From IMG/VR virus record IMGVR_UViG_3300036770_007495, positions 62,001-126,000 of that record: a stretch of 64,000 nucleotides of DNA. One strand, written 5' to 3'. How positions within the stretch are numbered: position 1 is the first letter of the stretch; the number at the start of each line of letters is the position of its first letter. Under the pieces are notes generated by a model. The model made no database searches. It saw nothing but the letters and a program-made list of their open reading frames with translations, and was not told the origin of the DNA. This document shows, piece after piece, positions 1 through 64,000 of the stretch. The position numbers and the translations under genes are program-made.

Positions 1-58
1 AGATTAGCGTCTGCCTGAAGAGCAGAAAAGACTGGAGCGTTACCAGTAGCAGCCACCA
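1..58 (+). tRNA. tRNA-Phe(GAA), 5' end outside window
   Basis: ctgc-ctGAAga-gcag; T-arm actgg-agcgtta-ccagt; ACCA. Confidence 0.8.
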
Positions 59-62
59 TTTC

Positions 63-151
63 GGGACCTGCCCCCATCAGCGGACTGTAAATCCGTTGCC
101 ATTAATAAGATGGGAAGTTGGCAAGTGGTGCGTTACCACCAGGGCCCACCA
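63..151 (+). tRNA. tRNA-Tyr(GTA), D-arm-rewired
   Basis: gggacct/agggccc+ACCA; gcgga-ctGTAaa-tccgt; no D hairpin; cccatc 73-78 pairs gatggg 109-114. Confidence 0.75.
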
Positions 152-306
152 TTTCAAGTTGGAGATGACGCGCTGTGTTGTCTTTAAAACGCTAACCAAC
201 AAGAACAAACTAGTAATGCCGCTAGTATATACAAAGGCAGTCCTCATCACCTTATGGTGCTGATATGGCTTCTTTTTCCGTGAGCCCGTTAATCACGGAA
301 TATTTT

Positions 307-397
307 GGAGAGAGCCCGGCTAGACGAGGAGCAATCTTGGAAAGATTGTAACACTTCGAAAGAGGTGTTAAGGGTGCGAGTCCCTTTCTCTCCTCCA
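307..397 (+). tRNA. tRNA-Ser(GGA)
   Basis: ggagaga/tctctcc; caatc-ttGGAaa-gattg; long V arm; CCA. Confidence 0.85.
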
Positions 398-403
398 TTT
401 TAT

Positions 404-493
404 GGGCAGTTAACTAGACAAGCGCGCTGGGACCGACTTGAAATCGGATCGAGGTCGAAAGGCCTTGGGGTGCAAGCCCTCAGCTGCCCGCCA
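404..493 (+). tRNA. tRNA-Ser(TGA)
   Basis: gggcagt/gctgccc+GCCA; ccga-ctTGAaa-tcgg; long V arm. Confidence 0.85.
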
Positions 494-499
494 TTTTAT

Positions 500-574
500 G
501 CGGATATAATTCAGTGGTAGAATATCTCGTTGCCAACGAGAGTGTCGTCGGTTCAAATCCGACTATCCGCTCCA
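500..574 (+). tRNA. tRNA-Gly(GCC)
   Basis: canonical cloverleaf, TCCA. Confidence 0.95.
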
Positions 575-579
575 ATTAA

Positions 580-643
580 CCGTAGTGGAGAATCTACGGC
601 ATAACAAAATCTCTTAGATTGCAGAAACCTAACAAAACGCTGC
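580..643 (+). ncRNA. two tandem small H-type pseudoknots
   Basis: ccgtag/ctacgg with loop gaga pairing tctc; ttag/ctaa with loop gcag pairing ctgc; A-rich linkers. Confidence 0.45.
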
Positions 644-655
644 GCCTATTTCAAA

Positions 656-732
656 CGGGATGTAGCTCAGCCTGGTAGAGCGCTTGCTTTGGGAGCAAGA
701 TGTCGTCGGTTCGAATCCGGCTATCCCGACCA
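656..732 (+). tRNA. tRNA-Pro(TGG)
   Basis: canonical cloverleaf, ACCA. Confidence 0.95.
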
Positions 733-734
733 AT

Positions 735-816
735 TTTGCGGAGCAGAAATGCTAGTGTGCGGCCGAAAGACTGATGATGCGGCGTTTCGGGTAAAACCTC
801 GCGATCATCTCGCAAA
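735..816 (+). ncRNA. structured RNA, unknown
   Basis: tttgcg/cgcaaa closing stem, gca-gaaa-tgc, gatgat/atcatc. Confidence 0.35.
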
Positions 817-822
817 TTTAGA

Positions 823-924
823 TGTGGGTGAAAGTCCCAGAAGCATCACAGATGCTTGTTCCACGACGGGCTCTAAAGACTTGAACTGACAAGTGCAAGG
901 GTGAGTGTAAAGGTACTCCCCACA
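823..924 (+). ncRNA. multi-hairpin structured RNA
   Basis: tgtggg/cccaca; aagcatc/gatgctt; acttg/caagt; gagtg/tactc. Confidence 0.45.
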
Positions 925-934
925 AATTTCAAAT

Positions 935-1009
935 GCGGTGTAGATGTTAATGGCTGCACACCTGACTTCCAATCAGAAGGAGGGGGTTCGATTCCCCCAC
1001 ACCGCACCA
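935..1009 (+). tRNA. tRNA-Gly(TCC)
   Basis: ctga-ctTCCaa-tcag; TTCGATT T-loop; ACCA. Confidence 0.9.
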
Positions 1010-1013
1010 ATTT

Positions 1014-1234
1014 TATCAGAAGGAAGTTGGCTTAGAAGCAGCCATCTATAATGAGTGAAGCGAAGTACGAGTCTCCAACATCAACGGCCTAGTAAGGTGA
1101 CTGTGATAATGCATGATGTATCAGAGTCAGATATTGGCTCATGCGTTGGATATCGTCTGACTGCGGATAGTAAAAGAGCACCCCGTAAATGGTAAGGCTT
1201 AATTCTTCTTAGGCGTAACAGCACACCTCTGATA
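1014..1234 (+). ncRNA. 23S rRNA H43/H44 (uL11-binding site) mimic with internal insertion
   Basis: GGAAGTTGGCTTAGAAGCAGCCATC 1022-1046 and GCGTAACAGC 1213-1222, closed by tatcaga/tctgata. Confidence 0.75.
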
Positions 1235-1242
1235 TATTTTAA

Positions 1243-1336
1243 GGATCCATGACAGAGCCTGGTATTGTACGTCCCTGCTAAGGACAGGTCAGCCCCTAAA
1301 AAGGCTGCGTAGGTTCAAATCCTACTGGATCCGCCA
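1243..1336 (+). tRNA. tRNA-Ser(GCT)
   Basis: ggatcca/tggatcc+GCCA; long V arm. Confidence 0.9.
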
Positions 1337-1374
1337 TTTTGTTGCTTTAAATCGTTCATGAGATAAATCACGTT

Positions 1375-1800
1375 ATGAATGAAATTGAACAACTTAAATC
1401 AGAGTTTGAAGAACTCAAAAATGCACAACAAGAAACAATCTTTGAAGACCACAACATTGTGGGTGATGCAGAATCATATGTTGGTTCATTGAACAGTGGT
1501 CTAAAAGAGCTAGTTAATCACTACGTGATGGATTATCTCATCATCATGAATGCGTTAAAGTTCATGACTGGCCCAGTTGCTTGCTATCAAGGCAAAGCAA
1601 TTGAGGCACAAACAATCAAGTTTGAAACAATGAAAGAGTTGAGAGACTTTCTCAAAGACAAACAATATTTGCTGTATGTAATTGTTGCACATGCAAGTGT
1701 TACATATGAAGAAGTGGAATGGACTAAAACAATGGCACCTAATGCTAAAACAATTGGTGCAAAAATTTCATACCTCTTTAGAGGTCATATTCTAGAGTAA
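1375..1800 (+). CDS. hypothetical protein
   Basis: 141-aa ORF filling the gap between tRNAs. Confidence 0.75.
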   Translation: MNEIEQLKSEFEELKNAQQETIFEDHNIVGDAESYVGSLNSGLKELVNHYVMDYLIIMNALKFMTGPVACYQGKAIEAQTIKFETMKELRDFLKDKQYLLYVIVAHASVTYEEVEWTKTMAPNAKTIGAKISYLFRGHILE

Positions 1801-1808
1801 TTTCAATT

Positions 1809-1885
1809 CGGGTGGTGTCTGGACAAGTAAACGAACTCGGTTTGGAGTCGAGTAAATGTGGGAGCGTTACCCACTCACCCGACCA
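1809..1885 (+). tRNA. tRNA-Pro(TGG), divergent second copy
   Basis: cgggtgg/tcacccg+ACCA; ctcgg-ttTGGag-tcgag. Confidence 0.75.
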
Positions 1886-1889
1886 ATTT

Positions 1890-2312
1890 ATGAGTACAAA
1901 GCATCAAGGGGATATCTCTGAAGCTTATGCAATAGCAAAATTCTTAGAGTTAGGATTTGTAGTAGCAAAGCCAGTAGGAGACAATCAGAGATATGATCTT
2001 ATCATTGATAGAGGCAATGGATTTGAACGAGTTCAAATAAAAACAGGTACACATTCTACTGGATGTGTAGTTGCATATACAAGATCTGTGTACAATAATA
2101 CAAAACAGTCAAAAGTTGTTGGATACAAAATATCGGAAATTGATCTAATTGCAGTAGTTGTTCACAATACTAAATGTGTTTATTTGTTGCAAAGCAAAGA
2201 ATTCACTGAGGATAATAGTGACAACGTAAAGAAAACCATCTACCTTAGAATTGATCCACCGAGAAACAATCAAATAAAAAAAGTTAAATGGGCAAAGGAA
2301 TACGTCATTTAA
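1890..2312 (+). CDS. free-standing PD-(D/E)XK endonuclease (group I intron-associated, I-Ssp6803I-like)
   Basis: GDISE...PVGDNQRYDLIID...RVQIKTG; start moved to ATG after tRNA-Pro. Confidence 0.8.
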   Translation: MSTKHQGDISEAYAIAKFLELGFVVAKPVGDNQRYDLIIDRGNGFERVQIKTGTHSTGCVVAYTRSVYNNTKQSKVVGYKISEIDLIAVVVHNTKCVYLLQSKEFTEDNSDNVKKTIYLRIDPPRNNQIKKVKWAKEYVI

Positions 2313-2313
2313 T

Positions 2314-2389
2314 ACACGAGAAGGCACCACGGTTGGGCCGGTAGGTTGTTACCCTATTGAACTTGGTTCGATCCCAAGCTCGTGTGCCA
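2314..2389 (+). tRNA. tRNA-Asn(GTT), atypical
   Basis: acacgag/ctcgtgt+GCCA; gtagg-ttGTTac-cctat. Confidence 0.7.
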
Positions 2390-2398
2390 ATTTCAAAT

Positions 2399-2474
2399 GC
2401 TCCAGTAGCTCAATTAGAAGAGCGGTCGCCCGATTAGCGATAGGTTGTAGGTGCAAGTCCTACCTGGAGTACCA
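2399..2474 (+). tRNA. tRNA-Ile(GAT) with C33
   Basis: tcgc-ccGATta-gcga; ACCA. Confidence 0.8.
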
Positions 2475-2487
2475 ATTTCAAGAATGT

Positions 2488-2528
2488 TAGTGGTTAGGAG
2501 GATAACCACTAGAGAAAACACCTCCCCA
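2488..2528 (+). ncRNA. H-type pseudoknot (GGAGG loop / CCTCC tail)
   Basis: 9-bp tagtggtta/taaccacta, loop ggagga, cctcc 9 nt downstream, then CCA. Confidence 0.55.
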
Positions 2529-2537
2529 ATTTCAAAT

Positions 2538-2612
2538 GGACTGCGAGCTTGTGTGGATAAGCAATCGGCTTTTAACCGATAGAACAGGGTTCGAATCCCT
2601 GGCGGTCTACCA
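2538..2612 (+). tRNA. tRNA-Lys(TTT)
   Basis: atcgg-ctTTTaa-ccgat; ACCA. Confidence 0.9.
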
Positions 2613-2620
2613 ATTTCAAT

Positions 2621-2697
2621 GCCCATGTAGCCCAATTGGTAGAGGCGTATGACTTAGGATCATAATGTTGGGGGTTCGAATCCCTCTATGGGTACCA
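2621..2697 (+). tRNA. tRNA-Leu(TAG), short variable loop
   Basis: tatga-ctTAGga-tcata; ACCA. Confidence 0.85.
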
Positions 2698-2705
2698 ATT
2701 TATAT

Positions 2706-2785
2706 GGGCATGTATACCCTCGCGCTACGGACGCGTTGAAAGGTTAATTAGAAACATGCGGGTGCAACTCCTGCCATGCCCACCA
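2706..2785 (+). tRNA. tRNA-Arg(ACG), D-arm-rewired
   Basis: gggcatg/catgccc+ACCA; cgcg-ctACGga-cgcg; ggtt-AATTAGA after the anticodon arm. Confidence 0.75.
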
Positions 2786-2793
2786 TTTCAAAT

Positions 2794-2877
2794 ACACTAG
2801 CAGCAAGTGGTGGTTGCGGGTTCTCTCCAAAAGAACTGTTTTTACTAAAGTGGGTTCGATTCCTACCTAGTGTGCCA
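2794..2877 (+). tRNA. tRNA-Trp(CCA), enlarged variable region
   Basis: acactag/ctagtgt+GCCA; gttct-ctCCAaa-agaac. Confidence 0.8.
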
Positions 2878-2888
2878 TAAATATATAC

Positions 2889-3773
2889 ATGAGTGTCATT
2901 TATAATGTTGACCAATACAATCAAAGTAAAAGCATAAGTGCTAAAATAGGTGTATTGTGTCCATGTTGTACCAATTGGTTTGAGACAACTAGACTGCTGT
3001 TACAGCGAGCGTTAAAGTCTAACAGACTAAAATTTTGCTCTATAAAGTGTGCAAATAAATTTCAATCAGAAAAGATACAGCTTGAATGTGTTTTCTGCAA
3101 ACAACAAATAGAGAGAGTTGCAAGTCAACTTAAAAATGTAAAACATGTATTTTGTAATCACTCTTGTGCAGCGCAATTTAACAACAGCTTAAGACCTAAA
3201 AAGTTAAAACAACCAAAGAAAGCTAAACCTGTAGCAAAAGTTGTTGAGCACATTTGTATTAATTGTGGAAAAATATCCATTGTTTCTGCTCGTGCTAGTC
3301 TCAAAAAGAAATTTTGTTCTGGCAGTTGCAGAAACGTAATCAATAATAAAACCATAAGAGGTACGCGATCGAAAGTAGAGAAAGAGTTTGAATTAGCAAT
3401 TAAAGCAAATTTTCCAGATTTGAAGTTTAATTGCAATGACAGACAAATTCTTGATGGGTTGGAGCTTGATTTTTACTTTCCTGAAATTAATCTAGCAATA
3501 GAATTTAACGGTATATGGCATTTAAAACCAATACGTGGAGAAGAACTTTTAGTAAAATACAAACAAAGAGACAAACACAAAAAACGCTTATGTGAAGAGA
3601 AAAATATTAAACTTTTAGTGCTTTGTGATGAAGCTAGTTCCAACAAATCAATTGATGAGCAAGTACATAAAGCAATTGCGTTTTTAAAACAATTTCAACA
3701 TGCTTCAGAAGCTACAGTAGACGGGCCGCTCCCTCTTAAGGAGAATATTTGTGTGGTTGCAACTACCACCTGA
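2889..3773 (+). CDS. free-standing Vsr/DUF559-like endonuclease with N-terminal Cys-rich zinc repeats
   Basis: repeated CxxC..FCSxxC; LELDFYFPEINLAIEFNGIWH. Confidence 0.8.
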   Translation: MSVIYNVDQYNQSKSISAKIGVLCPCCTNWFETTRLLLQRALKSNRLKFCSIKCANKFQSEKIQLECVFCKQQIERVASQLKNVKHVFCNHSCAAQFNNSLRPKKLKQPKKAKPVAKVVEHICINCGKISIVSARASLKKKFCSGSCRNVINNKTIRGTRSKVEKEFELAIKANFPDLKFNCNDRQILDGLELDFYFPEINLAIEFNGIWHLKPIRGEELLVKYKQRDKHKKRLCEEKNIKLLVLCDEASSNKSIDEQVHKAIAFLKQFQHASEATVDGPLPLKENICVVATTT

Positions 3774-3780
3774 AGCACCA
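3702..3780 (+). tRNA. tRNA-Lys(CTT)
   Basis: gcttcag/ctgaagc+ACCA; ctcc-ctCTTaa-ggag. Confidence 0.75.
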
Positions 3781-3787
3781 ATTTAAT

Positions 3788-3863
3788 GCTCCGTAAGCAG
3801 ATATAGTGATGCGGCTCTCTTGTAAAGAGCAGACAGGGGGTGCAAGTCCCTCACGGAGCTCCA
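3788..3863 (+). tRNA. tRNA-Thr(TGT)
   Basis: gctct-ctTGTaa-agagc; TCCA. Confidence 0.85.
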
Positions 3864-3963
3864 TTTAAGGAAGTATCAGCTGAGGTGGACGCTCTGCGGA
3901 GAAGTGTTACTTGTGCAAGAAAGCTAAACGAACGCTTTCCAGCTAGCTTCCAACAATTTCAAT

Positions 3964-4037
3964 AGCTCCTTAGCATAAAAGTAATGCATCTGGCTTTGAC
4001 CCAGATGAAGTTGGCGCAATACCAGCAGGAGCTGCCA
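3964..4037 (+). tRNA. tRNA-Gln(TTG)
   Basis: tctgg-ctTTGac-ccaga; GCCA. Confidence 0.85.
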
Positions 4038-4042
4038 TTTTT

Positions 4043-4225
4043 ATGAAAACAGCAATTGATTTAAAAGAATATTTGAGTCAAAACTCTTTAACAGATGTAT
4101 TTGAAGAACCTGTCAAAGTTTTAATTCAAATGGAAGACGATACTTATAAACATTGTACAATATGCACAATGGCATATGTTTGGTCTGGTGAAAGTGAAGC
4201 ACAAAAATGCCTTATAATAGGTTGA
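4043..4225 (+). CDS. small hypothetical protein
   Basis: 60-aa ORF between tRNAs. Confidence 0.6.
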   Translation: MKTAIDLKEYLSQNSLTDVFEEPVKVLIQMEDDTYKHCTICTMAYVWSGESEAQKCLIIG

Positions 4226-4237
4226 ATATTTTCAAAA

Positions 4238-4312
4238 TGCTCTCGGAAGGTAAGATCTTGAACTGTCTCATAAGCAGTTATAAAGTGGGTGCAATCCCCA
4301 CGGGAGCGACCA
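4238..4312 (+). tRNA. tRNA with CAT anticodon (elongator Met or Ile2)
   Basis: actgt-ctCATaa-gcagt; reduced D arm; ACCA. Confidence 0.7.
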
Positions 4313-4352
4313 ATTTAAGGAAATTCAATATAATAAGAGAGTAAATTTAAAA

Positions 4353-4430
4353 GTCCCTGTAGTTAACGGAAGGCTATAACATCGCCCTTTCACGGCGAAA
4401 TACCCGGTTCGACCCCGGGTGGGGATGCCA
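4353..4430 (+). tRNA. tRNA-Glu(TTC)
   Basis: tcgcc-ctTTCac-ggcga; GCCA. Confidence 0.9.
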
Positions 4431-4444
4431 AAACAATTTCAAAT

Positions 4445-4518
4445 GACCCTGTAGATTAATAGTAAATCGCCACGCTTTCAACGTGAAGACGACGGAGCAT
4501 AACCGTCCTGGGTTGCCA
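4445..4518 (+). tRNA. tRNA-Glu(TTC), second copy
   Basis: cacg-ctTTCaa-cgtg; GCCA. Confidence 0.8.
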
Positions 4519-4527
4519 ATTTCAAAT

Positions 4528-4605
4528 AGAGCCGAAGTCAAACAGCATTGACGCTCGCCTGTCGAGCGAGATATAAAGTGGGGGCAGCACCCACCGGCTC
4601 TGCCA
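4528..4605 (+). tRNA. tRNA-Asp(GTC)
   Basis: ctcgc-ctGTCga-gcgag; GCCA. Confidence 0.85.
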
Positions 4606-4614
4606 ATTTCAAAT

Positions 4615-4693
4615 TCACGGGTAGTTTATTTTTGGGTAAAACAACCTTGGCATGCAAGGGAGAAGGGTGTTCAAATCACTCGCCTGTGAGCCA
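4615..4693 (+). tRNA. tRNA-like gene with non-canonical anticodon loop (ggCATgc)
   Basis: acceptor, D and T arms and CCA present; no U33. Confidence 0.55.
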
Positions 4694-4701
4694 ATTTCAA
4701 A

Positions 4702-4775
4702 CCTCCTGTAGCTCAAAGGTAGAGCTCTCGGTTGATAACCGAAGGACGTAGGATCGTTACCTGCCAGGAGGACCA
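4702..4775 (+). tRNA. tRNA-Ile(GAT)
   Basis: tcgg-ttGATaa-ccga; ACCA. Confidence 0.85.
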
Positions 4776-4784
4776 ATTTCAAAA

Positions 4785-4860
4785 GCCCCTATAGCCCAAC
4801 AGCAGAGGCAATACGTTAAGGGCGTATTCAGTGCAGGTGCAAATCCTGCTAGGGGCACCA
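4785..4860 (+). tRNA. tRNA-Leu(AAG), short variable loop
   Basis: atacg-ttAAGgg-cgtat; ACCA. Confidence 0.8.
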
Positions 4861-4865
4861 ATTTT

Positions 4866-5048
4866 ATGAAAATAATTGTCAGCACAGAACAAGAAAAGAT
4901 TGCTTTATTAAAAGCTTCAAAATACATTCATGATCTAAAATGTTTAGATACAAGCGATGATGCTGTTAATACAATAGCTCATTTGTATTGTGCACCATTT
5001 TTAATTGAAGTTGATCCTAATTTAAAAATTTCAGTTGAACAACAATAG
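4866..5048 (+). CDS. small hypothetical protein
   Basis: 60-aa ORF between tRNAs. Confidence 0.6.
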   Translation: MKIIVSTEQEKIALLKASKYIHDLKCLDTSDDAVNTIAHLYCAPFLIEVDPNLKISVEQQ

Positions 5049-5077
5049 GAAAGAGTATATAATGTTGTAGATAAAAA

Positions 5078-5153
5078 TCCCAAGTAGCTCAGCGGTAGTA
5101 GCGAGTGGCTGTTAACCACTAGGTCGCTGGTTCGATCCCAGCCTTGGGAGCCA
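5078..5153 (+). tRNA. tRNA-Asn(GTT)
   Basis: canonical cloverleaf, GCCA. Confidence 0.95.
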
Positions 5154-5163
5154 TTTTCAAAAT

Positions 5164-5237
5164 TGCAGGTAGGTGGTCTAGTGACCATTCTGGGCTCATA
5201 ACCCGGAGAGCGTGGTGCGATTCCCGGCCTGCTACCA
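5164..5237 (+). tRNA. initiator tRNA-fMet(CAT)
   Basis: GGG/CCC at the base of the anticodon loop, 1-72 mismatch, ACCA. Confidence 0.8.
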
Positions 5238-5246
5238 TTTTTTAAG

Positions 5247-5274
5247 TTGATAAAGACAAACAATACGCTATAAT
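5247..5274 (+). promoter_or_regulatory. sigma70-type promoter
   Basis: TTGATA-16 bp-TATAAT, 6 nt before ATG 5281. Confidence 0.6.
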
Positions 5275-5280
5275 AATAAC

Positions 5281-5469
5281 ATGAATACATACGAACAATT
5301 GAAGGAGCTTGTAGAAGCATTTGCCATTGAAGACGAAAAGTTCAATAATGGCAAGTCGTCTGCAAGTACAAATGCACGTAAGCGTTTACAAGATATTATT
5401 GTGCTTGCAAAGACTCGTCGCAACGAAATTACGGCTGAGAAGAATGCACGCAAGCAAGCAAAAGCTTAA
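5281..5469 (+). CDS. histone H1-like (Hc1-family) small basic protein
   Basis: EKFNNGKSSASTNARKRLQDI..LAK..R.EI pattern. Confidence 0.7.
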   Translation: MNTYEQLKELVEAFAIEDEKFNNGKSSASTNARKRLQDIIVLAKTRRNEITAEKNARKQAKA

Positions 5470-5481
5470 GCGTAGTAATTA

Positions 5482-5557
5482 GCCCGGTTAGCTCAGCGGT
5501 AGTAGCGCCTCCTTTACACGGAGATTGTCGGCGGTTCGATCCCGTCACCGGGTACCA
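5482..5557 (+). tRNA. tRNA-Val(TAC)
   Basis: canonical cloverleaf, ACCA. Confidence 0.95.
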
Positions 5558-5563
5558 GTTTAT

Positions 5564-5638
5564 GGGGCTCTAGTGCTAGCGGTAACACGTCGCCTTTGCA
5601 CGGCGAAGTTTGGGGTTCGACTCCCCAGAGCTCCACCA
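5564..5638 (+). tRNA. tRNA-Ala(TGC)
   Basis: G3:U70 pair; ACCA. Confidence 0.95.
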
Positions 5639-5647
5639 ATTTCTAAA

Positions 5648-5734
5648 TGATCGGCGTCTGAAATGTATAAAGCCGGATAACCCGCGGAGATTGGGTCGGA
5701 TGAGATTAATAATGACGAGTATACCCGGTCACCA
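5648..5734 (+). ncRNA. CCA-ending RNA with an acceptor-like stem but no cloverleaf
   Basis: tgatcgg/ccggtca+CCA; gtata/tatac. Confidence 0.45.
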
Positions 5735-5736
5735 AT

Positions 5737-5878
5737 TCCTCGGTAGTGTAATGGTGCAACGGTCAGCAGCGAAAGATCGGGTCTTCCTTAAGGGTCTGCA
5801 GCAAACAGACCAAACAGGCGAATCTTAGCGAATGTCTGCGGACAACAGGTGTTGGTTCGAATCCAACCTGAGGACACA
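5737..5878 (+). ncRNA. tRNA-shaped RNA with the anticodon arm replaced by a large domain
   Basis: tcctcgg/ctgagga; D-like tagtgtaatggtgcaac; perfect T arm gttgg-ttcgaat-ccaac. Confidence 0.6.
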
Positions 5879-5880
5879 TT

Positions 5881-6082
5881 TTGATAGCAAGGAAAGACGC
5901 AGTTCGCGGGTAATGAGAAAGCAATGAGTGGGGCCGGGTTGGTCAATGGGCTGCAAATGATTGCAACGTCTGCAGCGAGCACCAACTGGACGGAAGCATT
6001 GCAAAGTGTAGATTACAAATGGAGAATGGGCAAGGAGGCTGGGTCTACCAGCATTAACTCCCCGATACCTCACCAGCTATCA
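5881..6082 (+). ncRNA. ~200-nt structured RNA
   Basis: ttgatagc/gctatcaa closing; gcaatg/cattgc; gttggt/accaac; gctgca/tgcagc; gctgg/ccagc. Confidence 0.55.
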
Positions 6083-6086
6083 ATTT

Positions 6087-6225
6087 CAGAACATTCAATC
6101 AACCGCAACACAGAGGTCGATCTTGCAAGCCGAGTACCTCTGACGGCTCTGATAACAGGTGCGCTTGCACAAGCCTTGCGAATGGTTCTGCATGCACCAG
6201 CTGAATTAGCTACTCAGTGTGGTGC
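6087..6225 (+). ncRNA. structured RNA
   Basis: cagaac/gttctg; cagaggt/acctctg; gcacca/tggtgc. Confidence 0.45.
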
Positions 6226-6237
6226 TAAATTTTCTAT

Positions 6238-6312
6238 GGACGTTGAGCCAGCTGGCGTGGGCGGAAGTCTGCAAAACTTCTTAGGTGGGTTCGATTCTCA
6301 CAACGTCCTCCA
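6238..6312 (+). tRNA. tRNA-Cys(GCA)
   Basis: gaagt-ctGCAaa-acttc; U73; CCA. Confidence 0.9.
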
Positions 6313-6337
6313 ATTCTAGTACGCGTATCCGGCGCGA

Positions 6338-6404
6338 GGCTCGTCGCTGGTTAATTCTAGACACCTGGTCTTCCAACGTCGCAGGTGAAGTTAACGAGCC
6401 GCCA
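6338..6404 (+). ncRNA. T-armless tRNA-like RNA
   Basis: ggctcgt/acgagcc+GCCA; ctgg/ctag; cacctg/caggtg. Confidence 0.5.
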
Positions 6405-6408
6405 ATTT

Positions 6409-6837
6409 ATGAAAACAAAAATGCTGATATTTGGTTTGCCGGGATCCGGCAAAACCACTCTTGCAAAAAAGTTAGTTGGTGCAGTTGCTGACTCTATGCA
6501 CATCAATGCTGATGCAGTTAGAAGTGCAGTTGATGATTGGGATTTTTCGCAACAAGGCCGCATTCAACAAGCACATAGAATGCATCAATTGAGTGAAGCA
6601 AGCAATGCTGCTCTTGTAGTTTGTGACTTTGTCTGTCCTTACCAAAGCACAAGAGATGCATTGTTCAATGATTACTTTCAAGTGTTCATGGATACCATCA
6701 AGAGCAGCAGATTTGCTGATACAGATGCAATTTTTGAACATGTCAATTATTGTGATTTTCGAATTACAAATTTTGACCAAACAGAAATTTTTATCAAATT
6801 CATTGTTGATTTAGTTGTAAAACCATCCATTGTATAA
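6409..6837 (+). CDS. adenylylsulfate kinase-like P-loop kinase
   Basis: GLPGSGKTT, NADAVR, WDFS..GR, DFVCP. Confidence 0.75.
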   Translation: MKTKMLIFGLPGSGKTTLAKKLVGAVADSMHINADAVRSAVDDWDFSQQGRIQQAHRMHQLSEASNAALVVCDFVCPYQSTRDALFNDYFQVFMDTIKSSRFADTDAIFEHVNYCDFRITNFDQTEIFIKFIVDLVVKPSIV

Positions 6838-6856
6838 GAGTAAATAAACAACAAAA

Positions 6857-6939
6857 GCCCCGGTAGCGGATCCGCCTTCTAAGCGGAGCATTGTACCGTA
6901 ATTGGACGCATACAGGTTCGAGTCCTGTTCGGGGTACCA
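6857..6939 (+). tRNA. tRNA-Arg(TCT), D-arm-rewired
   Basis: gccccgg/tcggggt+ACCA; tccgc-ctTCTaa-gcgga; gcgg 6866-69 pairs ccgt 6896-99 followed by AATTGGA. Confidence 0.8.
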
Positions 6940-6950
6940 CTTTTCAAAAA

Positions 6951-7027
6951 TCCCTGCGTATCATAATTAGCTAATGTCCTCGCCTGTGAAGCGAGCTAAG
7001 ACGGGGCAGAACCGTCCCAGGGAACCA
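6951..7027 (+). tRNA. tRNA-His(GTG) lacking G-1:C73
   Basis: ctcgc-ctGTGaa-gcgag; ACCA. Confidence 0.75.
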
Positions 7028-7030
7028 TTT

Positions 7031-7215
7031 CCGGAATAGTTGCAAACGAGGGTTCGAAACCTCAAATAGCATCTAACAGAGATTCAAAGCATCGAAGTTT
7101 ATAGGTTGAACGGGACCCTGACAGGTTGATGGTGTGTTCGAGTGCACACGTGCTTTGAGTCTCGATAATTTATCTGGCTGTTGCAATGAGGTAAAGACCC
7201 AACGCAATGCCAAAT
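7031..7215 (+). ncRNA. structured RNA with T-loop-like hairpins
   Basis: gagattcaaagca/tgctttgagtctc; gagg-gttcgaaa-cctc; gtgtg-ttcgagtg-cacac. Confidence 0.45.
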
Positions 7216-7369
7216 AGTCCAAAAAGTAAAAGTAAAATATTCATAGGGGCTGCGTTCTCAAAACTATGGCAAAGATTTTGCTATAGCAATGAAAATAACA
7301 GCAATGCATGAAATTCCAAAAAACATGTGGATTATTTCATAGAAGTTCATATAGTTATTTAGTCAAAAT

Positions 7370-7457
7370 GCTGGTGTGGCTGAGCGGTCTAAAGCACTTG
7401 CCTTGTAAGCAAGCGGGAGTGATCCCATCGTCAGTTCGAATCTGACCACCAGCTCCA
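7370..7457 (+). tRNA. tRNA-Thr(TGT) with long variable arm
   Basis: cttgc-ctTGTaa-gcaag; V arm ggga-gtga-tccc. Confidence 0.85.
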
Positions 7458-7463
7458 TTTTCC

Positions 7464-7742
7464 ATGAACAATCGTAGATCATTCTTCAAAAGCCTCATTG
7501 GCTTGATCGTTGCACCAAAGGTTGCTGAAGCTCTACCAACAGAAGCTCCAATACCATCAATTCCTGTATATGCTCCAATGAGGAGATTAAGGGCTAATTG
7601 GTCAATTGAAGTGGAGCAAGATCTTATGCGTATGCATGGCATAGACCTTGATGCAATGCTATTAACAAATATGTCAAAAGCAATTCAGGAAGAAATTGAT
7701 AATGACATGGTAAAAAAATTAACAAAGAAAATGGGGAGTTAG
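7464..7742 (+). CDS. Tat-like signal fused to a major-capsid-protein fragment
   Basis: NRRSFFK; C-terminal half aligns to gp23 of this window. Confidence 0.75.
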   Translation: MNNRRSFFKSLIGLIVAPKVAEALPTEAPIPSIPVYAPMRRLRANWSIEVEQDLMRMHGIDLDAMLLTNMSKAIQEEIDNDMVKKLTKKMGS

Positions 7743-7806
7743 TATAGAAGCAGTACATTGGCTCGACACGCCAAAGAAGAAGGAGCGTTACCTTCACTCC
7801 CTACCA
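7733..7806 (+). tRNA. tRNA-Val(GAC)
   Basis: ttggc-tcGACac-gccaa; ACCA. Confidence 0.8.
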
Positions 7807-7807
7807 T

Positions 7808-7882
7808 GGTTCCTAAGCATAGATAGCGATGCACACGATTGGTATTTGTGATAGAGGAGTGCAAATCTCCTAGGAACCTCCA
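7808..7882 (+). tRNA. tRNA-Thr(GGT)
   Basis: cacga-ttGGTat-ttgtg; TCCA. Confidence 0.8.
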
Positions 7883-7924
7883 CTCATCGCAGACAACACA
7901 TAAAATGCATGTATGTGAAGCAAC

Positions 7925-8011
7925 TAATAAAAAAACAATGTAGTTGCAAATAGCGAAGTTGAGATTAAAATAATGCACAAGAGCAAGATAAAGCTCAATG
8001 ATCTTTGAAAA
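7925..8011 (+). promoter_or_regulatory. rRNA-like promoter plus boxA-like antiterminator
   Basis: A-tract, TTGCAA-16 bp-TAAAAT, TGATCTTTGAAAA at 7999-8011. Confidence 0.55.
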
Positions 8012-8014
8012 ATT

Positions 8015-8420
8015 CCGTGGTGGCAGAACAATGGGTCGCCAGCCCATAATGCACTAAGCAACGTCTGAAAAGACGCCAGGTAGGTTGAAGAAGTTGTGCC
8101 GGATAAAGCTGAAATAGCCAAGGTTGGCTAACCTTGAGTGACGTAAGAAGACAACAAATCGCAATAATCTTGCTGATGGCTGTATTGTCTTGGAGATAAC
8201 CATTCCTCCCTATCATTAACAGTGAGAGTAATTAACTCATTGGATAGTGGCTGAATAATCCGACACAATGGAGGCTTGTGAGTAGTCAGGAATCTCACCC
8301 ACACTAATTTTGGCTAACGAATTCTGTATGCCACCTCCCGTAACCAATGGAAAAATTACAGAATGCGTTTGTGGGAGTCGCAGAAACCTTCAGTAATTTT
8401 CAACAATCTCGCAAGAGGAT
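8015..8420 (+). ncRNA. large ornate ncRNA candidate (GOLLD/ROOL-class)
   Basis: many complementary segments incl. ggtggca/tgccacc, ttgtgccggat/atccgacacaa, cccaca/tgtggg, attctgta/tacagaat; no credible ORF. Confidence 0.6.
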
Positions 8421-8441
8421 AAAAAGGAAACACACATACAC

Positions 8442-8657
8442 ATGAATAAAAACGCATATGAAATTCGCTTGGAAGTTCTTGGAATGGCTCATGGCACCGT
8501 CTGGAGCCTGTACCATGAAAAGCTCAATGCAATGAGAATCAATGCTGATAAAGCAAATCAGTTCTTTGATGAGACATTGGTTGACAAGCTTGCGCCTAGC
8601 GCAAAGGACGTTTTGTCTTATGCTGCTGAACTCTATGAGTTCGTAGAAGGCAAATAA
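8442..8657 (+). CDS. small hypothetical phage protein
   Basis: AAGGA upstream; MNKNAYEIRLEVL..A...LYEFV pattern typical of T4-like phages. Confidence 0.75.
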   Translation: MNKNAYEIRLEVLGMAHGTVWSLYHEKLNAMRINADKANQFFDETLVDKLAPSAKDVLSYAAELYEFVEGK

Positions 8658-8705
8658 AGTCAAAGTGGTGCTGGATAACCACATTAAACACCAGCTATTT
8701 TCAAT

Positions 8706-8801
8706 GCTCCAGTAGCTCAATTGGTAGAGCGGAAGGCTTATACCCTTCGTATGCACCAGATTAGTGCGCGGTTGTCGGTTCGAGCCCGGCCTGGAGTACC
8801 A
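8706..8801 (+). tRNA. tRNA-Ile(TAT) with long variable arm
   Basis: gaagg-ctTATac-ccttc; canonical D and T arms; ACCA. Confidence 0.85.
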
Positions 8802-8809
8802 TTTTACAT

Positions 8810-9265
8810 ATGAGATTTGAAGGAAAAAAAGTGATTGTTGCAAGTGGATATTTTGACCCACTGCACATTGGTCATGTTGAATATCTCAAACTAGCAAGAA
8901 TGCTGGGTGATATGCTGGTAGTCATTGTCAACAATGACAAGCAAGCTGCTCTCAAAAAAGGAAAATCATTCATGTCTGAAAATGACAGATGGCGCCTTGT
9001 GGGTGAACTCAAATGTGTGGATATTCCAGTTCTCTCCATTGACGATGGTGCATCTGTATCTGATACAATTCAAATGCTTGTAGACAAAGGTTTCAATCCT
9101 GCCATCTTTGCCAAAGGTGGTGATAGATTCAGCAATGAAATACCTGAAGCACAGGTGTGCAGAGAGCATGGTATTCAAATCGTGGATGGTCTTGGAGACA
9201 AGATTAGATCATCATCAGAATTAGTTTCCAACGCATATGAAAGTAGATTACAAATTTGTCCCTAA
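8810..9265 (+). CDS. cytidylyltransferase-family protein (TagD/RfaE-II-like)
   Basis: SGYFDPLHIGH; KGGDR; SSS. Confidence 0.85.
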   Translation: MRFEGKKVIVASGYFDPLHIGHVEYLKLARMLGDMLVVIVNNDKQAALKKGKSFMSENDRWRLVGELKCVDIPVLSIDDGASVSDTIQMLVDKGFNPAIFAKGGDRFSNEIPEAQVCREHGIQIVDGLGDKIRSSSELVSNAYESRLQICP

Positions 9266-9590
9266 AGGATGGGGGTTTGAAAAGTGGATTTGCAACAATG
9301 AAAAATATTGCGGCAAATTGCTCTTCATTGCCAAAGATAAGAAGATTTCTTGGCATTATCACAAACTCAAGGATGAACATTTTTACATCAACAAAGGTTC
9401 AGTAATAGTCCTTTATGGTGACAATAAAAATATCAATTTAGCTACATCTGAAATTCTGAAGCAAGGTGATGTATTTCATGTTCCAGTTGGAATGATTCAC
9501 AGATTAATTGCTTTAGAAGATACAGAGGTATTTGAATTTTCGACTCAACATTTTGACGAAGATTCTATCAGAGTGGAAAAAGGTGATTGA
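9237..9590 (+). CDS. cupin-domain protein (sugar isomerase-like)
   Basis: KGWG.E.W, SWHYHKLKDE, G..HR, EFST. Confidence 0.8.
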   Translation: MKVDYKFVPKGWGFEKWICNNEKYCGKLLFIAKDKKISWHYHKLKDEHFYINKGSVIVLYGDNKNINLATSEILKQGDVFHVPVGMIHRLIALEDTEVFEFSTQHFDEDSIRVEKGD

Positions 9591-9592
9591 AT

Positions 9593-9668
9593 GGCCAAGT
9601 GACGGAATGGCATACGTATCGGTCTCAAAAACCGAGTTCTGTGGGTTCGACTCCCACCTTGGCTACCA
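9593..9668 (+). tRNA. tRNA-Leu(CAA), short variable loop
   Basis: tcggt-ctCAAaa-accga; ACCA. Confidence 0.85.
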
Positions 9669-9679
9669 TAAATATACAG

Positions 9680-10063
9680 ATGAACTTTACTGCACTGTAT
9701 GAGCAAAAAATGTACGCTTTGATTTTTGAAAAAAACTATGGAACAATTCCTAATCCTCCAATTGATGTAGTACTCTCAAAAAGGGCAACAAAAGATCTAA
9801 AAAAAGATCCTATGCTTCGTGCCAATTTCATTAAACGAATGAAGAATTGGGAAAATTTACGCCGTGATCGTGTGTGGGAAAAATTAGCTGCATCATCACG
9901 TTTAAATGACAAATTCAACTTGCCCAGAAACATTACAGCTGTTGCTTTGGATTTGGGTGGAGCACATTGGTATAGAGCCATTGGATACATTGATGACAAC
10001 AATGTGTATCAGATTTTCTCCATCATGACGCACGAAGCATTCAATAAAATAGCTGTATCATGA
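9680..10063 (+). CDS. HigB/RelE-like toxin-fold protein
   Basis: C-terminus LDLGGAHWYRAI...IFSIMTHEAFNK resembles HigB pattern IGG.KYRLI...IGTH.EYDK. Confidence 0.55.
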   Translation: MNFTALYEQKMYALIFEKNYGTIPNPPIDVVLSKRATKDLKKDPMLRANFIKRMKNWENLRRDRVWEKLAASSRLNDKFNLPRNITAVALDLGGAHWYRAIGYIDDNNVYQIFSIMTHEAFNKIAVS

Positions 10064-10100
10064 TTTTTTTACAGCATTATGTTATCCGAGAAAATAAATA

Positions 10101-10436
10101 ATGCCAATGAACGACCACAAGAATTTAATCACTGAATTTCTTAGCGGAGGATGGATCATTTTGATCATTGGAGCATCTGGAATGGGTGCAAGAATTCTGT
10201 GCAGTGGTGTTCGTCATTCTGCATTAGAGATCGTTAAAAAAATAATTGCAGCAGCTCTTTGCTCTGGCATTGCTTGGTATGTGTTGGAGCAGACTGATTT
10301 AGCAAGTCTCACCAAAGCAATTGTTTACGGTGTAGTTGGTGTTGTAAGCCCTGAACTCATCAATGGTCTCATCAAGATTGGTGCAAAATTTGCCAAGAAC
10401 CCAACCAAATTCTTCGACGACAACAAGAGCAATTGA
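10101..10436 (+). CDS. holin-like membrane protein
   Basis: 111 aa, three hydrophobic segments, charged C-tail. Confidence 0.55.
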   Translation: MPMNDHKNLITEFLSGGWIILIIGASGMGARILCSGVRHSALEIVKKIIAAALCSGIAWYVLEQTDLASLTKAIVYGVVGVVSPELINGLIKIGAKFAKNPTKFFDDNKSN

Positions 10437-10464
10437 AATTTCATGATTTGCATTAAATAAATGC

Positions 10465-11721
10465 ATGAATCGTAGAGAATTTCTTCGAGTTGGTGCTGCA
10501 GCAGGCATTTCTTTGCCAACAATGTTGCGCAGTCAAGATGCTACCAAAGTCAAAGCAGCATCAGTAATCCAAATCTTCTTGCCTGGTGGCATTGCACATC
10601 AGGATGCATGGGATTACAAACCATATGGATCACCAGAGTATCGTGGTCCATTTGCAGGCATCAAGACCAAAATTGATGGAGTTCACTTTGGTGCATTGTT
10701 GCAAAACACTGCTAAAATCAGCGACAACTTGACTGTGATTCGTTCCATGACACATGGTGAAGCAGCCCACGAACGAGGTGTGCACAACATGTTGACTGGC
10801 TACAGACCTTCACCTGCTTTGACATATCCATCATTTGGAACGGTCATCAATCACGAGTTGGGCGGCAGAAACAACTTGCCTGCATATGTGCTTGTGCCAA
10901 ATCAATTTGCTCCTGAGAATGGCACGGGATATCTATCAACACGTTACGGACCATTTGCAGTGGGGGCAAACCCAGAAGATCCTTCATTCTCCGTAAAGGA
11001 TCTCAAGTCACCTGCAGGAGTAACAGATCAGGCATTTGAACGTCGCAGAGCTCTTCTTGGTGTTGTTGATGACCATTTCAAAACCAGAGAATCACATGTG
11101 GATGCAGTCAAAGCCATGGATTCATTTTATAATGATGCATACAGCATGGTATCATCAACCCAAGCACGAGAAGCATTTGAATTGAGCAAAGAAACTGATG
11201 CAATGCGTGATGCATATGGCAGAAATGCTGCAGGCCAGCGCATGTTGCTGGCTCGCCGATTGGTAGAAGCAGGTGTTCGCATGGTCACTGTCACATATGG
11301 CAGCTGGGATCATCACAGCAATCTCAAAGGTGCGTTTGAGAGCAACATGATGAACTTTGATAAAGCATATGCCATGCTCATTACTGACTTGAAGCAAAGA
11401 GGCTTACTTGATTCTACACTGGTGATGATTACATCAGAATTTGGTCGCACACCAAAGATTAATGGAACCAATGGCCGCGATCACTGGCCTCGTGTGTTTT
11501 CCACTGTGCTTGCTGGGGGTGGAACCAAGGCTGGTTTTGCATATGGAACCAGCGATGCACTTGCTGCGGAACCGGAAACAGATCCTGTTTCGCCTGGTCA
11601 ATTGGCTGCAACCATGTACCATCTCATGGGCATTGATCCAAGAAAGAAGCTCATGACTCCTGATTTAAGACCAGTTGAAATTGTGTATGAAGAAGATCCT
11701 ATTGAAAAGATCTTGGCTTAA
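10465..11721 (+). CDS. DUF1501 protein with Tat signal
   Basis: NRREFL; IFLPGG..HQD.WD.KP; WDHH; SEFGRTPKIN..GRDHWP. Confidence 0.9.
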   Translation: MNRREFLRVGAAAGISLPTMLRSQDATKVKAASVIQIFLPGGIAHQDAWDYKPYGSPEYRGPFAGIKTKIDGVHFGALLQNTAKISDNLTVIRSMTHGEAAHERGVHNMLTGYRPSPALTYPSFGTVINHELGGRNNLPAYVLVPNQFAPENGTGYLSTRYGPFAVGANPEDPSFSVKDLKSPAGVTDQAFERRRALLGVVDDHFKTRESHVDAVKAMDSFYNDAYSMVSSTQAREAFELSKETDAMRDAYGRNAAGQRMLLARRLVEAGVRMVTVTYGSWDHHSNLKGAFESNMMNFDKAYAMLITDLKQRGLLDSTLVMITSEFGRTPKINGTNGRDHWPRVFSTVLAGGGTKAGFAYGTSDALAAEPETDPVSPGQLAATMYHLMGIDPRKKLMTPDLRPVEIVYEEDPIEKILA

Positions 11722-12044
11722 ACACCCTGGTTGGAGTAAGAGAAGAACTGCGATCTAAAAGAAAGCAAACCAGCACCTGCTGTAGTTTTTGCACTAACCT
11801 GAGAGCTGTTTGTTAATCCGCGAAATGTAAACTCTTCATTTGCAGACAACAAGAATGCATTGGTTGTATCAAAATTGTTCTGATCAAAAATGAGTACACC
11901 TTGACCTGTTGTGTTTTTAACAACGACTTCTGAACATACTTGAAATGGCAACTGCTTGAGATTGGTATCGAGAGCAACATTGAATGATTTGCATACATTC
12001 AGGTTGTAGTATGTTACTCCATTGTTTGTTGTGGGTGCTGGCAT
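11718..12044 (-). CDS. small beta-rich late protein
   Basis: TAAATA 5 nt upstream; 108-aa ORF. Confidence 0.65.
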   Translation of the reverse strand: MPAPTTNNGVTYYNLNVCKSFNVALDTNLKQLPFQVCSEVVVKNTTGQGVLIFDQNNFDTTNAFLLSANEEFTFRGLTNSSQVSAKTTAGAGLLSFRSQFFSYSNQGV

Positions 12045-12072
12045 AAGGTTATTTAGTCTGCTAAATACAATT

Positions 12073-12840
12073 ATGAGCTTTACCAGTCTATTTAATGATC
12101 TTCTTTTGGAAAAGAAAGTACTTACAAGAACAGAAATTCAGCAAGATCTGGAAAAGTTCATGGATCATCTCAAAACAAAAAACAATGTTTTGTTTGTAAC
12201 CACCAGCAACAGATGGGCTGGATCAGAGCAAAAAGCTAAATCTACACAATTGGCTTATCACATCAAAGATTCATTAACTGAATGCAACGTCAAAGTCATT
12301 GAAGCAGATAAACTCAACATCAGATGCTGCACAGGCAATGTGAGTTTGGCATCTGGCAACATTTGTGGTGCAAAAGATGCTTTGCTCAAAAGTTCATCAA
12401 AAAATCCAACCGGTCAAATCAGATGCTGGGAAGCCAAACACAGAGATGATGAGTTGTATAAAATTGCAAATGAAGTGTTCAAAGCTGATGCAGTTGTATT
12501 CTTTACAAGTGTAAGGTGGGGCCAAACCAACTCCATCTATCAAAAAGTGATTGAACGACTAACCTGGATAGAAAACAGATGGTCCTGTTTGGGTGAAAGC
12601 AATTTGCTTGAAAACAAAGAAGCAGGCATCATTGTCATTGGACAAAATTGGAAAGACAAGCAAGTTATGCAAACTCAGCGCAGTGTTTTTGAGATGTTTG
12701 GATTCAAATCACCTGCAAATCTCTCCATGTATTGGCAGTTTACTGATGATGCAATGGATGAATCCAAGCAGTCATACAAGGCAGCAGTTTCTCAGTTCCA
12801 AGATGACTTTGATTTAAGACTCCGCAAAAAGACTAAATAA
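12073..12840 (+). CDS. flavodoxin-like / NADPH-dependent FMN reductase family
   Basis: TSNR, C..C cluster, ADAVVFFTSVRWG, IERL. Confidence 0.7.
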   Translation: MSFTSLFNDLLLEKKVLTRTEIQQDLEKFMDHLKTKNNVLFVTTSNRWAGSEQKAKSTQLAYHIKDSLTECNVKVIEADKLNIRCCTGNVSLASGNICGAKDALLKSSSKNPTGQIRCWEAKHRDDELYKIANEVFKADAVVFFTSVRWGQTNSIYQKVIERLTWIENRWSCLGESNLLENKEAGIIVIGQNWKDKQVMQTQRSVFEMFGFKSPANLSMYWQFTDDAMDESKQSYKAAVSQFQDDFDLRLRKKTK

Positions 12841-12845
12841 ATTTT

Positions 12846-14633
12846 ATGAAAAAGCTAATTGTCCTATTTTTGAGCATTTGCACCTTAACTTTTGGTGCAA
12901 CATTAGAACAGCTTAACAACTACAGCGGCTGGATTGACTCAGTTTTAGAAAAGCAATACACTGCTGCCAAGGTAACGCCACTCAAGCGCATTGATGAAGA
13001 TACATTTGTGCGCAGAGCATATCTCACCATCATTGGCAGAAATCCAACATACGAAGAATATCAGATGTATGCCAAAGCAACTGATGCCAACAAGCGCCAA
13101 GGTTTGATTCAATTTTTAATGAATCATCCTGGACACGTTTCACACATGTTTAACTTTTGGGCTGAGTCTTTGAGACTAAGAGACAGATTATCCAACATCA
13201 ATAATTTTTCTGGTGGTCCATACATTGATTACATCAAAGACTCCATTGCTGCAAACAAACCATATACAAAGTTTGTTTCAGATTTGTTGACTGCATCAGG
13301 TTCATATTACGACAATCCTGCTACAGGCTATTTCTATCGCGATTTGGGAATGCCTTTGGACAACCTCATTGCAACTGGCAAAGTTTTCATGGGCACTGAC
13401 ATTGGATGTGCACAATGCCATGATGATCCATTCCAAGATTTCACTCAAATGCAGTTTTATAAAATGGCTGCTATGTTTAATCAAGTAGAGCTCAGGGGCC
13501 GCGGCAAAGATAAAGATCCAGCCATTGCAGCTCGTCAAAAGGCTCTAAGAGAAGAAGTAGATGCCTTGATCAAAGCTGATCCAATGAAGAATCGTGGTCT
13601 CAACAATCAGATCAACAACTTTGTTGCAGCCATGAGAGCCAATCTTGAGGTAGAGGAGAAAAGAGAATTAAAATTGCCTCACGATTATAAGTATACAGAT
13701 GCAAAGCCACTTGATACAGTTGTACCTGCAGTATTGTCAGGCAAAACAGAAATCAAGAACAAAGCTGATATGAGACAGGATGTTGTTGCATGGTTGGTGA
13801 GCCCACAGCATCCAACATTCACAAAGAACATTGTCAATAGATACTGGAAATGGGTGTTTGGTAGATACATCATTGATGACTATGACAATATTCATGATGA
13901 TGAAAAGCTCAATGGTGAGCTCATGAATGCACTTGCTAAAATCATGGTGCAGGTAAATTATGATAGCAAGCAGTTCATGTATGTGTTATTCAATACCAAG
14001 CTCTTTCAAAGAGAATTGTATGATGGAGCATACTCTAATACAGAAAGATTCATCTTCATTGGGCCTGTCAAGCAGCGTCTAACAGCCGAACAAATGTGGG
14101 ATTCAGTTGTATCCATTGCCATTGATCGCCCAGATACATTCAAGCTCAGCTTTCAAGATGAGTATGTCAAGGTGATGAGATACACCATTGAAGATCTTAC
14201 CATTGACAAACTCAAAGAAAAACAAGAAATGTATCAGAAGATTATGCGCTCCAAATACGATGCTGCTCCCAAGTATCGCAATTATCCACTTGCAAGAGCA
14301 TCTGAAGTGAATGACAACAGCCCTGTTAACACAATTCTTGAGCAGCTTGGCAGAGGCGACCGTGAGCTCATTGATACATCATCACGTGAAGGTTCTGTAA
14401 CACAAGTAATTTCATTCATGAATGGACAACTTGCTGAAGTTGCAGTAAACAAAGATACCAGCCTTGCAAAAGCCATTGCTGGCAAGTCTCCAACTGAGAC
14501 CATTGAAATTATTTTCAAGTCTGTTTTATCCAGAAAACCCACAATTGATGAGAGAAGCAAGTTCACTGGAGTGCAGGATGATGACATCATCTGGGCACTA
14601 GTCAATAGTTCTGAGTTCAAATTTAATAAATAA
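12846..14633 (+). CDS. DUF1549/DUF1553 protein with signal peptide and CxxCH
   Basis: D.TFVRRAYL.IIGR.PT; FMG..IGCAQCHD.PF; NIVNRYW; RLTAEQMWDS; WALVNSSEF. Confidence 0.9.
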   Translation: MKKLIVLFLSICTLTFGATLEQLNNYSGWIDSVLEKQYTAAKVTPLKRIDEDTFVRRAYLTIIGRNPTYEEYQMYAKATDANKRQGLIQFLMNHPGHVSHMFNFWAESLRLRDRLSNINNFSGGPYIDYIKDSIAANKPYTKFVSDLLTASGSYYDNPATGYFYRDLGMPLDNLIATGKVFMGTDIGCAQCHDDPFQDFTQMQFYKMAAMFNQVELRGRGKDKDPAIAARQKALREEVDALIKADPMKNRGLNNQINNFVAAMRANLEVEEKRELKLPHDYKYTDAKPLDTVVPAVLSGKTEIKNKADMRQDVVAWLVSPQHPTFTKNIVNRYWKWVFGRYIIDDYDNIHDDEKLNGELMNALAKIMVQVNYDSKQFMYVLFNTKLFQRELYDGAYSNTERFIFIGPVKQRLTAEQMWDSVVSIAIDRPDTFKLSFQDEYVKVMRYTIEDLTIDKLKEKQEMYQKIMRSKYDAAPKYRNYPLARASEVNDNSPVNTILEQLGRGDRELIDTSSREGSVTQVISFMNGQLAEVAVNKDTSLAKAIAGKSPTETIEIIFKSVLSRKPTIDERSKFTGVQDDDIIWALVNSSEFKFNK

Positions 14634-14637
14634 CAAC

Positions 14638-15873
14638 ATGAATACACTAACAAGACGCAACTTTGTGCTTAACCTTGCATCAGCAGGTTTAGGTGTAACC
14701 GTTCTTCCACACATTGTAGCTGCTCCAGCCAGCAAGAAAGCAGAACACATCATCTACCTCTTTATGAATGGAGGCATGAGCCATTTGGATACATTTGATC
14801 CTAAAATGGATGCTGAAGTCAAAGGTGAATTCAAATCCATCACCACAAATGCTGATTTTCAGATCTCTGAACATTTGCCTTTGATGGCCAAGCATGGTGA
14901 TAAGATGGCAGTTGTTCGTTCCATGATGGTAACAACTGGCGATCATGCTGGTGCACAATACTTGCAAAGAACATCATTCAAGAAGATTGGCACAGTTGTT
15001 CACCCCAACATGGGAGCATGGATGTGTCATTATACTGAAGATGGGAAGCCAAAAGTCATTCCACAAAACGTTTTGATTGGTGGTGGAGCTGATCACCCCG
15101 GTTCAGGGTGGATGCCTAAGAAGTATTCTCCTATTCCAGTTGCAGATCCTATGAGAGGTCTTGATAATACTAAGCTTAAGAATGCAGCAGAGTTTGCAAA
15201 GAGAGTACAAATCCTGGAAAAACTTGAAAAAGATGCAAACAAAATCATCAACCCAGCTCAAAAGTCATATGCTGAATTTTATGACCAAACAATTCGTCTT
15301 CTCAACTCAAATGAGCTTGATGTCTTTGATCTTTCCAAGGTGGATCAAGCAACAAGAGACAAATATGGCAACAATCGTTTTGGTCAAGGTGTTTGCTTGG
15401 CAAAACGCTTGATTGAAAAGGGTAATTGCAAGTTTATTGAAGTATCTGATGGTGGTTGGGATACACACGTTAATAACTTTGAATCTCTTGAGACAAAGCT
15501 CAAGGTGCTTGACCAAGCAGTTGATGCTCTTTTGCAAGACCTCAAATCATCTGGTCTTCTTGAGAAAACACTTGTTGTAATTGCAACAGACTTTGGTAGA
15601 ACACCAAACATCAACATCAACAATGGTAGAGATCATCACCCAGGTGCATTCTGCGGTGTTCTCATGGGTGCAGGCATCAAAGGCGGTCAAGCATATGGCA
15701 AGTCTGATGACAAGGGTATGAAAGCAATTGAAAACGTGGTTAGCCCAGCTGATTTCAATGCTACCATTGCTGCTGCTGCAGGATTGCCAATTGAAGATAT
15801 TGTAGTCTCACCTGATGGTAGACCATTCAAAATTGCTGATAAAGGAAAGCCTGTTACTGCTCTGCTTGCGTGA
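14638..15873 (+). CDS. DUF1501 protein with Tat signal (paralog 2)
   Basis: TRRNFV; GGMSHLDTFDPK; GWDTH; FGRTP..N..GRDHHP. Confidence 0.9.
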   Translation: MNTLTRRNFVLNLASAGLGVTVLPHIVAAPASKKAEHIIYLFMNGGMSHLDTFDPKMDAEVKGEFKSITTNADFQISEHLPLMAKHGDKMAVVRSMMVTTGDHAGAQYLQRTSFKKIGTVVHPNMGAWMCHYTEDGKPKVIPQNVLIGGGADHPGSGWMPKKYSPIPVADPMRGLDNTKLKNAAEFAKRVQILEKLEKDANKIINPAQKSYAEFYDQTIRLLNSNELDVFDLSKVDQATRDKYGNNRFGQGVCLAKRLIEKGNCKFIEVSDGGWDTHVNNFESLETKLKVLDQAVDALLQDLKSSGLLEKTLVVIATDFGRTPNININNGRDHHPGAFCGVLMGAGIKGGQAYGKSDDKGMKAIENVVSPADFNATIAAAAGLPIEDIVVSPDGRPFKIADKGKPVTALLA

Positions 15874-15891
15874 TCACGCATAAATAAGTTC

Positions 15892-17043
15892 ATGCAGAAC
15901 CAGGCTTTTCACTTTGAGATTGAAGATCTCATTACGCAATTCATTGCGGCATTTGATGATTGCGTAATCAAGAGGTTCACTGGTTCTCGTGAACAAAAAG
16001 ACCAAATCAGTGTGCGTTATGTTTATGCACCCAAGCAGCGTGTAATTTATGATATCATTAACAAAGGCAAGAATATAACATTGCCGGTTGTGAGCATCAG
16101 CATTTCGCAAATTGCAAGAGATTCATCCAGAGTGTTCAACAAGCTTGATGGATTTTATTATCCTGCTGCTAACACCGACAATGAATATGCTGCTTTTTCT
16201 AATCAGGTTTATTCACCGGTTCCTGTCAACATAACTGTCAACATGAGCATCATTGGCAAGTATCAGACAGACATTGAACAAATCTTATCCAATTTTGCCG
16301 CATATACAAATCCATATTTGGTCATAAGCTGGAAAATTCCTGCGGCTTATAATCTCACAAAGACATATGAGATTAGAACTGAAGTCGATTGGAGCGGATC
16401 CATTGCACTCAATTATCCTGGTGATCAGACACCAGCAGATTCTTACAGAGTAACTGCTGATACAAGCTTTACAATCAAAGGGTGGCTGTTTCCACAAGCA
16501 CCATCAAGTTCTGTTAAAAACATCTTTTTCATTGATGCTAATTTTTATGCAACAAATCAGTTGTCAGGCAATCCCTACAAGATGCTTTATTCCACTCTGG
16601 AAGACTATGCAACACTGAGTGCATCCAATTTGGCAGGCTTTACCGAGACCATTAACATATCTGCAGCACCAGCAATTACTAACATTTATTATGCAACCAA
16701 TGTTGGCATTGGTGAGCAAGTGTTCTCCAGTCTCACCATCAATGCATTCAATTCTGGTGGAACCATAACATTGTTTGGTAAAAGATTTCAATACACTACA
16801 GCAGTTGCACTTTGCAGCAACAATGCAACTCTTTACAAAGGTCTCACATCATTTGCATTTGCGTATTATCCAACTATTTCATGCATACCCATTGAAACAT
16901 ACAATGTTTTGAATGAAAACACAATGACCATCACATTGCCTGCTTTGACTGCATCAGGCAACTTTAACATTGTAGTACTCAATGAGGCAGGCTATGACAC
17001 AACATACAGCGCTAATCAAGGTGTTTTTACCAATGTGGTGTAG
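15892..17043 (+). CDS. gp15: tail sheath stabiliser/terminator with C-terminal extension
   Basis: FIAAFDD..IKR, V.Y.YAPKQ, LP..S, PVPVNI, QIL, FTIKGWLF. Confidence 0.75.
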   Translation: MQNQAFHFEIEDLITQFIAAFDDCVIKRFTGSREQKDQISVRYVYAPKQRVIYDIINKGKNITLPVVSISISQIARDSSRVFNKLDGFYYPAANTDNEYAAFSNQVYSPVPVNITVNMSIIGKYQTDIEQILSNFAAYTNPYLVISWKIPAAYNLTKTYEIRTEVDWSGSIALNYPGDQTPADSYRVTADTSFTIKGWLFPQAPSSSVKNIFFIDANFYATNQLSGNPYKMLYSTLEDYATLSASNLAGFTETINISAAPAITNIYYATNVGIGEQVFSSLTINAFNSGGTITLFGKRFQYTTAVALCSNNATLYKGLTSFAFAYYPTISCIPIETYNVLNENTMTITLPALTASGNFNIVVLNEAGYDTTYSANQGVFTNVV

Positions 17044-17074
17044 CTGTTTAAGCAATGACAACTAAATAACTAGA

Positions 17075-18874
17075 ATGGACTCTTCTTATAGCAATCAGGC
17101 AAATGTGCAGCAAACTTTTGGTAGGCAGTTGATGACCTACATTTCTTCCAAGCTGCCATACTCTGGATTCAACATTTTGGATTTCACAGAAAGAGAAAAT
17201 CCAAAATTCAAGACATTTGAGGAGACAGGCATCCGCAGAAATGAAGCACTAGCAAGAAACTCCATTTCACAATCCAACCTTTTCTCTACAGGGTATGGTG
17301 AGTTTCGTGACATTGGATTTGGTGATCTCATGTATGCAAACATGCAGAACGACAAAGGTGCACGTTTGCAGGATTACAGAGTCATGGCTGCTTTTGCAGA
17401 AGTATCCAATGCTCTTGATGAAATTTGTGATGAGATGATCAACAGAGATGCACAGAATCATGTTGTGAATGTGAAGCTCAAAAACTTTACAATGGATGCT
17501 GTGGATCTAGAACAGCTGCAGCTTGAGTTTCAGAAGTACGTTGAGTTCTTTGATTTGGAAAACAAAGGCTGGACATATTTTAGAGATTTGTTGGTTGAAG
17601 GTGAGTTGTATTTTGAACACATCATTCACAAAAAGTATTCTGATCAAGGCGTTTTGGGTGTAATTAGAATGCCTACTGAACTTGTTGATCCTGTTTACAA
17701 CAACATTCAAAACATGATTGTCAAAGGTTATCTTTACAGAAAGCCTGTTTTTGATGCTGTCAATCCCAAAAAGAAAATTGAAGAGAAGATGATTCCAATG
17801 CAAGAGAATCAGGTTGTTTACATCAACAGCGGTATTTGGAATCAAAACAAAACAGTGCGCCTGCCTTTCATTGAAAATGCTCGTCGTGCTTATCGTCAAT
17901 TGTCACTCATTGAAGATGCCATTGTCATTTACCGATTGGTGCGTGCACCAGAGCGTCTCATCTTCAACGTTGATGTTGGCAACATGGCACCACCCAAAGC
18001 AGAAGCATTTTTGCGCAAGCTCATGAATCAATACTGGAGCAGCAAAACATTTGATGTAGATCAGAATGATGTTGTTCGCAAGTTTAATCCTCAAAGCATG
18101 CTAGACAGCTTTTGGTTTGCCAAGCGTCAAGGTTCAGAAGGCACAAGCGTACAACAGCTGCCAGGTGGCCAAAATCTTGGTGAGTTGACAGACTTGATGT
18201 ACTTTGTCAAGAAATTGTATGAGGCACTCAAAGTGCCTGTCAACCGTTTGGATCCCCAATCACAGATTTCAGATGGCAGCACAGTATTGCGTGAAGAATT
18301 AAAGTTTGCTCGCTTCATCATCAGAATGCAACAGATGTTTGCATCTGGCATCAAAAAGGGCTTCATTACACATTTGCACCTCAAAGGACTTTGGGACAAA
18401 TGGAAGCTCAAAGATTATTACCTTGATGTAGAATTCAACCCACCGACCAACTATTATGAATTGCGCCAGAGTCAGCGATTGGAAGCCAAGGTGGGCAACT
18501 TCAACAATCTTGCATCCAATCCAACCATTTCTCAAACTTACTTGCAGCGTAAAATTCTTGGCTGGAGTGACATTGATGTCAAGGCTAATAGAGAGTACTT
18601 GCGTGCTGACAAGGAGCTTGAATGGGAGCTCAATCAAATCACCAACTCAGGCCCATATTGGAAGCTCATGATGGGTGGTGCGGTAGGTGGTGCAGAAGCT
18701 GGCGGCGCACCTCCAGGAGGAGGCGGCGGTGGTGGAGCTGGTCCAGGTGGAATGCCACCAGCATTTGCAGGAGGCCCTGCAGCACTTGAGACACCACCAG
18801 AAGCAGAAGCTCCACCTGAAGCTGGTGCACCAGAAGCTGCACAAGCTGCCCCTGCACCTGAAGCAGGCGCATAA
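17075..18874 (+). CDS. gp20: portal protein
   Basis: QLSLIEDAIVIYRLVRAPERLIFNVDVGNM..KAE; LPGGQNLGE; REELKF. Confidence 0.95.
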   Translation: MDSSYSNQANVQQTFGRQLMTYISSKLPYSGFNILDFTERENPKFKTFEETGIRRNEALARNSISQSNLFSTGYGEFRDIGFGDLMYANMQNDKGARLQDYRVMAAFAEVSNALDEICDEMINRDAQNHVVNVKLKNFTMDAVDLEQLQLEFQKYVEFFDLENKGWTYFRDLLVEGELYFEHIIHKKYSDQGVLGVIRMPTELVDPVYNNIQNMIVKGYLYRKPVFDAVNPKKKIEEKMIPMQENQVVYINSGIWNQNKTVRLPFIENARRAYRQLSLIEDAIVIYRLVRAPERLIFNVDVGNMAPPKAEAFLRKLMNQYWSSKTFDVDQNDVVRKFNPQSMLDSFWFAKRQGSEGTSVQQLPGGQNLGELTDLMYFVKKLYEALKVPVNRLDPQSQISDGSTVLREELKFARFIIRMQQMFASGIKKGFITHLHLKGLWDKWKLKDYYLDVEFNPPTNYYELRQSQRLEAKVGNFNNLASNPTISQTYLQRKILGWSDIDVKANREYLRADKELEWELNQITNSGPYWKLMMGGAVGGAEAGGAPPGGGGGGGAGPGGMPPAFAGGPAALETPPEAEAPPEAGAPEAAQAAPAPEAGA

Positions 18875-18887
18875 ATAAGATAGTATT

Positions 18888-20060
18888 ATGGCATGTACAA
18901 TCACACCCGTTTCTGCGTTTCAATCAACAAATCTAAACAGCAGAATTGATTCTTTCTGCAGATTGGCAGATAGAATTGTGCGATCTCTGGGTGCTCCACT
19001 CATTACCATTGAAGTACATCAAGATCAAATCTTTGAAAACATCAGCATTGCGTGTGAGTTGTTTACTAGATATGCAGGCTATACTCAAGAGTATTTGATC
19101 TTTGATTCCAATTTGTATGAGAAAAACAAAGGCATTCGCTTGGATGTTTTGTTTACACTTTCCAATGCTAACTTGACTTTGGATCGCAAGCTGCAATCAC
19201 AAACAACATCCAGATCCACTTCACCATATCTCTCACCACCACCTGCTGAATATGTTTGTGTGAGTGCTATACCTGTTTCTTACTTTGCACAGATTCCAAA
19301 TTTGTCAGCAAACTTTACTACGCAAGGCTTGTTTGAGTTTCAATTGCTCGATGACCAAACATACACCAATGTTTTGACATCATTTCAAACAACACTCAAC
19401 ATCTCTCTGTCAGATGCTTTCAAGCAAACACAGCGCACCAACAACAATCTCACCATCAATGGTAGTTGTGCAACAACTGCTGCGGAGCAATACAACAACA
19501 TGTTTGATTATGATGTGATGGATTACCGCAAAGTCATGTCTGTAACTGACTTTGAAGAGGGCAGCACAACTGGCATCAACACATTGTTTACCATTGAGCA
19601 GACTCTTGCTCAGCAAACATACTTCTCATATGCCATGGGCAATTACGGCTTTGATCTTGTATCATGGTACACTCTCAAAAATTGGCTTGACACAAGAGAA
19701 AAGATGCTTGCAACCAAGCGTGAAATGAAATTTGATGACCGCACACAATACATGGTCATGTATCCACAACCAAATGCCAACAGCAGATTCTATGGTGTAA
19801 TTTCTGCATATGTGGAAAGACCTCTGCGTGATGTTATCAAAGAGTTCTGGGTGTATGAGTATGCTCTTGCACTTACAAAAATCTCTGTGGGTTATGTTCG
19901 CGGCAAGTATGGTCAATTGCCTTTGTTTGGTGGTCAGGTGTTCTCTTCTGACATGATGACACAAGGCATTGAAGAGAAAAAGCGTCTTGAAGAGCAGCTG
20001 TTTACCGGTTCTGCTCCAGGCATGGGTGCTGCAGAACCGGTTATGTTCTTGGTTGGATAA
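18888..20060 (+). CDS. gp13: neck protein
   Basis: RSLGAPLITIEV..DQ; WV.EYALAL.K; GKY..LP..GG. Confidence 0.8.
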   Translation: MACTITPVSAFQSTNLNSRIDSFCRLADRIVRSLGAPLITIEVHQDQIFENISIACELFTRYAGYTQEYLIFDSNLYEKNKGIRLDVLFTLSNANLTLDRKLQSQTTSRSTSPYLSPPPAEYVCVSAIPVSYFAQIPNLSANFTTQGLFEFQLLDDQTYTNVLTSFQTTLNISLSDAFKQTQRTNNNLTINGSCATTAAEQYNNMFDYDVMDYRKVMSVTDFEEGSTTGINTLFTIEQTLAQQTYFSYAMGNYGFDLVSWYTLKNWLDTREKMLATKREMKFDDRTQYMVMYPQPNANSRFYGVISAYVERPLRDVIKEFWVYEYALALTKISVGYVRGKYGQLPLFGGQVFSSDMMTQGIEEKKRLEEQLFTGSAPGMGAAEPVMFLVG

Positions 20061-20133
20061 TAAAAATGTACAAAAATATGTGTATTGCTGCACATAAAAC
20101 ATAGATTTTAATCAAGCTTACATAAATACGAAT

Positions 20134-20799
20134 ATGGCGTTTAAACTGCTAGTCGAAAAACCTGCACCTCAAGAAGAATTTGAGTACATCGTTGAAGAGA
20201 AGGACCGCACAGCTCCTGCAACACTCTTCATCAAGGGTCCATACATGATGGCCAATGGAGTCAATAGAAACAAGCGCATGTATCCGCTTGAAGAGATGAC
20301 ACGCGAAGTTTCTCGTTATACAGATGAAATGATCAAGACTGGCCGCGCCATGGGCGAACTCAATCACCCCACAACAGCAGATGTTGACTTGGAGCGTGCA
20401 TGCCACATTGTAACTGATTTGTGGCAAGAAGGCAATGTATTTTATGGCAAGAGCAAAGTTCTCTCAACACCTTGCGGTTTGATTGTTCGTGCTCTTGTTA
20501 ATGATGGTGTCAAAGTTGGCATGAGTTCAAGAGCTCTTGGTCAGCTTGTTTCTGAAAACAATGGTACATCCGTTGTTAAAGAAATGAGACTTGTTGCCAT
20601 TGACTGCGTTGCTGACCCTTCATTTCCAAAGGCATTTGTGAATGGTATTTTGGAAAGCAAGCAATGGGTGCTTGCCAATGATGGCAAGTATCAAGAAGCA
20701 TATGATCGCTTTGAAAAAGGCATTTCAACACTTCCCAAGAAAAATTTAGATGTATTCTTGCGCGAACACATCATTAAATTCATCAACTTGATTAAATAA
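20134..20799 (+). CDS. gp21: prohead core protease
   Basis: NRNKRMYP, GELNHP, GMSSRALG, D.VADPS..AFVNGI.E. Confidence 0.95.
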   Translation: MAFKLLVEKPAPQEEFEYIVEEKDRTAPATLFIKGPYMMANGVNRNKRMYPLEEMTREVSRYTDEMIKTGRAMGELNHPTTADVDLERACHIVTDLWQEGNVFYGKSKVLSTPCGLIVRALVNDGVKVGMSSRALGQLVSENNGTSVVKEMRLVAIDCVADPSFPKAFVNGILESKQWVLANDGKYQEAYDRFEKGISTLPKKNLDVFLREHIIKFINLIK

Positions 20800-20808
20800 C
20801 TATAGATT

Positions 20809-20955
20809 ATGCGCAACAAACAGCACATCATTAAATTTATTAGCGCCTTGAATGGGAAAAATTACCATGAGGCTAATAAATATCTTCAGGCAGTAGTCGA
20901 AAGCAAAGTGAAAGCCAAGATTGCAGCTGCTGTTAAAACAACCAAGCTTTTCTGA
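20809..20955 (+). CDS. small prohead-core protein candidate (48 aa, absent from ORF track)
   Basis: MRNKQHIIKFISALNGKNYHEANKYLQ...; position between gp21 and gp22. Confidence 0.6.
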   Translation: MRNKQHIIKFISALNGKNYHEANKYLQAVVESKVKAKIAAAVKTTKLF

Positions 20956-20956
20956 T

Positions 20957-21841
20957 ATGACAGGTACTAACACCAACTTTGTAGATGTAATTAAGGAAGC
21001 CACAGAAGGCATTCTTTCAGAGGATTCTTTGGTAGCAATCCAAGAAGCTTTCAACCAAGCAGTTGAACAAAAAACAACTGTGAACGTCGAAGCTGCACTT
21101 GTCAAGCAAGATGCAGAATATGCAGACAAGCTCAAGTCATTGCTTGAAGCAATTGACAAAGATCACACAGGCAAGCTTGTTAAACTTGCTGAAGCAATTG
21201 ACACCAACAACGCTGTAAAGCTCAACAAGGTGGTCAAGAAGTACAAAACAGCTCTTGCAAATGAAGCAAAGCAATTCAAGAACAATCTTGTTGGATCCAT
21301 CAGCAAGTATCTTGAAGTTTATTTGGAACAAGCTGTCCCACAACAATTTATCAACGAAGCTGTACTTGAACGCAAGGCACAGCACGTATTAGACAATCTC
21401 CGCCAGCACCTTGCTGTTGATTCTGCTCTCATGAGAGAGTCAGTTCGCACAGCAGTAGTGGATGGCAAGAAACAAATTGATGAAGCTCAACAAGAGCTTG
21501 AGAAAGCACAACAGCGCGCAAAGATGCTGGAAGAGAAGCTTAACAAGGCACAGGCAGATCTTGTGCTTGCTGAGAAGACTTCTACACTTCCAAGCAAGAA
21601 GCGTGATTACGTGAAGCGCGTACTTGATGGCAAGTCTGCAAAATTCATTGCAGAAAACATCGATTACACCATTAATCTGTTCGATAAGACAGAGCGTGAT
21701 CAAGTTGACTTTCTCAGAGAACAAGCAATGCAAGACGTTGTCGCAACAGATGACGTTCCTGTTGATCAAGTGGTTGAGGAATCAACACATGAATCTTCAA
21801 CAGTGAGCAGTGCTTATCTCACAGAACTTTCCAAGTACTAA
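20957..21841 (+). CDS. gp22: prohead scaffold protein
   Basis: acidic coiled-coil between protease and MCP. Confidence 0.8.
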   Translation: MTGTNTNFVDVIKEATEGILSEDSLVAIQEAFNQAVEQKTTVNVEAALVKQDAEYADKLKSLLEAIDKDHTGKLVKLAEAIDTNNAVKLNKVVKKYKTALANEAKQFKNNLVGSISKYLEVYLEQAVPQQFINEAVLERKAQHVLDNLRQHLAVDSALMRESVRTAVVDGKKQIDEAQQELEKAQQRAKMLEEKLNKAQADLVLAEKTSTLPSKKRDYVKRVLDGKSAKFIAENIDYTINLFDKTERDQVDFLREQAMQDVVATDDVPVDQVVEESTHESSTVSSAYLTELSKY

Positions 21842-21911
21842 ATAGTACAACTGGAATCATAAAATGAGGTATAAAAATACCTGAGATCGAGATTAAGAAA
21901 AAGGAAAATCT

Positions 21912-23387
21912 ATGAACAGAATCAAACCTACACAGGCTTATATCGATCAAAATCGTGCTAAGATGCTTCTCGAGAAGTGGGGTCCAGTATTGGATTACTC
22001 TTCCAAGAACGTCGCAGCAATCGAAAACGAGCACACTCGCCTCAACACAGCTATGCTCTTGGAAAACCAAGAAGCATGGTGCTTGAACGAGTCTGGCAAC
22101 CTTGCTGGTCAGGGTGGCTCATTCGGCAGCGCTGCAGGTGGTCAGTATAGCCCACCTGTTGGTATCTCCTCTGGCGATACCTACGCTCCTAATGACTCTC
22201 GTCTTCCAAAGATTTTGATTCCGATGATTCGTCGTACATTCCCTGAACTTATCAGTAACGAGATTTGCGGTGTTCAGCCAATGAGCGGCCCTGTTGGTCT
22301 TGCATTTGCTCTTCGCTACAAGTATAGCAACACTACACTTGGCGGTGGCAACTACATTGACAACGGTGCGTCCTCTCAGTCCCCTGGCTGGCACACACAG
22401 CAGAACATCAGCTACGGCTCCGGCAACGGTCAGAATGAATTGGGATACCAGTTCATTGACACCCGCTTCACCGGTACCTCCGCTACTGTTCTGTCCGGCA
22501 ATGGCTACTGGACTTTCGCTGACCAAGACCGCGGTGTCGCTGAAATTTTGAAGAACTTCGAAATCAACAGCAACATCCCAACAGTCGAAGTTAGCTTTGA
22601 AAAGACAGCAGTTGAAGCTGGTACTCGCCGTCTTGGCGCTCGCTGGTCAGTTGAGTTGGAGCAGGATCTGAAGAACATGAACGGTATCGACATTGATGCT
22701 GAGATTACAAATGCTATGGCATATGAAATCCAGGCAGAAATCGACCGTGAAATGATCATTCGCATGATCCAGACCGCACTCAATCAGCCACTTGGCGTCG
22801 GCTATTCTGTATGGAGCCCAGCTTCTGCAGACGGCCGCTGGATGGTGGAACGCAACCGTGACTTCTATCAGAGACTCATCATCGAAGCAAACCGCATCGC
22901 CGTACGTAACCGTCGTGGTGCAGCTAACTTCATCGTTGCAACACCTCGTGTGTGCGCAATCCTTGAAATGCTTCCTGAGTTTCAGTGGGTTCCTGTCCAA
23001 GGCAACGTAAACACCCAGCCAACTGGGGTTGCTAAGGTCGGCTCCCTTGGTGGAAGATTCAATGTGTACCGCGATACACGTACTGAAGTGCAGAACAGCA
23101 ATGTCTATGGTAACAACGGTTATACCGGTCAGACCTCAGGCGTTGAATATGCACTACTTGGTTACAAAGGCAGCGAATTTTATGACACTGGTATCATCTA
23201 TTGTCCGTACATTCCTGTCATGGTGCAGCGTACCATTGGTCCAAACGACTTCGCTCCACGCGTAGGCTTGCTTACACGTTACGGCGTTGTTGACAACATC
23301 TTTGGTGCTAACCTGTACTACCATGTAATCATTGTTCAGGGTCTTGGAGTGGCGTTTACGCCAGCTTCCCAGACAGTGTACTTCTGA
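21912..23387 (+). CDS. gp23: major capsid protein
   Basis: GVQPMSGPVGLAFALR; WSVELEQDL; EIDRE; YCPYIP; TRYG. Confidence 0.97.
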   Translation: MNRIKPTQAYIDQNRAKMLLEKWGPVLDYSSKNVAAIENEHTRLNTAMLLENQEAWCLNESGNLAGQGGSFGSAAGGQYSPPVGISSGDTYAPNDSRLPKILIPMIRRTFPELISNEICGVQPMSGPVGLAFALRYKYSNTTLGGGNYIDNGASSQSPGWHTQQNISYGSGNGQNELGYQFIDTRFTGTSATVLSGNGYWTFADQDRGVAEILKNFEINSNIPTVEVSFEKTAVEAGTRRLGARWSVELEQDLKNMNGIDIDAEITNAMAYEIQAEIDREMIIRMIQTALNQPLGVGYSVWSPASADGRWMVERNRDFYQRLIIEANRIAVRNRRGAANFIVATPRVCAILEMLPEFQWVPVQGNVNTQPTGVAKVGSLGGRFNVYRDTRTEVQNSNVYGNNGYTGQTSGVEYALLGYKGSEFYDTGIIYCPYIPVMVQRTIGPNDFAPRVGLLTRYGVVDNIFGANLYYHVIIVQGLGVAFTPASQTVYF

Positions 23388-23412
23388 TAACGGAAGAAAA
23401 AAGGTCAACTTG

Positions 23413-23446
23413 GCGCTGGAGGATTGCTACTCCAGCGCTTTTTTTT
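23413..23446 (+). terminator. intrinsic terminator after gp23
   Basis: gcgctgga/tccagcgc + T8. Confidence 0.85.
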
Positions 23447-23460
23447 GTATAAATAACATC

Positions 23461-23742
23461 ATGACAACTGAATTTGACGCACTATTTGAACACCTGTTGA
23501 CAGAAGCTAAAAAGGGTGCACGATGCACCAAAGTAACAGGGCAGCAATCATCAACACGCAGCGATAAGAAATACATGCGTTGTGCAAGAGTAGATGGCAA
23601 GCTCAAACGTATTCACTATGGTGATCCAAATTTGAGAATCAAGAAGTCTAATCCCAAGAAGCGCAAGTCATTCAGAGCACGACACAAGTGCTCAAGCGCC
23701 AAGCCAGGCACAGCAAAATACTACAGCTGTAAAAATTGGTAA
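23461..23742 (+). CDS. small basic late protein
   Basis: TATAAATA 5 nt upstream; HYGDPNLRIK..RKSFRARHKC motif common in large phages. Confidence 0.75.
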   Translation: MTTEFDALFEHLLTEAKKGARCTKVTGQQSSTRSDKKYMRCARVDGKLKRIHYGDPNLRIKKSNPKKRKSFRARHKCSSAKPGTAKYYSCKNW

Positions 23743-23744
23743 AT

Positions 23745-23776
23745 AAAAAAACCCGCCTTTCGGCGGGTTTTTTTTT
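23745..23776. terminator. bidirectional terminator
   Basis: A7-cccgcc-tttc-ggcggg-T9 between convergent genes. Confidence 0.9.
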
Positions 23777-23793
23777 GATTGATGTCTGTGTTG

Positions 23794-24366
23794 TTATCCA
23801 ACGTAACCAAGCACCCACAATCTGCGAGCTTCAGCTTGGCATGTATAGATTCCATCACCTTCACTTGCTGTATTAACAGCTGTAACAGTGATGGTTGTAG
23901 TAGCAGTTGTATCACTTGCTGTCTTAACAATGCTTGTGCTGCCAGCATTGCCAGAAAGTGCAAAGCTTGAAAGTGTAAGAGTAACAGTTCCTGTTTGAAT
24001 ACCTTTTGCACACTCAGCACCCAATGCGGTGAGTCTAAATGTTACAGATCCAGAAGAAGCAGCATTACCACCTTGCAAAACAACAGGTGTTGCAAAAGAC
24101 TGCGCAGTATTGAATTCAAAGATTGAATTGTCTTGACCCTGTGCTGTATAAATGGGCGCGCCTGCAATTTGCTGCGAGAAAGAAATGCCTGTAGCATAAG
24201 CAGTCACCGGAGGTGAAGCAGCCAGAGGCACGCGAACAAAGAGTGTTGTGTTTGCCACACTTCCGGTTCCACCTGTGAGACGTTCACCGGCGTCTAATGC
24301 GCTGCCTGCAGTAGAAAATGTGAATGGAGCTGTACCAGCGATTTCAATGGGAATACTTAAAGCCAT
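23794..24366 (-). CDS. Ala/Thr/Gly-rich probable virion (decoration) protein
   Basis: late promoter; capsid-like codon style; composition. Confidence 0.55.
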   Translation of the reverse strand: MALSIPIEIAGTAPFTFSTAGSALDAGERLTGGTGSVANTTLFVRVPLAASPPVTAYATGISFSQQIAGAPIYTAQGQDNSIFEFNTAQSFATPVVLQGGNAASSGSVTFRLTALGAECAKGIQTGTVTLTLSSFALSGNAGSTSIVKTASDTTATTTITVTAVNTASEGDGIYTCQAEARRLWVLGYVG

Positions 24367-24403
24367 GCTAATATTTATTCATAGCATGCTTTATTTTAGC
24401 ATA

Positions 24404-24877
24404 TTAGTCTTTCCATTTAACTCTTTTTGAGCTGGTCTTTTTATGCATTTTGCCTTTGATCTTTTTGCACTGCTGGTGTGTTGGTCTGCATGCAGGGTAC
24501 TTGCCGCCTTTGCTTTTGGATGAACAAGGACCACCAGTTCTGCAGTTGATCCAACCTTTGAATCGCTTGCCTGTGCGTTTGTCAATGTGTGGCTTGAACC
24601 AATCTCTCAAATTTTCAACAATGAGACCATCCATGTACTGATCAAGTGATTCTTTTTTAGGCTGCAGCTCCTTTTTGAGTTCTTCCATTTTGCCAAGAAC
24701 CTCTCTTTGTTCTTGATTGAAATCAATGTTGCGTGCATCTGCATTGAAGATTGCATCCATTTCACTATCTGCATCAAATGTAGCTACAATGCCTTGATTG
24801 CCAAGCTTGTCTTTGACAGCAAAGCGCCCATCTTTGGTGCGTACTACAATGTAGCGAATGCGATCTGTGTAGCTCAT
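24404..24877 (-). CDS. hypothetical with basic ENLRDWFK...YPACRP module
   Basis: ORF; motif familiar from large phages. Confidence 0.65.
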   Translation of the reverse strand: MSYTDRIRYIVVRTKDGRFAVKDKLGNQGIVATFDADSEMDAIFNADARNIDFNQEQREVLGKMEELKKELQPKKESLDQYMDGLIVENLRDWFKPHIDKRTGKRFKGWINCRTGGPCSSKSKGGKYPACRPTHQQCKKIKGKMHKKTSSKRVKWKD

Positions 24878-24878
24878 A

Positions 24879-25046
24879 TCACTTTATTTTGCCTTTGCGT
24901 TTGCGGCATTTGGCAATGTAACCGCTTGCATATGCACTTGGAAACACTTTGTACTTGCTTTTGGCGCGATGATAGCATGCATCATGCTTGGGCTTTTTTG
25001 CAGCCTCTTCAAGCATTTGAGCAAAGATTTCACCAAAAATATTCAT
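24879..25046 (-). CDS. small basic protein (55 aa, absent from ORF track)
   Basis: MNIFGEIFAQMLEE..DACYHRAKSKYKVFPSAYASG..KCRK. Confidence 0.65.
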   Translation of the reverse strand: MNIFGEIFAQMLEEAAKKPKHDACYHRAKSKYKVFPSAYASGYIAKCRKRKGKIK

Positions 25047-25049
25047 CAA

Positions 25050-25511
25050 TTAGTCTTCTTGGTTTGCTTTGCATTCTTCACATCCATCACAATCGCATCC
25101 TTCTTCAGCATGTTTGCAATGCATGTGTTCTTCAGCTTCTTCTTTGCCTTTAGTTTTGCTAATGGCTGCACCAATTTTTTCGCGACGCTTTTTGAGATAT
25201 TCATCTGTTGAATCAGAATCGCCATCATTATCAATATCATCATCTTCTTCGCCAACTGCATCAAGCTTTTCAAGATATAATGACATCACATGTTGATATG
25301 CAAAATCGAAAACATTTTCTGGCTGAGCACTCTCAACCAAAGCATTTAATTCATTGGTAAGAGCAGACTCTTTCTTAATAAACTCTTTGATCTTTTTCTT
25401 AGACATCTTTTTAGCTATTTCTTTAGCAGCACCCTTTACTTTGGTGTTTCCCTTTTTAGCACCCATGGCTGCTTTGAAAAGGTTTTGTTGTTTTTTAGAT
25501 TTTGATGGCAT
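25050..25511 (-). CDS. charged late protein
   Basis: MPSKSKKQQ; DIDNDGDSDSTDEYLKKRR. Confidence 0.65.
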   Translation of the reverse strand: MPSKSKKQQNLFKAAMGAKKGNTKVKGAAKEIAKKMSKKKIKEFIKKESALTNELNALVESAQPENVFDFAYQHVMSLYLEKLDAVGEEDDDIDNDGDSDSTDEYLKKRREKIGAAISKTKGKEEAEEHMHCKHAEEGCDCDGCEECKANQED

Positions 25512-25522
25512 AATGCATTTAT

Positions 25523-26440
25523 TTATGCAGCTGCGCGCATTTTTAAAAGCATTTTCTCAATTGCCAAGTCTTTCATTTTGAGCTCCACTTCATAATCTAC
25601 ACTTTTGCCAAAGTCAGTAGGAAGCAATTCTGCATAATCAGCATGCTTGCGAGTTCCATCAATGCCTTCACTGTAATGAAACACAGGACGACAAGGCCAG
25701 GTGCTGTGAGCCATGTCAAATGCTTCTTGATGAGACATTGCATCGCCAATCATTTCATGATGCAGATTGTCATAAGTCACAGGAATTTGCTCAGTCTTGT
25801 ACAGTTGATTGTACAACTCTTGAATGGTCCATTGACCTTGCTTGTTGTCATTCACCTCAACAACAAGGCGTTTGCGAACTGAATCGGAGCATTTGGCAAG
25901 ATTGCGACGAAACGTTTGCCCCAGTTTCTCCACGTCGCCCTGTTGTCGAATGTGAATGTTAAGAGGAGATGCATAGCTTTGGGGCAACCCAAGAAGATCA
26001 AAGATCTCCCCATGTTGCTCCAAGTCTCGAATGGAATTAGCAATGACACGCTCATCTTCACTTGTCAGAGAGATGAATTCAGAAGGATGAGCGCTGGTGC
26101 GCATGTTGTTGTCAATGATGGCTTGTTTGGCTTCATCCATGGCATCAAAGATTTTTTGTGCATCATCAAAGTCAGTGATTTGCATGTTGACATTGGGATG
26201 ATTGATGACAGGCACAAGATCAGAAGACAGACGATATCGCTCAATGCCCATGTTTTTGCACATGCGTACAATTTTAGCAACAGTCTTGAAGTTGTTGATG
26301 ATGCGAGAAGCAAGAATGCTTTCCGCTTGTTTGCGCGGCAGTTTGGCAAACTGCGTGTATGTCATGGTCTGAAATTTGATGCCTTGCTCTTTGCATTTGA
26401 GAGAGATGCAGCACAGACCGAGTGAATAGTTGTAAGTCAT
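25523..26440 (-). CDS. uvsE: UV damage endonuclease
   Basis: YRLSSDLVP, SAHP, NIH, E.ND, YDNLHH, FHYSE, HADY, E.K.KD.A. Confidence 0.9.
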   Translation of the reverse strand: MTYNYSLGLCCISLKCKEQGIKFQTMTYTQFAKLPRKQAESILASRIINNFKTVAKIVRMCKNMGIERYRLSSDLVPVINHPNVNMQITDFDDAQKIFDAMDEAKQAIIDNNMRTSAHPSEFISLTSEDERVIANSIRDLEQHGEIFDLLGLPQSYASPLNIHIRQQGDVEKLGQTFRRNLAKCSDSVRKRLVVEVNDNKQGQWTIQELYNQLYKTEQIPVTYDNLHHEMIGDAMSHQEAFDMAHSTWPCRPVFHYSEGIDGTRKHADYAELLPTDFGKSVDYEVELKMKDLAIEKMLLKMRAAA

Positions 26441-26475
26441 GTTGTACAATACAATGAAAATGCAGGACAATCAAC

Positions 26476-26512
26476 AAAAAAGACCCGAGCAGCATAAAAT
26501 ACTGCTCGGGTC
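26476..26512 (-). terminator. intrinsic terminator after queF
   Basis: gacccgagcag/ctgctcgggtc followed by T-run on minus strand. Confidence 0.75.
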
Positions 26513-26551
26513 ATCCCGGTTTCTGTTTTTGTTGCTAAGCTACACAACAAA

Positions 26552-27481
26552 TCATTGCTTAGGTGTCTTGATGTGGCAATATTCTGTATTGCTCAAAGAG
26601 CCATGCAGCAACATTTCACTTGACACACGTTCTGGATTGATGTCAATGCCACCGCGACGAGCATACAAGCAAACAACAGACAGTTCACTTGGCTTCAAAG
26701 CATCATGCAGACGTTTGTAAATGGTTTCACAAATTTCTTCATGAAAGTGACATTCATCACGGAATGAAATGATGTAGCGCAGCAATGATTCAGGCGTCAC
26801 AGTCTTGTTGCCTCTGATGTGAATCAAAACATCACCCCAGTCAGGCTGAGAAGTCACACGGCAATTGCTCTTGAGCAATGCACTATGATACCTGTATGGT
26901 TTGCCTTTGCTACCACGCACAGTTTCAGCATCAACAACTTCAAGCAGTTCAGGAGTTTCTTGATAAACAGTCACTTCACCTGCATCATAATTGTCTTCAA
27001 GAGTTTCATACTCTTCAAGACCATATTCATCTGAAACAGATGTCTGCTCACAAATTGCTTCATAATTGCTAAAGACCCTGACTTCAACTTCAGTTTCAAG
27101 CAATTCGCTAAGATCTTTTGCAGCTGTTTCAGCAATGACATTGTGAACTTCATGTGCATTGTTTCCCAACTTAGTCATGTTGAATGAGTTGAAATACAAT
27201 TTGATGGACTTGGATTCCACAATGTACTTGCTGGAGCAAGGATAAACAATCTTTGCAACGCCAGTCACAGGAACACCTTTGTTGGTCAGTGCAGAGATTT
27301 CATATGCATTCCAAGTATCATTGCCATAAAATGGTAAATCATCATCTTGAATGTTGAGATGCTTGCGATTGTTGCTACGAGGCTCTCTCACAAGAAGAGA
27401 TGCATCGTATTGAGACTTGTACTCCGAGGTCTTACCAAGGTGCACACTGATGTTGCTGTTGTCGAGTTTATCTAATGCCAT
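26552..27481 (-). CDS. queF: NADPH-dependent preQ0 reductase (bimodular)
   Basis: ESKSIKLYFNSF; C.VTSQPDWG; FHE; YARRGGID. Confidence 0.93.
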   Translation of the reverse strand: MALDKLDNSNISVHLGKTSEYKSQYDASLLVREPRSNNRKHLNIQDDDLPFYGNDTWNAYEISALTNKGVPVTGVAKIVYPCSSKYIVESKSIKLYFNSFNMTKLGNNAHEVHNVIAETAAKDLSELLETEVEVRVFSNYEAICEQTSVSDEYGLEEYETLEDNYDAGEVTVYQETPELLEVVDAETVRGSKGKPYRYHSALLKSNCRVTSQPDWGDVLIHIRGNKTVTPESLLRYIISFRDECHFHEEICETIYKRLHDALKPSELSVVCLYARRGGIDINPERVSSEMLLHGSLSNTEYCHIKTPKQ

Positions 27482-28013
27482 ATTTGTTGAGTGTTTGTTT
27501 GATTGTTTGCATGCGCTGTTCCACTGTCCCTGACAATTCTACCAGTTGTTCTGGTTTGCACCAATTGTGAATTTTATATTCCATTGCTGCAACAATTTGC
27601 TTTCTAAAATCTACATCTGTAGATCTTTCACCATCATCTACCAAATCAAAATCTGCAGAACAATAGAATACAAGATCTATTTTTTGCAACAGAACACTAA
27701 ACAAGTTCCATGCATAATTGTATACCCATGCACTCACTTTGTTTTTCTTGTAAAGCCATTCTGTATAAACCAAACCATCAATGATGCACCGATCCATGAT
27801 GACATCACCTGCAATGAATGAATTGGTGAGATGTTGATTAAGAATCAGCAACTGCGTAACATCACCTGCATGCTCATTGATGGGAACATTGTAAGTGCGC
27901 TTCACATAACGAGTCACTTCATCAACATAAGTCACAGGCAAATTGAGTTTTTTACACTCATTGAGCAGAGTACTTTTGCCAGTGGATTGAGCTCCAGTAA
28001 AACTAATGACCAT
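27468..28013 (-). CDS. AAA_28/NadR-like nucleotide kinase
   Basis: GAQSTGKSTL; MDRCIID. Confidence 0.8.
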   Translation of the reverse strand: MVISFTGAQSTGKSTLLNECKKLNLPVTYVDEVTRYVKRTYNVPINEHAGDVTQLLILNQHLTNSFIAGDVIMDRCIIDGLVYTEWLYKKNKVSAWVYNYAWNLFSVLLQKIDLVFYCSADFDLVDDGERSTDVDFRKQIVAAMEYKIHNWCKPEQLVELSGTVEQRMQTIKQTLNKYGIR

Positions 28014-28016
28014 GTA

Positions 28017-28565
28017 TTATAGTAATGTCTTGAGAAGTTTAATCCACTGTTCAATGGAAGTTTTTTTGAGAGTTGCAATGGTTTCTTCTACACTCTTGCA
28101 ATGTGCAATGGCTACCTCATCATGCATCACAATGGGACCACCATCCACTTCTGCAGTAACGCGATGAATGACACAACCACTAAAAGGCAATTTCAGTTCA
28201 AAAGCTTTCTTTTGAGGATCTTTGCCTTTGAGCTGAGGAAACTTTTTGATGTCTCCAGGATGCCCATTGAAGATTTGATATCGTTGACACACATCTCCAG
28301 GCACAATTTTGAGCCACCCATGCAGAGTTACAAGAGGCTCATCACCTGCTGAAAAAGCATCAAACAAAGAGTTGTAGAGCTTGCTCTCTACTTTGCTCTT
28401 TGCATCAACTTGAACTAGCATGCTTTTGTTCCAAATGGAAGCATCAACTTCAGCAGCATTTGTAACAACAACGTCAGGCCATTTGTTGAGTCGTTTGCAG
28501 ACTTCTTGCAACTCACTGCCTGTTTGTGAGAACATTGCAAACCAGCATCGCTTTACATCACTCAT
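28017..28565 (-). CDS. PurN-like formyltransferase (DpdN candidate)
   Basis: FSQTGS; LHGWLKI; NGHPG; G..IH.VT.EVD.GPI. Confidence 0.8.
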   Translation of the reverse strand: MSDVKRCWFAMFSQTGSELQEVCKRLNKWPDVVVTNAAEVDASIWNKSMLVQVDAKSKVESKLYNSLFDAFSAGDEPLVTLHGWLKIVPGDVCQRYQIFNGHPGDIKKFPQLKGKDPQKKAFELKLPFSGCVIHRVTAEVDGGPIVMHDEVAIAHCKSVEETIATLKKTSIEQWIKLLKTLL

Positions 28566-28566
28566 A

Positions 28567-29364
28567 TTATTTGACAATGTTTTTGAAATGCATGATGTTG
28601 TATTCAATGCGCTTCATTTCTTCATCTGAAACTTTGTGATCAATCATCTCCACAAGCTTTTGAGAAGGCTTGATTTCAAGACCGTGCTCACCATTGTACA
28701 AATATCCTTTGATGCCTGCAACAACAGGATTGCTTGTATCAATGGAGTGAATGTTGTGAATGCAGTGATCTCTGTAAAAGCCAAATTCTTTGGCAATGGA
28801 GCAACCAAGCAAATGGTGCGGCTTTTTGTAATTCCAAATGCCATCAGCAATGAGATTCTTGATGAATCGAATTCGACCATCACACTGACGCTGCAGCTTA
28901 TTGGATCCAATGCCTGTGCCTTGATAGTAACTCAAATCAAAACTAATGGCAATCATGTCAGCACTTTCAGACATGAACTGATAACAATTTGCCAATTCAG
29001 CATACGTTCTGCCCTGCACCGTGCCAATTTTTACACCAGGCAGACCAGTATAAGTGCTTCCAAAGTTGATGAAGTTTTGAATGGTTTCTTCACCATTCTC
29101 GAGAACATCTGGCAACACATAATATGACGGCTGAAGCTTTTCAATCCAATCTGCAAATTTGTCAGCATCAAATGCTGTACCCAATTCAAAGATGCTGTTG
29201 TCAAGTAGCACATCTCTGTGAAGCTTGTGACGAGCATTGTAGAAAAAATTGTAATATTCTGGATGAGTCTCAAACAGATGAACCAATGCATAATCATAGT
29301 CTGTCTGTGGCTGAACTTTGCTCAGAATAGAGATTGGAGCTTCGTGTGCAATTTTAGGAGTCAT
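28567..29364 (-). CDS. TGT-fold (DpdA-like) protein
   Basis: LLDNS.FE, PDV, VQG, HLLG, SIDTS; next to queF. Confidence 0.65.
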   Translation of the reverse strand: MTPKIAHEAPISILSKVQPQTDYDYALVHLFETHPEYYNFFYNARHKLHRDVLLDNSIFELGTAFDADKFADWIEKLQPSYYVLPDVLENGEETIQNFINFGSTYTGLPGVKIGTVQGRTYAELANCYQFMSESADMIAISFDLSYYQGTGIGSNKLQRQCDGRIRFIKNLIADGIWNYKKPHHLLGCSIAKEFGFYRDHCIHNIHSIDTSNPVVAGIKGYLYNGEHGLEIKPSQKLVEMIDHKVSDEEMKRIEYNIMHFKNIVK

Positions 29365-29413
29365 TGCCAACAATATACATGGTGTTCTCAAATTTTCAAC
29401 TTAAATATCTAAT

Positions 29414-29980
29414 ATGTTACCCAAAGTAGGAAGTTTTCTCAACAATGCGACCAGCACTTTTGATCAAATCACAAAAATTGCCAAAGGCATCATGTGTATC
29501 CCGTCTTTGCTTGGAACTTTGTTTTCAGGTGGCGGTCTCAAGTCTTTTGGTGCAGCAGTTTTAGCATCAGCAGGTAACATTGTATCAACCATTGTTCAGA
29601 ATGAAATTGCTCTCATTGGCAATCTTGTTAGTCAAGCATTGAGACAATTGTATAGAGATGTAATGTCCATCATCAGGACATTCAAAGCCGTCTTTGATAC
29701 TGTTGCTAAATTGCGTCAAAAGACTCAAGATACTCTTGATTATGTTAAGAATACAGAAAACTGTGCATATGCAGCAGGTGACTTGGTCTCATGTGTTTTG
29801 ATTTCAGCAACCAACTTGCAAAAAACCATCAGAAAGCCTGCACAAAAATTAGATGAATTCAACAACAAATTGTATGATGCAGTTGGTGGATCCACTGGAA
29901 CACTCAACAACTATGTCAATAAAAATTTGCAATTTCTCGACAAAGCAAAGATGCAAATGAATCTGCAAAATCTACTATGA
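29414..29980 (+). CDS. late hypothetical protein (baseplate region)
   Basis: TAAATA upstream; overlaps gp5-like start. Confidence 0.7.
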   Translation: MLPKVGSFLNNATSTFDQITKIAKGIMCIPSLLGTLFSGGGLKSFGAAVLASAGNIVSTIVQNEIALIGNLVSQALRQLYRDVMSIIRTFKAVFDTVAKLRQKTQDTLDYVKNTENCAYAAGDLVSCVLISATNLQKTIRKPAQKLDEFNNKLYDAVGGSTGTLNNYVNKNLQFLDKAKMQMNLQNLL

Positions 29981-32394
29981 ACGAACAACTTCTTCCAGGT
30001 GATGAGCCAACCAACATCAAGCAAATGGTGCTGGAAAACAACATTTATGGCATGCAATTTTCGGGATTTTATCGCGGCATTGCGATTCAAAACAATGATC
30101 CTGAGAGACGTGGCCGTGTCAAAGTTTACATTCCTGCATTTGCACCTCAAATTTACAATCAATGGTATGATCAAGATGATACCAACAAAAGCTTTCGATT
30201 TCCAGCAGGTAGCAACATTTACAAAAATGAAGCATCTCTCAAATTAATTTTTGAAGAAGCTAAGAAAATTTTGCCATGGGCTGAACAAGCATCATCATTG
30301 CTCGGAGCAGGCTCACCAGGTACATACGTCAAATCAAGTGATGTAGCAACCATCAGCGACAGCAGCTCTGCAAAGTTGCCTGCACCAGGCGGTGCTTTGA
30401 ACGTTGATGGCATTGGTGAGAAGGCAGGCTTCTTGTATGAGACTCCTGTAGGACAACTCAAAGATGGTTTCAATGGATACAATGCTGATGGAATGCCTGA
30501 AACCAATCCATACGCATTTCAATTCAAACCATCTACTTACAGCAATTGCACCAAAGGTGTTTTTACAGTGCCTGATGTAGGTGCAAACGTCTGGGTGTTT
30601 TTTGAGAATGGCAACATTGAAAGCCCCATTTATTTTGCCTACAGTTTTGACAAAAGCGATTGGCAAAAAGTCAATGAGATGGTCAATGCTGATGAAACCA
30701 ATGCAGGCATCAACTATCCAGGTGCATTTGAAAATTCTAAGAGTGGGGACCCACAAGCTTACAAAAAAGGCAAAACTGTTTGGAACTCCAAAGGCGGAAC
30801 CATTGAAGTCATTGACACGGACGACAATGAATCAGTAAAAATTACCCATGCAAGTGGTTCCTTTTTGCAGCTTCACAAATTAGCTACTACAAATCTTGTC
30901 ACTGGCAATGATCAAAAATTGGTGCTCAAAACACAATTTGAAACCATCACCAACAACAAAAATGTTCACGTCAAGAAAACATACAACATTGGTGTTGATG
31001 AATCAAGATGGACACGCATTGGTGATTGGAGAAATAGGGATGCTTACCAGCAATGGGTTGAGTTGAATCGCCCCATTGCAGACACAAGATCACGTTTTGC
31101 AATCAAGCGCTCTGCAGGAGCACCACACACATCTTCTTTGACTGTGCCTGCAGGTAGCGTGAATCAACAGCGAAGTGGATCATTTGCTTCAAATCCTGTG
31201 CTGAGTCAACAGCCTGTTGCAGTTGCATCTGCTTCCATTCCAAACAACATTTATGAGTCAACTCCTGTAGCAAGTGAGCAAGATGGCAATCAGGCAGGTA
31301 CGCTTGAGACAGCTGTGCGTCAGGTTGCTACAGATTCTTCTGATGCTGTTGCAACATCTATTCCAGTCAATGAGTTTGCTATTGCGGCAGGCAAGCGCGG
31401 CTCAAACAACTTTGTTGGTTCAGATCCTAAACTGTCTGCATCAACTCAAGACGGCAAATGGGATGTTGATGAGAGCTATGCTGACATCAGCAATTTTGAA
31501 ACAGCACAAAGTCAAAGAATGCTTGAATATGAGCAGAAGTTTGGCACAGGTGGTGATGAGACCATTGAAATTCTTCGACACAAATATGAAGTTGTAGGCG
31601 GAGCTTTCAATGATACTCAAAGCGTTAGAGTTGATTCAGTTGGACGAACTGAATTCAATGAGATGCTCATTTGTACAAAAACAGCATTTGCTTCACAAAA
31701 GCCAAGTCCATTGGTTGAGCGTGTTGCCAATGATGGTAAATTTCCATGTGGTAATTATTCATTGACCATTTGCAACAGCTTCAACTGCACAGTTGGTAGC
31801 GGTGGTATTCATATGACAACTCTTGGCACAGTTGATTTGGCTGGATCACAAGTTGTAATTTCTGGCTCAAATGAACTCATCATGAGCTCACCCGGTGATG
31901 TAAAAATTGTTTCTGGTAGTCGTTTCAATGTTACTGCTGACATTGTTACATTGCGTCAATCAGAAGGTAAACAAGTTGGCATTGATTGCAGCTTGGGTGT
32001 GCGCAACAATGTAATCATTGGTGGTGGTGCATATGTTGAAGGTGAGTTGTTTGTGAACCATGTTACAGCACCAGTTGAAATTCAAGAAACAGAGCTCACA
32101 AAACTGTATGGTAGACCAGACAATGAGAATAAAAAAGTCATTGGCTATGTCAAGGTAAATAATCAATGGCAGCCAGTCTATTCATGTGTGCCAGAAGAGG
32201 GTAGATTCAATGATGCAGACAGCATCATCAATGTTCCACATTCTCACAACTTTAGAAACTTGCCACTCAAGCTTGTTGACAACAATGCAAGTGTGCGAAC
32301 AGCTGCTATGCCAATGAACAAAGGAACAGCGCCAGTTGTTGCTGGCGCTGTCTCAAATGGCAAAAAGACTATTTCTAAAGTTGAATTGAGTTAA
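29977..32394 (+). CDS. gp5/VgrG-like baseplate hub/spike
   Basis: YRG....NDPERRGRVKV; LPWA; G.F.VP.VG..VWVFFENG..P; HASGS. Confidence 0.8.
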   Translation: MNEQLLPGDEPTNIKQMVLENNIYGMQFSGFYRGIAIQNNDPERRGRVKVYIPAFAPQIYNQWYDQDDTNKSFRFPAGSNIYKNEASLKLIFEEAKKILPWAEQASSLLGAGSPGTYVKSSDVATISDSSSAKLPAPGGALNVDGIGEKAGFLYETPVGQLKDGFNGYNADGMPETNPYAFQFKPSTYSNCTKGVFTVPDVGANVWVFFENGNIESPIYFAYSFDKSDWQKVNEMVNADETNAGINYPGAFENSKSGDPQAYKKGKTVWNSKGGTIEVIDTDDNESVKITHASGSFLQLHKLATTNLVTGNDQKLVLKTQFETITNNKNVHVKKTYNIGVDESRWTRIGDWRNRDAYQQWVELNRPIADTRSRFAIKRSAGAPHTSSLTVPAGSVNQQRSGSFASNPVLSQQPVAVASASIPNNIYESTPVASEQDGNQAGTLETAVRQVATDSSDAVATSIPVNEFAIAAGKRGSNNFVGSDPKLSASTQDGKWDVDESYADISNFETAQSQRMLEYEQKFGTGGDETIEILRHKYEVVGGAFNDTQSVRVDSVGRTEFNEMLICTKTAFASQKPSPLVERVANDGKFPCGNYSLTICNSFNCTVGSGGIHMTTLGTVDLAGSQVVISGSNELIMSSPGDVKIVSGSRFNVTADIVTLRQSEGKQVGIDCSLGVRNNVIIGGGAYVEGELFVNHVTAPVEIQETELTKLYGRPDNENKKVIGYVKVNNQWQPVYSCVPEEGRFNDADSIINVPHSHNFRNLPLKLVDNNASVRTAAMPMNKGTAPVVAGAVSNGKKTISKVELS

Positions 32395-32924
32395 AGAATC
32401 TCATCAACCAAACCATACTCAAGGCATTGTGTAGAATCCATCCACAAGTCTGATTTGAGCAATTCATCCAACTTCTTTGCAGGAATCTTGGTATGCTTCT
32501 TGTAGATGTTTTTGATGAGCTCCATGAACTGTCTGGTGTTCTTGATTTCATCTTCCATCTCTTCAAGCTTGCCACCACTTTCACTTCTGATTTGGTGAAT
32601 GAGCATTGATGAATATTTGCCAATGAAGCGGCGATGTGCAACGCTAGAGATGAGTGTTGCAGCACTAGCAGCACCACCATCAACATAGGTGTAAACTTTG
32701 CTCTTCAATGTTCTGATGGTATCAATTGTTGCAAGTGCAGCAATGACAGATCCTCCAAATGAATTGATGTGCAGATGAATTACAGGCTCTGAAATGTGTG
32801 CAAGCTCCTTGTCGATTTTGCGTAATGTTGCATTGAGGTGCAAGCATGTTTCAATGTCGATGTCGGCATAAAACCAAATGCGGTTATCTTGGTGTACAAG
32901 GAATTCTTTTACGAAGTCAGACAT
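32391..32924 (-). CDS. clpP: ClpP-like protease
   Basis: INSFGGSV; AASAAT; MLIHQ; D.WM....LEYGLVD. Confidence 0.85.
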   Translation of the reverse strand: MSDFVKEFLVHQDNRIWFYADIDIETCLHLNATLRKIDKELAHISEPVIHLHINSFGGSVIAALATIDTIRTLKSKVYTYVDGGAASAATLISSVAHRRFIGKYSSMLIHQIRSESGGKLEEMEDEIKNTRQFMELIKNIYKKHTKIPAKKLDELLKSDLWMDSTQCLEYGLVDEIL

Positions 32925-32928
32925 AGTG

Positions 32929-33096
32929 TTAGTGTTGGAGATCATTGATAATTTCCTTGATGAGACTCAGTTGTTTTGCTGCAACATCATATTGCACTGC
33001 ATCTTCATCGTCCATGATTGTTTCATTATTGAATGAATTCAACTGCTCTTCAAGAGCTGTTTTTCGCTGAATCCATTTTTGAATGATGTCATTCAT
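32929..33096 (-). CDS. small hypothetical protein (55 aa)
   Basis: fills gap between nrdB and clpP. Confidence 0.5.
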   Translation of the reverse strand: MNDIIQKWIQRKTALEEQLNSFNNETIMDDEDAVQYDVAAKQLSLIKEIINDLQH

Positions 33097-33105
33097 CTGA
33101 CGTAT

Positions 33106-34116
33106 TTAGAAGTCGTCATCCAAAGCTCCAGCAGATTGGTACTCTGTAACACGGGTTTCAAAGAAATTTTTTGCTTTGAGCAAATCCTGAACTTCAGACA
33201 AGAAGTCAAAAGGATTTTTATCGTTCTTGAATCTGTATTTGATGCCGACACTTTCCAGGCGGCGATTGCCAATGTATTGCATGTAGTCAATGAACATACC
33301 TGCATTGAGACCCAAAATGCCATTTGACAATACATCATGAGCATAATTGATTTCAAGCTGCACTGCTTCAATGATGCACTGAGTCAGATCTGCTTCAAAT
33401 TCAGCATCCCATACATCAGGATACTGCTCCTTGATCTTGGTGATGAGAGAAGCACCAAACGCAATGTGCAAAGATTCATCACGCAGGGTATATTCAATCT
33501 GCTCACCAATGCCTGGAATCTTGTGCTTGAGAGCTAGCAACATGGCAAAGCCGCTGAAGAAGAAAGTGCCTTCACACACAACCCAATACAAGAAAGCGGC
33601 TTTGGTGATTGCTTTGCGACCTTCTGTTGTAGATGCATCAACTCCTTTGTTGATGGTCTTGGTAACCTTCATCAAAAACTCATCTTTGGCTCTGATGCTT
33701 GGAATATTTGCATATGCTTCATACACTTCATCTACGTCAAGCTTGAGTGAATCGCAAATGTAAACAATGGTATCATTGTGTAAGCATTCTTCCCAAATCT
33801 GACGAGCCATGTATTGGCGACACTCAGGATCAGTGATGTGCTTGAACATGGTAACCAAGTTGTTACCTACAAGAGATTCAGATCCTGCAAAGAAGCCAAG
33901 GCAGCGCTTGATGACAAGTTTTTCTGCTTCAGAAATGGTGCCATTGCTCCAGTTTTGAATGTCTCTTGTCATTGGAATATCTTCTGGATTCCAGTGATTG
34001 TTTTTGCCCTTGCGGTACAATTCCCATGCCCATTTATTAACATGTGGAAGAATTTGATTTACACCTTCTGCTTGTTTACCGAAAATCTCACCAGTTTTTT
34101 TGCGCATATGTGTCAT
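33106..34116 (-). CDS. nrdB: ribonucleotide reductase class Ia beta
   Basis: W.PE; EE.LH; EG.FF.SGF; RDE..H; NFFE.RV.EY. Confidence 0.95.
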   Translation of the reverse strand: MTHMRKKTGEIFGKQAEGVNQILPHVNKWAWELYRKGKNNHWNPEDIPMTRDIQNWSNGTISEAEKLVIKRCLGFFAGSESLVGNNLVTMFKHITDPECRQYMARQIWEECLHNDTIVYICDSLKLDVDEVYEAYANIPSIRAKDEFLMKVTKTINKGVDASTTEGRKAITKAAFLYWVVCEGTFFFSGFAMLLALKHKIPGIGEQIEYTLRDESLHIAFGASLITKIKEQYPDVWDAEFEADLTQCIIEAVQLEINYAHDVLSNGILGLNAGMFIDYMQYIGNRRLESVGIKYRFKNDKNPFDFLSEVQDLLKAKNFFETRVTEYQSAGALDDDF

Positions 34117-34127
34117 TATTTATCTTG

Positions 34128-34370
34128 TTACTGTAGCTGCAAATTTGTAAAATCAATGAGTTTTGTCTTTAAACTTTGATAAATTTCTTTGCCGCATTCA
34201 TTGAGCTTAGATTCAGTTTGCTGCATTTTTTTACCAAGAATATTTAGCTTCACACATTGCAGAGAATCCAAGTCAAACTCAAACTGTGAATCTTGTTGCA
34301 TGATTGCAAAAAGTAGACTAAGTTCATCATGCGTTAATTCTGACTCAAGCCATTGTCTGTGTAACATCAT
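34128..34370 (-). CDS. hypothetical protein
   Basis: ORF upstream of nrdB. Confidence 0.55.
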   Translation of the reverse strand: MMLHRQWLESELTHDELSLLFAIMQQDSQFEFDLDSLQCVKLNILGKKMQQTESKLNECGKEIYQSLKTKLIDFTNLQLQ

Positions 34371-34382
34371 AAATAAAAGAAT

Positions 34383-35219
34383 ATGCAATTGTTGTTTGAA
34401 CAATACTTTACGGATGCTCTCGATTTTTCAAGGGATTTGTATAAAAAACTTAGAAACAGCACGGAAATTTATCCTGCTGGCGAGGATGTAATATACAAAC
34501 TTTCTGATGATCCATTAATTGATGTAATTTTTGTTAGAACTCCAAATTTAGGCATGCAAACTGCTCTTGGTGGTTTTTATAGAGCAACCAAAGGAAAACG
34601 CAGCACAGTTACACTTAAAAATGGTAAAAAGGCACGACGCATGCTAGTGCTGGGCGGTGAAATTGCAATCAATGTTGCTAACATCATTCAAAAATATCGT
34701 CATATGTTTCCAATATACAAGGAGATTGCACCTGCCATCATCAAAATTAAAAAAAATAGTTACGCATTCTCTGATGATGTCAATGCACTACACTTTGCTA
34801 CCATTGTAAAGGAACTCATTGATACTAACTTTTTTGCACATGTTTTTGCACACGAAGTTCAGCATTTTTACAATCCTTGGGTACACAAACGCGCTGAATC
34901 ACATCGCAAAGTCAAAACTGATTTGCCATTAACACAAGATGAGCAACGTGATCTTAATTATCTGCGCTCCAATGCTGAGGTAGATAGCCGCACCATTGAA
35001 GCAGCTGTTCGTGTCATTGGTGCACAAGGCATGCAACATGTGTTTGATGAAAACACTCCTGAAAATCAAAAGAAATTTGTAATAGCGTGCATACAGGATT
35101 TTATCAATACTGAAGTTTGGGATGTTTATCCAGAATGGCTGCGCAACAAATTGATCAGGCGCTGGAGCAAAATTTACCAGCACGAGATGCAAAGACGGTT
35201 CCGTGCTGGTAAACTCTAA
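34383..35219 (+). CDS. HExxH metallopeptidase-like protein
   Basis: AHEVQH...YL....EVDS. Confidence 0.55.
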   Translation: MQLLFEQYFTDALDFSRDLYKKLRNSTEIYPAGEDVIYKLSDDPLIDVIFVRTPNLGMQTALGGFYRATKGKRSTVTLKNGKKARRMLVLGGEIAINVANIIQKYRHMFPIYKEIAPAIIKIKKNSYAFSDDVNALHFATIVKELIDTNFFAHVFAHEVQHFYNPWVHKRAESHRKVKTDLPLTQDEQRDLNYLRSNAEVDSRTIEAAVRVIGAQGMQHVFDENTPENQKKFVIACIQDFINTEVWDVYPEWLRNKLIRRWSKIYQHEMQRRFRAGKL

Positions 35220-35228
35220 CTGTTTATC

Positions 35229-37721
35229 TTATTGACAGCTCTGACAATCAGGGTTGTCAATCATGCATGCCTTAACGTTGCTCAATTCGTCTCCAATGGA
35301 GCTAACAATGGGATCAGCTGTTTTAGCAGAAGATACAGATGCCTTCTCGATGTCACTTGCACCACGGTTTCTCAAGTAATAAGTTGTCTTGAGTCCTAGT
35401 TCCCAAGCAAGCATATACAAGTCGTTGAGATACTTGAGACTTGTCTTGTCATTGAACAAATTGACTGACATGGCCTGATCAATCCACATGCCTCGAGCTG
35501 CAGCAGCTTTGAGCAATTTGAACTGATCCACCTGGAATGCAGTCTTGTATTTGTTCTGCAGATACTCTCTATGCTCAGCAGGAACATTGAGCTGAGTTAC
35601 ATCACCATTGACACGTTTCACTTCATTTAGCATGTTGTGATTCCACAATCCAAGCTTCTTGAGATCATTTACAAATGGTTCACAAACAACAGTGAAGTCA
35701 CCGCTGAGAGTAGAGTATACATAAATGTTGTTGTACAATGGTTCTGTAGTTGGACTACAACCAACAATGCTGCTGATGGTTGCAGTAGGAGCAATGGCCA
35801 TGGTGTTGCTGTTGCGCATGCCATGCTGCTTCACATGTTCACGCACTTCACTCCATTCTGGCAATGTCTCTTTGCACAACGGCATAAACACATCCTCATC
35901 ACTACGATATGTGGCAAGCTTGTTGTATGTATCAATGGGGAAGATGTTTTGGTCCCACAGAGAACCCTTGTAGGTGGAGTAGGTGCCACGTTCTTTGGCA
36001 AGAACAGAACTTGCTTTGATGGTGTGCAATGACATGAATTCGTAAATCTTGCCACTCAAAATGATGGCTTCATCACTATCATAATTGACATCCAGAGCAA
36101 AGAACAAATCATGCCAGCCCATGCTACCCATGCCCACCGGACGATGTCTGGTGTTAGAGAGTTTAGCTTCTTGAGTTGGATAGAAATTGATGTCGATGAC
36201 ATTGTCAAGCATGCGTGCTGCAATACCAATGGTATCTGCAAGCAAGGGCCAATCAATTTCAACTTTGCCATCAACAACTTTGGTATGAGCTCCAACATTC
36301 ACAGAGCCCAAATTGCACACAGCAGTCTCGCCATATTCTTTGATCTGACGATCATTGTTGCGTTCAAAAGAGGTAGGCTTGTTGTGTAGAATAATTTCAG
36401 TGCACAAATTGGAAGAGTGAACAACACCTTCGTGCTGGTTGGAGTATCGTAAGTTGCTTGGATCTTTCCAAGTCATCCATGGATGACCAGTCTCAAACAA
36501 CATCTTGAGCATCAGCTTCCAAAGTTCCTTGGCAGATACTTCTTTGAACAAGCGCATTTCACCACGCTTGCCCTTGTCAACATACTCCCAGTATTTCTGC
36601 TCAAATGCTTCACCCCACAGTTCATGCAGTTCTGGTGCTTCATCTGGACTCATGAGATACCATGGACCATCAATGCGAACCTGATTCATGAACAAGTCAG
36701 GAATCCAGTTGGCTGTATTCATGTCATGGCAGCGACGACGGTCATCACCTGTATTCTTCTTGAGGTCCAAGAAGTCATAGATGTCATAATGCCAGGTTTC
36801 AAGATAACCGCAACCAGCACCACGACGCTTGCCACTCTGATTGATGGCTACGAGCATGTCATTGAACATCTTCCAGATGTAAACTGAACCTTGCGTCTTG
36901 CCACCAGTAGAAGTAATGACTGCATTGCCTGCACGGAATGGTGTAAAGTCCATGCCCAATCCACCTGCAAACTTGCTCTTTTGTGCTTCTTGATGCAAAC
37001 CGTCAAAGATGCCTTCAAGAGAATCTTCAAAGGTGTTGAGGAAGCAGCTGCTCAACTGATTGCGAACACCACCAGCATTGAACAAGGTTGGTGTGCTGGT
37101 CATGTATCGGAATGTGCTCAGCACTTCATAGAACTTGATTGCATAATCAGTGCGCTCTTCTGGCTTTTCAGCAAGAGCAAGACCCATGGCAACTCGCATG
37201 AGCCAGGTTTGAGGAGCTTCAACAATCTTACCGTCAATGCGGTAAAAATAGCGGTCATTGATGGTCTGCAAGCCAATGTATGGGAACAGATAGTCTCTGT
37301 CAAGCTTGAGTGCATTGCTCAACTTCTTCAAATCATACTTGAGAAGTTCTTTGTTGACAATGCCTGCTTTGGCAAGTTTCTTGAGATTGGTGATGAAAGA
37401 CTTGCGATACTGTAAATCAAATGCATCACTATCAACACCTTCTTCAAACACTTGCTTGTAGAGAGTCTGAAGCAGCAAACGAGCAGCAACAAACTTGTAT
37501 TGTGGCTCCTGCTCAATGAGGGCTCGTGCAGATCGAATGAGAGCTTCATCAATGGCTTCAGTTGGAATGCCATTATACAGCTTGAGCGTAGCATTGTATA
37601 CTACCTGCTTGTAATCAGTTGATTCCAAACCTTTGCATGCTCTCTTGGCACAATTGTGCACTTTCTTCTCATTAAACTCTTCAGTTTTACCAGAACGTTT
37701 TTTGACTTTCATTGAACTCAT
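35229..37721 (-). CDS. nrdA: ribonucleotide reductase class Ia alpha with ATP cone
   Basis: VKKRSG; STPTLFN; SSCF; SNLCTEI; APT; TTYY; C..C tail. Confidence 0.97.
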   Translation of the reverse strand: MSSMKVKKRSGKTEEFNEKKVHNCAKRACKGLESTDYKQVVYNATLKLYNGIPTEAIDEALIRSARALIEQEPQYKFVAARLLLQTLYKQVFEEGVDSDAFDLQYRKSFITNLKKLAKAGIVNKELLKYDLKKLSNALKLDRDYLFPYIGLQTINDRYFYRIDGKIVEAPQTWLMRVAMGLALAEKPEERTDYAIKFYEVLSTFRYMTSTPTLFNAGGVRNQLSSCFLNTFEDSLEGIFDGLHQEAQKSKFAGGLGMDFTPFRAGNAVITSTGGKTQGSVYIWKMFNDMLVAINQSGKRRGAGCGYLETWHYDIYDFLDLKKNTGDDRRRCHDMNTANWIPDLFMNQVRIDGPWYLMSPDEAPELHELWGEAFEQKYWEYVDKGKRGEMRLFKEVSAKELWKLMLKMLFETGHPWMTWKDPSNLRYSNQHEGVVHSSNLCTEIILHNKPTSFERNNDRQIKEYGETAVCNLGSVNVGAHTKVVDGKVEIDWPLLADTIGIAARMLDNVIDINFYPTQEAKLSNTRHRPVGMGSMGWHDLFFALDVNYDSDEAIILSGKIYEFMSLHTIKASSVLAKERGTYSTYKGSLWDQNIFPIDTYNKLATYRSDEDVFMPLCKETLPEWSEVREHVKQHGMRNSNTMAIAPTATISSIVGCSPTTEPLYNNIYVYSTLSGDFTVVCEPFVNDLKKLGLWNHNMLNEVKRVNGDVTQLNVPAEHREYLQNKYKTAFQVDQFKLLKAAAARGMWIDQAMSVNLFNDKTSLKYLNDLYMLAWELGLKTTYYLRNRGASDIEKASVSSAKTADPIVSSIGDELSNVKACMIDNPDCQSCQ

Positions 37722-37751
37722 AGTTGAAATATAGATGCAGAAGTTGCGAAA

Positions 37752-37979
37752 TCAATTAGAAATCGGTATAGAATTGATTAGCTCAAAACTTGGCAATTTG
37801 TATGTTTTGATGAACTTTGTAGCTGCAGAAACTTGTACAGTCAGAGTCAAAACATTGCCAGCACACACGCAAGAAATGATGTTGTCTCCAACGTCGCGTG
37901 TTAATGCTTGTACTCCTGTTAATGCATTGTATATTTTTACAATGCTGCCTTGTGCAAATGCGGTGTAAATGTTATCCAT
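37752..37979 (-). CDS. hypothetical protein
   Basis: ORF in operon. Confidence 0.6.
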   Translation of the reverse strand: MDNIYTAFAQGSIVKIYNALTGVQALTRDVGDNIISCVCAGNVLTLTVQVSAATKFIKTYKLPSFELINSIPISN

Positions 37980-38346
37980 TGTAGTTTCGTAGATTTTCAA
38001 TAAATTCTTTCACGTGCGGCTTGACCTCTATATTTACCGATTCAAGAGGCTGTTCAGGAATGAAATTTTCAGAATCTTTCTCCATAACAATTTGTTTGAT
38101 TTGTTCAAGAGTAAGTTGCATTGGCTCTGCTGCCTTGCCCAAAACATCTTGAATTTCATCAATGGAGTATCCGCGTTTCACCATGCTTTTGGCTTGTTTG
38201 CAGATGTATTTTTGCTGCAATGCTTGTTCGCTGCCAAATTCAATGACCTTTTTATCATAGTATTCACGTGTTAGCGGCGTTGTTTTGCCTGTGATGATGC
38301 ACGTGACTTTGGTTGTGTTCTTTTTTTCTTTTTGAGTGTCGGCCAT
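37972..38346 (-). CDS. hypothetical protein
   Basis: ORF in operon; CIITG. Confidence 0.65.
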   Translation of the reverse strand: MADTQKEKKNTTKVTCIITGKTTPLTREYYDKKVIEFGSEQALQQKYICKQAKSMVKRGYSIDEIQDVLGKAAEPMQLTLEQIKQIVMEKDSENFIPEQPLESVNIEVKPHVKEFIENLRNYNG

Positions 38347-38522
38347 TTGAGTATGTTTTCTTCTGGAGCACCATAACCTTCATTGCCTTTGAAGCCTTGA
38401 CGAGGTGCTCTTGTTATTGTACTTATTGAGTTTGGCTGATTCAGCAACGGACCTTTGCCGGTTCTCGCATACTCTGAATCATTCATGTAATATGTCTCAA
38501 AAAATGTAGCAAAACACTGCAT
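38271..38522 (-). CDS. small late protein
   Basis: TAAATA 5 nt upstream of ATG 38522. Confidence 0.5.
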   Translation of the reverse strand: MQCFATFFETYYMNDSEYARTGKGPLLNQPNSISTITRAPRQGFKGNEGYGAPEENILKWPTLKKKKRTQPKSRASSQAKQRR

Positions 38523-38530
38523 GGCAGTAT

Positions 38531-38998
38531 TTATGCTTCCCATGGATATACAACCCATACGGTGCTTTCTATGGCATATATATCTGGGACATAATATGAG
38601 TCGTGCGCACGATGCAGAGTAGCAAATCTAATTTTGTTGGCTTTGTTGCTTTTTTCTAGATATTTTGTGATGCATGAAATGGTTCTGCCAGAATCGCAGA
38701 TGTCATCAACAATAAGCACGTTTCTGTTGTCAACAAACTCATCAAGTTCCTTGCCAATGTCATTGTAAAATTCTACACCATCCAATTGTTTGGTGTCATC
38801 ATAGGACTTTAATCCAATGATTCTCATGGGCAAATTTAAATTGTGTGCAAGCCACACCGCAGGAATCGCGCCACCTCGCAGCAATCCAATGATGCAATCA
38901 AACTTCAAATCAAGTTCTCGTTCATGCTGTTTGATTTTTTCTTGTAGAACGTTGCAAAGCACATCAAATTCTTGCCATGTAAGATAATGTTTATCCAT
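38531..38998 (-). CDS. Gpt-like phosphoribosyltransferase
   Basis: GLLRGG; VLIVDDICDSGRT; WVVYPWE. Confidence 0.9.
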   Translation of the reverse strand: MDKHYLTWQEFDVLCNVLQEKIKQHERELDLKFDCIIGLLRGGAIPAVWLAHNLNLPMRIIGLKSYDDTKQLDGVEFYNDIGKELDEFVDNRNVLIVDDICDSGRTISCITKYLEKSNKANKIRFATLHRAHDSYYVPDIYAIESTVWVVYPWEA

Positions 38999-39031
38999 GA
39001 CTAAATATAGATAACATTCTGCTTTTTCAAC

Positions 39032-39334
39032 ATGGACAACAAAGATTTACAATGCATTCTTGAAAATTATTATCGCAACATGGAGACCATGCAGCCTGCT
39101 GACAAGCGATACAAGGCAGAGTATGATCGTCACAACAGCACCCCTGAGTGGGATGCAATGACTGATCCATCCAAGGGGCCATCAATGCTTACACCATCTG
39201 TTGATGAAGAGCAGCCTGACAAAGCAAGCAAAATGAAAAGTCTCATTGAAATGGAGATCAAAAGAGCTCCAAAAAAGATGACTTATGCAATCAGGGTTCT
39301 GAAGTCTTTGCTGCAGAAGATTGATAGTCTGTGA
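39032..39334 (+). CDS. hypothetical protein
   Basis: 100-aa ORF. Confidence 0.55.
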   Translation: MDNKDLQCILENYYRNMETMQPADKRYKAEYDRHNSTPEWDAMTDPSKGPSMLTPSVDEEQPDKASKMKSLIEMEIKRAPKKMTYAIRVLKSLLQKIDSL

Positions 39335-39641
39335 TGGCTTTTTTCTTGGCCATGCATAATACATCAATGGCTTGAACCATTTGGACTACACTATCTGCTG
39401 ACCAGCATGCTGCTGCACTGACAAATGGCATTGCCAAATATTTGAGACTGAATGCCCATTCACAAATCATCATGAATGGTACATGCAATGCACCGGCCCA
39501 AAATCCTAAACACAAGGAACATTTAAAGAGTTCTTTGAGCAGCTCATCATCTTTTGTGATGCGCTCTCTATAATCTTTTAAGATGCTGCCGTATTTAAGA
39601 ATGAAGGTGAGACCAATGCAACTAGCCAAGTAGTAGCTCAT
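39291..39641 (-). CDS. membrane protein (DUF1360-like)
   Basis: ELFKCSLCLGFW; hydrophobic. Confidence 0.6.
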   Translation of the reverse strand: MSYYLASCIGLTFILKYGSILKDYRERITKDDELLKELFKCSLCLGFWAGALHVPFMMICEWAFSLKYLAMPFVSAAACWSADSVVQMVQAIDVLCMAKKKAITDYQSSAAKTSEP

Positions 39642-39834
39642 CTTTTTTTCCTTCAAATACTTTCACTGCATCAGCAATGAGCTTAGCTTGATCAAGCTTC
39701 ATGGTAACCTTGTTGCCATCATCATCAATGATTTCAACTTTAGCATCATCAACCTTGTTCACTACTGGGCAGTTGTTGCCACCACAGCAGAGCTGCAAGC
39801 CGCCATTATCGAGTTGTTTGAGATAACTGTTCAT
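39622..39834 (-). CDS. small hypothetical protein
   Basis: LCCGGNNCP; translationally coupled. Confidence 0.6.
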   Translation of the reverse strand: MNSYLKQLDNGGLQLCCGGNNCPVVNKVDDAKVEIIDDDGNKVTMKLDQAKLIADAVKVFEGKKDELLLG

Positions 39835-41453
39835 ACGAATCGTTTCAAAAAGTATTTAGGCAGCTTGCTTGCATTATCAAGGATGCTGTGAACAATGTTG
39901 CCATCCAGAATATATGTTACACAGAAATCATCTTTGCTTCTGACACCTCGACCAGATGCCTGAATCACAGTTGTAAGCATCTTGTTTGCATACCATTGTG
40001 GGTCCATGTCAAACAGTTTCTTGATGCGCTTGCTGTTGAGTGGCAAATATGGAGCTTTGACAATGATCTGAAATCTTGCCAAATCATCTTTCAAGTCAAC
40101 ACCATGAGTCATGCTGGGGCTCACCAGCACTGTATCATCATCACCTTGCAGATGCATTTGCAAAATTTGCTCATTGTCAATGCCATCTTCTCGCACCAAG
40201 TATCTTTTGCCTTTGAGATTCTCACGCATGTAATTGGTGATGTTCATGTTGTGAGTATGAATGATGCCCTTGGCACCTTTGTGATTATCAACAATCTGCT
40301 CAATGAGATTTTTGAATACAGGCATGAGCTTTTCCCAATTGCCATTGTTCATTCTGTATTTGCTGGATACAATGATGGGAGCTTTTTGTGGGTCAAAGGT
40401 GCTAGGCATCTCAATGTATGCATAGTCATCAATGCCTAGACTCTTGGCATAGTTGGCAGGATCAATGATGGTTGCAGACATGAGCAACACTTTATGAGCA
40501 TTGTCAAACAAATGATGTGACAATTTGTCAACTTTGAGCGGACTAATAGTGATGCCTGTCTTGGTTTTCTCAGCAACATATTCACATGCACCCCAATTGT
40601 CAAGAACTGTCTTGACTTGACCATGCATGTTTTTAGCTGCAAGCATTCTGCTAACTTCAGCAGCAGATGCTTTCTTCTTTTTGCTGGCCACTTTCTTTTC
40701 CAATTCTCCAATGACTTCTGTAAGATTAGTCGCAATGCTGATGAGATGAGTTCTGACAGCAGTCAGATTTTCTACATCAACAATGTTGTCAAAACCAGGA
40801 AGCAAATAGTGAACAGTTTTGGTTCGCAGCTCCACAGAGTAGTTCTTCACAATTTCATCTTCAAGTTCTGCAGCTTCATCACACACGAGAAACTGTTTCT
40901 GCTTGACGTGATCAGGGAGACACATGAACATAGTGTAATTGAAAACACCAAAGCGAGACACAATGCTCTCATTGCGAGCATTGTAATACAGACACTTGTT
41001 GCACTTCCAACAATCCTGTTTCATCTTCTCCAGAATGATGCATGGAGCTGTATCAACGCTATGATCTTCATCCACCATGCATTTGTAGTTGCTCTTGCCT
41101 TTGAGCACCATGGAGTCATTGAACAGTCGCTCATATTGATCTTGCAATGCTTTGGTAACTGTCAAAACAGCACCACCAAATGGCGCCATTTTCATGCATT
41201 CTTCTTCATGAATGTATGCACCAGATTCTTTTTCAAAGATGTCATAGCCGCGCACCAGCTGCTTGAATCTATCAGATGGTTCATTGCTGGCATTGCAAAT
41301 TGTCTTGGCAACCATGCTCTTGCCACTTCCAGTTGGTGCACAGCAAATTACAAACTTGTGCTTGGTGAATGCATCAGAAATTTCTCTGATGACTTTTGCC
41401 TGAGCTTCTGTTGGCGTAAACGGAGCGGGAAAATGCTGTTCGAGATCAATCAT
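39831..41453 (-). CDS. DinG/YoaA-like SF2 helicase
   Basis: APTGSGKS; KGKSNY.C; DEA; MSATI; GVDL; Q..GR.VRS..D. Confidence 0.9.
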   Translation of the reverse strand: MIDLEQHFPAPFTPTEAQAKVIREISDAFTKHKFVICCAPTGSGKSMVAKTICNASNEPSDRFKQLVRGYDIFEKESGAYIHEEECMKMAPFGGAVLTVTKALQDQYERLFNDSMVLKGKSNYKCMVDEDHSVDTAPCIILEKMKQDCWKCNKCLYYNARNESIVSRFGVFNYTMFMCLPDHVKQKQFLVCDEAAELEDEIVKNYSVELRTKTVHYLLPGFDNIVDVENLTAVRTHLISIATNLTEVIGELEKKVASKKKKASAAEVSRMLAAKNMHGQVKTVLDNWGACEYVAEKTKTGITISPLKVDKLSHHLFDNAHKVLLMSATIIDPANYAKSLGIDDYAYIEMPSTFDPQKAPIIVSSKYRMNNGNWEKLMPVFKNLIEQIVDNHKGAKGIIHTHNMNITNYMRENLKGKRYLVREDGIDNEQILQMHLQGDDDTVLVSPSMTHGVDLKDDLARFQIIVKAPYLPLNSKRIKKLFDMDPQWYANKMLTTVIQASGRGVRSKDDFCVTYILDGNIVHSILDNASKLPKYFLKRFV

Positions 41454-41467
41454 GAGACATTGTAGTC

Positions 41468-41809
41468 TCAATTTACTCTTTTGCAATGCACAATTGTGTC
41501 AAAAAACCTGGTGTTTTTCTTTTTTGTTGTTGTGCGCAATTTGAAGTAAACGTCATTGTTGTTGCGGCTCAATGTTTTGAGTGTAAAATCAAGAGCAATG
41601 ACATCATTTTGTTTTTCTACGCTAAATGGCAAAGGCAAAATGAATTGTTTGGTGTCACCGGCATCAGTTTGAAGCACGAAAAATACATGAAAATCCTTGA
41701 TGGCAATCAGAATTAGTTTGCCTTTCTTTATTGACTTGCCATTGATGTCAAAGCTTATTTTGCTTTGCAAAAATGAGCTGAATGTTTTTTCTATGTACTC
41801 GGAAATCAT
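41468..41809 (-). CDS. hypothetical protein
   Basis: ORF in operon. Confidence 0.65.
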   Translation of the reverse strand: MISEYIEKTFSSFLQSKISFDINGKSIKKGKLILIAIKDFHVFFVLQTDAGDTKQFILPLPFSVEKQNDVIALDFTLKTLSRNNNDVYFKLRTTTKKKNTRFFDTIVHCKRVN

Positions 41810-42186
41810 GATTGCATAAATGCAAACTTTTGTTGCATTGACATGGGGAAAATGGTTTCATTGAAGAAATTCCAAAACTCATCATTGGGTTGAAACTGTC
41901 TTACAATTTCACAATCATCCAAGCTGATGGTACGAAAATCCTGCATTAAAATATCCCATGTGATGATGAGATTTTTTTGTGCAGGATTGTAATTCAAAGC
42001 ATTTGCAGGGGTTCTGTAATTGAGAACAATGCGACCGTTGGGCGATGTTAAGATGGTTGAGTTGTTGGTGCACAACATTCTTCGCACTGCTCCCAATCCA
42101 GGAATTTGTCGACGACGAACAAAGCGGACCTCAACAACGTTGTTGAGCAAAGCTTGATAAAGAGGTCCGTATGACGTCTGCGGCAT
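41806..42186 (-). CDS. DUF2693/WYL-like small protein
   Basis: VVEVRF...R.MLCT...WD....FR. Confidence 0.6.
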   Translation of the reverse strand: MPQTSYGPLYQALLNNVVEVRFVRRRQIPGLGAVRRMLCTNNSTILTSPNGRIVLNYRTPANALNYNPAQKNLIITWDILMQDFRTISLDDCEIVRQFQPNDEFWNFFNETIFPMSMQQKFAFMQS

Positions 42187-42188
42187 AA

Positions 42189-42590
42189 TTACTTAGTATC
42201 CCTTGGCTGGCACTTGCCAAACAAACGCTGCTCATTCAAGAACATGCCTTTTTTGATCTTGCCATGGCCTTTGATTTCCATGCCAGTAACAGTGACTCCT
42301 TTGTCATTTGGAAACATGACAATGTCACCAGGCTGTGTGTTCTTAACTTCTGTTCCAACAAGAACAACTTTGGCTTTTCTCCATGCTTTGGTAACAGAGT
42401 TGGTTGGGATGTAAATGCCACCTCTTAAAATTGCATCTCCATCTTCTGACAAGTCTATGAATTCAACCAAAATGATGTCTCCATAAACTTGAGACAAAAT
42501 GAAGTCATCCATTCCAAAGTCTCCTTCGGAATGAGATGACAAGTCAATGAGGTTGCGTGTTGGTGCTAACTGATCAATATCTGCGGGCAT
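42189..42590 (-). CDS. groES: GroES-like co-chaperonin (gp31 analogue)
   Basis: D.ILVE; GGIYIP; A.VV.VG; PGD.V; late promoter. Confidence 0.75.
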   Translation of the reverse strand: MPADIDQLAPTRNLIDLSSHSEGDFGMDDFILSQVYGDIILVEFIDLSEDGDAILRGGIYIPTNSVTKAWRKAKVVLVGTEVKNTQPGDIVMFPNDKGVTVTGMEIKGHGKIKKGMFLNEQRLFGKCQPRDTK

Positions 42591-42599
42591 ATGCTGTAT

Positions 42600-42974
42600 T
42601 TACATGCATACGCTTTTTTGCAACTCCTGATATTGCTTTACACTCATGAAGTTTGCATGAGCAATCATGCGATCCAACTCTTCTTGCTCATCTTTTGCTG
42701 CCTTTTGTTTTTTGGCAGTCTTCTTCACATAGTTGATTTTCTTGAACTTGCTCTTTGCAAGCAAATGAAAAAGAAAATCATACTGCTGCTGTTTGTTATC
42801 AAAGATTGACCACCACTGATTTGTAGTAGCATTGATGAGACTCGCAACATCTGGTGAATACATGCTGAGCCAGCGGTTCATCATGTACAGATTAAACTCC
42901 TTTTCACACTCTGTATCTAGTTCAATGTATTTTTTTGAAGTGAGTACAGAGGAAAGAAAATCAAAGATGGTCAT
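42600..42974 (-). CDS. gp62: clamp loader small subunit
   Basis: FDFL.S; FN.YM.NRWLSM; QYDFL. Confidence 0.7.
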   Translation of the reverse strand: MTIFDFLSSVLTSKKYIELDTECEKEFNLYMMNRWLSMYSPDVASLINATTNQWWSIFDNKQQQYDFLFHLLAKSKFKKINYVKKTAKKQKAAKDEQEELDRMIAHANFMSVKQYQELQKSVCM

Positions 42975-43573
42975 GCAATGATTTTTGTAGTCGCAACAAA
43001 GATGTTCTCAGTCATGTAGTGAAACACATCAATGACCTTTTGCATAAACACAGTTGCTTGCTCATCTGTCAGCTTGGTTGAGTATGCAAATCCAGGAGCC
43101 TTGTTGCCTGCATCAATGTTGATGCCAGTATGACCAAGAGCTGCACCATTCTTGACATAAGTGATGCTCACAGAGCACTTGCCTTTGCTATGCACCTGAC
43201 CATCACTGCCAACAAACTCATCATGAACAATCAAATCATCACCATTGACTTCAATGGGCTTTTGAATGATGCCATACAAGATGTTTGCAATCTGCGTATT
43301 GAACAAGCGCTGAAATGCTACTGCACCAAAAGCTTCAAGACCAGGAATCTCCCAGCAGAAGTTAATTGCATCTTTGCTGTAGATGAAATCATTGCTCAGC
43401 ACATCTTCCAGATCAATCATTCCAGATGCTTCAACATGCATGGGTGCACGAAATGCTACAATGTTACCTTGAGGTATAACTTGATTGCGCAGCAACTTGT
43501 AAGCAAAGCGATTGTGGATAAGATGTCCATCATAAATGATTTGATCATCGCGAATAAAAAGTTGGTAATTCAT
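42971..43573 (-). CDS. DUF366-like protein (biotin/lipoate ligase fold)
   Basis: YDG; IVAFR; MIDLED; QRL; GDDL; GK.SVSI; H.GINI. Confidence 0.7.
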   Translation of the reverse strand: MNYQLFIRDDQIIYDGHLIHNRFAYKLLRNQVIPQGNIVAFRAPMHVEASGMIDLEDVLSNDFIYSKDAINFCWEIPGLEAFGAVAFQRLFNTQIANILYGIIQKPIEVNGDDLIVHDEFVGSDGQVHSKGKCSVSITYVKNGAALGHTGINIDAGNKAPGFAYSTKLTDEQATVFMQKVIDVFHYMTENIFVATTKIIA

Positions 43574-43586
43574 CTTGTAATGTAAC

Positions 43587-44582
43587 TTACTGATTCTGTT
43601 TTTCAACCTGTTGTTTGATCCAAAAGTATGTTTTTTCAATGCCCTTGGCAAGTGAGTAGTTGGGAGACCATCCCAGCTTTTCTTGAATGAGAGCATTGTC
43701 AGAATTTCTTCCTCGTACTCCAGTTGGACCAGTAATGTGTTTCTTGGTCAACTGTTTGCCTTCAATGCTGCATGCAATGTCTACAAGCTGATTGATGGTC
43801 ACCATTTCATCAGAACCAAGATTCACTGGACCAGCAAATTCAGAATTCATGAGTCGGCGAATGCCTTCAATGCATTCATCAATGTAAAGAAAGGAGCGTG
43901 TTTGATTGCCATCACCCCAAATTTCAATCTCATCTGTTGCATTGATGACTTTGCGGCAAACTGCTGCAGGAGCTTTTTCCTTGCCACCTTGCCATGTACC
44001 AAGAGGTCCAAAAATGTTGTGAAAGCGCGCAATGCGAACATTCAAGCCATAATTGCGCTGATAAGCAAGATACAATCTCTCACTAAACAGTTTTTCCCAA
44101 CCATACTCAGAGTCTGGAGCTGCTGGATAGGCACTTGCTTCTGTGCAGTTTGGATTGTCTGGATCTTCTTGATTGTAAGCAGGGTACATGCATGCAGAGG
44201 AAGAATAAAATACCTTTTTGACGCCTTTCTTGATGCATTCTTCGGCAACATTCAAATTGATTGTTGCTGAATTGTGCATGACGTTAGCATCATTTTCACC
44301 AGTAAAAATGTAACCAGCACCACCCATGTCAGCTGCTAGCTGATATACTTCATCAAAGCCACCATCTGCAGCTGTACTCTGATGCGGTGAAAATACCACT
44401 CTTGAAACTGTTGATGCATCTCGCAAATCACCAATTACAAAATCGTCAGCTGCTGATTTGTCTTGATATTCAGGATACTTGAGGTCAACACCCCTCACCC
44501 AATATCCTTCTGATTTTAATCTGTTGACAAGGTGGTTGCCAATGAATCCACCTGCTCCAAGTACTAATGCTGTTTTATTCAT
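43587..44582 (-). CDS. GDP-mannose 3,5-epimerase-like SDR
   Basis: GAGGFIG; LAADMGG.G; SSAC.YP; YGWEK; GVRGRNSDN. Confidence 0.9.
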   Translation of the reverse strand: MNKTALVLGAGGFIGNHLVNRLKSEGYWVRGVDLKYPEYQDKSAADDFVIGDLRDASTVSRVVFSPHQSTAADGGFDEVYQLAADMGGAGYIFTGENDANVMHNSATINLNVAEECIKKGVKKVFYSSSACMYPAYNQEDPDNPNCTEASAYPAAPDSEYGWEKLFSERLYLAYQRNYGLNVRIARFHNIFGPLGTWQGGKEKAPAAVCRKVINATDEIEIWGDGNQTRSFLYIDECIEGIRRLMNSEFAGPVNLGSDEMVTINQLVDIACSIEGKQLTKKHITGPTGVRGRNSDNALIQEKLGWSPNYSLAKGIEKTYFWIKQQVEKQNQ

Positions 44583-44588
44583 AGTTTG

Positions 44589-45128
44589 TTATTTGATTGC
44601 TTGTACATTTAAGCTCATGAGCTTGCCTGTTTCCTTTTCAAGATGCGGAATATATGATTGACTGAAGTCATCAATGTGTGAATGTTCAGTATTTCTCCAA
44701 TCATATCTTTCTACAACTGAAAAACCTACATCCACGAGATCTTTTTTGAGATGTGCAAAATCCCAACACCAGTGGTGAAAATTTTCGTTGTAGTCTTGAC
44801 CACCATACATCATGCCTCTTATTGCATTCAAATCTCCTGTTTTGCTATAATAATTAACAATTGCTTCAAAGTCAGGAACTGCAACTCTAAGTATGCCACC
44901 AGGTTTTAAAATTTCATGCCATCGTTTGAGTACATCTTTGTATTCCCAGCGTGAAAAATGTTCCAAAACATGAGAAGCATATATTGTACATACAGAAGCC
45001 AATTTATAGCTTCTAAGATATTTTATGTTATCAACTGCATCAACGCCGGGTATATATCTCACGTCAATGTTAGTATACCCTTCAATGTGTTTGTTGCCGC
45101 AGCCTAAGTGTAATTTTATATTATTCAT
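44589..45128 (-). CDS. SAM-dependent methyltransferase
   Basis: LHLGCG; SHVLEH; LKPGG. Confidence 0.85.
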   Translation of the reverse strand: MNNIKLHLGCGNKHIEGYTNIDVRYIPGVDAVDNIKYLRSYKLASVCTIYASHVLEHFSRWEYKDVLKRWHEILKPGGILRVAVPDFEAIVNYYSKTGDLNAIRGMMYGGQDYNENFHHWCWDFAHLKKDLVDVGFSVVERYDWRNTEHSHIDDFSQSYIPHLEKETGKLMSLNVQAIK

Positions 45129-45963
45129 GCGCAATAAAATATTGATTAGGTATGGACATAGCAATGTCTCGCGGCGACCAAACTGTTGTATTTTTGTGGT
45201 AATTAAACCAATACATTGGCGATATAATTGTCGGGGAGTTTCTATTGAGCCATGCTCCCCACCAAGAAAAACTAGATGCAGCAGTAATGCAATGATGCGC
45301 ATTTTTCATAATGCTCAAATCAAGCAGTTTGTTTTCCACTCCAAAAGGAGATATTTTAACATCAAAATTTTCATCAATTAATATTTTGAGTCTATCACTA
45401 TTCTTATTATCTGATATAAAAGCAATGCCAACATCCTCTTTGTTTAGATTGTTTATCTCTAAAATTTTATCAACAGCTCTCTTAAAATACCATGCACTAG
45501 GGATTGGAAATCCATCGCCTAATACATAATCACCCTCTCTGCTGTGTGCACAAATGACTACTTTTTTATCAAAGCTTTTTATAAAGTCATTAGCTTTTTC
45601 ATCAATGGTTTTATCCTTAAAAGAGAAAAAATTCAGAATATCATCTCTGCAATCAATGAAGTATTTGTCTGTTTGAAAATAACCCTCCAATACAGTATTA
45701 TCAGCAACATTAAAAATTTCTGGATTAAATGTCTGTTCAGCACAGCCAGAATCTCTAAAGCAGTGATGAATAACATTTGGTGTCTGCGTTTTGGGCGGCA
45801 GATTAAAAATTTCTAATCCATTGCCGCTTGGAGTACTATCATTACTTGCACCACTCCAGTCTGAATTATACAATTCAAAGCCTCTCTTCTTGCTTACAGC
45901 ATATGCCACAGCCCATTGAAACATATTATTTCCAAAGTTAGACATCCACACGTTACTTATCAT
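45121..45963 (-). CDS. GT11 alpha-1,2-fucosyltransferase-like
   Basis: GN.MFQ; GYFQ; H.R.GDY; SSFSWWGAWL. Confidence 0.85.
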   Translation of the reverse strand: MISNVWMSNFGNNMFQWAVAYAVSKKRGFELYNSDWSGASNDSTPSGNGLEIFNLPPKTQTPNVIHHCFRDSGCAEQTFNPEIFNVADNTVLEGYFQTDKYFIDCRDDILNFFSFKDKTIDEKANDFIKSFDKKVVICAHSREGDYVLGDGFPIPSAWYFKRAVDKILEINNLNKEDVGIAFISDNKNSDRLKILIDENFDVKISPFGVENKLLDLSIMKNAHHCITAASSFSWWGAWLNRNSPTIISPMYWFNYHKNTTVWSPRDIAMSIPNQYFIAHE

Positions 45964-45979
45964 ACGGCTATTTAAAAGG

Positions 45980-47209
45980 TTACATAACTTTAACAACAGG
46001 CATTGGCATAATAAATTTGCCGCTGTATTGACTGTTGTTTTTAATGATAGAATCTGCCATGTTCCAGACAGAGATTATGCAGTAGTCTGTTGGATGTGCA
46101 TTAAAATAATCTCTACTTACAATTTGAATTTTCGATCCAGGTGAAAATCTTCCTTGTTTGAGTGGCGAATCATCAACAACATATTCAACTACAGAGTCAT
46201 CGAGATTAAAAAATTTACTAAATAAAGCAAACTTTGCAGGGCAGCCGTAGCAGCTTATTGTTTTGCCCTGCTGTTTTATTTGCTTGATGAGCTCGTTAAA
46301 TTCTTTTTGCAGCTTCATTATCTTTTCAACAAAATCTGCATAAGTACTCATTTCATGCAACTTTAAGCTATTTTCTTTTTCAATTGCTGCATATACAGTT
46401 TCACTAACAGTAAATTTGCCTGTATGCTTTTTTTGAGCAAAAATTCTAAAAGACCCACCTTGTGTATTCACCATTTGAATATCAAAAATTTCAAGTCCGT
46501 ACTTATTCAAATAACTCACGAGGGGCACTATGCTGAAATACTGCAAATGCTCATGATATACCTGATCAAAATAAAGACCAGTGATAGTATCTAGCAAATA
46601 TGCATTTTCAAATACTAAAATTCCTTCTTTGCTCAAACACTCTGCAATGCCTTCCATTATGCTATCAAGCTGCTTTACATGTGCTAGCACGTTGTTGGCA
46701 CAAACAACATCTACATATCCATGATTGTTTGTGATTTTTTCTGCAACTGCTTTATTAAAAAAATCGTTGTAAATTACAACATCTTCAATTTTAGATGCTC
46801 TACTTACAATATTTTTTGCAGGATCAACTCCAATTAAGTCACTATACCCTATTTGCTTCAATGCATTCAGAAGAATTCCATCATTGCATCCAATCTCGAG
46901 TATTTTAGGTCTAATAAAGTGTGTAAGTTTTTGCTCCAATGATTGTGCATAATCTCTAAAATGTGCAAGGAGTGCAGGTGAATCAGAACTTGAGTAGAGA
47001 TAATTTTCAAACAAAGCTGTTGGTTCAATAGTCTCTTTTAATTGAACATGAAAGCATTCACCACATCTTACAACAGTTAGCGGATAAACTGATTGCATTT
47101 CTTCTCTAGAGACAGGATAAGAATTAGCTAATGCACAGTCTCCAAATGAAATTATGTGTTGCAAATCATCTGATTTACATAGTCTGCAGCATGTAATGTT
47201 TTCAATCAT
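45980..47209 (-). CDS. NDP-hexose C-methyltransferase
   Basis: CRLC..CGEC zinc site; EIGCNDG; YHEH; GGS; DDSPLKQG. Confidence 0.9.
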   Translation of the reverse strand: MIENITCCRLCKSDDLQHIISFGDCALANSYPVSREEMQSVYPLTVVRCGECFHVQLKETIEPTALFENYLYSSSDSPALLAHFRDYAQSLEQKLTHFIRPKILEIGCNDGILLNALKQIGYSDLIGVDPAKNIVSRASKIEDVVIYNDFFNKAVAEKITNNHGYVDVVCANNVLAHVKQLDSIMEGIAECLSKEGILVFENAYLLDTITGLYFDQVYHEHLQYFSIVPLVSYLNKYGLEIFDIQMVNTQGGSFRIFAQKKHTGKFTVSETVYAAIEKENSLKLHEMSTYADFVEKIMKLQKEFNELIKQIKQQGKTISCYGCPAKFALFSKFFNLDDSVVEYVVDDSPLKQGRFSPGSKIQIVSRDYFNAHPTDYCIISVWNMADSIIKNNSQYSGKFIMPMPVVKVM

Positions 47210-48125
47210 AATTAACCTTGTTGTTTCTGCCTGACATTATATATGCAGCTTGTGGATTTTTTAAACTATCAATTATAGTCTTGATGTTGCCTTTGAATTT
47301 GAAGTTGAATGCATTGCAAAATTTTTCGTTTGATGCAGAAAAACTATAAGTGCTGTTTCTGCCTGAGTTGTCATAAACTAGTTCACATTTTAGCTCTTTT
47401 GATGCTCCAATAGCAATGTCACCAATGGTGCTGTTAAAAGAAACAAGATTATACACACCTTTTTTGTCTGCGCTGCCCTCTGAAATAATGATTTGAATAG
47501 CTTCAGATAAATCGCTAATATCCAAAATGGGCCTGTAGTTAGATTGATTCATGCAAAAAATTTTGTTAGAATCTAGCGACGATTTAAACATTGCATTCAA
47601 CATGATGTCATTTCGTATGTTGGCTGACCAGCCACAAACAGTTCCAAAGCGTAGTGCATAGTACTCAATATTTTTTGTTATTGCAGCATAATAATCAATC
47701 TCCTGTTTGGAGAGATCATAATAGTTGTGCGGTGAAAAACATGCATCAGACTCTTGAGAAACTCTATCATGACAACTGCCATAAACACTTGAACTGCTAG
47801 CATATATTAGCTTAATTTGTTTCTGATCAGATACGTTGCTAATTTTTTGCAGCAAACTGCAAAAATTTCTAACATTGTTGTTGAGCGTAGGCAACATATT
47901 ATCGATGCACATGCCAACACTTGAGTGACCAGCAAGCAAAATTATTACATCATAGTTAAGAATAAATGTCTCTTCAATGCTTGCAAAATCCTGTTTAATG
48001 TTTTGCATGTTTACAACATTTCCAAACCACTCTAAGTCGAGAGTATCAACAATGTATTTTTGATGCAGATCAAAAAATAGCCTGCTTCCAATGTAGCCTG
48101 TTCCACCAATTATTAGGATTTTCAT
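47202..48125 (-). CDS. NAD-dependent epimerase/dehydratase
   Basis: GGTGYIGS; SSSSVYG; Y..SK. Confidence 0.85.
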   Translation of the reverse strand: MKILIIGGTGYIGSRLFFDLHQKYIVDTLDLEWFGNVVNMQNIKQDFASIEETFILNYDVIILLAGHSSVGMCIDNMLPTLNNNVRNFCSLLQKISNVSDQKQIKLIYASSSSVYGSCHDRVSQESDACFSPHNYYDLSKQEIDYYAAITKNIEYYALRFGTVCGWSANIRNDIMLNAMFKSSLDSNKIFCMNQSNYRPILDISDLSEAIQIIISEGSADKKGVYNLVSFNSTIGDIAIGASKELKCELVYDNSGRNSTYSFSASNEKFCNAFNFKFKGNIKTIIDSLKNPQAAYIMSGRNNKVNYD

Positions 48126-48907
48126 ACATTTATAAAGTATTGAGAATAGCGCTGCATATTATTTTGCACAGTTTGCGGCATATTTTCTAATGCATCATAT
48201 CCTCTAAATTTCATACCACTTGAACGCTCAATTGGATCTGATAAAGTTTCAAATCGCTTCTCAATGTCTTGCATTGTCATATGCACCCACTCTGTATGCG
48301 CAAAGCTTTGCAATTTGCTAAAGATGTATTCAGGTCCACCTGTATAAGAGAAGTGCCAACCGCCATCTGCAACAAATGGAATCTTATTTCGTGATCTAAT
48401 CGCAGCATCATAGATGCAACCTTGCGCTTTTAATAGCTTGTAGGGGCTCATGTATGTGCCTGGCCAATCTGTACTTGCCTCTCCAAATTTTGTATTGAAA
48501 TAGAGGTAATAAAGTTGCTGTAAAAAATGAACATCTGTATCAAGTGAATGGTGCAATTCGCGTATGCGTGCAGGTTTTGGAATCTCATCAACTGCACTAA
48601 TCATAATGAGATCATCATCAGATGCACTTTCTAGTCCACGAGCAATGCAGTTAAAAGCATGAGATTCATTGCTCCATGAATTGTCTTGTGATTCAGTAGC
48701 AGGCACTACTACATGAATAATTTTATCTGCAAAATTATCAAAGATGTGTTTATTTTTTTCAAAATAAAGTTCTTTATCTTTGTTTTGCCATGTCCTTTCA
48801 CCCTCAACTAAAACAAATTTATCTACTACATCATTTAATTCATTGAGTCTAAGCTCAAGAAGATGCAGCTCATTAAAGAATGTAAAGCAATCATAAATTC
48901 TTCGCAT
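48122..48907 (-). CDS. GT17 N-acetylglucosaminyltransferase-like
   Basis: YDCFTFFNE; VDEIP; GGWHFS. Confidence 0.85.
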   Translation of the reverse strand: MRRIYDCFTFFNELHLLELRLNELNDVVDKFVLVEGERTWQNKDKELYFEKNKHIFDNFADKIIHVVVPATESQDNSWSNESHAFNCIARGLESASDDDLIMISAVDEIPKPARIRELHHSLDTDVHFLQQLYYLYFNTKFGEASTDWPGTYMSPYKLLKAQGCIYDAAIRSRNKIPFVADGGWHFSYTGGPEYIFSKLQSFAHTEWVHMTMQDIEKRFETLSDPIERSSGMKFRGYDALENMPQTVQNNMQRYSQYFINV

Positions 48908-48909
48908 AA

Positions 48910-49521
48910 TTATTTTTTGAGTATGCAGGTTAAGCTATCTGCATTTGTGTAGAGAATGTTCATATACTGACACTCAAACGAATTGCTGTCGAGCATAATT
49001 TTAAAAATGGAGTTGAGTGTAGAATTTTCAGCCTGTTTATCACAATGAATATCTTCAATTATGTAAATATCACCAATTCTTAGTTTTGGCCAAATGTGTC
49101 TGAATGTAAATTGCTGATGCTCATTGAAATGACTACCATCATCAACTACAACTTCAAAAGATTTCCACTCGTCAAATATACTATCCAATACATTTGCATC
49201 AACTTGACTACCCTGTTTTAAGATGATGTTATCTGGATTTGGCCATCCACCGCCTTCAACTCCTTGTGGTCTGCTTTTGTCTATATGATCAAGAGTGATG
49301 TCAAGACCCACGATGGTCCCGTTCTTGAAGTATTCCTGCCACATACACAAGGATGCTCCCTTTGCAATGCCAATTTCAAGTAGTTTTATAGGTGCATCTC
49401 TCAAATGGGAGAGAAACAAATCATACACAGGAGCGTACATGTGACCTGCTCCAGGTATCTTATCGAAGAAGTTAGTACCTTTGTCTGTGAGGTACTTGTC
49501 AGCGAGTTCAAGCAGGTTCAT
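48910..49521 (-). CDS. sugar O-methyltransferase
   Basis: TDK; LLEIGI..G.SL..W; DDGSH; YIIED. Confidence 0.85.
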   Translation of the reverse strand: MNLLELADKYLTDKGTNFFDKIPGAGHMYAPVYDLFLSHLRDAPIKLLEIGIAKGASLCMWQEYFKNGTIVGLDITLDHIDKSRPQGVEGGGWPNPDNIILKQGSQVDANVLDSIFDEWKSFEVVVDDGSHFNEHQQFTFRHIWPKLRIGDIYIIEDIHCDKQAENSTLNSIFKIMLDSNSFECQYMNILYTNADSLTCILKK

Positions 49522-50119
49522 AAATGATAATTATTCTGCGACCAAGATTTGTATCTTCTGCAGTATATTTTGGATTAATTGATTGTATGCCATTGATGAA
49601 TTGCTCCATTGTTGGCCATCCCGGTCCACCAATATCAACACAATCATCAACAATGATGACATGATCATTTCTATTGGAGTATTTTTTGATTGCTTCAAAC
49701 TCACTCATCACTGGAGATTGCGTTGGTGTATGAGCATCAAGCAACATTACAAATCGTTCATCTGGATGTTTGCTGAGAATATCTTTCAAGAAAGATGCAG
49801 AATCAGCATTGTAAAAATCAATGTTGTTGTATTGCTTTTTGAGTGCTGTGTATCTTTCCAAAAGATCAATTGATGTGTAACTGTTGTTGGTAATATATTG
49901 CTCTACTGTCGAAACTCTGCCAAAATGCTCAGCAAAAATTGTAGCAGTATCACCCTCAAATGTACCCAATTCAATTGCATGTTCAATAGTATGCAAGTCA
50001 ATTGTGTCTCTGTAGTTGTATAGTACCTGAGCAAATACATTTGGTACATCAACTACACCAGGCTTGCCGTTAACACGGCTCCATCTTTCATCTTGTTTGT
50101 TGTATGTTATGAATTTCAT
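49508..50119 (-). CDS. class I methyltransferase
   Basis: IELGT.EG.T; LDAH; IVDD. Confidence 0.75.
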   Translation of the reverse strand: MKFITYNKQDERWSRVNGKPGVVDVPNVFAQVLYNYRDTIDLHTIEHAIELGTFEGDTATIFAEHFGRVSTVEQYITNNSYTSIDLLERYTALKKQYNNIDFYNADSASFLKDILSKHPDERFVMLLDAHTPTQSPVMSEFEAIKKYSNRNDHVIIVDDCVDIGGPGWPTMEQFINGIQSINPKYTAEDTNLGRRIIIIYEPA

Positions 50120-51111
50120 TTCCAGTATGAGTAAATGTTTTTATCAATTTCGTATTTCATCTGCTTCACTTCACGATCAGGCTGCTGCAATGCCCATGCA
50201 AACATTTTTTCAACCAATTGCTCCAGATTGGTATGATCTTTGAAGTTGAGCATTTGCTTTGCTTTGGTGTGATCACAAAAGGCATGCTTCACTTCATGTC
50301 TGCCTTCTACATGTTGAATTTCAACATTCAGACTAAACTTGCTTGCAACTTTTTGAACAATGGCTGCAGCTTCATTCAAAGTATATTCTTTGTCTGCACC
50401 AATGTTGAATGTCTCATTGTCAAAATCAGTTGCAAGCTTTTTGAGCGGAATCAAATAATCATCAATGTCTGAAAATGCACGGCGTTGTTCACCGTCCCCA
50501 TAAACTAAAATGGGCTGCTTCTGCATGGCTCTGCGAATCCAAATGCCAATGACGTTTCTGTATTTGTCCCAAATGTTTTGATTGATGCCCAGCACATTGT
50601 GTGGTCTAACAATGTTGTATCTCAAACCAAACTGATCATGCGCTTGCTTGATGTCTTGCTCCACTGTGTATTTTGCAATGCCATATGGATCAACAGGAGC
50701 AGGTGTCATGCTTTCTGTGAATGGTGCTGGCTGGCCACCATATACTGCCATGGATGATGTAAAAATTAGCTTTGCATCACGCTTGATGCACTCATTGACT
50801 ACATTCACAGAAGCAATCACATTGTTCTCATAATTGAATTTGCGAATAAAAGGAGACAATCCTTCAGCAGCATATGCAGCGAAATGGTATACAACATCTG
50901 GATTATACAAATTAAAGTAATGCTCTACTTTGTCAGCATCCACAAGATCAACGCAAGAGTACCTGACATTTTCAGGAATGAATTCTGTATAACCACCAAA
51001 AAAATTGTCTAAACCACACACATGATATTCTTTTTCATGCATGCGGTTTTGCAAGAAATTAGCAAAGTTTGATCCAATCAAACCACCTACACCAGTAATC
51101 AGGATTCTCAT
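50116..51111 (-). CDS. NAD-dependent sugar epimerase
   Basis: G.GGLIGS; SS.AVYG; YGIAK; GDGEQ.R.F. Confidence 0.88.
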   Translation of the reverse strand: MRILITGVGGLIGSNFANFLQNRMHEKEYHVCGLDNFFGGYTEFIPENVRYSCVDLVDADKVEHYFNLYNPDVVYHFAAYAAEGLSPFIRKFNYENNVIASVNVVNECIKRDAKLIFTSSMAVYGGQPAPFTESMTPAPVDPYGIAKYTVEQDIKQAHDQFGLRYNIVRPHNVLGINQNIWDKYRNVIGIWIRRAMQKQPILVYGDGEQRRAFSDIDDYLIPLKKLATDFDNETFNIGADKEYTLNEAAAIVQKVASKFSLNVEIQHVEGRHEVKHAFCDHTKAKQMLNFKDHTNLEQLVEKMFAWALQQPDREVKQMKYEIDKNIYSYWK

Positions 51112-51809
51112 AATGAATTATTGAAAGCTTGCCAGTCTGTAAAAGGAGAAAGCTGAAATGCATTCATGTGAGTTGTACAGCCTGGCATAGGTGTATATAA
51201 TCTTATTTCAGAATTTATCAAGTGCCTAAAAAATGCCCTATCCTCAAGCAAGTATTGTTTGGCAGTCTGCACCATTTGCTTGCCCCACCCATCACCTTTT
51301 GTTGCCCATGTGCATGTGGTGCTTTCTGCAGTTCTCCAATGACAAGTGGATCCCAATGCAATTGATTCTTGCTGAAATGTTGCATCATCTGTCCGCATGT
51401 ATCGATCCGTGTGATCATAACCCGTCACAAGACTAAAGCGCTCAATGCCATCTTGTATCATGCTCAGGCTGTGCGGCAGATGCAGATAATCGTCTTCAAC
51501 AAAGTACACATCTCTACCACTAAACTCATTCAAGTAAATGTCATAAACTTGCGATAAACAAGCTGCATTGCCATTAGCATTGATCTGTCTTGCATTTACA
51601 TGCTTGAATGTTTCAATGTATTCTGAGAGTTCTCCACGCGGACCATCTACAATTACATGCATTTCATACTGACCACCTTGCTGCTGTGAAGCATAAAAAG
51701 CGTCCATTATGCTTTTGAAACACTTTTGTTTGCTAAACCATGATGGTCTGTTAGACTTAAAAGTGCTTGCGTCTAATTCGTAATTTGATGCTCTATAAAG
51801 AATAATCAT
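51108..51809 (-). CDS. GT-A fold glycosyltransferase
   Basis: VYFVEDDYLH. Confidence 0.65.
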   Translation of the reverse strand: MIILYRASNYELDASTFKSNRPSWFSKQKCFKSIMDAFYASQQQGGQYEMHVIVDGPRGELSEYIETFKHVNARQINANGNAACLSQVYDIYLNEFSGRDVYFVEDDYLHLPHSLSMIQDGIERFSLVTGYDHTDRYMRTDDATFQQESIALGSTCHWRTAESTTCTWATKGDGWGKQMVQTAKQYLLEDRAFFRHLINSEIRLYTPMPGCTTHMNAFQLSPFTDWQAFNNSL

Positions 51810-52446
51810 GTATTAATCCCTTGTTGCCATGAAAGCCAAATGTTGCTGTTTTATCTATCAGAGGATCCTGTGAAAATAAATCTGCTACGTGTTCGGGTGC
51901 ATAAACCACCCCATGTGCTTCAAAATGATCTCTATTATTATTGCATACATATGCATCTTCTGGGCCAGTAAAATCTTGTGGTGCAGATGCACACAAATCA
52001 ATCAATTTTTTGCTTCGAAAACTAAAGCCGCCATTACCAACAGGATTTACACCTTGTGGTCCTCTTTCTTTGATGTGTGAATAAATCCACTGGCAGTGAT
52101 ATGCAAGTCGATTTCTGTCCCATTTTGCGCCAATATAATCGTATTTAAAAAATTCATCATTCCATTTATTAGCATTAATTACAAATCCATCTGTCTGTAC
52201 AATTAGACAAAAATCAGTATCAACCACACTAGATAAGTTTCGCACTATAAATTGGTTGTATTGCTCGTAATTGAAAGATGGTATTTTAAACAACTCATGG
52301 TTGCATGCTCTAGTTGGTTTAGTTGATGTAAATACTTTGCTGGCACCAAATTTTATGTTCTGGCAACAGATATCTAAAACCTTGACTGCGTCATCTGGTT
52401 TTGCAGGCTCAACTATTAGTAGTGTTACATTTGAAAGATTAATCAT
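51793..52446 (-). CDS. DUF5672-like glycosyltransferase
   Basis: Q.DG; YDYIGA.W; VGNGGFS.RS; ED; FGFH. Confidence 0.75.
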   Translation of the reverse strand: MINLSNVTLLIVEPAKPDDAVKVLDICCQNIKFGASKVFTSTKPTRACNHELFKIPSFNYEQYNQFIVRNLSSVVDTDFCLIVQTDGFVINANKWNDEFFKYDYIGAKWDRNRLAYHCQWIYSHIKERGPQGVNPVGNGGFSFRSKKLIDLCASAPQDFTGPEDAYVCNNNRDHFEAHGVVYAPEHVADLFSQDPLIDKTATFGFHGNKGLIHDYSL

Positions 52447-53110
52447 GATATATCCACGGCTTGCTAAATAGATTTTTGATATGAAAATAGTTTGATGGCT
52501 TCCACTTGGAATACATGTGCAAATCTCTTGACGTATCTAATTTTTCAATGATGTAGTTCAACGAGGTTTCGACTGTATGAATTGTGTGAGCTTTCTGTAT
52601 CACTTTACACCAATCCAACAAAGTAAAATCTGCTAAATTTAACATGCATACTTCTTGCATACCTTCGCAGTCTGCATTTCTTGCTGCTTCACAAATTTGC
52701 GTATGAGGCGGTGAAGCAAAATGAAAATTCTTTAGCACATATGGTGTATCATCATGCAACTCTAGAACATCATAGAACAATTGATTCTCTTTGCATTCAT
52801 TGCGTTTAAAATCAAAGTACTTGCACCAATCTGCATAGCGCAAATCAACAAGCTTGTACTTTGCTTCCATGACAGACATGCCAGGAAACAATCTATCTGC
52901 TTCTTGCAGAGGCAAAATAGCATCATAGTTGCATTGTAGTGGCTCTTTGACATCGCAAAAAGTTATTCCTTCAATGTAGTCTTTGATCCAGAGAAATTCT
53001 GGAATTACTGGCCACACAACCTCATAATTTTGCTGACGCAACTTGTGTGCAATTTTTTGGCAAAAGAAAATGTCTCCAATGCCTGCAGGTTGCTTAATGA
53101 GCGCTTTCAT
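52439..53110 (-). CDS. putative glycosyltransferase
   Basis: GIGDI N-terminus; island context. Confidence 0.5.
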   Translation of the reverse strand: MKALIKQPAGIGDIFFCQKIAHKLRQQNYEVVWPVIPEFLWIKDYIEGITFCDVKEPLQCNYDAILPLQEADRLFPGMSVMEAKYKLVDLRYADWCKYFDFKRNECKENQLFYDVLELHDDTPYVLKNFHFASPPHTQICEAARNADCEGMQEVCMLNLADFTLLDWCKVIQKAHTIHTVETSLNYIIEKLDTSRDLHMYSKWKPSNYFHIKNLFSKPWIYHD

Positions 53111-53931
53111 CAATTGAACACAAAAGGATAATTGAGATACATCCAATCTTCTGGAATGCGATATTTCTCAACAAGTTCAAAATTTTTGTTGATGGCGTCA
53201 ATTCTGGTTTGATACAGATTAGCACCATCAAATCTAATTGCTTCAAGAATTTCTTCCAAAGTTGTGAGTTTATCAAAGAACAAAATGCCATCACCATCAA
53301 AGTGATCGCAAATGGATCTATCACCCCAGAAAATAGGAATGGTTTTGGTTGCAAAGCAATCTACAATCTTCTCTGTCCAATACCCGGGCTGAATTGAGTT
53401 TTCAATGGTGATGGAGAAGTAATATGCATCCAATGCTTCACGCTTGCTTTCAACTGGCTTGTAGCCATAACCAAATACATCCACATCATCATATTGGCTC
53501 TGAATAATCTTGTGCCGCATCTGATGACCAGTGGTGAAATTTTTGCTTGATGCAATGATGGAGCACAATTTGGATTTTTCCGTTGTAGTTGGCTCTCCAT
53601 TGATCCAGCATCTGCCATGCGGATAATACAAGAAGTTTTCACCTCGCTCAATGAGATCTGTATCAAAGGTGAATACAAAATCAAACAACTTGTTGTTTTG
53701 CTCAATCCATTGATACACCTGAGGATGAATGGCGCGTGGCTCAAGAATCCAAGCAATTTTGCGCTTTACATTTTTTGCCTTTGCAACATCCGGCAAGCAC
53801 AAATCAGTAATGAAGCAGCTTTTGCTTGCTGGTACATTGCCAAATTCCCACTGCACATATTTGTTGACGCCTTTGTGGCATGATGAAGGCTCACCGCCAA
53901 AATTTTTGTCTCTGATGTTAATTTTTACCAT
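53110..53931 (-). CDS. GT10 fucosyltransferase-like
   Basis: Y.FSI.IENS..GY.TEKI.D.F...IPI.WG. Confidence 0.85.
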   Translation of the reverse strand: MVKINIRDKNFGGEPSSCHKGVNKYVQWEFGNVPASKSCFITDLCLPDVAKAKNVKRKIAWILEPRAIHPQVYQWIEQNNKLFDFVFTFDTDLIERGENFLYYPHGRCWINGEPTTTEKSKLCSIIASSKNFTTGHQMRHKIIQSQYDDVDVFGYGYKPVESKREALDAYYFSITIENSIQPGYWTEKIVDCFATKTIPIFWGDRSICDHFDGDGILFFDKLTTLEEILEAIRFDGANLYQTRIDAINKNFELVEKYRIPEDWMYLNYPFVFN

Positions 53932-54725
53932 TGTTTTATATATCTCTCCATGTGTTGTTTATCAAGGCTCTCTACAAATTGAACAATTGCTTCATTTTGC
54001 TTGTAATGCTCGTGAGTGGATTTGTTAACACTAACATCACAGTGTGGGAGATGATACAAGTGATGATCAGCAATGCCGCTCTTGGTGACATTCATTCCCA
54101 AAATGCGCGCTCTTGAAATAACCTCATTATCTTCATATCCCCAACCAACAAAGAATGGATTAAAACCATTCATTCGTTTGAATGATTCTTGTGTCATAAC
54201 AAGACAGCCGCCAACAGCTTTTGTATTTCCAAGAAGAGCATATTTGTTTGCATTGTTAGTAAACAATTGCATGTCTTTGATTTTGCTATGAAGGTCACTC
54301 ACTTCAAGTGTTTGCAAAAACTGTTCTTCACCTGCTTCTGTCATGTAAAACGCACAGCCATTGTATCCAATCAGACACTCAAGAGTGTTATTCTCATATG
54401 CAGCATTAATACATTCAAGTAGTTTGCCACAATCAACAATGATATCAACATCCAAGAATACTAGAATAGTTGTATCAGCTAGCTTGGCTCCAAGGTTATA
54501 GCCAACACACTTTTTAACCAACCCATGGTTTTGAAAGTATTTGTATCTATCTTTTGCTTCAAGTGGCAAGTCTAACCAACCTTCTGGATCATCTTCAACA
54601 AATACAAACTTACAACCAGGCAAATGCTTTTTATAATAAGCAAAGATGGTTTCAATGTTCTTTTCACGTGCTTCATTGTCAATTCTTATATGACAAATGA
54701 AAGTAATGTCTTTTGCTGTGATCAT
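53925..54725 (-). CDS. GT2/GT7C glycosyltransferase
   Basis: FLDVD; GG; GFN..F.GWGYED; H..H. Confidence 0.8.
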   Translation of the reverse strand: MITAKDITFICHIRIDNEAREKNIETIFAYYKKHLPGCKFVFVEDDPEGWLDLPLEAKDRYKYFQNHGLVKKCVGYNLGAKLADTTILVFLDVDIIVDCGKLLECINAAYENNTLECLIGYNGCAFYMTEAGEEQFLQTLEVSDLHSKIKDMQLFTNNANKYALLGNTKAVGGCLVMTQESFKRMNGFNPFFVGWGYEDNEVISRARILGMNVTKSGIADHHLYHLPHCDVSVNKSTHEHYKQNEAIVQFVESLDKQHMERYIKQW

Positions 54726-55504
54726 TGTTGTTTGTTGATTAATTTTTTCAATTTTGATTTGACTTGATCAAAGCTTGCATCAGGCACTTGCACTGGGCTG
54801 ATTCCTTCAAGTTCAATGAATCTTTTAAAGCCTTTTTGAATATTGTCTTGCCAATCTTTGCGTGGCCTGATTGCACTGTTGTGTTCAGAGCAGGCTTGTT
54901 CTTCAATGTAATCAAGACTATTTGCCAAATCTGGCCACCACCAATATTCTACACAAAAATCTTGTTTGCAAAGCAAATAAGAGTGGTGAACATGCTCAAA
55001 TGCATTGTGAAACGTTGTATCAAACAATCCGACTGATTCAAGAGATTGTTTGGTATACATGCACATAGCACCCACACAATGCTGATTGAGTGCAATTTTT
55101 AACCCAGTTGAGTATTCAATGCTGACTCGAGGATGTGGTGGTCCGCCAGAGATGCCATTTTTGTTAGCAGGTCCATGATATGCAAACATCATGTGCTGAA
55201 TTCCTGTAATTTTGCTTGCTGCAATGTAGGCGTCAAAAATATCTTCACGCTTTATGAGCATGTCATCTTCTATGATGAACAAATAGTCACAATTTTTTTC
55301 AAGCAAATGCTTCATTGCTGCATTTTTTGCAACACCAACTCCGCTGCCATTTGTTTTGATGATGTGTGCAGAAATTTCTTGGGTTAAATCTTCTCCATCA
55401 TTCACAACAACCAATTCATCAATTTTGTGAGCGGGTATGCTGCCTAGACACTTGCTGAACATTGATTGTCTGTTGCATGTAATAATTGCTACACCGATTT
55501 TCAT
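54722..55504 (-). CDS. GT2 glycosyltransferase
   Basis: IITCNR; VVNDG; IEDD; G.FD. Confidence 0.8.
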   Translation of the reverse strand: MKIGVAIITCNRQSMFSKCLGSIPAHKIDELVVVNDGEDLTQEISAHIIKTNGSGVGVAKNAAMKHLLEKNCDYLFIIEDDMLIKREDIFDAYIAASKITGIQHMMFAYHGPANKNGISGGPPHPRVSIEYSTGLKIALNQHCVGAMCMYTKQSLESVGLFDTTFHNAFEHVHHSYLLCKQDFCVEYWWWPDLANSLDYIEEQACSEHNSAIRPRKDWQDNIQKGFKRFIELEGISPVQVPDASFDQVKSKLKKLINKQQ

Positions 55505-55533
55505 TCCCTGTAATATAGCATAAATACATGTAA

Positions 55534-56382
55534 ATGGCAACTAACTCAATTGGAATTAACATTAAACAGCTTCCACAGCTCAATGCTGTTCAGTCGGGTG
55601 ATTTCATCATCATTGAGACTCCTGATGGAACTGGTGTAGTGGATTTTAATGACATCATCATTGACTTGAATCAAACAAGCTTTGAAAGCACCATAGATTC
55701 TTTGGTGTCTACCACTGTTGCATTGAGCACACAGTATTCTTCCTTGAGCAGCACAATCTATGATGATGTTGCAGTTGCTCTTGGTGCTCCAATTGCCATC
55801 TTCAAAAATGTCACACCCCTCACTGGTGGTCAAACCTTTTCAGGACCAGACATTGATTTGCCATTCAATTTCATTGAAGTGAATCAGCTATCACAGCAGC
55901 AATCTGCTGATGATTTTACTGCTGTAAATGTTTGTACAGACTTAACTCTGTCAAAGCCTTCAAGTGCATTCATTTTTCCTGCAGGCACATACAAAACATT
56001 CATCAATGCAAGCATTACATCTGCTACCTCAAGCACAGGCTGGATGCAGCTGTATTTGTATCAAAAGACACCACCAGAACAGGTGCTGTTGCTTGGTTCA
56101 GCCTTTACACCAACTGAATTGAATCAGCAAAAAACACTCACTGTTGATGGTGCTTTTGTTTTGTGCAAAGAAGCAGAAATTTCTTTGAGAGCCACAACAT
56201 ATGGCAAGTTCAAAATTGGCAATGCAGTATCCAACACACTTTATGCAGCTGCATCTGCACCATCATTGAGTGCAAGTCTTTTCAAGATGCTGCAGACAAG
56301 TGCATGCAACATAAGCATGTACATTGAACAAATACCTGCTGCAGCAGCACCTGCTGTTAATGCATTGTCTAAGGCGTTATAA
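55534..56382 (+). CDS. late structural protein (fibre/baseplate-like)
   Basis: TAAATA upstream; INIKQLP N-terminus; beta-rich. Confidence 0.55.
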   Translation: MATNSIGINIKQLPQLNAVQSGDFIIIETPDGTGVVDFNDIIIDLNQTSFESTIDSLVSTTVALSTQYSSLSSTIYDDVAVALGAPIAIFKNVTPLTGGQTFSGPDIDLPFNFIEVNQLSQQQSADDFTAVNVCTDLTLSKPSSAFIFPAGTYKTFINASITSATSSTGWMQLYLYQKTPPEQVLLLGSAFTPTELNQQKTLTVDGAFVLCKEAEISLRATTYGKFKIGNAVSNTLYAAASAPSLSASLFKMLQTSACNISMYIEQIPAAAAPAVNALSKAL

Positions 56383-57103
56383 GGCCTGTGTCTTTGAACA
56401 ATTGACTCTTTTGCTGATTGAGCAGCTCTTTGACTGCTTCTTGAACATCTTCAGATCCTGCCACTTGCTGCAGATCTTCCATCCAGGAATCATCTGGAGA
56501 GATGGTGTTGCCACGCTCATTAATGTAGTTGGCAATGTCTTTGATTCTCATGAACCTATCTGATGAGAAGATGGGAATGATTGCAGGGCGATCTTCCTTG
56601 TCAAACAACACAAACTTGTCATTGTACAGATATTGATTGTAAATGACTTCAAAGATGTTGTTGATTTCTTTGATGTAGTCAACATCAGTCTCTCTCATGC
56701 CATCGCGTGAGATGGCAATGTTTTCATTGTAAGGCACCCAGAAGATGATGTCAAGATCTTTTATGGATTCGCGCACTTTGCTGATGCACTTTGAAATGAA
56801 TGCATCGTCAATGTCAGATACACCCTTTTCGTTGGCCCACATTGAGTATACAATGTTATCCAGCGGGCACCTATCATACACAACATTGTCTTCAGGGGTT
56901 TTACCCTTCATTTGCTCAACCATGAAGTCAAGAATAGCTTTTTGGCCTCTCTTGGTCACGTGCTTGCTGTGTTGAATATCATTTTCAACAATGAGATTTC
57001 TATACGATTTCTCTGGTGTTGAGTACATGGTCCACACAGTCAGAAAGTCTCTGACGAGCGTTGTTTTGCCTGTGTTTGCTGTGCCGCTGAATGCAATTCT
57101 CAT
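56369..57103 (-). CDS. AAA_28/NadR-like nucleotide kinase (second)
   Basis: GTANTGKTT; YDRCPLD. Confidence 0.8.
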   Translation of the reverse strand: MRIAFSGTANTGKTTLVRDFLTVWTMYSTPEKSYRNLIVENDIQHSKHVTKRGQKAILDFMVEQMKGKTPEDNVVYDRCPLDNIVYSMWANEKGVSDIDDAFISKCISKVRESIKDLDIIFWVPYNENIAISRDGMRETDVDYIKEINNIFEVIYNQYLYNDKFVLFDKEDRPAIIPIFSSDRFMRIKDIANYINERGNTISPDDSWMEDLQQVAGSEDVQEAVKELLNQQKSQLFKDTGLITP

Positions 57104-57327
57104 TTGTTGATGAGTGTCTTGATATTGTCGTTGGTTTTAGAGTAGAGCTGATCTGTAACTGACTTCAAGCTTTTGTTTGCTGCTTCACCGCCATTGGTTT
57201 GTACCAATTTTGCAAGTGCATCAACGTCAAAACGCACAACAGATTCAAGAGACTCACCCTTGTATGTTACAATGGATTTAATTTCCACAACTGAGGTTGG
57301 GAGTTCGGAGATTTCGTTCTTTGCCAT
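57100..57327 (-). CDS. hypothetical protein
   Basis: ORF in operon. Confidence 0.55.
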   Translation of the reverse strand: MAKNEISELPTSVVEIKSIVTYKGESLESVVRFDVDALAKLVQTNGGEAANKSLKSVTDQLYSKTNDNIKTLINK

Positions 57328-57331
57328 GCTA

Positions 57332-57793
57332 TCATTTATCCTCTTCATTATCTTTTTCAACGTCCGTTTGTGGTTTTTTCTTGGGCTTTGCTGCTGGCTC
57401 TTCGTTCTTTTTCAACACATTCTTGTTGATAGACTCAATGAGATCACGTTGCGTCTCACGAGTGAGCTGCATTTTTTTCATGGCTGTCTGCGGTGAAACC
57501 CATTTGTAGTCAATGTGCTCATCACTAATTTTTACCACAGTTGCATTGCATTTGCAGTGAAACAGCTCAAAGTTGTGCATCTTGTAAATGCTCTTGATGC
57601 CAACAACTTTGAGCCCAGTCTCTTCATGCACCTCACGCTTCACTCCTTGAGCAAAAGTTTCATTTGCCTTGATGTGACCACCCGGCAAATGCCACTTTTT
57701 TTTGTCTTTTGGCAGCAAAAGGAGAACTTTGCCATTATGTTGAATGATGGCTTTGCTCACCCGCTTGGTATCTTTTTCTGATGAATCTTTCAT
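57332..57793 (-). CDS. Nudix hydrolase
   Basis: LPGG.....E.......REVHEETGL. Confidence 0.9.
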   Translation of the reverse strand: MKDSSEKDTKRVSKAIIQHNGKVLLLLPKDKKKWHLPGGHIKANETFAQGVKREVHEETGLKVVGIKSIYKMHNFELFHCKCNATVVKISDEHIDYKWVSPQTAMKKMQLTRETQRDLIESINKNVLKKNEEPAAKPKKKPQTDVEKDNEEDK

Positions 57794-58662
57794 ACAGAAC
57801 AGGTTTTATCCCATGCACTCACATGCAGGCGTGACAGACCAGTGAAACCATACTTTTTGGCCATTTCAAGCACAAATGCAGTGCGTTCATGGAAGTTTTC
57901 TCGACTATCCATGCCAGGCATGCACACCACCTGAGTCATGTCAATGCCAAATGGCTCCAGATAATCTGCAATGAATTCCTTGATGTCTTCTTCAGTTGAA
58001 ATCACAAACTTAAACCATGAATTCCAGTGGTCTCTGATGCGACAAATTGCATCTGGCACAATGCGTTCTTCCTTGCTCAAACCGGTGTTACTGAGCTTTG
58101 CACTGCAGTTGATCTGATGCAGACGGCTATACAATTCATCTTGAATAAACTGCGTTCCATTGGTCTCGATCTCATTGTATACACCAAAATCAACTTTAGG
58201 ATCTTCATTGATGTATTTGTCAGTGAGATAGTCAATGAAGTTTGTAATGCATTTCTGATGACGCGGCAGAGTTGGCTCACCACCAGTCCAAATGAGATGA
58301 GTCTGCCCTTTGAACACCCAATCTAGCATGGTAGAACCATCATAATTCTTATACTCTTTCCAACGATTGATGAGATATTCAAATGGTTTCTTCTCACCAA
58401 AAAGCCAAACTGGAAGAGAGTCGCAAGTCCAAGTTGCTTGACCTGCAGCATGCAAATCACCCTTGAAAGACCCCGGATCTGTGTTGCCTTGACCAGCATC
58501 TTTCACCTGTTTAGCAAGTGCTCTAGTAGCACCGCAAGTGAGATTGCAGTCTTTGAGACGGATAAAATAAGAAGGATGACCAGTAGTAATGCCTTCACCC
58601 TGCACTGAGAAAAAGTCCTCAGAAATTACAAGATAATCATGGTTATTGATAGTTTCACTCAT
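57790..58662 (-). CDS. queE: 7-carboxy-7-deazaguanine synthase (radical SAM)
   Basis: F.SVQGEG...G.P..FIRL..CNL.C; TGGEP; ETNG; RLH. Confidence 0.88.
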   Translation of the reverse strand: MSETINNHDYLVISEDFFSVQGEGITTGHPSYFIRLKDCNLTCGATRALAKQVKDAGQGNTDPGSFKGDLHAAGQATWTCDSLPVWLFGEKKPFEYLINRWKEYKNYDGSTMLDWVFKGQTHLIWTGGEPTLPRHQKCITNFIDYLTDKYINEDPKVDFGVYNEIETNGTQFIQDELYSRLHQINCSAKLSNTGLSKEERIVPDAICRIRDHWNSWFKFVISTEEDIKEFIADYLEPFGIDMTQVVCMPGMDSRENFHERTAFVLEMAKKYGFTGLSRLHVSAWDKTCSV

Positions 58663-58709
58663 AAGTAAAGGTAACTGATAGAAACAAGAATTCAACATAA
58701 ATAATACAT

Positions 58710-59465
58710 ATGAGCAAAAAAACTCGCTTGCGCAAAGCGCTGGCAGACCTCGAATTCGGTGATGGTGACATTGAAGTTCATACCACAAGATCATCTTCAA
58801 ATCTCGGAATCAGAAACAAGTATCAGCTCAATGATGTACATAAATCCTTCTTGGATACTTGTTTATATGAAAAAACCAAAATGGTGCTTGTTGATGGACC
58901 AGCTGGTACGGCAAAAACCTTTTTAGCAGTGTATGCTGGCTTGTTGCTGCTGCAAGAGAAAAAAATTAAAAATATCATTTACATTCGCAGCATTGTAGAA
59001 TCAGCAACCAAAAGCATTGGTGCATTGCCAGGTGAATTGGATGAAAAATTCAAGCCTTGGAGCTTGCCTTTGCTGGATAAACTCAATGAATTGCTGCCGC
59101 CAACTTCCATTGATGATCTCATGGAAAGTGGCACCATCAAGTGCATTCCTGTGAACTTTGTTCGTGGTCTCACCTTTCATGATTCCATGGTTATCATTGA
59201 CGAATTCCAGAATCTTACACATGAAGAAGGTGTTACAATCCTGACTCGCTTTGGTCACAACAGCAAGTACATTGCCATTGGCGATGCTCGTCAGGCAGAC
59301 ATTGGCTCAAAGTCCGGGTTCAAGGATTTGTTCAACGCTTTTGATGATGAAGAAAGCGCAGAACATGGCATTCATACTTTTAGGTTCGGCGAGAACGAAA
59401 TTGTACGAAGCAAAATTCTGCGCTTTATCGTGAGCAAAATTGCTAAGGTAAAGAAGTCGGGTTAA
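58710..59465 (+). CDS. phoH: PhoH-like ATPase
   Basis: GPAGTAKT; G.LPG..EK; RG.TF; IIDEFQN; GD..Q.D; IVRS. Confidence 0.92.
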   Translation: MSKKTRLRKALADLEFGDGDIEVHTTRSSSNLGIRNKYQLNDVHKSFLDTCLYEKTKMVLVDGPAGTAKTFLAVYAGLLLLQEKKIKNIIYIRSIVESATKSIGALPGELDEKFKPWSLPLLDKLNELLPPTSIDDLMESGTIKCIPVNFVRGLTFHDSMVIIDEFQNLTHEEGVTILTRFGHNSKYIAIGDARQADIGSKSGFKDLFNAFDDEESAEHGIHTFRFGENEIVRSKILRFIVSKIAKVKKSG

Positions 59466-60088
59466 TTGCCCCAACTTGTACCTTTGAACCAATCTCCCTT
59501 GCCAGATGACACATTGGGTCCAACACTTGCTGGACGACCGCCATTGCGTGTAACTTCTGGTGCAACAAGCGGAGTAACTTCTACTGGTTCAGGTGCAGGC
59601 TGTTCACCACCCAATCCATCTTCAGGAATTTCACGATCTTGCTCTACATCACAGTCACAGAAGAGAGCAGAGTTGTCTTCATGCTCAAACACTTCTACTT
59701 GCTTCACCCAGCAGCGATCACCATACTTGGCTTTGAGAAATTCTGATGCCATTTCAAAGCATTTTTCAGCAGCTCGCTCAATGCCAACACCCTTGTCAAA
59801 AATGCGCAGTTGAATGATGCCAGATGCATCCAATGCTTTGAGCTGCTCAAGAGCGGGATCATCAGCAGCTGCACAATACGTATGATCAAACACATGCTGC
59901 AGTTGCTGCTTCAGCTCTTTAAGACCACCAAAATCAACAGCCCAATTCTTTTCATCAAGCTCTTTGCAACCAAACCAAAACTTTGCTTTGAGTTGGTAAC
60001 CGTGAATGTATTGACAGTGAGAATGCGTTGCTCTCCATTGACGAAATGCGCAGGAGCCTAATTCAATGACTTTGGTACTTGTAAACAT
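59462..60088 (-). CDS. queD: 6-carboxytetrahydropterin synthase
   Basis: HC..IHGY; VDFG.LK; FDH; V.E. Confidence 0.85.
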   Translation of the reverse strand: MFTSTKVIELGSCAFRQWRATHSHCQYIHGYQLKAKFWFGCKELDEKNWAVDFGGLKELKQQLQHVFDHTYCAAADDPALEQLKALDASGIIQLRIFDKGVGIERAAEKCFEMASEFLKAKYGDRCWVKQVEVFEHEDNSALFCDCDVEQDREIPEDGLGGEQPAPEPVEVTPLVAPEVTRNGGRPASVGPNVSSGKGDWFKGTSWGN

Positions 60089-60118
60089 ATGTACAAGTTA
60101 ATGTCTAAAAATTAGAAA

Positions 60119-61129
60119 TCAAGGCTGCTGAGATGCAAAAGCAATGGCAAAGTCATTTGTATTTGGAATACGCATCAAGCTTCCATAACCTTGATATGCT
60201 GTATTTGTTGATTTTTCAACAATTGTTACGAGCGCTCCTTCATTAACAAATTCTGGCTTGCTTGTAATATCAACAAAGCGAACACCTGCTTTTTGTGGTG
60301 CTGGTGGTTTATTAGCTGGCGGTTTATTAGCTGGTTGTGTATTAGGAGTATTAGCTGGTTGTGTATTAGGAGTATTAGCTGGTTGTGTATTAGGAGGCGG
60401 CACCGGTGGCACCACTGGTGGTGCTGGTGGTTGTGGTGCTTCTAATAACATCATTTGGTTTGCAAATAAATCACCAAAGCTTCTGTGCTCAAGCAGTCTT
60501 CCAGAACCGTTGGTAAGTTTAATTTGTGAAACATAATATGTTTTGCCGCGAGCTACAATGTATGCTGCACCTTTTCTATCTCCTTTGATGTTGAAGGATT
60601 TGCCTGCCATTTCTGTAGGAATTTTTGTTAATCCAACCTGCTTACCAAGTGCAATGTTTTGTTGAGCAGCTGCTGCAGCTGCTGTTGCGTCTGCAGCAGC
60701 ACCAGGCTGTGGGTTAGATGGTCTGCCTGTTACTGTGTTCCACACACCACCTACCACTTGTCTGCCAAGTGATCCAACGGATCGTGATATTGGCGTACCC
60801 TGCGGGGTGCCTGCTGCACCTGCTGCAAGATTTGTTGCTGCACTACCAATTCCTGATGCAACTCTGCCTGCAGCTTTAAATGGTGCTGCCGCAACTTTGC
60901 CAATGCCAGATAAAATGCCCTCAACAACCACAGCTTTCTTTGGAATTAGTACAATCTCATTGTTGCTAAAAAATTTGATAGCATCTTCTGTTTCTGCAAG
61001 GATATATCCTTCATAACCATTGTACTGCGCAAAATCTTCTGCATATTTGTTGAGAGGATCAACCTTGAGACGCACTCTCTGCAGATTCTTTTCAAGAATG
61101 GATGAATACTGATCAAAAAACTTGGACAT
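60119..61129 (-). CDS. late protein with low-complexity Ala/Gly/Pro linkers
   Basis: TAAATA 5 nt upstream; 336-aa ORF. Confidence 0.7.
   Translation of the reverse strand: MSKFFDQYSSILEKNLQRVRLKVDPLNKYAEDFAQYNGYEGYILAETEDAIKFFSNNEIVLIPKKAVVVEGILSGIGKVAAAPFKAAGRVASGIGSAATNLAAGAAGTPQGTPISRSVGSLGRQVVGGVWNTVTGRPSNPQPGAAADATAAAAAAQQNIALGKQVGLTKIPTEMAGKSFNIKGDRKGAAYIVARGKTYYVSQIKLTNGSGRLLEHRSFGDLFANQMMLLEAPQPPAPPVVPPVPPPNTQPANTPNTQPANTPNTQPANKPPANKPPAPQKAGVRFVDITSKPEFVNEGALVTIVEKSTNTAYQGYGSLMRIPNTNDFAIAFASQQP
60325..60396. repeat. 24-bp tandem repeat x3 (in frame, PNTQPANT)
   Basis: tattagctggttgtgtattaggag repeated three times. Confidence 0.9.
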
Positions 61130-61174
61130 GCAAGTATTTAGTAGATTTCTCTATTTTTTACGTTACATTATAGA

Positions 61175-61822
61175 ATGGAATTACTCAAATACGCTAATGG
61201 TAATCTGCCGCAAACTGAACAAGAGCGTCAGAAGATGATTGAAGAAGCAGCTGAGCATTATGCTGCATTTATGAAAGCATTGAAGTTTGACTTCAAGAGC
61301 GATCCAAATAGTGCTGATACACCACGACGTGTTGCTAAAGCATTTGTCAATGATGTTATCAAAGGCTGTTATGAAGATGCACCAAGCATCACTGCATTTG
61401 ACAATGTTGACCAATACAACGGCATGGTGTGTCAGAACAACATTCGACTCACTTCACTTTGCAGTCACCACCACATGCCATTCACTGGCTTTGCGCATGT
61501 TGCATACATTCCAAGTCGCAGCGGCAAAGTCATTGGACTGAGCAAGCTCAATCGCATTGTTGATTGGTTTGCTCGTCGTCCGCAGGTGCAAGAAAATCTC
61601 ACCATGCAAATCCATCACTTTGTGAATGAAGTTTGTGGCAACAACAATGGTGTTGCAGTCATGATTGAAGCCAAGCACAACTGTTGCAGCAATCGTGGCA
61701 TCAAGCATGATTCAACCATGCGCACAGCATACATGAGCGGTGCATTCCTTGAAAATGGAGACAGCTCTCGTGCAGAGTTTTACAACTTTGTTGATCATGC
61801 ACAGAATCGAAACCTCATGTGA
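61175..61822 (+). CDS. folE: GTP cyclohydrolase I
   Basis: TPRRVAK; SLCSHH.MPF.G; GLSKL.R; RRPQVQE; H.C...RG. Confidence 0.95.
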
Positions 61823-62216
61823 GTGAGGGATCGACTACGCTGTTCATTTGAGCAATGAAGTCTTTGCTCAACAGCACTGGTTCGCTCATACCAGAGCGAT
61901 CAGAAATAGTAAAAGGCTGACCTTTGTAAGTCTTACCGTTAACCGTCACGTCGAGTCGAATCACGTGACGGTTTTCTTGTAATTGAGGTCCTTTGTTGAT
62001 CATCATTGTGCCTTGAGAATGAGCACGATGTTGTTTGCCATTGCATACAAATGTTACAATGGCACCATCATCTTTGATGTCTGTTGCATGCAACACATTG
62101 TGTCCATCATTGCCTGTATCAGCTTTGGCATCAAAAGCGCCAATGTTGTGAACTTCAATGCGCACTGTTGGTGGTATTGCGTGTTTTTCAAAAAAGAACT
62201 GCTTGAATGTTTGCAC
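61815..62216 (-). CDS. retropepsin-like (RimK-associated) aspartic protease
   Basis: AKADTG; E.R.VI; DRS.M..PVL. Confidence 0.75.
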
Positions 62217-62224
62217 GCAGTTAT

Positions 62225-63271
62225 TTATTTTGCAAATTTGATTTTGTATCCACTAGAATCGTAGCATGCAGAGAAAGTTACATCACATGCTCGCAACTCT
62301 TTGAACAATCTGATGCAGCTCCATGCATCATACTCTATGCATGCATTGTTGATGATGAATGCTGTACCAAATGGTGCTGTCTTTTTGCCTGGATGCTTAA
62401 ACAATACAAACCAGTCATCTTTTTTGCTGCAAATGTATTCAAGAAGTTGAGCTGCTCCTAAAAAATGCATTGCATCTTCTTTGCATTTGATCAAATTCTC
62501 GCAGCAAGCAGCACGAGCCATGCAACCAATGCTGTAAGGCAGCATTGAAAAATCATATGGCACTTCATAAATCTTTGATATTTCAGCAAACTGAAATTCA
62601 AACTGCATGGCACTAACTACAGGGCGATCTTTTGCAAACTGATTGATGAATTTTTCAATGTTTGCACGATTGCCAATCCATTTGCTTGATTCTCCAATGC
62701 GACCGCCATCGCCTTTCAACTCAATGAGGTTGTTGTTGATCATGATGTCGCCTTTGTCAGCTTTGTATCCACCAGCAAGCAACAACAAAGGCAACTCTGC
62801 AGGACCAGAATAGCCACGAGTCTTGCCTTCATCAGAAATGGGACGCATTTTTGTCCACACTTCAGCAGTCAATGCACTTGCTTTAAAATCTGCTTTGTAA
62901 TATTCACCCAAGAAATCAACAATGTTGGTTCTTTTGAATGCATTTTCTTGCAGATGCTTCAAGAATAATGGAGCAATTGCATCAGTTGATATCGTTTCCA
63001 ACATCTGCAACACACATTCATTGGATACATCACACAAGTAACCAAACAATTTGTTGAGTTCAGTCAATCTATCAATGACTCTGTTGGCAGCAATGAGCTT
63101 GTTGCTTCTTTTGATTAGATTGTCATTGATAACTTTGAAGCATTTGCCAATTTGTGCATGCTGCTTTTGCAGATCAATGTAATGAACAATTATTTCATCC
63201 CACAAACACCCATCAATAACGTATTCCTTTGCATCATCTGTTGCATCATTTGTTGCTACAACGTTGATCAT
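62225..63271 (-). CDS. hypothetical with PD-(D/E)XK-like motif
   Basis: GPAE...KGDI.....IELK. Confidence 0.5.
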   Translation of the reverse strand: MINVVATNDATDDAKEYVIDGCLWDEIIVHYIDLQKQHAQIGKCFKVINDNLIKRSNKLIAANRVIDRLTELNKLFGYLCDVSNECVLQMLETISTDAIAPLFLKHLQENAFKRTNIVDFLGEYYKADFKASALTAEVWTKMRPISDEGKTRGYSGPAELPLLLLAGGYKADKGDIMINNNLIELKGDGGRIGESSKWIGNRANIEKFINQFAKDRPVVSAMQFEFQFAEISKIYEVPYDFSMLPYSIGCMARAACCENLIKCKEDAMHFLGAAQLLEYICSKKDDWFVLFKHPGKKTAPFGTAFIINNACIEYDAWSCIRLFKELRACDVTFSACYDSSGYKIKFAK

Positions 63272-63276
63272 GCAAA

Positions 63277-63687
63277 TCAAGGTGCAGTTGACAAATCCTT
63301 GAGTACCGCACTTACTATCTGCTCAACTTGTGCAGGATCTGAGGTGGACAACTGAGAAATTGCAATGTTGATTTGTTTCTCAACATCAGCTGGAATGCTT
63401 GACCTTACTGCTTGAAGTCTGTCACTATCATTGCCTTCAATTGCACCTGCTGTTTGAGCAACAAGTCTAAGCAATTGAATAATGATGGTTCTGAATGTAT
63501 CATAACCGCTCTGAATTTGCTCAGTTGTTTTGTCTGGCTGTTGTGCCATTGCTGCATCAGGTTGAGCAGGAGCTGCTTGTTGATCTTGTGCTGGCGCTTG
63601 CTGCATAGCTACATCAGCAGCTTCATCTTGCTCCATCAAGTAAGTTGCACGAGCTTCTCTAATTACACTGTCAAATATACTTTGCAT
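63277..63687 (-). CDS. Gln/Ala-rich late protein
   Basis: TAAATA 6 nt upstream. Confidence 0.65.
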   Translation of the reverse strand: MQSIFDSVIREARATYLMEQDEAADVAMQQAPAQDQQAAPAQPDAAMAQQPDKTTEQIQSGYDTFRTIIIQLLRLVAQTAGAIEGNDSDRLQAVRSSIPADVEKQINIAISQLSTSDPAQVEQIVSAVLKDLSTAP

Positions 63688-63688
63688 T

Positions 63689-64000
63689 TCAGGTATTTAG
63701 GAGCATGCATTTGGTTTTCAAACAGTTGAAGTAGTTGTTGTTGAGAAAAACCAACTTGTATTTGTCAATGAATCTTGTAGCCTTGTCATAGCTATATTTT
63801 ATCTTGTCACCATTGCTGATTTGCATCAAAAATGATGTGCCTTGATTGTTGCTTATGAGTTTGTTGTAATATTCAATAGGTTTGCTGCTGCAATACCATG
63901 TCAAAGGAAGTTTTTTGGTTGCTTCCATGATGAGTTTGTGAATAAACTCCTTGATTTTACCATTTTCATCATCTGGCACCTGGATGCACTCAGAGCTGTA
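63689..64000 (-). CDS. partial hypothetical protein (start probably outside window)
   Basis: open frame runs to window edge. Confidence 0.5.
   Translation of the reverse strand, partial: YSSECIQVPDDENGKIKEFIHKLIMEATKKLPLTWYCSSKPIEYYNKLISNNQGTSFLMQISNGDKIKYSYDKATRFIDKYKLVFLNNNYFNCLKTKCMLLNT

What the first reader, a model, noticed from the sequence alone, without database searches (positions are those of the whole stretch)
1..7882. Array-wide elbow swap G18:U55 to A18:G55
Seen: tRNAs with T-loop NGC (e.g. 307, 404, 1809, 2399, 3702, 3788, 3964, 4445, 4528, 4785, 5164, 6951, 7733, 7808) carry AG rather than GG in the D-loop, while those with U55 (500, 656, 935, 1243, 2538, 2621, 5078, 5482, 5564, 6238, 7370, 8706, 9593) keep GG. 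Several also replace U54 (AGCGTTA, GGCAGCA). Established: G18-Psi55 is near universal and U54/U55 are TrmA/TrmFO and TruB targets. Inference: a selected alternative elbow, independent of modification or evading elbow-reading defence enzymes, not decay. Pro and Glu each have one copy of each type.
Basis: partly seen in the sequence, partly recalled or inferred. Interest (0 to 1): 0.7.

Follow-up and report, generated by a model that had tools for sequence, protein, structure and literature searches.

The report
Phage tRNAs with a swapped elbow
About half of the roughly 38 tRNA genes in this jumbo phage's array replace the near-universal G18/U55 elbow contact with A18/G55, always together; the same alternative elbow turns up in tRNA arrays and even housekeeping tRNAs of Verrucomicrobia and Planctomycetes, so it is a working second way to build a tRNA, not decay.

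Summary
The array runs from 16 bases before the window to 9668. It holds 18 units with a G55 T-loop (NGC) and 20 with U55. Among the 29 regular cloverleaves, all 13 G55 units have A18-G19 and all 16 U55 units have G18-G19 (Fisher 1.5e-8).

Eight related phage contigs give 42 A18:G55, 66 G18:U55, 2 ambiguous and no A18:U55. A tree built without the elbow columns shows 18 coordinated switches. Eleven anticodon families carry both states. Pairs 19:56 and 54:58 also covary. G55 tRNAs keep their stems by compensatory changes, and relatives' arrays are transcribed in metatranscriptomes.

The G55 loops (UGCAA, CGCAA, GGCAG) match the generic T-loop class of riboswitches and rRNA, where an adenosine intercalates and bonds to G at loop position 2. 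The swap is therefore a change of T-loop class that keeps the G19:C56 face.

The elbow is not phage-specific. At least 30 of 151 Verrucomicrobiales genomes carry almost pure A18:G55 arrays. Some Planctomycetota use it for tRNA-Thr in the EF-Tu operon. One Anabaena array tRNA-Ile has it, and that tRNA is reported as charged. The selective reason (modification independence, nuclease evasion) is untested. I found no published description.

The parts
1..58 (+). G55 type: tRNA-Phe(GAA). The 5' end lies 16 nt before the window. T-loop AGCGTTA, D-loop AGATAGAT.
63..151 (+). G55 type, irregular: tRNA-Tyr(GTA)-like with a long extra arm. T-loop TGCGTTA. There is no normal D-arm; CCCATC can pair with GATGGG in the extra arm.
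   Evidence: read from the sequence
307..397 (+). G55 type: tRNA-Ser(GGA), long variable arm. T-loop TGCGAGT, D region CTAGACG.
404..493 (+). G55 type: tRNA-Ser(TGA), long variable arm. T-loop TGCAAGC, D region GACAAGCGCG.
500..574 (+). U55 type: tRNA-Gly(GCC). TTCAAAT / AGTGGTA.
656..732 (+). U55 type: tRNA-Pro(TGG). TTCGAAT / AGCCTGGTA.
935..1009 (+). U55 type: tRNA-Gly(TCC). TTCGATT / TAATGGCT.
1243..1336 (+). U55 type: tRNA-Ser(GCT). TTCAAAT / AGCCTGGTA.
1809..1885 (+). G55 type: tRNA-Pro(TGG). AGCGTTA (A54, U58) / GACAAGTAA.
2314..2389 (+). U55 type: tRNA-Asn(GTT). TTCGATC / CCACGGTTG.
2399..2474 (+). G55 type: tRNA-Ile(GAT). TGCAAGT / AATTAGAA.
2538..2612 (+). U55 type: tRNA-Lys(TTT). 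TTCGAAT / GTGTGGAT.
2621..2697 (+). U55 type: tRNA-Leu(TAG). TTCGAAT / AATTGGTAG.
2706..2785 (+). G55 type, irregular: Arg(ACG)-like unit. T-loop TGCAACT. A D-loop-like segment AATTAGAAA lies 3' of the anticodon arm.
2794..2877 (+). U55 type: tRNA-Trp(CCA) with a 13-nt variable region. TTCGATT / GTGGTGGT.
3702..3780 (+). G55 type: tRNA-Lys(CTT). TGCAACT / CAGTAGAC.
3788..3863 (+). G55 type: tRNA-Thr(TGT). TGCAAGT / ATATAGTG.
3964..4037 (+). G55 type: tRNA-Gln(TTG). CGCAATA (C54) / AAAAGTA.
4238..4312 (+). G55 type: tRNA with anticodon CAT. TGCAATC / TAAGAT.
4353..4430 (+). U55 type: tRNA-Glu(TTC). TTCGACC / ACGGAAGGCTA. Its homologue in relative G012 is G55 type (GGCAGCG / ACGATCAGTTA) with the same D- and T-stems.
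4445..4518 (+). G55 type: tRNA-Glu(TTC). AGCATAA (A54, U58) / AATAGTA.
4528..4605 (+). G55 type: tRNA-Asp(GTC). GGCAGCA (G54, G58) / AACAGCAT.
4615..4693 (+). U55 type, irregular: unit with anticodon CAT. TTCAAAT / ATTTTTGGGTA. G33, and one extra base after the T-stem.
4702..4775 (+). U55 type with the 54:58 pair swapped: tRNA-Ile(GAT). ATCGTTA / AAAGGTA. It keeps GG, so 18:55 and 54:58 vary independently.
4785..4860 (+). G55 type: tRNA-Leu(AAG). TGCAAAT / AACAGCAG.
5078..5153 (+). U55 type: tRNA-Asn(GTT). TTCGATC / AGCGGTAG.
5163..5237 (+). G55 type, weak: Met(CAT)-like unit. T-loop TGCGATT, D-loop TCTAGTGA. Only 3 of 5 T-stem pairs form.
5482..5557 (+). U55 type: tRNA-Val(TAC). TTCGATC / AGCGGTAG.
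5564..5638 (+). U55 type: tRNA-Ala(TGC). TTCGACT / TAGCGGTA.
5737..5876 (+). U55 type, irregular: tRNA-like unit with an insert of about 65 nt and no CCA. T-loop TTCGAAT, D-loop AATGGT.
   Evidence: read from the sequence
6238..6312 (+). U55 type: tRNA-Cys(GCA). TTCGATT / GCTGGCGT. Relatives G001 and G002 carry a G55-type Cys (TGCGATA / GCTAGTGA).
6857..6939 (+). U55 type, irregular: Arg(TCT)-like unit. TTCGAGT. A TAATTGGAC segment lies 3' of the anticodon arm.
6951..7027 (+). G55 type: tRNA-His(GTG). GGCAGAA (G54, G58) / TAATTAGCTA.
7370..7457 (+). U55 type: tRNA(TGT) with a 16-nt variable arm. TTCGAAT / AGCGGTCTA.
7733..7806 (+). G55 type: tRNA-Val(GAC). AGCGTTA / AGAAGCA.
7808..7882 (+). 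G55 type: tRNA-Thr(GGT). TGCAAAT / AGATAGCG. Its T-stem changes by compensatory pairs in G004 and G002.
8706..8801 (+). U55 type: tRNA-Ile(TAT) with a 25-nt variable region. TTCGAGC / AATTGGTA.
9593..9668 (+). U55 type: tRNA-Leu(CAA). TTCGACT / AATGGCAT. Last gene of the array.
1890..2312 (+). PD-(D/E)XK endonuclease gene inside the array. It may be a homing-type nuclease, as seen beside other long tRNA arrays.
   Evidence: PF11645, 5e-33

Best explanation
The window opens with a long tRNA gene array of a 225-kb jumbo phage with T4-like head genes. The likely host belongs to the Planctomycetes-Verrucomicrobia-Chlamydiae (PVC) superphylum. The array mixes two structural classes of working tRNA. 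One class has the textbook elbow: G18-G19 in the D-loop and U54-U55-C56-R57-A58 in the T-loop. The other class has switched to the generic T-loop type known from riboswitches, rRNA and RNase P. In that type the loop is Y-G-N-R-A (here UGCAA, UGCGA, CGCAA, plus GGCAG and AGCRU variants), and the base that slides between loop positions 4 and 5 is an adenosine bonded to the sugar edge of the G at loop position 2. In tRNA numbering this is A18 with G55. G19:C56, whose flat outer face is what the ribosome, RNase P and other partners stack on, is kept. Single changes at 18 or 55 are harmful, so the two positions are only ever seen changed together. These tRNAs come from a pool of such tRNAs shared by PVC bacteria (chromosomal long arrays, some core genes) and their phages. 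Shown here: the co-variation, its repetition on the tree, selection on the cloverleaf, transcription, and the wide distribution. Inferred: the exact A18-G55 geometry, that every G55 unit is charged and used in translation, and any benefit. Possible benefits are no need for pseudouridine-55 or m5U54, no need for CCA addition, or escape from enzymes that read the T-loop.
For: 1. Strict association. In this genome the split is 13 versus 16 with none mixed, p 1.5e-8. In eight related contigs it is 42 A18:G55, 66 G18:U55, 2 ambiguous and 0 A18:U55; the register-free GG-presence test gives p 3e-24 and the position-18 rule p 2e-28.
2. Independent events. On a tree built without the D-, T- and variable-loop columns, each trait needs 18 parsimony changes. 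All 18 independent pairs (6 on supported branches) go the same way. Eleven anticodon families hold both states. Glu-TTC switched both loops while keeping identical D- and T-stems.
3. Other elbow pairs covary. A56 occurs with G18-U19 and U56 with G18-A19 in the phages. On the G55 background, one bacterial tRNA-Pro has U56 with A18-A19. The 54:58 pair occurs as U:A, A:U, G:G and C:A.
4. Selection on structure. G55-type ortholog pairs show 46 two-sided compensatory changes, 34 pair-keeping changes and 8 pair-breaking changes. U55-type pairs show 97, 20 and 5.
5. Structural precedent. FMN and cobalamin riboswitch T-loops are UGNRA (88.7%) or CGNRA (10.9%). The intercalating base is A in 99.96% and bonds to the sugar edge of the position-2 G. 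An rRNA T-loop reads GGAAG (bioRxiv 10.1101/2022.12.26.521914).
6. Expression. In metatranscriptome X17, contigs of close relatives cover 3796-4543 at depth 524-1265. The portal gene is at 0-2.6 and the capsid gene at 130-2900.
7. Same elbow in cells. All 30 fetched Verrucomicrobiales array loci contain G55 tRNAs: 158 G55 units with AG only and 21 U55 units with GG. It also occurs in tRNA-Thr genes of the thr-tyr-gly-thr cluster, in one genome directly upstream of EF-Tu, in Planctomycetota. The Anabaena array tRNA-Ile(GAT) has GGCAGTA / AAAAGTG, and operonic tRNA-Ile-GAU is reported as detected and aminoacylated in vivo (PMC8421152).
8. Single mutations at G18-U55, G19-C56 or U54-A58 are not tolerated in yeast SUP4oc (PMC4117946).
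Against: No structure, chemical probing, tRNA sequencing or charging data exist for any tRNA of this phage. Positions 18/19 were assigned by a rule of mine, because neither alignment method put them in single columns. Two units read AAGG and are ambiguous. Several G55 units are irregular (63-151, 2706, 5163) and may not be ordinary decoders. RNA-library depth is a contig-wide mean from relatives, and standard RNA-seq sees precursors rather than mature tRNA. AGCRU loops (A54, U58) are not covered by the cited T-loop consensus. The link between the Anabaena tRNA-Ile of the paper and the gene I found rests on it being the only GAT-anticodon cloverleaf in that array.
Confidence: 0.8

Rival explanations
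1. Adaptive insulation. The A18:G55 elbow (with A, G or C at 54 and an encoded CCA) was selected because it makes these tRNAs independent of, or invisible to, host enzymes that read the T-loop. Candidates are TruB, TrmA, TrmH, the CCA-adding enzyme, and T-loop-cutting toxins or defence nucleases. A phage or a mobile array could then keep translation going when host tRNAs are damaged or maturation is limiting.
For: G55 cannot be isomerised to pseudouridine, and A54, G54 or C54 cannot be methylated to m5U (chemistry). All array tRNAs encode CCA, and the phage has no CCA-adding enzyme. The bacterial long arrays are almost purely G55 type while most core tRNAs of the same genomes are canonical, which suggests a separate pool. 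Long arrays are reported to be induced under translational stress in Anabaena (PMC8421152). From my own recollection, not checked here: a Burkholderia CdiA toxin cuts between positions 54 and 55.
Against: Nothing here tests resistance or modification. Half of the phage's own tRNAs keep the canonical elbow. Some Planctomycetota use A18:G55 for core tRNA-Thr genes, which points to an ordinary, tolerated solution. The Anabaena stress-induced array is almost entirely canonical. No elbow-reading defence system is known in these hosts.
Confidence: 0.25
2. Near-neutral alternative spread by descent. The two elbows work equally well. A18:G55 arose rarely in the PVC lineage, spread by gene duplication, anticodon change and recombination among arrays and phages, and is kept only because single reversions are harmful.
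For: It is present in core tRNAs, chromosomal arrays and phages of one superphylum. Both types sit side by side with the same trailer motif. G55-type phage tRNAs have no match among 50,697 GenBank phages, whereas a query spanning the whole array matched more than 1300 records, with the listed hits falling on canonical tRNAs. That fits a lineage-restricted pool.
Against: The tree needs about 18 switches within one phage clade. Homologous Glu tRNAs differ in both loops only. A single G55-type tRNA occurs in a cyanobacterial array. So the state is gained or exchanged repeatedly. The near-purity of the bacterial arrays is hard to explain without some pressure for uniformity.
Confidence: 0.4
3. The G55 units are decaying pseudogenes or tRNA-like decoys that do not take part in translation.
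For: ARAGORN with default settings misses 12 of 18, and several score below or near the Rfam threshold. A few units are irregular (63-151, 2706, 5163).
Against: Acceptor and T-stems are perfect and CCA is encoded. U33 and a purine at 37 are kept in nearly all. Stem evolution is compensatory. 18:55 co-varies strictly. For Phe, Tyr, Gln, Asp, His, Lys-CTT, Leu-AAG, Val-GAC and Thr-GGT the only phage copy is G55 type. The same type sits in the tuf operon of Planctomycetota.
Confidence: 0.04

Closest known systems
Generic T-loop motif with an intercalating adenosine (FMN and cobalamin riboswitches, rRNA, RNase P; consensus YGNRA)
   Same: The five-base loop reads U/C-G-N-R-A. Two bases are flipped out after it. 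A distal adenosine sits between positions 4 and 5 and bonds to the G at position 2. The rRNA variant GGAAG resembles the phage GGCAG.
   Different: Here the motif sits in a tRNA T-arm and the adenosine comes from the D-loop, next to a G19:C56 Watson-Crick pair. AGCRU loops (A54, U58) are not part of that consensus. No structure has been solved for these tRNAs.
[quoted passage not shown] 2021, PMC8421152; Tran et al. 2016, PMC4758250)
   Same: Dozens of same-strand tRNA genes in a few kilobases. They are supernumerary, spread horizontally and have a nuclease gene nearby. They are reported in Verrucomicrobia and Planctomycetes. In Anabaena they are charged and found on polysomes.
   Different: Neither paper contains the words T-loop, D-loop, G18 or U55. 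The Anabaena array is canonical except for one tRNA-Ile. The PVC arrays found here are almost entirely A18:G55.
Phage tRNA sets that differ from host tRNAs to escape anticodon nucleases (T4, T5, mycobacteriophages); recalled from my own knowledge, not checked here
   Same: Phage-borne tRNA arrays supply decoders whose sequence differs from the host's at sites an enzyme reads.
   Different: The known cases change the anticodon loop, not the elbow. No nuclease is implicated here.
Natural tRNAs without the G18G19/T-Psi-C signature: tRNA-Pyl and animal mitochondrial tRNAs (PMC7609411)
   Same: They depart from the near-universal elbow nucleotides yet work in translation.
   Different: Those tRNAs lose or rebuild the D-loop/T-loop contact, with small D-loops and no G19:C56. 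The tRNAs here keep normal loop sizes and G19:C56, and change one contact in a coordinated way across most isoacceptors.

Membership tests
tRNA (Rfam RF00005 cloverleaf) | 7-bp acceptor stem, discriminator base and 3' CCA | tested here: met
   All listed units have 6-7 of 7 acceptor pairs and an encoded CCA, except 5737-5876.
tRNA (Rfam RF00005 cloverleaf) | 5-bp T-stem with a 7-nt loop, anticodon arm with U33 and a purine at 37, D-arm of 3-4 bp | tested here: met
   Met for 29 regular units. Irregular units: 63-151, 2706, 4615, 5163, 5737 and 6857. C33 occurs in 2399 and 7733.
tRNA (Rfam RF00005 cloverleaf) | G18-G19 in the D-loop and U54-U55-C56 in the T-loop | tested here: not met
   18 units have A18 and G55, and 8 of them also lack U54. 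G19 and C56 are kept. The 20 other units meet the feature.
tRNA (Rfam RF00005 cloverleaf) | Score above the Rfam gathering threshold (29 bits) | tested here: inconclusive
   7 G55 units pass (42-56 bits) and 10 do not reach the list at all; the truncated first unit passes only in the whole-genome search (44.6 bits). My own model R1 recovers nearly all.
YGNRA T-loop with intercalating adenosine | Loop positions 1-5 read Y-G-N-R-A, followed by two extra bases | tested here: met
   Met by 11 of 18 units (UGCAA, UGCGA, CGCAA). GGCAG (2 units) resembles the rRNA loop GGAAG. AGCGU/AGCAU (4 units) and UGCGU (1 unit) fall outside the consensus.
YGNRA T-loop with intercalating adenosine | An adenosine from a distal element intercalates between positions 4 and 5 and bonds to G at position 2 | not testable with these tools
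   Co-variation (A18 whenever G55) fits this. No 3D model or probing was available.
Long tRNA gene array (L-array) | 20 or more tRNA genes on one strand at 2 or more per kb | tested here: met
   About 38 units in 9.7 kb, all on the + strand.
Long tRNA gene array (L-array) | Carried on mobile DNA, with a nuclease gene nearby | tested here: met
   The record is a phage genome with terminal repeats. A PD-(D/E)XK endonuclease gene lies inside the array. An HNH gene lies beside the bacterial array of G015.
Long tRNA gene array (L-array) | tRNAs expressed and aminoacylated | tested here: inconclusive
   Transcription of relatives' arrays is seen in metatranscriptomes. Charging was not testable.
tRNA pseudogenes | Loss of pairing and of conserved positions without compensation | tested here: not met
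   Changes are compensatory (46 and 34 against 8), and 18:55, 19:56 and 54:58 co-vary.

The most novel reading that the evidence does not exclude
A18:G55 tRNAs form a distinct, mobile second tRNA system of PVC bacteria and their phages. Whole sets of decoders would be built on a riboswitch-type T-loop with encoded CCA, so that they need none of the universal T-loop modification enzymes and are not recognised by factors that read the canonical T-loop. They would be deployed when the housekeeping tRNA pool is attacked or maturation fails. A side possibility is that some units (2706, 6857, 63-151) use a rearranged connectivity in which the D-loop-like strand follows the anticodon arm.
Probability: 0.2. 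Interest if true: 0.85.

Novelty: new variant of a known kind. Interest (0 to 1): 0.72.

Why it matters
G18-Psi55 is taught as a near-universal tRNA contact, and in a yeast suppressor tRNA no single mutation at either position is tolerated. This study found hundreds of natural tRNAs covering most amino acids that replace the contact with A18:G55, in phages, in chromosomal arrays and in a few core genes. That gives a natural experiment on how the elbow can be built. It gives a test bed for what TruB, TrmA and Psi55/m5U54 really contribute. It offers ready-made scaffolds for orthogonal tRNA design. It also warns that default tRNA finders undercount such genes: ARAGORN found 6 of the 18 G55 units here. 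Finally, it ties this phage clade to PVC hosts and shows that long tRNA arrays in these phyla are structurally distinct from the host's core tRNA set.

Tried and rejected
1. A formal column-wise pair count. MAFFT (A1) and the covariance-model alignment (A2) split the D-loop GG/AG over columns 22, 23 and 25. I therefore used my own parser, a register-free GG-present test and a rule blind to position 18, and did not run the count of structure pairs.
2. I first took unit 5163 and the canonical Met-CAT of relative G004 to be the same gene in two states. The model search shows that G004 holds both genes (L042 18678-18753 and 18594-18659), so this pair is not counted as a switch.
3. A more distant relative, G006 (portal 55% identical, 229 kb), has only canonical tRNAs without CCA. 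It gave no information on the swap.
4. BLAST of G55-type tRNAs (3702-4312) against GenBank phages gave no match.
5. BLAST of the phage tRNAs against the sampled bacterial array tRNAs gave only short matches of 15-42 nt. There is no sign of recent transfer.
6. The phage genome has no TROVE/Ro60 gene and no CCA-adding enzyme.
7. Literature. 'A18' + 'G55' + tRNA gave nothing relevant. 'Purine trap' gave nothing. The NAR 2003 paper on the 54-58 pair is not held. My memory of laboratory-selected tRNAs with altered D/T loops (Steinberg laboratory) therefore could not be checked and is not used as evidence.
It shows presence in other viral contigs, not frequency.
9. No complex or structure prediction was run. 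The tools give no verdict for a single RNA.

Full report
WHAT THE WINDOW IS. The window is bases 62001-126000 of a 224,703-bp IMG/VR virus record with direct terminal repeats, estimated complete. It encodes a T4-like portal and major head protein, ribonucleotide reductase and a helicase. Just downstream of the tRNA array lie DUF1501, PSCyt2/PSD1 and related genes that are typical of Planctomycetes and Verrucomicrobia. The DUF1501 protein is 59-62% identical to proteins of Verrucomicrobiales and 55-58% identical to those of Pirellulaceae. The host is therefore probably a member of the PVC superphylum. DNA runs holding the sequence or relatives come from subsurface, soil, estuary, lagoon and freshwater samples.

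THE ARRAY. A mechanical scan looked for a 5-bp T-stem, a 7-nt loop, a 7-bp acceptor stem and CCA. It finds 33 units on the + strand between 16 bases before the window and 9668, and essentially nothing comparable elsewhere in the window. Relaxed ARAGORN, Rfam, my own covariance model and reading by eye add irregular units at 63-151, 4615, 5163 and 5737. The total is about 38. Default ARAGORN finds 23 and Rfam 25. Nearly all units encode CCA. In 30 of 37 the CCA is followed by a T-rich trailer, often ATTTCAAA, shared by both structural classes.

CHECK OF THE OBSERVATION. Eighteen units have G at the second T-loop position (position 55): UGCAA or UGCGA in 10, CGCAA in 1, GGCAG in 2, AGCGU or AGCAU in 4, UGCGU in 1. 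Twenty have U55. I took position 19 as the last D-loop G followed by 2-4 loop bases, a rule that does not look at position 18. Under it, the 29 regular cloverleaves split 13 A18:G55, 16 G18:U55 and none mixed (Fisher 1.5e-8). The irregular units follow the same pattern. Unit 4702 (Ile-GAT) has A54, U55 and U58 and keeps GG, so 18:55 and 54:58 vary independently.

RELATIVES AND INDEPENDENCE. A portal search and an exact search with the Val-GAC tRNA brought in seven related contigs. Across the eight records there are 116 unique well-formed tRNAs. Of 71 with U55, 67 have GG in the D-loop. The four exceptions all carry a changed position 56 with a matching change at 19: TTAGATT with TATGTCA, and TTTGAGT or TTTGATT with ..TGAC.. 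or ..TGAG... Of 44 with G55, 42 have AG and no GG, and 2 read AAGG (Fisher 3e-24). I built a tree from the 52 stem, anticodon-loop and discriminator columns only. On it each trait needs 18 changes. All 18 independent contrasts (6 on supported branches) go the same way, apart from the ambiguous AAGG units. Eleven anticodon families carry both states: Pro, Glu, Asp, His, Gln, Cys, Lys-TTT, Ser-GCT, Ser-TGA, Thr-TGT and Ile-GAT. The clearest case is Glu-TTC. The window's 4353 (ACGGAAGGCTA / TTCGACC) and its G012 homologue (ACGATCAGTTA / GGCAGCG) share identical D- and T-stems and differ in the two loops.

ARE THE G55 UNITS REAL tRNAs? Among same-anticodon homologues, G55-type tRNAs show 46 two-sided compensatory stem changes, 34 pair-keeping one-sided changes and 8 breaks. 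U55-type tRNAs show 97, 20 and 5. The anticodon sets complement each other. For Phe, Tyr, Gln, Asp, His, Lys-CTT, Leu-AAG, Val-GAC and Thr-GGT the phage's only copy is G55 type. Freshwater metatranscriptomes contain contigs 95-99% identical to parts of the array. In run X17 the stretch 3796-4543 (Thr, Met and two Glu genes, three of them G55 type) has depth 524-1265. The portal gene has 0-2.6 and the capsid gene 130-2900, so the signal is uneven as expected for RNA rather than carried-over DNA. This shows transcription in relatives. It does not show maturation or charging.

STRUCTURAL READING. A study of T-loops in FMN and cobalamin riboswitches reports the consensus YGNRA (UGNRA 88.7%, CGNRA 10.9%, mostly UGNAA). 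The intercalating base is adenosine in 99.96% and makes two hydrogen bonds to the sugar edge of the G at position 2. The tRNA type UUCRA and an rRNA type GGAAG are listed as separate classes (bioRxiv 10.1101/2022.12.26.521914). The phage loops UGCAA, UGCGA, CGCAA and GGCAG, combined with A18, fit these classes. So does the shift from G57 to A57. I therefore read the swap as a change of T-loop class, not as a new kind of contact. The G19:C56 pair, whose outer face is what the ribosome's L1 stalk, RNase P and T-boxes stack on (PMC4810234), is unchanged. That explains how such tRNAs can still use the common machinery. In yeast SUP4oc no single mutation is tolerated at G18-U55, G19-C56 or U54-A58 (PMC4117946), which explains why only coordinated states are seen. 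The geometry itself is inferred.

BEYOND THE PHAGE. A covariance model built only from the phage G55 tRNAs (R2) was run on genomes reached through the DUF1501 matches. A 6.3-Mb chromosome (G015) has a compact array of mostly G55-type tRNAs with CCA. In a sample of 151 genomes of its order, 49 have a best hit at E 1e-12 or lower. The order includes a genome that NCBI labels Verrucomicrobiales. All 30 loci fetched, from 30 genomes, contain such tRNAs. Of 206 cloverleaves, 158 are G55/C56 with AG only, 5 are G55 with GG, and 21 are U55 with GG. By the position-18 rule on unique sequences the counts are 152 A:G and 20 G:U, with a few C:G and U:G. One array (G131) has 24 of 24 G55-type genes in 3.9 kb. 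It includes a tRNA-Pro with GGUAG and ..CAAC.., that is A19:U56 on the G55 background. The flanks are ordinary chromosomal genes, with an HNH endonuclease in one case and a TROVE/Ro60 gene in another. No phage genes were seen among the flanking ORFs tested. In a sample of 151 Planctomycetota genomes, 15 have strong hits, and 9 of 12 inspected loci hold G55 tRNAs. In five of them these are the tRNA-Thr genes of the conserved thr-tyr-gly-thr cluster, and in one that cluster lies directly upstream of EF-Tu. So some bacteria use this elbow for core tRNAs.

The long array on the Anabaena plasmid is canonical except for tRNA-Ile(GAT), which has GGCAGTA and AAAAGTG and which ARAGORN misses. The published study of that array reports operonic tRNA-Ile-GAU as detected and aminoacylated in vivo, with aberrant gel migration (PMC8421152). 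An exact-pattern scan of IMG/VR also finds mixed arrays in other viral contigs: 28 G55 units (24 with AG only) and 85 U55 units (82 with GG). In contrast, the G55-type phage tRNAs have no match in 50,697 GenBank phage records, while the canonical tRNAs match more than 1300.

WHY THE SWAP EXISTS. This is not settled. G55 cannot be pseudouridylated, and A54, G54 or C54 cannot be methylated to m5U. CCA is encoded and the phage has no CCA-adding enzyme. So these tRNAs need less maturation. Escape from enzymes that read the T-loop is possible but has no evidence here. Three facts argue against a phage-specific counter-defence origin: half of the phage's tRNAs are canonical, some bacteria use the elbow in core genes, and the stress-induced Anabaena array is almost all canonical. 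I put the near-neutral, lineage-spread reading at about 0.4 and adaptive insulation at about 0.25. The two are not exclusive.

NOVELTY. Long tRNA arrays in Verrucomicrobia, Planctomycetes and phages are known (PMC8421152, PMC4758250). Those papers do not contain the words T-loop, D-loop, G18 or U55. Reviews of the elbow, of T-loop modifications and of non-canonical tRNAs do not describe an A18:G55 class. A full-text search for A18 with G55 and tRNA finds nothing relevant. I therefore rate it a new variant of a known kind. The library does not hold most subscription journals, so a prior description cannot be excluded.

Noticed in passing
window 2706-2785 and 6857-6939; also G003, G011 and G012 homologues (L043, L053:4037-4120, L054): These are tRNA-like units with perfect acceptor and T-arms but no normal D-arm. 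A short 5' strand pairs with a strand 3' of the anticodon arm, and a D-loop-like segment follows the anticodon arm (AATTAGAAA with a UGCAA T-loop; TAATTGGAC with a UUCGA T-loop). The 18:55 rule seems to hold even in this rearranged layout. Acceptor and D-stem compensatory changes are seen between homologues. The enclosing helix itself shows no variation yet.
   Followed up: partly
window 63-151: A tRNA-Tyr(GTA)-like unit whose 5' CCCATC can pair with GATGGG inside the long extra arm instead of forming a D-arm. Its T-loop is UGCGUUA.
   Followed up: no
window 5737-5876: A tRNA-like unit (acceptor TCCTCGG/CTGAGGA, canonical T-arm, GG in the D-loop) interrupted by about 65 nt. It is the only unit without CCA. 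A relative's RNA contig carries a similar 3' half.
   Followed up: no
window 8706-8801 and 7370-7457; L045 18641 in relative G006: tRNA-Ile(TAT) carries a 25-nt insertion in the variable region that is conserved even in the distant relative G006. A tRNA with anticodon TGT has a 16-nt variable arm like a class II tRNA.
   Followed up: no
window 730-935, 1010-1243, 5640-5730, 5880-6237, 7030-7370 and 7890-8440: Long stretches between tRNA genes have no convincing ORF. Several of them are covered by RNA-library contigs of relatives. There is only a weak, sub-threshold manA RNA hit at 8000-8307 (18.5 bits). They may hold other structured RNAs.
   Followed up: no
window 10465-14633: The phage carries DUF1501 and PSCyt2/PSD1 (DUF1549/DUF1553) genes. 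These are hallmark families of Planctomycetes and Verrucomicrobia and are probably host-derived. Their best matches are in Verrucomicrobiales at about 60% identity.
   Followed up: partly
L182:14075-15505 (bacterial genome G131), next to a 24-gene A18:G55 array at L182:9055-12990: A TROVE-domain (Ro60-like) gene lies about 1 kb from the array. Ro60 partners (Y RNAs) mimic tRNAs, so the adjacency may or may not mean something. The phage itself has no TROVE gene.
   Followed up: partly
L184, L185, L186, L189 and L190 (Planctomycetota genomes): One or both tRNA-Thr genes of the conserved thr-tyr-gly-thr(-tuf) cluster have A18:G55 elbows, while the Tyr and Gly genes between them are canonical.
   Followed up: partly
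L149, L153, L162, L168, L176, L181 and L182 (bacterial arrays): tRNA-Arg(TCG) genes have the T-loop CGAAA (A56) with D-loops ending ..TATA, ..TCTA or ..TAGA. tRNA-Phe(GAA) has CGCGC (C54, C58). tRNA-Lys(TTT) has UGCAU (U54, U58). These are further elbow variants not seen in the phage.
   Followed up: no
window 1-9700: In 30 of 37 units the CCA is followed by a T-rich trailer, often ATTTCAAA, shared by both tRNA classes. It may be a common 3' processing signal.
   Followed up: partly
window 1890-2312 and 2889-3773: A PD-(D/E)XK endonuclease gene and a 294-aa zinc-finger-rich ORF sit inside the array. RNA contigs of relatives skip these ORFs, so the inserts differ between closely related phages.
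   Followed up: partly

Follow-up and report, generated by a model that had tools for sequence, protein, structure and literature searches.

Phage tRNA genes with a rewired D-arm: a large and mostly unannotated class of arginine, isoleucine and tyrosine tRNAs

Three tRNA genes without a D hairpin

We analysed a window of 64,000 nucleotides (positions 62,001 to 126,000 of the IMG/VR record IMGVR_UViG_3300036770_007495), which is part of the 224.7-kb genome of a T4-like uncultured phage. Three genes of its tRNA array, all of them on the plus strand, have acceptor, anticodon and T arms but no D hairpin: Tyr(GTA) at 63-151 (89 nt), Arg(ACG) at 2706-2785 (80 nt) and Arg(TCT) at 6857-6939 (83 nt). 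Each of them has a 7-bp acceptor stem, a 5-bp anticodon stem with a 7-nt loop (U33, purine 37), a T arm, a discriminator and an encoded CCA. However, the distance from the acceptor to the anticodon stem is only 7 nt in both Arg genes and 10 nt in Tyr, against about 19 nt in a cloverleaf. As an earlier note on this sequence had proposed, these few nucleotides can pair with a segment downstream of the anticodon arm, which is directly followed by a D-loop-like sequence.

In Arg(TCT) the 5' strand of the displaced D-stem is GCGG (6866-6869, positions 22-25), followed by the anticodon arm at 6871-6887 with the anticodon TCT at 6878-6880. A connector, GCATTGTA (6888-6895), leads to the 3' strand CCGT (6896-6899, positions 10-13), and a similar connector was found in one relative. 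Next comes the displaced D loop AATTGGA (6900-6906; A14, A15, G18-G19, A20), followed by CGCAT and the T arm with a TTCGAGT loop. Identical copies of this gene are in L001, L029 and L118 (labels of this kind are our own).

In Arg(ACG) the 5' strand is TACC (2715-2718; U22, A23, C24, C25) and the anticodon arm lies at 2720-2736, with the anticodon ACG at 2727-2729. The connector TGAAA (2737-2741) belongs to an NGAAA type that is conserved in the short subfamily. The 3' strand GGTT (2742-2745, positions 10-13) pairs with TACC as one U.U plus three Watson-Crick pairs, which is the family pattern, and the A23-U12 variant of the usual C23-G12 is a compensatory change. The displaced D loop is AATTAGA (2746-2752; A14, A15, A18-G19, A20), and it goes with the T loop TGCAACT at 2763-2769. 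A 95%-identical homologue is in L004/L120/L325, and nine further rewired Arg(ACG) genes were found.

Regarding Tyr(GTA), the 5' strand CCCATC (73-78) plays the role of 22-25 and runs straight into the anticodon stem, whereas the 3' strand GATGGG (109-114) plays the role of 10-13. The anticodon arm lies at 80-96, with the anticodon GTA at 87-89, and one relative has a C-G to T-A compensatory change in this stem. The D-loop-like segment is AAGTTGG (115-121). The Tyr gene is less regular than the other two: its acceptor has an A4.G mismatch and can also be read as 8 bp plus a 4-bp T stem, there is no U8, the T loop (TGCGTTA) is non-standard and the D loop would be very short, therefore its core must differ from the standard one.

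ARAGORN calls none of the three genes. The Rfam tRNA model aligns Arg(TCT) only by deleting the D arm and inserting 21 nt in the variable region, at 33.2 bits; it gives Arg(ACG) 23.5 bits with the D arm deleted, below the threshold of 29, and Tyr no hit at all. The three genes are the only Arg and Tyr tRNAs of the array and of the whole 224.7-kb genome. The array does cover 20 amino acids, although Phe starts 16 nt upstream of the window.

Covariation of the displaced stem

Within one sequence, 3-6 bp could be due to chance, and the MFE z-scores are unremarkable; single-sequence folding energies are not better than those of shuffles. The pairing is instead established by covariation in homologues. 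In an alignment of 46 unique Arg(TCT) relatives, the pair between columns 13 and 51 is CG in 46 of 46; the pair 14-50 is UA in 23, CG in 11, GC in 8 and AU in 4; and the pair 15-49 is CG in 33, GC in 8, AU in 3 and UA in 2. All of them are 100% paired, and sliding the partner by one column drops pairing to about 49%. The other three helices also covary fully, the acceptor stem being 98.8% paired and the T stem 97.8%. Furthermore, pattern scans of viral contigs recovered 141 unique Arg/Ile relatives, and all three Watson-Crick pairs of the displaced stem form in 138 of them, using 19 different stems, whereas shuffling gives a mean of 34 and a maximum of 49.

The Tyr gene has 8 unique homologues, with five different 6-bp stems, all fully paired: CCCATC/GATGGG, CCTATC/GATAGG, CCCGTC/GATGGG, CCAACT/AGTTGG and ACATCA/TGATGT. 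In addition, TGCC at 97-100 pairs with GGCA at 120-123 as a short variable-arm stem, and the relatives have four different stems at this place (TGCC/GGCA, ACC/GGT, CCT/AGG and CTCC/GGAG), although this rests on inspection of only 8 sequences. The GG of AAGTTGG, which the earlier note had assigned to the D loop, more likely belongs to this variable-arm stem, and the preceding AAG may supply A18-G19, as the TGC T loop would require. Actually, AAGT is conserved in the relatives that have NGC T loops, whereas the relative with a TTC T loop has AATGGA instead.

The earlier note had also described the D stem of all three genes as pseudoknotted. This has to be corrected, because in the two Arg genes the displaced stem simply encloses the anticodon arm and is nested. 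Only Tyr and the long-variant relatives are pseudoknots.

These data also bear on the possibility that the genes encode D-armless tRNAs with a long, self-contained variable arm, where the short 5' segment is only a linker, as in mitochondrial tRNA-Ser(AGY), and the D-loop-like motif sits in a hairpin that does not dock on the T loop. In favour of this, the MFE fold of the window's Arg(TCT) draws a hairpin CCG/UGG plus UGU/ACG in the variable region, a local 3-bp hairpin can be drawn in the two Arg genes (CGT-AATTGG-ACG and GTT-AATTAG-AAC), and the Tyr class does have a covarying variable-arm stem. However, the local hairpin can form in only 17 of 141 members, and the MFE-type hairpin needs a YYR 3' strand, which about 44 of 141 members have, against the 138 of 141 that form the displaced stem. 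We consider this explanation unlikely. A second possibility, that these are decaying pseudogenes or assembly artefacts of one metagenomic genome, could be suspected because the array holds many odd tRNAs that scanners miss and because of the Tyr acceptor mismatch. It is effectively refuted by the compensatory substitutions in every helix and by the occurrence of the same architecture in hundreds of independent assemblies and about 260 isolate genomes, and the lack of other Arg or Tyr tRNAs in the genome also speaks against it.

Identity nucleotides, elbow and inferred fold

In a scan with no anticodon in the pattern, members with the D loop AATTGGA had the anticodons TCT (74), ACG (9), CCT (7) and TCG (2), which means that all 92 well-parsed A20 members have Arg anticodons; A20 is retained in every Arg member. 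In contrast, members with AATTGGT had TAT (30), GAT (9), CAT (4) and TAC (1), thus Ile-type anticodons; all had discriminator A, and 7 of 9 Ile(GAU) members had A23-U12. These are the published bacterial determinants for Arg (A20, C35, U/G36) and Ile (A73, U20, U12-A23, A35, U36) (PMC9976931). It should be noted that our scans fixed the D-loop and T-loop motifs, so their conservation is partly imposed, and only the stems, anticodons, discriminators and connectors were free.

Regarding the elbow, the displaced loop obeys the G18:U55 / A18:G55 rule. In canonical phage tRNAs, NGC T loops go with A18-G19 in 39 of 40 cases (against 5 of 1538) and TTC goes with GG in 1523 of 1538. In the rewired class, AATTAGA goes with a TGC T loop in all 3 real hits of a scan that allowed either letter, plus the window. 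Both this covariation and the A20/U20 split are hard to explain if the loop is not at the elbow and variable pocket, as the D-armless explanation would require.

The strand order proposed in the earlier note (8-9, 22-25, 26, anticodon arm, connector, 10-13, D loop, T arm) is the only one consistent with the covarying helix and with the D-loop motif directly following its 3' strand. After U8-A9 the chain goes straight into the strand that normally is 22-25, then 26 and the anticodon arm; a 5-12-nt connector returns and supplies the strand that normally is 10-13, followed by the D loop (A14, A15, G/A18, G19, N20) and by about 4-5 nt ending in U48 and the T arm. We infer that the same core can form as in a cloverleaf tRNA, with the D stem stacked on the anticodon stem and the D loop docked on the T loop, so the molecule would still be L-shaped but with a different backbone path. 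In the Arg and Ile members the rewired stem is one U.U plus three Watson-Crick pairs, nested around the anticodon arm, whereas in the Tyr members and in long-variant Arg/Ile members a short variable-arm stem also encloses the 3' strand and the D loop, which gives an H-type pseudoknot.

Thus, although there is no direct evidence of a mature RNA, of aminoacylation or of the fold, these are most likely working elongator tRNAs with a topologically rewired D arm. We infer that the host ArgRS, IleRS or TyrRS charges them through the usual identity nucleotides, sitting at their usual three-dimensional places, and that they read the phage's preferred codons. No advantage of the rewiring has been shown, and the resistance to host tRNA nucleases that the earlier note considered possible remains an inference.

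Alternatively, they could be tRNA-like RNAs not used for decoding, such as decoys or sponges for host tRNA-directed nucleases, regulators, or primers that merely keep a tRNA-like outline. The phage-only architecture and the lack of proof of charging would fit this view, as would the use of tRNAs by phages against anticodon nucleases, which seems to be an established strategy. Nevertheless, this is unlikely, because the anticodon is strictly tied to the identity nucleotides of the matching synthetase, the anticodons match the codon use of the phage, U33, purine 37, a 7-bp acceptor stem and a 5-bp T stem are kept with covariation, and these genes replace canonical ones in the same array slots. 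Actually, close relatives carry canonical Arg(TCT), Arg(ACG) or Tyr in the same arrays, and a contig from an RNA library continues from the same acceptor strand into a canonical D arm. The metatranscriptome contigs that cover the array reflect related phages, however, and could be DNA carry-over.

Comparison with known tRNAs and distribution in phages

Literature searches found no earlier description of this architecture, and these are the first widespread non-cloverleaf tRNAs that we could find outside organelles. Compared with canonical bacterial and phage class I tRNA-Arg and tRNA-Ile (Rfam RF00005), they share the 7-bp acceptor stem, the 5-bp T stem with a T loop, the 5-bp anticodon stem with a 7-nt loop, U8-A9, A14, A15/U48, G18-G19, the identity nucleotides A20 (Arg) or U20+A73 (Ile) and the array slots. 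They differ in that no D hairpin lies between position 9 and the anticodon arm, the two D-stem strands lie on either side of that arm, the D loop precedes the T arm and the variable loop as such is gone.

Metazoan mitochondrial D-armless tRNA-Ser(AGY/UCU) (PMC7609411, PMC4013460, PMC9427863) also has only a short connector between the acceptor and anticodon stems, and its secondary structure is not a cloverleaf. However, the mitochondrial molecules have lost the D loop and the D/T elbow contact and need adapted synthetases and factors, whereas the phage class, which is not organellar, keeps a D stem and a D-loop motif that covaries with the T loop and apparently uses ordinary bacterial synthetases. 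Class II tRNAs (Leu, Ser, bacterial Tyr) and other long-variable-arm or 8/4 and 9/3 allo-tRNAs (PMC5389517) have an enlarged region between the anticodon and T arms too; the Tyr members keep a short variable-arm stem, and the window's Tyr can be drawn as 8/4. Nevertheless, those tRNAs keep a normal D arm, and here the enlarged region carries one D-stem strand and the D loop itself.

Viral tRNA-like structures, for example the tymovirus TLS, and the tRNA-like domain of tmRNA seem to reach an L shape through a non-standard backbone path as well, including pseudoknots, but they would be parts of larger RNAs that do not decode codons, and in the tymovirus TLS the pseudoknot appears to build the acceptor stem and not the D stem; the Rfam Tymo_tRNA-like model gave only weak sub-threshold matches. 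The circularly permuted tRNA genes of Cyanidioschyzon merolae and the split tRNA genes of archaea appear likewise to depart from the cloverleaf order of segments, but they are probably processed into ordinary cloverleaf tRNAs, whereas here the 5' and 3' acceptor strands are in normal order and the mature RNA itself would be rewired.

This is not a peculiarity of one phage but a large family. Of the 59 matches in viral contigs, 58 are real tRNA genes, against 7 real matches in 596 Gb of prokaryote genomes, all of them on MAG contigs, and none of 5,426 complete E. coli genomes carries it. We found it in 259-271 GenBank phage records (phi92, Felix-O1-like, 121Q, Kuravirus and others), nearly always unannotated, and ARAGORN finds 0 of 145. 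A canonical tRNA with the same anticodon lies in the same locus in only 11 of 140 cases. Kuravirus-like phages have been reported to carry a single tRNA, that of YF01 being Arg(TCT) (PMC9965538), and in the Kuravirus record that we read (HC-25922) the gene is the rewired Arg(TCT). Regarding the codon use of the phage studied here, AGA is 35% of Arg codons and CGC+CGT+CGA are 56%, and these are the codons read by UCU and ACG(I).

The tRNA array and the three genes without a D hairpin

The window is bases 62001-126000 of a single 224,703-bp contig with 41% G+C. It encodes a portal protein, a T4-type major head protein, ribonucleotide reductase and a helicase. The major head protein is only about 34% identical to those of cyanomyophages, and a megablast search of the array against GenBank phages found only ordinary tRNA-Pro and tRNA-Val similarities. 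This is an uncultured, distant T4-like phage without a close cultured relative. Window positions -16 to about 9700 hold an array of about 38 tRNA-like genes, each ending in CCA followed by an ATTTCAAA-like spacer, and ARAGORN recognises 23 of them. Just upstream of the array, at genome positions 58613-59056 (3 kb upstream of the window), ARAGORN calls a tmRNA gene with the tag peptide GAEQCMLLNQTLG.

Small ORFs and homing-endonuclease genes lie between the tRNA genes, among them an HNH/homing-endonuclease gene and small ORFs at 2889-3773, 1890-2312, 6408-6837 and elsewhere, one of which is a P-loop kinase-like ORF just upstream of Arg(TCT). When contigs from metatranscriptomes were compared with window positions 940-6939, the tRNA segments were covered and the inserted ORFs were skipped, which reflects related phages without those ORFs and not expression. 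Ten further tRNA genes were missed by ARAGORN, at -16..58, 404-493, 1809-1885, 3702-3780, 4238-4312, 4445-4518, 4528-4605, 6951-7027, 7733-7806 and 7808-7882. These are Phe GAA, Ser TGA, Pro TGG, Lys CTT, CAT, Glu TTC, Asp GTC, His GTG, one with the loop TCGACAC, and Thr GGT, and many have non-standard T loops (AGCGTTA, GGCAGCA, AGCATAA, GGCAGAA) in which A58 is replaced. Another tRNA-like gene, at 4614-4693, has a normal acceptor stem, D arm and T arm, but its anticodon loop reads GGCATGC (no U33) around CAT. Furthermore, a tRNA-like element at 5737-5882 has acceptor and T arms about 146 nt apart, so that it carries an insertion of about 70 nt, and it ends in ACA instead of CCA. Related RNA-library contigs skip parts of it.

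Tyr(GTA) at 63-151, Arg(ACG) at 2706-2785 and Arg(TCT) at 6857-6939 are located where the earlier note had placed them. Each has a 7-bp acceptor stem, an anticodon arm with a 5-bp stem and a 7-nt loop (U33, purine 37), a T arm, a discriminator and CCA. Tyr departs from this pattern in one A.G mismatch in the acceptor stem and in a T arm with a stem of 4-5 bp and the non-standard loop TGCGTTA. Only 7 nt (both Arg genes) or 10 nt (Tyr) separate the acceptor stem from the anticodon stem, so the D hairpin that a cloverleaf has between positions 9 and 26 is absent, whereas 21-29 nt separate the anticodon stem from the T stem. The short 5' strand can pair with a segment of this long region, as GCGG/CCGT in Arg(TCT), (T)ACC/GGT(T) in Arg(ACG) and CCCATC/GATGGG in Tyr, and that segment is followed at once by AATTGGA, AATTAGA or AAGTTGG. 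The 5' and 3' acceptor strands are in normal order and flank the whole element, which is not the arrangement of permuted or split tRNA genes.

ARAGORN misses all three genes. The Rfam tRNA model (RF00005, gathering threshold 29 bits) fits Arg(TCT) at 33.2 bits by deleting the D arm and inserting 21 nt, gives Arg(ACG) 23.5 bits, below the threshold, also with the D arm deleted, and gives no match to Tyr at E<=10. Single-sequence folding (z-scores of -0.6 to -1.2) was not informative and does not decide between the pairing proposed in the earlier note and a local hairpin, and the MFE of Arg(TCT) prefers a hairpin that is not conserved. Homologues were needed.

Relatives in viral contigs and covariation of the displaced stem

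A protein encoded just downstream of the array recovered 23 related viral contigs. The closest of them carry identical or near-identical copies of the three genes, and BLAST of the three genes against these 23 loci gave only near-identical copies, too close for covariation. The copy of Tyr in the relative G001 differs by a C-G to T-A compensatory change in the anticodon stem. More distant relatives carry ordinary cloverleaf Arg(TCT), Arg(ACG) and Tyr genes in the same arrays, for example in the Cys-Arg-His order, and a contig from an RNA library shares the first ten bases of the window's Arg(TCT) and then continues into a canonical D arm. The rewired and canonical forms therefore occupy equivalent slots.

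In order to find more distant homologues, we searched viral contigs for an Arg(UCU) anticodon loop followed 14-24 nt later by AATTGGA and then a T loop. This gave 59 matches, of which 58 are complete tRNA genes, 56 with all 7 acceptor pairs (G-U allowed) and 2 with 6, and 46 of them are unique. The same pattern in 596 Gb of prokaryote genomes gave 22 matches. Fifteen of these are plainly chance, which calibrates the background at about 0.025 per Gb, and seven are real, all on MAG contigs. In the MAFFT alignment of the 46 unique relatives (A1) the acceptor stem is 98.8% paired with covariation at all 7 pairs and the T stem is 97.8% paired. This alignment misplaces the 3' strand of the anticodon stem, so only its three inner pairs were counted. 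The displaced stem is one invariant C-G plus two pairs that are 100% paired while using all four Watson-Crick types, preceded by a mostly U.U opposition, and sliding the partner by one column destroys the signal.

Wider scans found two groups. With A after GG in the D loop there were 101 unique sequences, and the anticodons of the well-parsed ones are TCT 74, ACG 9, CCT 7 and TCG 2, so every one is arginine. With a non-A after GG there were 45 rewired genes, all with T at that position, whose anticodons are TAT 30, GAT 9, CAT 4 and TAC 1 and whose discriminator is A in every case. Pooling 141 unique members, the three Watson-Crick pairs form together in 138, whereas shuffles give a mean of 34 and a maximum of 49, and nineteen different stems occur. 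A local mini D-hairpin (CGT-AATTGG-ACG) looked attractive for the two Arg genes of the window. However, it forms in only 17 of the 141 relatives and was rejected. The absence of a normal D arm also separates these genes from class II tRNAs, in which a self-contained variable-arm hairpin accompanies a normal D arm. Tyr and the long variants do have a variable-arm stem, but its loop carries the D strand. ARAGORN detects none of 145 unique members.

The phage tRNA-Ile(TAT) genes at 8706-8801 of the window, at the viral loci L201, L210 and L214 and at more than 50 other viral loci have a normal D arm plus a 22-25-nt variable region, which is unusual for Ile. Many carry ..AACAGATAATTGGTTCAT.., which resembles the displaced D loop of the rewired class. 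They could be an evolutionary intermediate or a coincidence of our search pattern.

Identity nucleotides, elbow covariation and the pseudoknot of tRNA-Tyr

We numbered the two strands of the displaced stem 22-25 and 10-13 because the 5' strand runs 5' to 3' into the anticodon stem with one spacer nucleotide, as 22-25-26-27 does in a cloverleaf, and the 3' strand runs directly into A14 of the D-loop motif, as 10-13-14 does. With this numbering the conserved pair is G12-C23, and in 7 of 9 Ile(GAU) members, and in the window's Arg(ACG), it is U12-A23. U12-A23, U20 and A73 are listed identity determinants of bacterial tRNA-Ile, and A20, C35 and U/G36 are those of tRNA-Arg (PMC9976931). The elements listed for recognition by bacterial ArgRS (A20 in the D loop, C35, U/G36 and A/G(U)73) are present in both Arg genes of the window and in all 92 well-parsed A20 members. 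So the identity nucleotides are kept at their structural places although their order along the chain has changed, and this is the strongest indirect argument that host synthetases charge these molecules.

The earlier note had proposed an elbow rule in which GG goes with a TTC T loop and AG with a TGC T loop, and this rule is real. Among canonical tRNAs in the fetched phage loci (2,276 ARAGORN calls, of which the unique sequences that could be parsed were tallied), T loops with G55 (TGC 23, AGC 12, CGC 3, GGC 1) go with A18-G19 in 39 of 40, and TTC goes with G18-G19 in 1523 of 1538, against 5 with AG. In a scan for rewired genes with AATTAGA that allowed either T or G at position 55, the three real hits, an Arg(ACG), an Arg(TCT) and an Arg(CCT) from different contigs, all have TGC, as the window's Arg(ACG) also has. 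This is covariation between the displaced loop and the T loop, and it supports docking of the two as in a normal L shape. Mitochondrial-type D-armless tRNAs, in which a connector replaces the D arm and the elbow nucleotides are lost, share with these genes a connector-length 5' segment. However, here a D-loop motif with G18-G19 (or A18-G19) is retained and covaries with the T loop.

The earlier note had described the D stem as pseudoknotted in the three genes. Actually, in the Arg and Ile members the rewired stem merely encloses the anticodon arm, so there is no pseudoknot. The exceptions are some long-connector Arg and Ile members, which have an extra 3-6-bp stem between the start of the connector and the segment after the D loop (GGA/TCC, CCA/TGG, CTC/GAG, GCCA/TGGC, GGTCG/TGACC and others), and there the D stem is an H-type pseudoknot.

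The description is right for Tyr. A loose structural descriptor scan gave mostly false positives in coding DNA, but a stricter one was usable, and the Tyr class comprises the window and seven further unique sequences. One of these comes from L220, an unrelated 100-kb viral contig which carries, within positions 2500-3200, a rewired Ile(GAT) and, about 500 nt away, a rewired pseudoknotted Tyr(GTA) with U8-A9 and a TTC T loop. The Tyr class has five different 6-bp displaced stems, all fully paired, as well as four different variable-arm stems (TGCC/GGCA, ACC/GGT, CCT/AGG, CTCC/GGAG). The stems were read by hand, because a second MAFFT alignment (A2) shifts the sequence L316 by one column. It also follows that the GG of the window's AAGTTGG probably belongs to the variable-arm stem. 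The conserved AAG before it would give A18-G19, which is what the TGC/AGC T loops of these genes require, and L220, with its TTC T loop, has AATGGA, although this last step is inferred from few sequences.

Distribution, annotation and putative function

The phi92-type gene matches 259-271 GenBank phage records, including Justusliebigvirus (phi92), Felixounavirus, Asteriusvirus (121Q, PBECO4), Kuravirus, Klebsiella phages (Sugarland, KB57-like) and Streptomyces phages. In the roughly 100 rows inspected it is almost always unannotated, and sometimes it is called tRNA-OTHER or is covered by a hypothetical or HNH CDS. In phi92 it lies unannotated between tRNA-Leu and tRNA-Ser behind a TTGACA...TATAGT promoter-like site. 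Gene 124 of Escherichia phage 121Q (positions 395-476 of locus L331), annotated as tRNA-Leu(taa), is in fact this rewired Arg(TCT). The scanner took part of the connector for the anticodon loop. The copy of Kuravirus HC-25922 (positions 151-229 of locus L330) is also rewired and unannotated and has the D loop AACTGGA, so our motif-based counts are underestimates. Kuravirus-like phages have been reported to carry a single tRNA, which in YF01 is Arg(TCT) and was linked to high AGA use (PMC9965538). No complete E. coli genome among those searched holds the gene. Hundreds of deposited phage genomes, including therapy candidates, lack this gene in their annotation, and others have spurious CDSs over it. 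tRNA finders need a new model.

Full-text searches of about 8.4 million papers and preprints, which did not extend to subscription-only papers, found no description of this architecture, and Rfam has no separate family. A 2020 review of non-canonical tRNAs never uses the word 'phage' (PMC7609411) and a 2024 paper states that all known bacterial tRNAs are cloverleaves. The class is still one of tRNAs, but it would be an exception in the bacterial translation system, and it exists in easily handled coliphages such as phi92, Felix-O1-like phages, Kuravirus and 121Q. The identity nucleotides and the tertiary-core nucleotides are kept while their order along the chain is not, and the class is a natural experiment on how much backbone connectivity matters to synthetases, EF-Tu, RNase P and the ribosome. 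It also offers a possible scaffold for orthogonal tRNAs.

This phage uses AGA for 35% and CGC+CGT+CGA for 56% of its Arg codons, which is what UCU and ACG (read as ICG) decode, and it has no other Arg or Tyr tRNA. Furthermore, a canonical gene with the same anticodon sits in the same locus in only 11 of 140 cases. We therefore take these to be working tRNAs, although their fold and charging are inferred and the expression data are only suggestive, since the sequence occurs in contigs of many RNA libraries but DNA carry-over cannot be excluded.

Escape from tRNA-directed nucleases is a reasonable but untested idea of why the rewiring is kept. In a further, rather doubtful reading, the rewired core would be an adaptation and not a neutral curiosity, that is, a phage-specific tRNA chassis that spread horizontally and radiated by anticodon shifts (Arg UCU to CCU, ACG and UCG, then Ile UAU, GAU and CAU, then Val), and that may have arisen a second time in tRNA-Tyr. 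It would persist because the altered D-arm and variable-pocket connectivity lets the tRNA escape host tRNA-directed defence nucleases, toxins or quality control, or the phage's own host-tRNA-degrading activity, while it stays a substrate for host synthetases, EF-Tu and the ribosome. It would then be both a new class of counter-defence and a natural semi-orthogonal tRNA scaffold. Regarding the origin, a single origin with anticodon shifts would explain the shared connector and loop motifs of the Arg and Ile classes, since UCU to UAU is one substitution, whereas the Tyr class looks like a separate origin.

What the first reader, a model, noticed from the sequence alone, without database searches (positions are those of the whole stretch)
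5737..5878. tRNA scaffold with a large domain in place of the anticodon
Seen: acceptor, D-like arm and perfect T arm retained; the anticodon arm is extended (gcag/ctgc, aagat/atctt, ggtctg/cagacc); ends CACA not CCA. Too short for a group I intron or tmRNA. Inference: a natural tRNA-scaffolded aptamer, paralleling the insert-bearing rRNA mimic.
Basis: partly seen in the sequence, partly recalled or inferred. Interest (0 to 1): 0.6.

Follow-up and report, generated by a model that had tools for sequence, protein, structure and literature searches.

The report
Conserved tRNA-shaped RNA without an anticodon
In the tRNA gene array of an uncultured T4-like phage sits a conserved 139-142-base RNA gene with a normal tRNA frame whose anticodon loop is replaced by a 72-base rod-shaped domain. 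It most likely makes a non-decoding tRNA-like small RNA rather than a spliced tRNA.

Summary
Window 5737-5878 has a 7-bp acceptor stem, a D arm, a 5-bp anticodon-type stem and a perfect T arm. A 72-nt domain (5767-5838) replaces the 7-nt anticodon loop. The 3' end reads ACA, whereas all 27 neighbouring tRNAs encode CCA.

Four phage lineages carry the element at 98-100% identity, insert included, while the adjacent tRNA-Ala and tRNA-Val are only 68-91% identical. One recombinant allele (L002) keeps every cloverleaf helix, with two compensatory pairs in the T stem.

ARAGORN in intron mode calls it tRNA-Asp(GUC) with a 65-nt intron. That product would be poor (A.G mismatch, U37, C73, 7-nt variable loop, no CCA), L002 cannot form it, and RNA-run contigs show no spliced junction.

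My best reading is a non-decoding tRNA-like stable RNA, cut out by tRNA-processing enzymes, whose extended arm is a binding platform. Three CGAA motifs lie in predicted internal loops, as in Y RNAs, but neither a Ro60 gene nor an Rfam YrlA match was found here.

Side finding: at least 26 distinct phage tRNA genes (32 loci) carry 46-60-nt inserts. In 21 of them the insert is a circularly permuted copy of the end stem of Y-like RNAs that lie beside Ro60-like genes. The window element is not a sequence-level member of that group.

The parts
5737..5743 (+). acceptor stem, 5' strand (UCCUCGG)
   Evidence: 7/7 pairs with 5868-5874. In L002, pairs 6:67 and 7:66 swap G.U/G-C and stay paired.
5746..5759 (+). 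D arm (GUGU AAUGGU GCAA): 3 pairs plus G10.A25, with G18 G19 present
   Evidence: The same GUGUAAUGG D arm occurs in many normal and insert-bearing phage tRNAs.
5762..5766 (+). anticodon-stem equivalent, 5' strand (GUCAG), pairing with 5839-5843 (CGGAC)
   Evidence: In the window lineage A.G is a mismatch; in L002 it becomes A-U and G-C becomes G.U, so the helix is kept.
5767..5838 (+). 72-nt domain in place of the 7-nt anticodon loop. Rod made of CAG/CUG (5767-5769/5836-5838), S2 (5773-5777/5822-5826) and S3 (5793-5798/5806-5811), with a 7-nt loop CAGCAAA (5799-5805)
   Evidence: MFE fold of 5762-5843. 98-100% identical in 4 lineages. No match in Rfam and none elsewhere in about 1 Mb of fetched phage DNA.
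5768..5775 (+). CGAA motif 1 (AGCGAAAG), at the S1/S2 junction
   Evidence: Read from the sequence. Position in the fold. Motif definitions from PMC4201824 (GNCGAAN0-1G) and PMC12135203 (CGAA in an internal bulge).
5817..5824 (+). CGAA motif 2 (GGCGAAUC), in the S3/S2 internal loop, 3' strand
5827..5834 (+). CGAA motif 3 (AGCGAAUG), in the S2/S1 internal loop, 3' strand. It overlaps the GUC that ARAGORN reads as an anticodon (5834-5836).
5844..5850 (+). 7-nt variable region (AACAGGU)
   Evidence: invariant in all four lineages.
5851..5867 (+). T arm (GUUGG UUCGAAU CCAAC)
   Evidence: L002 has GCCG(U)G/CCGGC, which gives two compensatory pairs.
5868..5878 (+). acceptor 3' strand (5868-5874), discriminator C5875, then ACA instead of CCA
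   Evidence: ACA is conserved in all four lineages.
5640..5734 (+). Neighbouring non-tRNA unit that travels with the element. Its ends are invariant and can pair (GAUCGG CGUC ... GACG ... CCGGUC ACCA); its middle is hypervariable.
   Evidence: It lies upstream of the element in the window, L065 and L066, and downstream in L002.
5247..5274 (+). sigma-70-like promoter candidate for the Val-Ala-unit-element-Cys stretch
   Evidence: 11/12 match, with no terminator-like site in 4800-7000. This is a consensus match only.

Best explanation
The element is a gene for a non-decoding, tRNA-shaped small RNA. It is transcribed with the neighbouring tRNAs. Its intact acceptor/T/D core would let RNase P and a 3' tRNA-processing enzyme cut it out (ACA rather than CCA follows the discriminator). 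That would release a stable RNA of about 139 nt. Where the anticodon loop should be, it carries an 82-nt irregular rod (stem, internal loop, stem, internal loop, hairpin). Function therefore lies in this arm, which is conserved at the sequence level. The arm most plausibly acts as a binding platform for a protein or RNA partner, in the manner of a Y RNA. YrlA is a tRNA-like module joined to a stem-bulge-stem bearing CGAA; here the ends sit in the acceptor stem instead of the binding stem. Shown: the anatomy, the conservation, the maintenance of the cloverleaf helices, and the lack of an anticodon loop and of CCA. Inferred: processing, stability, and any binding partner.
For: Anatomy.

Conservation: the element is 98-100% identical among the window, L065 and L066. 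The adjacent, syntenic tRNA-Ala is 68-70% identical and tRNA-Val 70-91%. Conservation stops at the element's ends.

Not coding: L065 has a 1-nt insertion inside the element.

Cloverleaf kept in L002: two double compensatory changes in the T stem, the acceptor pairs kept, and the anticodon-type stem improved. The same allele changes the bases ARAGORN needs for a 7-nt loop, and ARAGORN -i finds no tRNA there.

All 27 other tRNAs of the array encode CCA; this element has ACA in all lineages.

No spliced joint is among the joints listed from three metatranscriptome runs, and one RNA-run contig spans the element with the insert.

Precedent: T4 itself has a 139-nt stable RNA (rnaC) with a T arm and acceptor-like ends inside its tRNA cluster.

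Y-like hints: three CGAA motifs lie in predicted internal loops. Two of them are on the strand that leads into the variable region and T arm, which is where YrlA carries its GNCGAAN0-1G motif (PMC4201824, PMC12135203).

Other phages insert a true Y-RNA-type stem at this same tRNA position.
Against: There is no direct evidence of a processed RNA, because the RNA data are contigs only. The fold is not more stable than shuffles. Helices S2 and S3 show no covariation because they never vary. Rfam YrlA/Y RNA models give no hit. No Ro60/TROVE/DUF2828 gene lies in the window plus 3.6 kb upstream; the other roughly 155 kb of the genome was not readable. The insert is not detectably similar to the Y-like inserts of other phages. 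The three CGAA motifs were noticed after the fact, and about 0.5 would be expected by chance. Homologues were found through an exact 19-mer, so only close relatives of the 5' part could be seen.
Confidence: 0.5

Rival explanations
1. It is an intron-containing tRNA-Asp(GUC). A 65-nt intervening sequence (5768-5832) is removed, and the exons are joined to give a decoding tRNA.
For: No tRNA-Asp is among the 27 tRNAs of the array. GUC at 5834-5836 is invariant in four lineages. Many phage tRNAs with canonical anticodon arms carry 46-60-nt inserts near this position, and these must be either tolerated or removed.
Against: The product would have an A.G mismatch in the anticodon stem, U37, G38, a 7-nt variable loop, C73 and no CCA. 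From established knowledge, E. coli tRNA-Asp identity rests on G73, the GUC anticodon, C38 and G10. L002 gives a 9-nt loop and ARAGORN makes no call there. ARAGORN -i placed introns and anticodons inconsistently on related long tRNAs. The predicted splice sites lie beside or inside a continuous helix, not in a bulge-helix-bulge (inspection). The size rules out a group I intron, and no ribozyme family matches. The 'intron' is as conserved as the 'exons'. No spliced joint appears in the RNA-run contigs.
Confidence: 0.15
2. It is a decaying or hitch-hiking remnant of an insert-bearing tRNA, with no function of its own. Its uniformity would come from recent recombinational spread of a small cassette among related phages.
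For: Units of the array are shuffled between relatives at ...CCA-AUUU junctions. The D stem has a G.A mismatch, there is no anticodon loop and no CCA. The fold is not unusually stable. L002 is a recombinant with a breakpoint at 5838.
Against: The neighbouring unit 5640-5734 has invariant ends but a completely different middle in each lineage. A recent transfer of the whole block therefore cannot explain the identity. The diverged 3' part in L002 keeps all pairings, including two compensatory pairs. The element is present in subsurface, freshwater and soil data sets.
Confidence: 0.15
3. It is a decoy for enzymes that recognise the tRNA body, such as host anticodon nucleases or other tRNA-targeting defences, or modification enzymes. 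It would offer a tRNA frame with an uncleavable or trapping arm.
For: It has an intact L-shape core but no anticodon loop. The S3 loop CAGCAAA differs from the anticodon loop of the phage's own tRNA-Cys (CUGCAAA) only at position 33. Phage tRNAs are proposed to counter tRNA-targeting defences (PMC10264068, abstract seen).
Against: Nothing here tests it directly. No nuclease or antitoxin-like gene is linked to the element. The resemblance to the Cys loop is a single 7-mer.
Confidence: 0.1

Closest known systems
Phage T4 rnaC (species 1 RNA), a 139-nt stable RNA of unknown function in the T4 tRNA cluster
   Same: It is encoded inside the tRNA gene cluster of a T4-type phage and has the same size (139 against 139-142 nt). 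It has a canonical T arm (GGUUCGAAUCC), ends that pair like an acceptor stem, no encoded CCA and no anticodon function.
   Different: There is no sequence similarity beyond the T loop. rnaC lacks a D arm and carries its large hairpin in the D/anticodon region, and its fold is very stable (z -4.6 against -0.3). Here the whole cloverleaf frame is kept and only the anticodon loop is replaced.
YrlA-type bacterial and phage Y RNAs (Rfam RF02553), partners of Ro60/Rsr
   Same: Both combine a tRNA-like D/T module with a long stem-bulge-stem arm bearing CGAA-type motifs. The motif lies on the strand that runs into the variable region and T arm (PMC4201824, PMC12135203).
   Different: The topology is circularly permuted: the ends are in the acceptor stem and the arm is closed by a loop. 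There is no Rfam hit and no Ro60-like gene in the 68 kb readable. The motifs match GNCGAAN0-1G only in part.
Insert-bearing phage tRNAs found here (IMG/VR loci L004-L061)
   Same: They share the D arm (GUGUAAUGG...), an insert directly after the D arm in the anticodon-stem region, an AGGU-type variable loop and a UUCGAAU T loop. The family covariance model ranks the window element first in the window.
   Different: Those have canonical 5-bp/7-nt anticodon arms for about 15 anticodons, and most end in CCA. In 21 of them the insert is UAUCCUG-NN-AAGGAUAC-NN-ACAGCAA, a permuted Y-like end stem. The window insert is longer (72 nt), is not similar in sequence and leaves no anticodon loop.
Engineered tRNA scaffolds, in which recombinant RNAs are inserted in place of the anticodon arm (my own knowledge, not checked here)
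   Same: The design is the same: the tRNA frame provides processing and stability, and the cargo replaces the anticodon loop.
   Different: This one is natural, conserved and phage-encoded, and its cargo is of unknown function.

Membership tests
tRNA (RF00005) | 7-bp acceptor stem and T arm with a UUCRANY loop | tested here: met
tRNA (RF00005) | 5-bp anticodon stem closing a 7-nt loop with U33 and a purine at 37 | tested here: not met
   The stem is present, but it closes 72 nt. The local alternative is UGUC-UGCG-GACA.
tRNA (RF00005) | Rfam model score at or above the gathering score (29 bits) | tested here: not met
   No hit at E<=10 in 5640-6240, nor at E<=1 in 1-10500.
Intron-containing tRNA (bulge-helix-bulge type) | Splice sites in two 3-nt bulges separated by a 4-bp helix | tested here: not met
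   By inspection, the predicted sites 5767/5768 and 5832/5833 lie in or next to the continuous CAG/CUG helix. No formal BHB search program was run.
Intron-containing tRNA (group I intron) | Catalytic core of about 200 nt or more that matches the group I model | tested here: not met
   The insert is 65-72 nt, and no Rfam family reaches E<=10.
Intron-containing tRNA (any type) | Spliced RNA observed | tested here: inconclusive
   No joint skipping the insert is among the joints listed, and one RNA-run contig keeps the insert. These are contigs, however, and mature tRNAs are poorly captured.
YrlA / Y RNA | Match to RF02553 or another Y RNA model | tested here: not met
   A permuted version could not be scored with the tools available.
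YrlA / Y RNA | Encoded next to a Ro60/TROVE gene | tested here: not met
   None found in the window plus L062. The rest of the 224.7-kb contig was not readable.
YrlA / Y RNA | GNCGAAN0-1G / CGAA motif in a bulge of a stem-bulge-stem | tested here: inconclusive
   Three CGAA motifs lie in predicted internal loops, each a partial match to the longer motif.
YrlA / Y RNA | Binds Ro60 | not testable with these tools
   The insert-only HMM gives no hit. The PWM gives no hit. The covariance model leaves the hairpin unaligned.
T4 rnaC-like stable RNA | Sequence or fold homology to T4 rnaC | tested here: not met
   Only the 11-nt T loop is shared.
T4 rnaC-like stable RNA | About 140 nt, lies in a T4-type tRNA cluster, has a T arm and paired ends, and is non-decoding | tested here: met

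The most novel reading that the evidence does not exclude
The element is a natural, circularly permuted Y RNA: a tRNA-topology RNA that uses the tRNA-maturation pathway to deliver a Ro60-type or PNPase-recruiting stem-bulge-stem arm. It would be one divergent representative of a wide, undescribed practice in phages of building Y-RNA modules into tRNA genes.
Probability: 0.2. Interest if true: 0.8.

Novelty: new variant of a known kind. Interest (0 to 1): 0.62.

Why it matters
tRNA-like stable RNAs in phage tRNA clusters (T4 rnaC and rnaD) are, to my knowledge, still listed without a function; the T4 record calls rnaC only a small, stable RNA. This one keeps the entire tRNA frame, replaces only the anticodon loop, and evolves far more slowly than the true tRNAs beside it. 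That makes it a clean case for asking what such RNAs do.

The related finding may matter more. Many phages place a Ro60-type Y-RNA stem inside otherwise normal tRNAs, next to Ro60-like genes. This links tRNA supply, RNA quality control or repair, and possibly a still unknown way of removing or tolerating inserts in bacterial tRNAs.

The design also matches the engineered tRNA scaffold used to express recombinant RNAs.

Tried and rejected
- **Rfam.** Scans at the gathering threshold and at permissive E-values gave nothing at the element.
- **tmRNA.** ARAGORN reports none here.
- **ARAGORN intron call.** The tRNA-Asp call was considered and downgraded.
- **Small self-cleaving ribozymes.** No Rfam match. 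Reading the sequence, I saw no hammerhead core motif in the element; that check was by eye only.
- **Coding.** No ORF is conserved, and L065 has a frameshifting indel.
- **Similarity of the insert.** Nothing elsewhere in the window or in about 1 Mb of fetched phage DNA.
- **Intron-less allele or host tRNA with the same halves.** The 3' half matched only an unrelated tRNA-Asn. The 5' half matched only chance coding hits in 185,579 genomes. The diverged L002 3' half matched only itself.
- **Known phage records.** No close relative of the window or of the element was found.
- **Ro60-like gene.** tblastn and hhalign with DUF2828 proteins against the window and L062 were negative. A scan of viral contigs returned only the 80 best of more than 576 relatives, so it says nothing about this genome.
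- **Reads.** The runs are kept as contigs only, so RNA ends, strand and splicing could not be read.
- **RNAalifold on the long-tRNA family.** It recovered only the tRNA helices because the inserts were misaligned.

Full report
**Context**

The window is part of an uncultured T4-like phage. It encodes a gp20 portal, gp23 capsid protein, gp15-like sheath stabiliser, prohead protease and ribonucleotide reductase. It also carries planctomycete-type DUF1501 / PSCyt2 / PSD1 genes. The source contig is IMGVR_UViG_3300036770_007495, 224.7 kb. No close relative of the window was found among deposited phage genomes.

Positions 300-9700 form a tRNA array. ARAGORN finds 23 tRNAs there and Rfam adds four more. 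The finding lies between tRNA-Ala (5564-5638) and tRNA-Cys (6238-6312). A promoter-like site lies at 5247-5274, and no terminator-like site lies in 4800-7000. Co-transcription with the neighbouring tRNAs is therefore likely, though inferred.

**The observation**

| Feature | Coordinates |
|---|---|
| Acceptor stem | 5737-5743 with 5868-5874 (7 pairs, one G.U) |
| D arm | 5746-5759 (3 pairs plus G.A; G18 G19 present) |
| Anticodon-type stem | 5762-5766 with 5839-5843 (5 bp, one A.G) |
| Variable region | 5844-5850 (7 nt) |
| T arm | 5851-5867 (perfect) |
| Discriminator and 3' end | C5875, then ACA |

The anticodon-type stem encloses 72 nt (5767-5838) where 7 nt would be expected. These 72 nt fold as an irregular rod. 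It consists of CAG/CUG, an internal loop, AAGAU/AUCUU, a second internal loop, and GGUCUG/CAGACC closed by the loop CAGCAAA.

All 27 other tRNAs of the array encode CCA; this element does not. The Rfam tRNA model does not reach even E = 10 on it. Its folding energy is ordinary (z -0.3).

**Homologues and conservation**

Exact-word scans found the element in four contigs:
- the source contig itself;
- L002, a 19.8-kb IMG/VR contig;
- L065 (OGWP01004707.1);
- L066 (JAAOEI010066919.1).

A contig from a freshwater RNA run covers it with 6 differences and 3 gaps, which points to a fifth lineage.

In the window, L065 and L066 the gene order is Val, Ala, unit, element. Identity across these lineages differs sharply by unit:

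| Unit | Identity |
|---|---|
| Element | 98-100% |
| Adjacent tRNA-Ala | 68-70% |
| Adjacent tRNA-Val | 70-91% |

Similarity ends a few bases beyond the element's 3' end.

The upstream unit 5640-5734 has invariant, mutually pairing ends but a wholly different middle in each lineage. The uniformity of the element is therefore not explained by recent transfer of the whole block. L065 carries a 1-nt insertion in the arm, which excludes a conserved reading frame.

L002 is a recombinant. Its first 101 nt are identical to the window and its last 41 nt are 73% identical. On the four-sequence alignment the cloverleaf survives this change:
- The T stem has two double compensatory changes (U-A to C-G, twice).
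- Acceptor pairs 6:67 and 7:66 exchange G.U and G-C.
- The anticodon-type stem goes from A.G to A-U and from G-C to G.U.

The inner helices S2 and S3 never vary, so comparison says nothing about them.

**Is it a spliced tRNA?**

With introns allowed, ARAGORN calls tRNA-Asp(GUC) with a 65-nt intron. I rate this low, for these reasons:
- The product would have an A.G mismatch, U37, G38, a 7-nt variable loop, C73 and no CCA. From established knowledge, tRNA-Asp identity rests on G73, the GUC anticodon, C38 and G10.
- L002 cannot give a 7-nt loop, and ARAGORN does not call it.
- On related long tRNAs ARAGORN placed introns and anticodons inconsistently (against my positional analysis).
- The predicted splice sites are not in a bulge-helix-bulge. 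The size excludes a group I intron, and no ribozyme family matches.
- The 'intron' is as conserved as the 'exons'.
- Among the joints listed from contigs of three metatranscriptomes, none skips the insert, and one RNA-run contig spans the element with the insert. This point is weak, because contigs cannot show mature small RNAs.

**What it resembles**

*T4 rnaC.* T4 encodes rnaC ('species 1 RNA', 139 nt) in its tRNA cluster, a stable RNA for which the record lists no function. It has a T arm and paired ends. It shares no sequence with this element beyond the T loop.

*A wider class of insert-bearing phage tRNAs.* A gapped pattern (this D arm, 78-105 nt, a T loop) retrieved 60 IMG/VR loci. In 32 of them besides those carrying this element (26 distinct sequences), the flanks form a perfect 7-bp acceptor stem around a 118-131-nt unit. 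These are true tRNAs. They have 5-bp/7-nt anticodon arms for about 15 anticodons, a few with 8-nt loops, and most end in CCA. Each carries a 46-60-nt insert after the D arm, in or just before the 5' strand of the anticodon stem. Rfam's tRNA model reports several of them, including ones with other D arms, as full matches carrying large insertions.

*The Y-RNA connection.* In 21 of these tRNAs the insert reads UAUCCUG-NN-AAGGAUAC-NN-ACAGCAA. The same words form the end stem of free-standing RNAs in the same arrays: UUAGGAUAC-NN-ACAGCAA ... GUAUCCUG. Some of those free-standing RNAs match Rfam YrlA below threshold over its full length.

The commonest protein cluster in these loci is DUF2828 + DUF7788 + vWA. 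Its predicted structure matches Ro60 from a Thermus phage, Xenopus, Deinococcus and human (Foldseek E 6e-9 to 8e-5, TM about 0.55). Of 80 further loci fetched with this protein, 64 carry the Y-like unit, usually about 450 nt upstream on the same strand. Those tRNAs therefore carry a circularly permuted, tetraloop-capped copy of a Ro60-type Y-RNA stem. I found no description of this in the paper library.

**Is the window element a member of that class?**

It is not a member at the sequence level.
- An HMM of the insert alone does not find it.
- A weight matrix of the Y-like 5' motif does not find it.
- The family covariance model scores it 33.3 bits, against about 28 for ordinary tRNAs, and leaves the hairpin unaligned.
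- No Ro60-like gene is present in the window or in the 3.6 kb upstream.
- A relaxed structural pattern (AGG, a 6-nt stem, CAGCAA, the stem's partner) is met at 5790-5811 and only once more in 128 kb. This is suggestive only.

Separately, the arm holds three CGAA motifs: AGCGAAAG at 5768, GGCGAAUC at 5817 and AGCGAAUG at 5827. All lie in predicted internal loops. Two are on the strand that runs into the variable region and T arm. That is where YrlA carries its GNCGAAN0-1G motif (PMC4201824), and it fits the 'stem, CGAA bulge, stem' criterion used to find the Y RNAs of phage phiLo (PMC12135203). About 0.5 CGAA would be expected by chance, and I noticed the motifs after the fact.

**Conclusion**

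The best-supported reading (about 0.5) is a non-decoding tRNA-like small RNA. The tRNA frame serves processing and stability, and the conserved arm is the working part. The arm is most plausibly a binding platform of the Y-RNA kind; I give about 0.2 to it truly being Ro60-type. A spliced tRNA-Asp (0.15), a functionless remnant spread by recombination (0.15) and a decoy for tRNA-directed enzymes (0.1) remain open.

Its suggested function is unproven.

Noticed in passing
L004-L061 (IMG/VR loci), e.g. L013:8431-8548(-), L014:651-770(-), L026:9808-9928(+), L055:729-848(-): At least 26 distinct phage tRNA genes (32 loci) of 118-131 nt have canonical anticodon arms (about 15 anticodons; a few 8-nt loops) and a 46-60-nt insert after the D arm. 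In 21 of them the insert reads UAUCCUG-NN-AAGGAUAC-NN-ACAGCAA. A second insert type occurs in L048, L057 and L061. Whether the inserts are removed or tolerated is unknown.
   Followed up: partly
L067-L146, about 450 nt upstream of the match at 3001; also L013, L016, L026, L031, L033, L046, L047, L052, L060: Free-standing Y-RNA-like units (UUAGGAUNNNN-ACAGCAA ... partner strand) lie beside a DUF2828+DUF7788+vWA gene whose predicted fold is Ro60 (TROVE+vWA). 64 of 80 such loci have one. The tRNA inserts above are a circularly permuted, GNNA-capped copy of this end stem.
   Followed up: partly
window 5640-5734: A non-tRNA unit ending in CACCA has invariant, mutually pairing ends and a middle that is completely different in each of four lineages. 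It shares GAUCGG(C)GUCU with the element's arm (5775-5784). Its function is unknown.
   Followed up: partly
window 5633/5730, 5732/6081, 5881/6236 (joints); L002 8090-8240: Units of the array (tRNAs and non-tRNA modules) are reordered or dropped between related phages at ...CCA-AUUU junctions. This is seen in DNA and in RNA-run contigs.
   Followed up: partly
window 7370-7457, 8706-8801, 2794-2877, 6857-6936: Several tRNAs are oddly long: tRNA-Thr(UGU) 88 nt with a hairpin variable arm, tRNA-Ile(UAU) 96 nt with a 27-nt variable region, tRNA-Trp 84 nt, and an 80-nt tRNA-like element. The Thr and Ile forms are kept in L002.
   Followed up: no
window 7940-8400: This stretch has by far the highest contig depth in three metatranscriptome runs (up to about 6,500). 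It is non-coding by appearance, with only a weak manA-RNA match (18.5 bits, 8000-8307).
   Followed up: no
window 1812-2312 and 6385-6837: A PD-(D/E)XK endonuclease (PF11645) and a small P-loop kinase (AAA_33 / APS-kinase-like) are encoded inside the tRNA array.
   Followed up: no
window 10465-15873: Two DUF1501 genes and a PSCyt2/PSD1 (DUF1549/DUF1553) gene sit directly upstream of the T4-type structural genes. These families were first described in planctomycetes (my own knowledge), which hints at the host.
   Followed up: no
window 26552-27481: QueF (7-cyano-7-deazaguanine reductase) lies next to formyltransferase-like and kinase-like genes. This may be a 7-deazaguanine pathway.
   Followed up: no
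L062 229-672 (about 3 kb upstream of the window start): ARAGORN calls a 444-nt tmRNA with tag peptide GAEQCMLLNQTLG. It was not checked and may be spurious.
   Followed up: no
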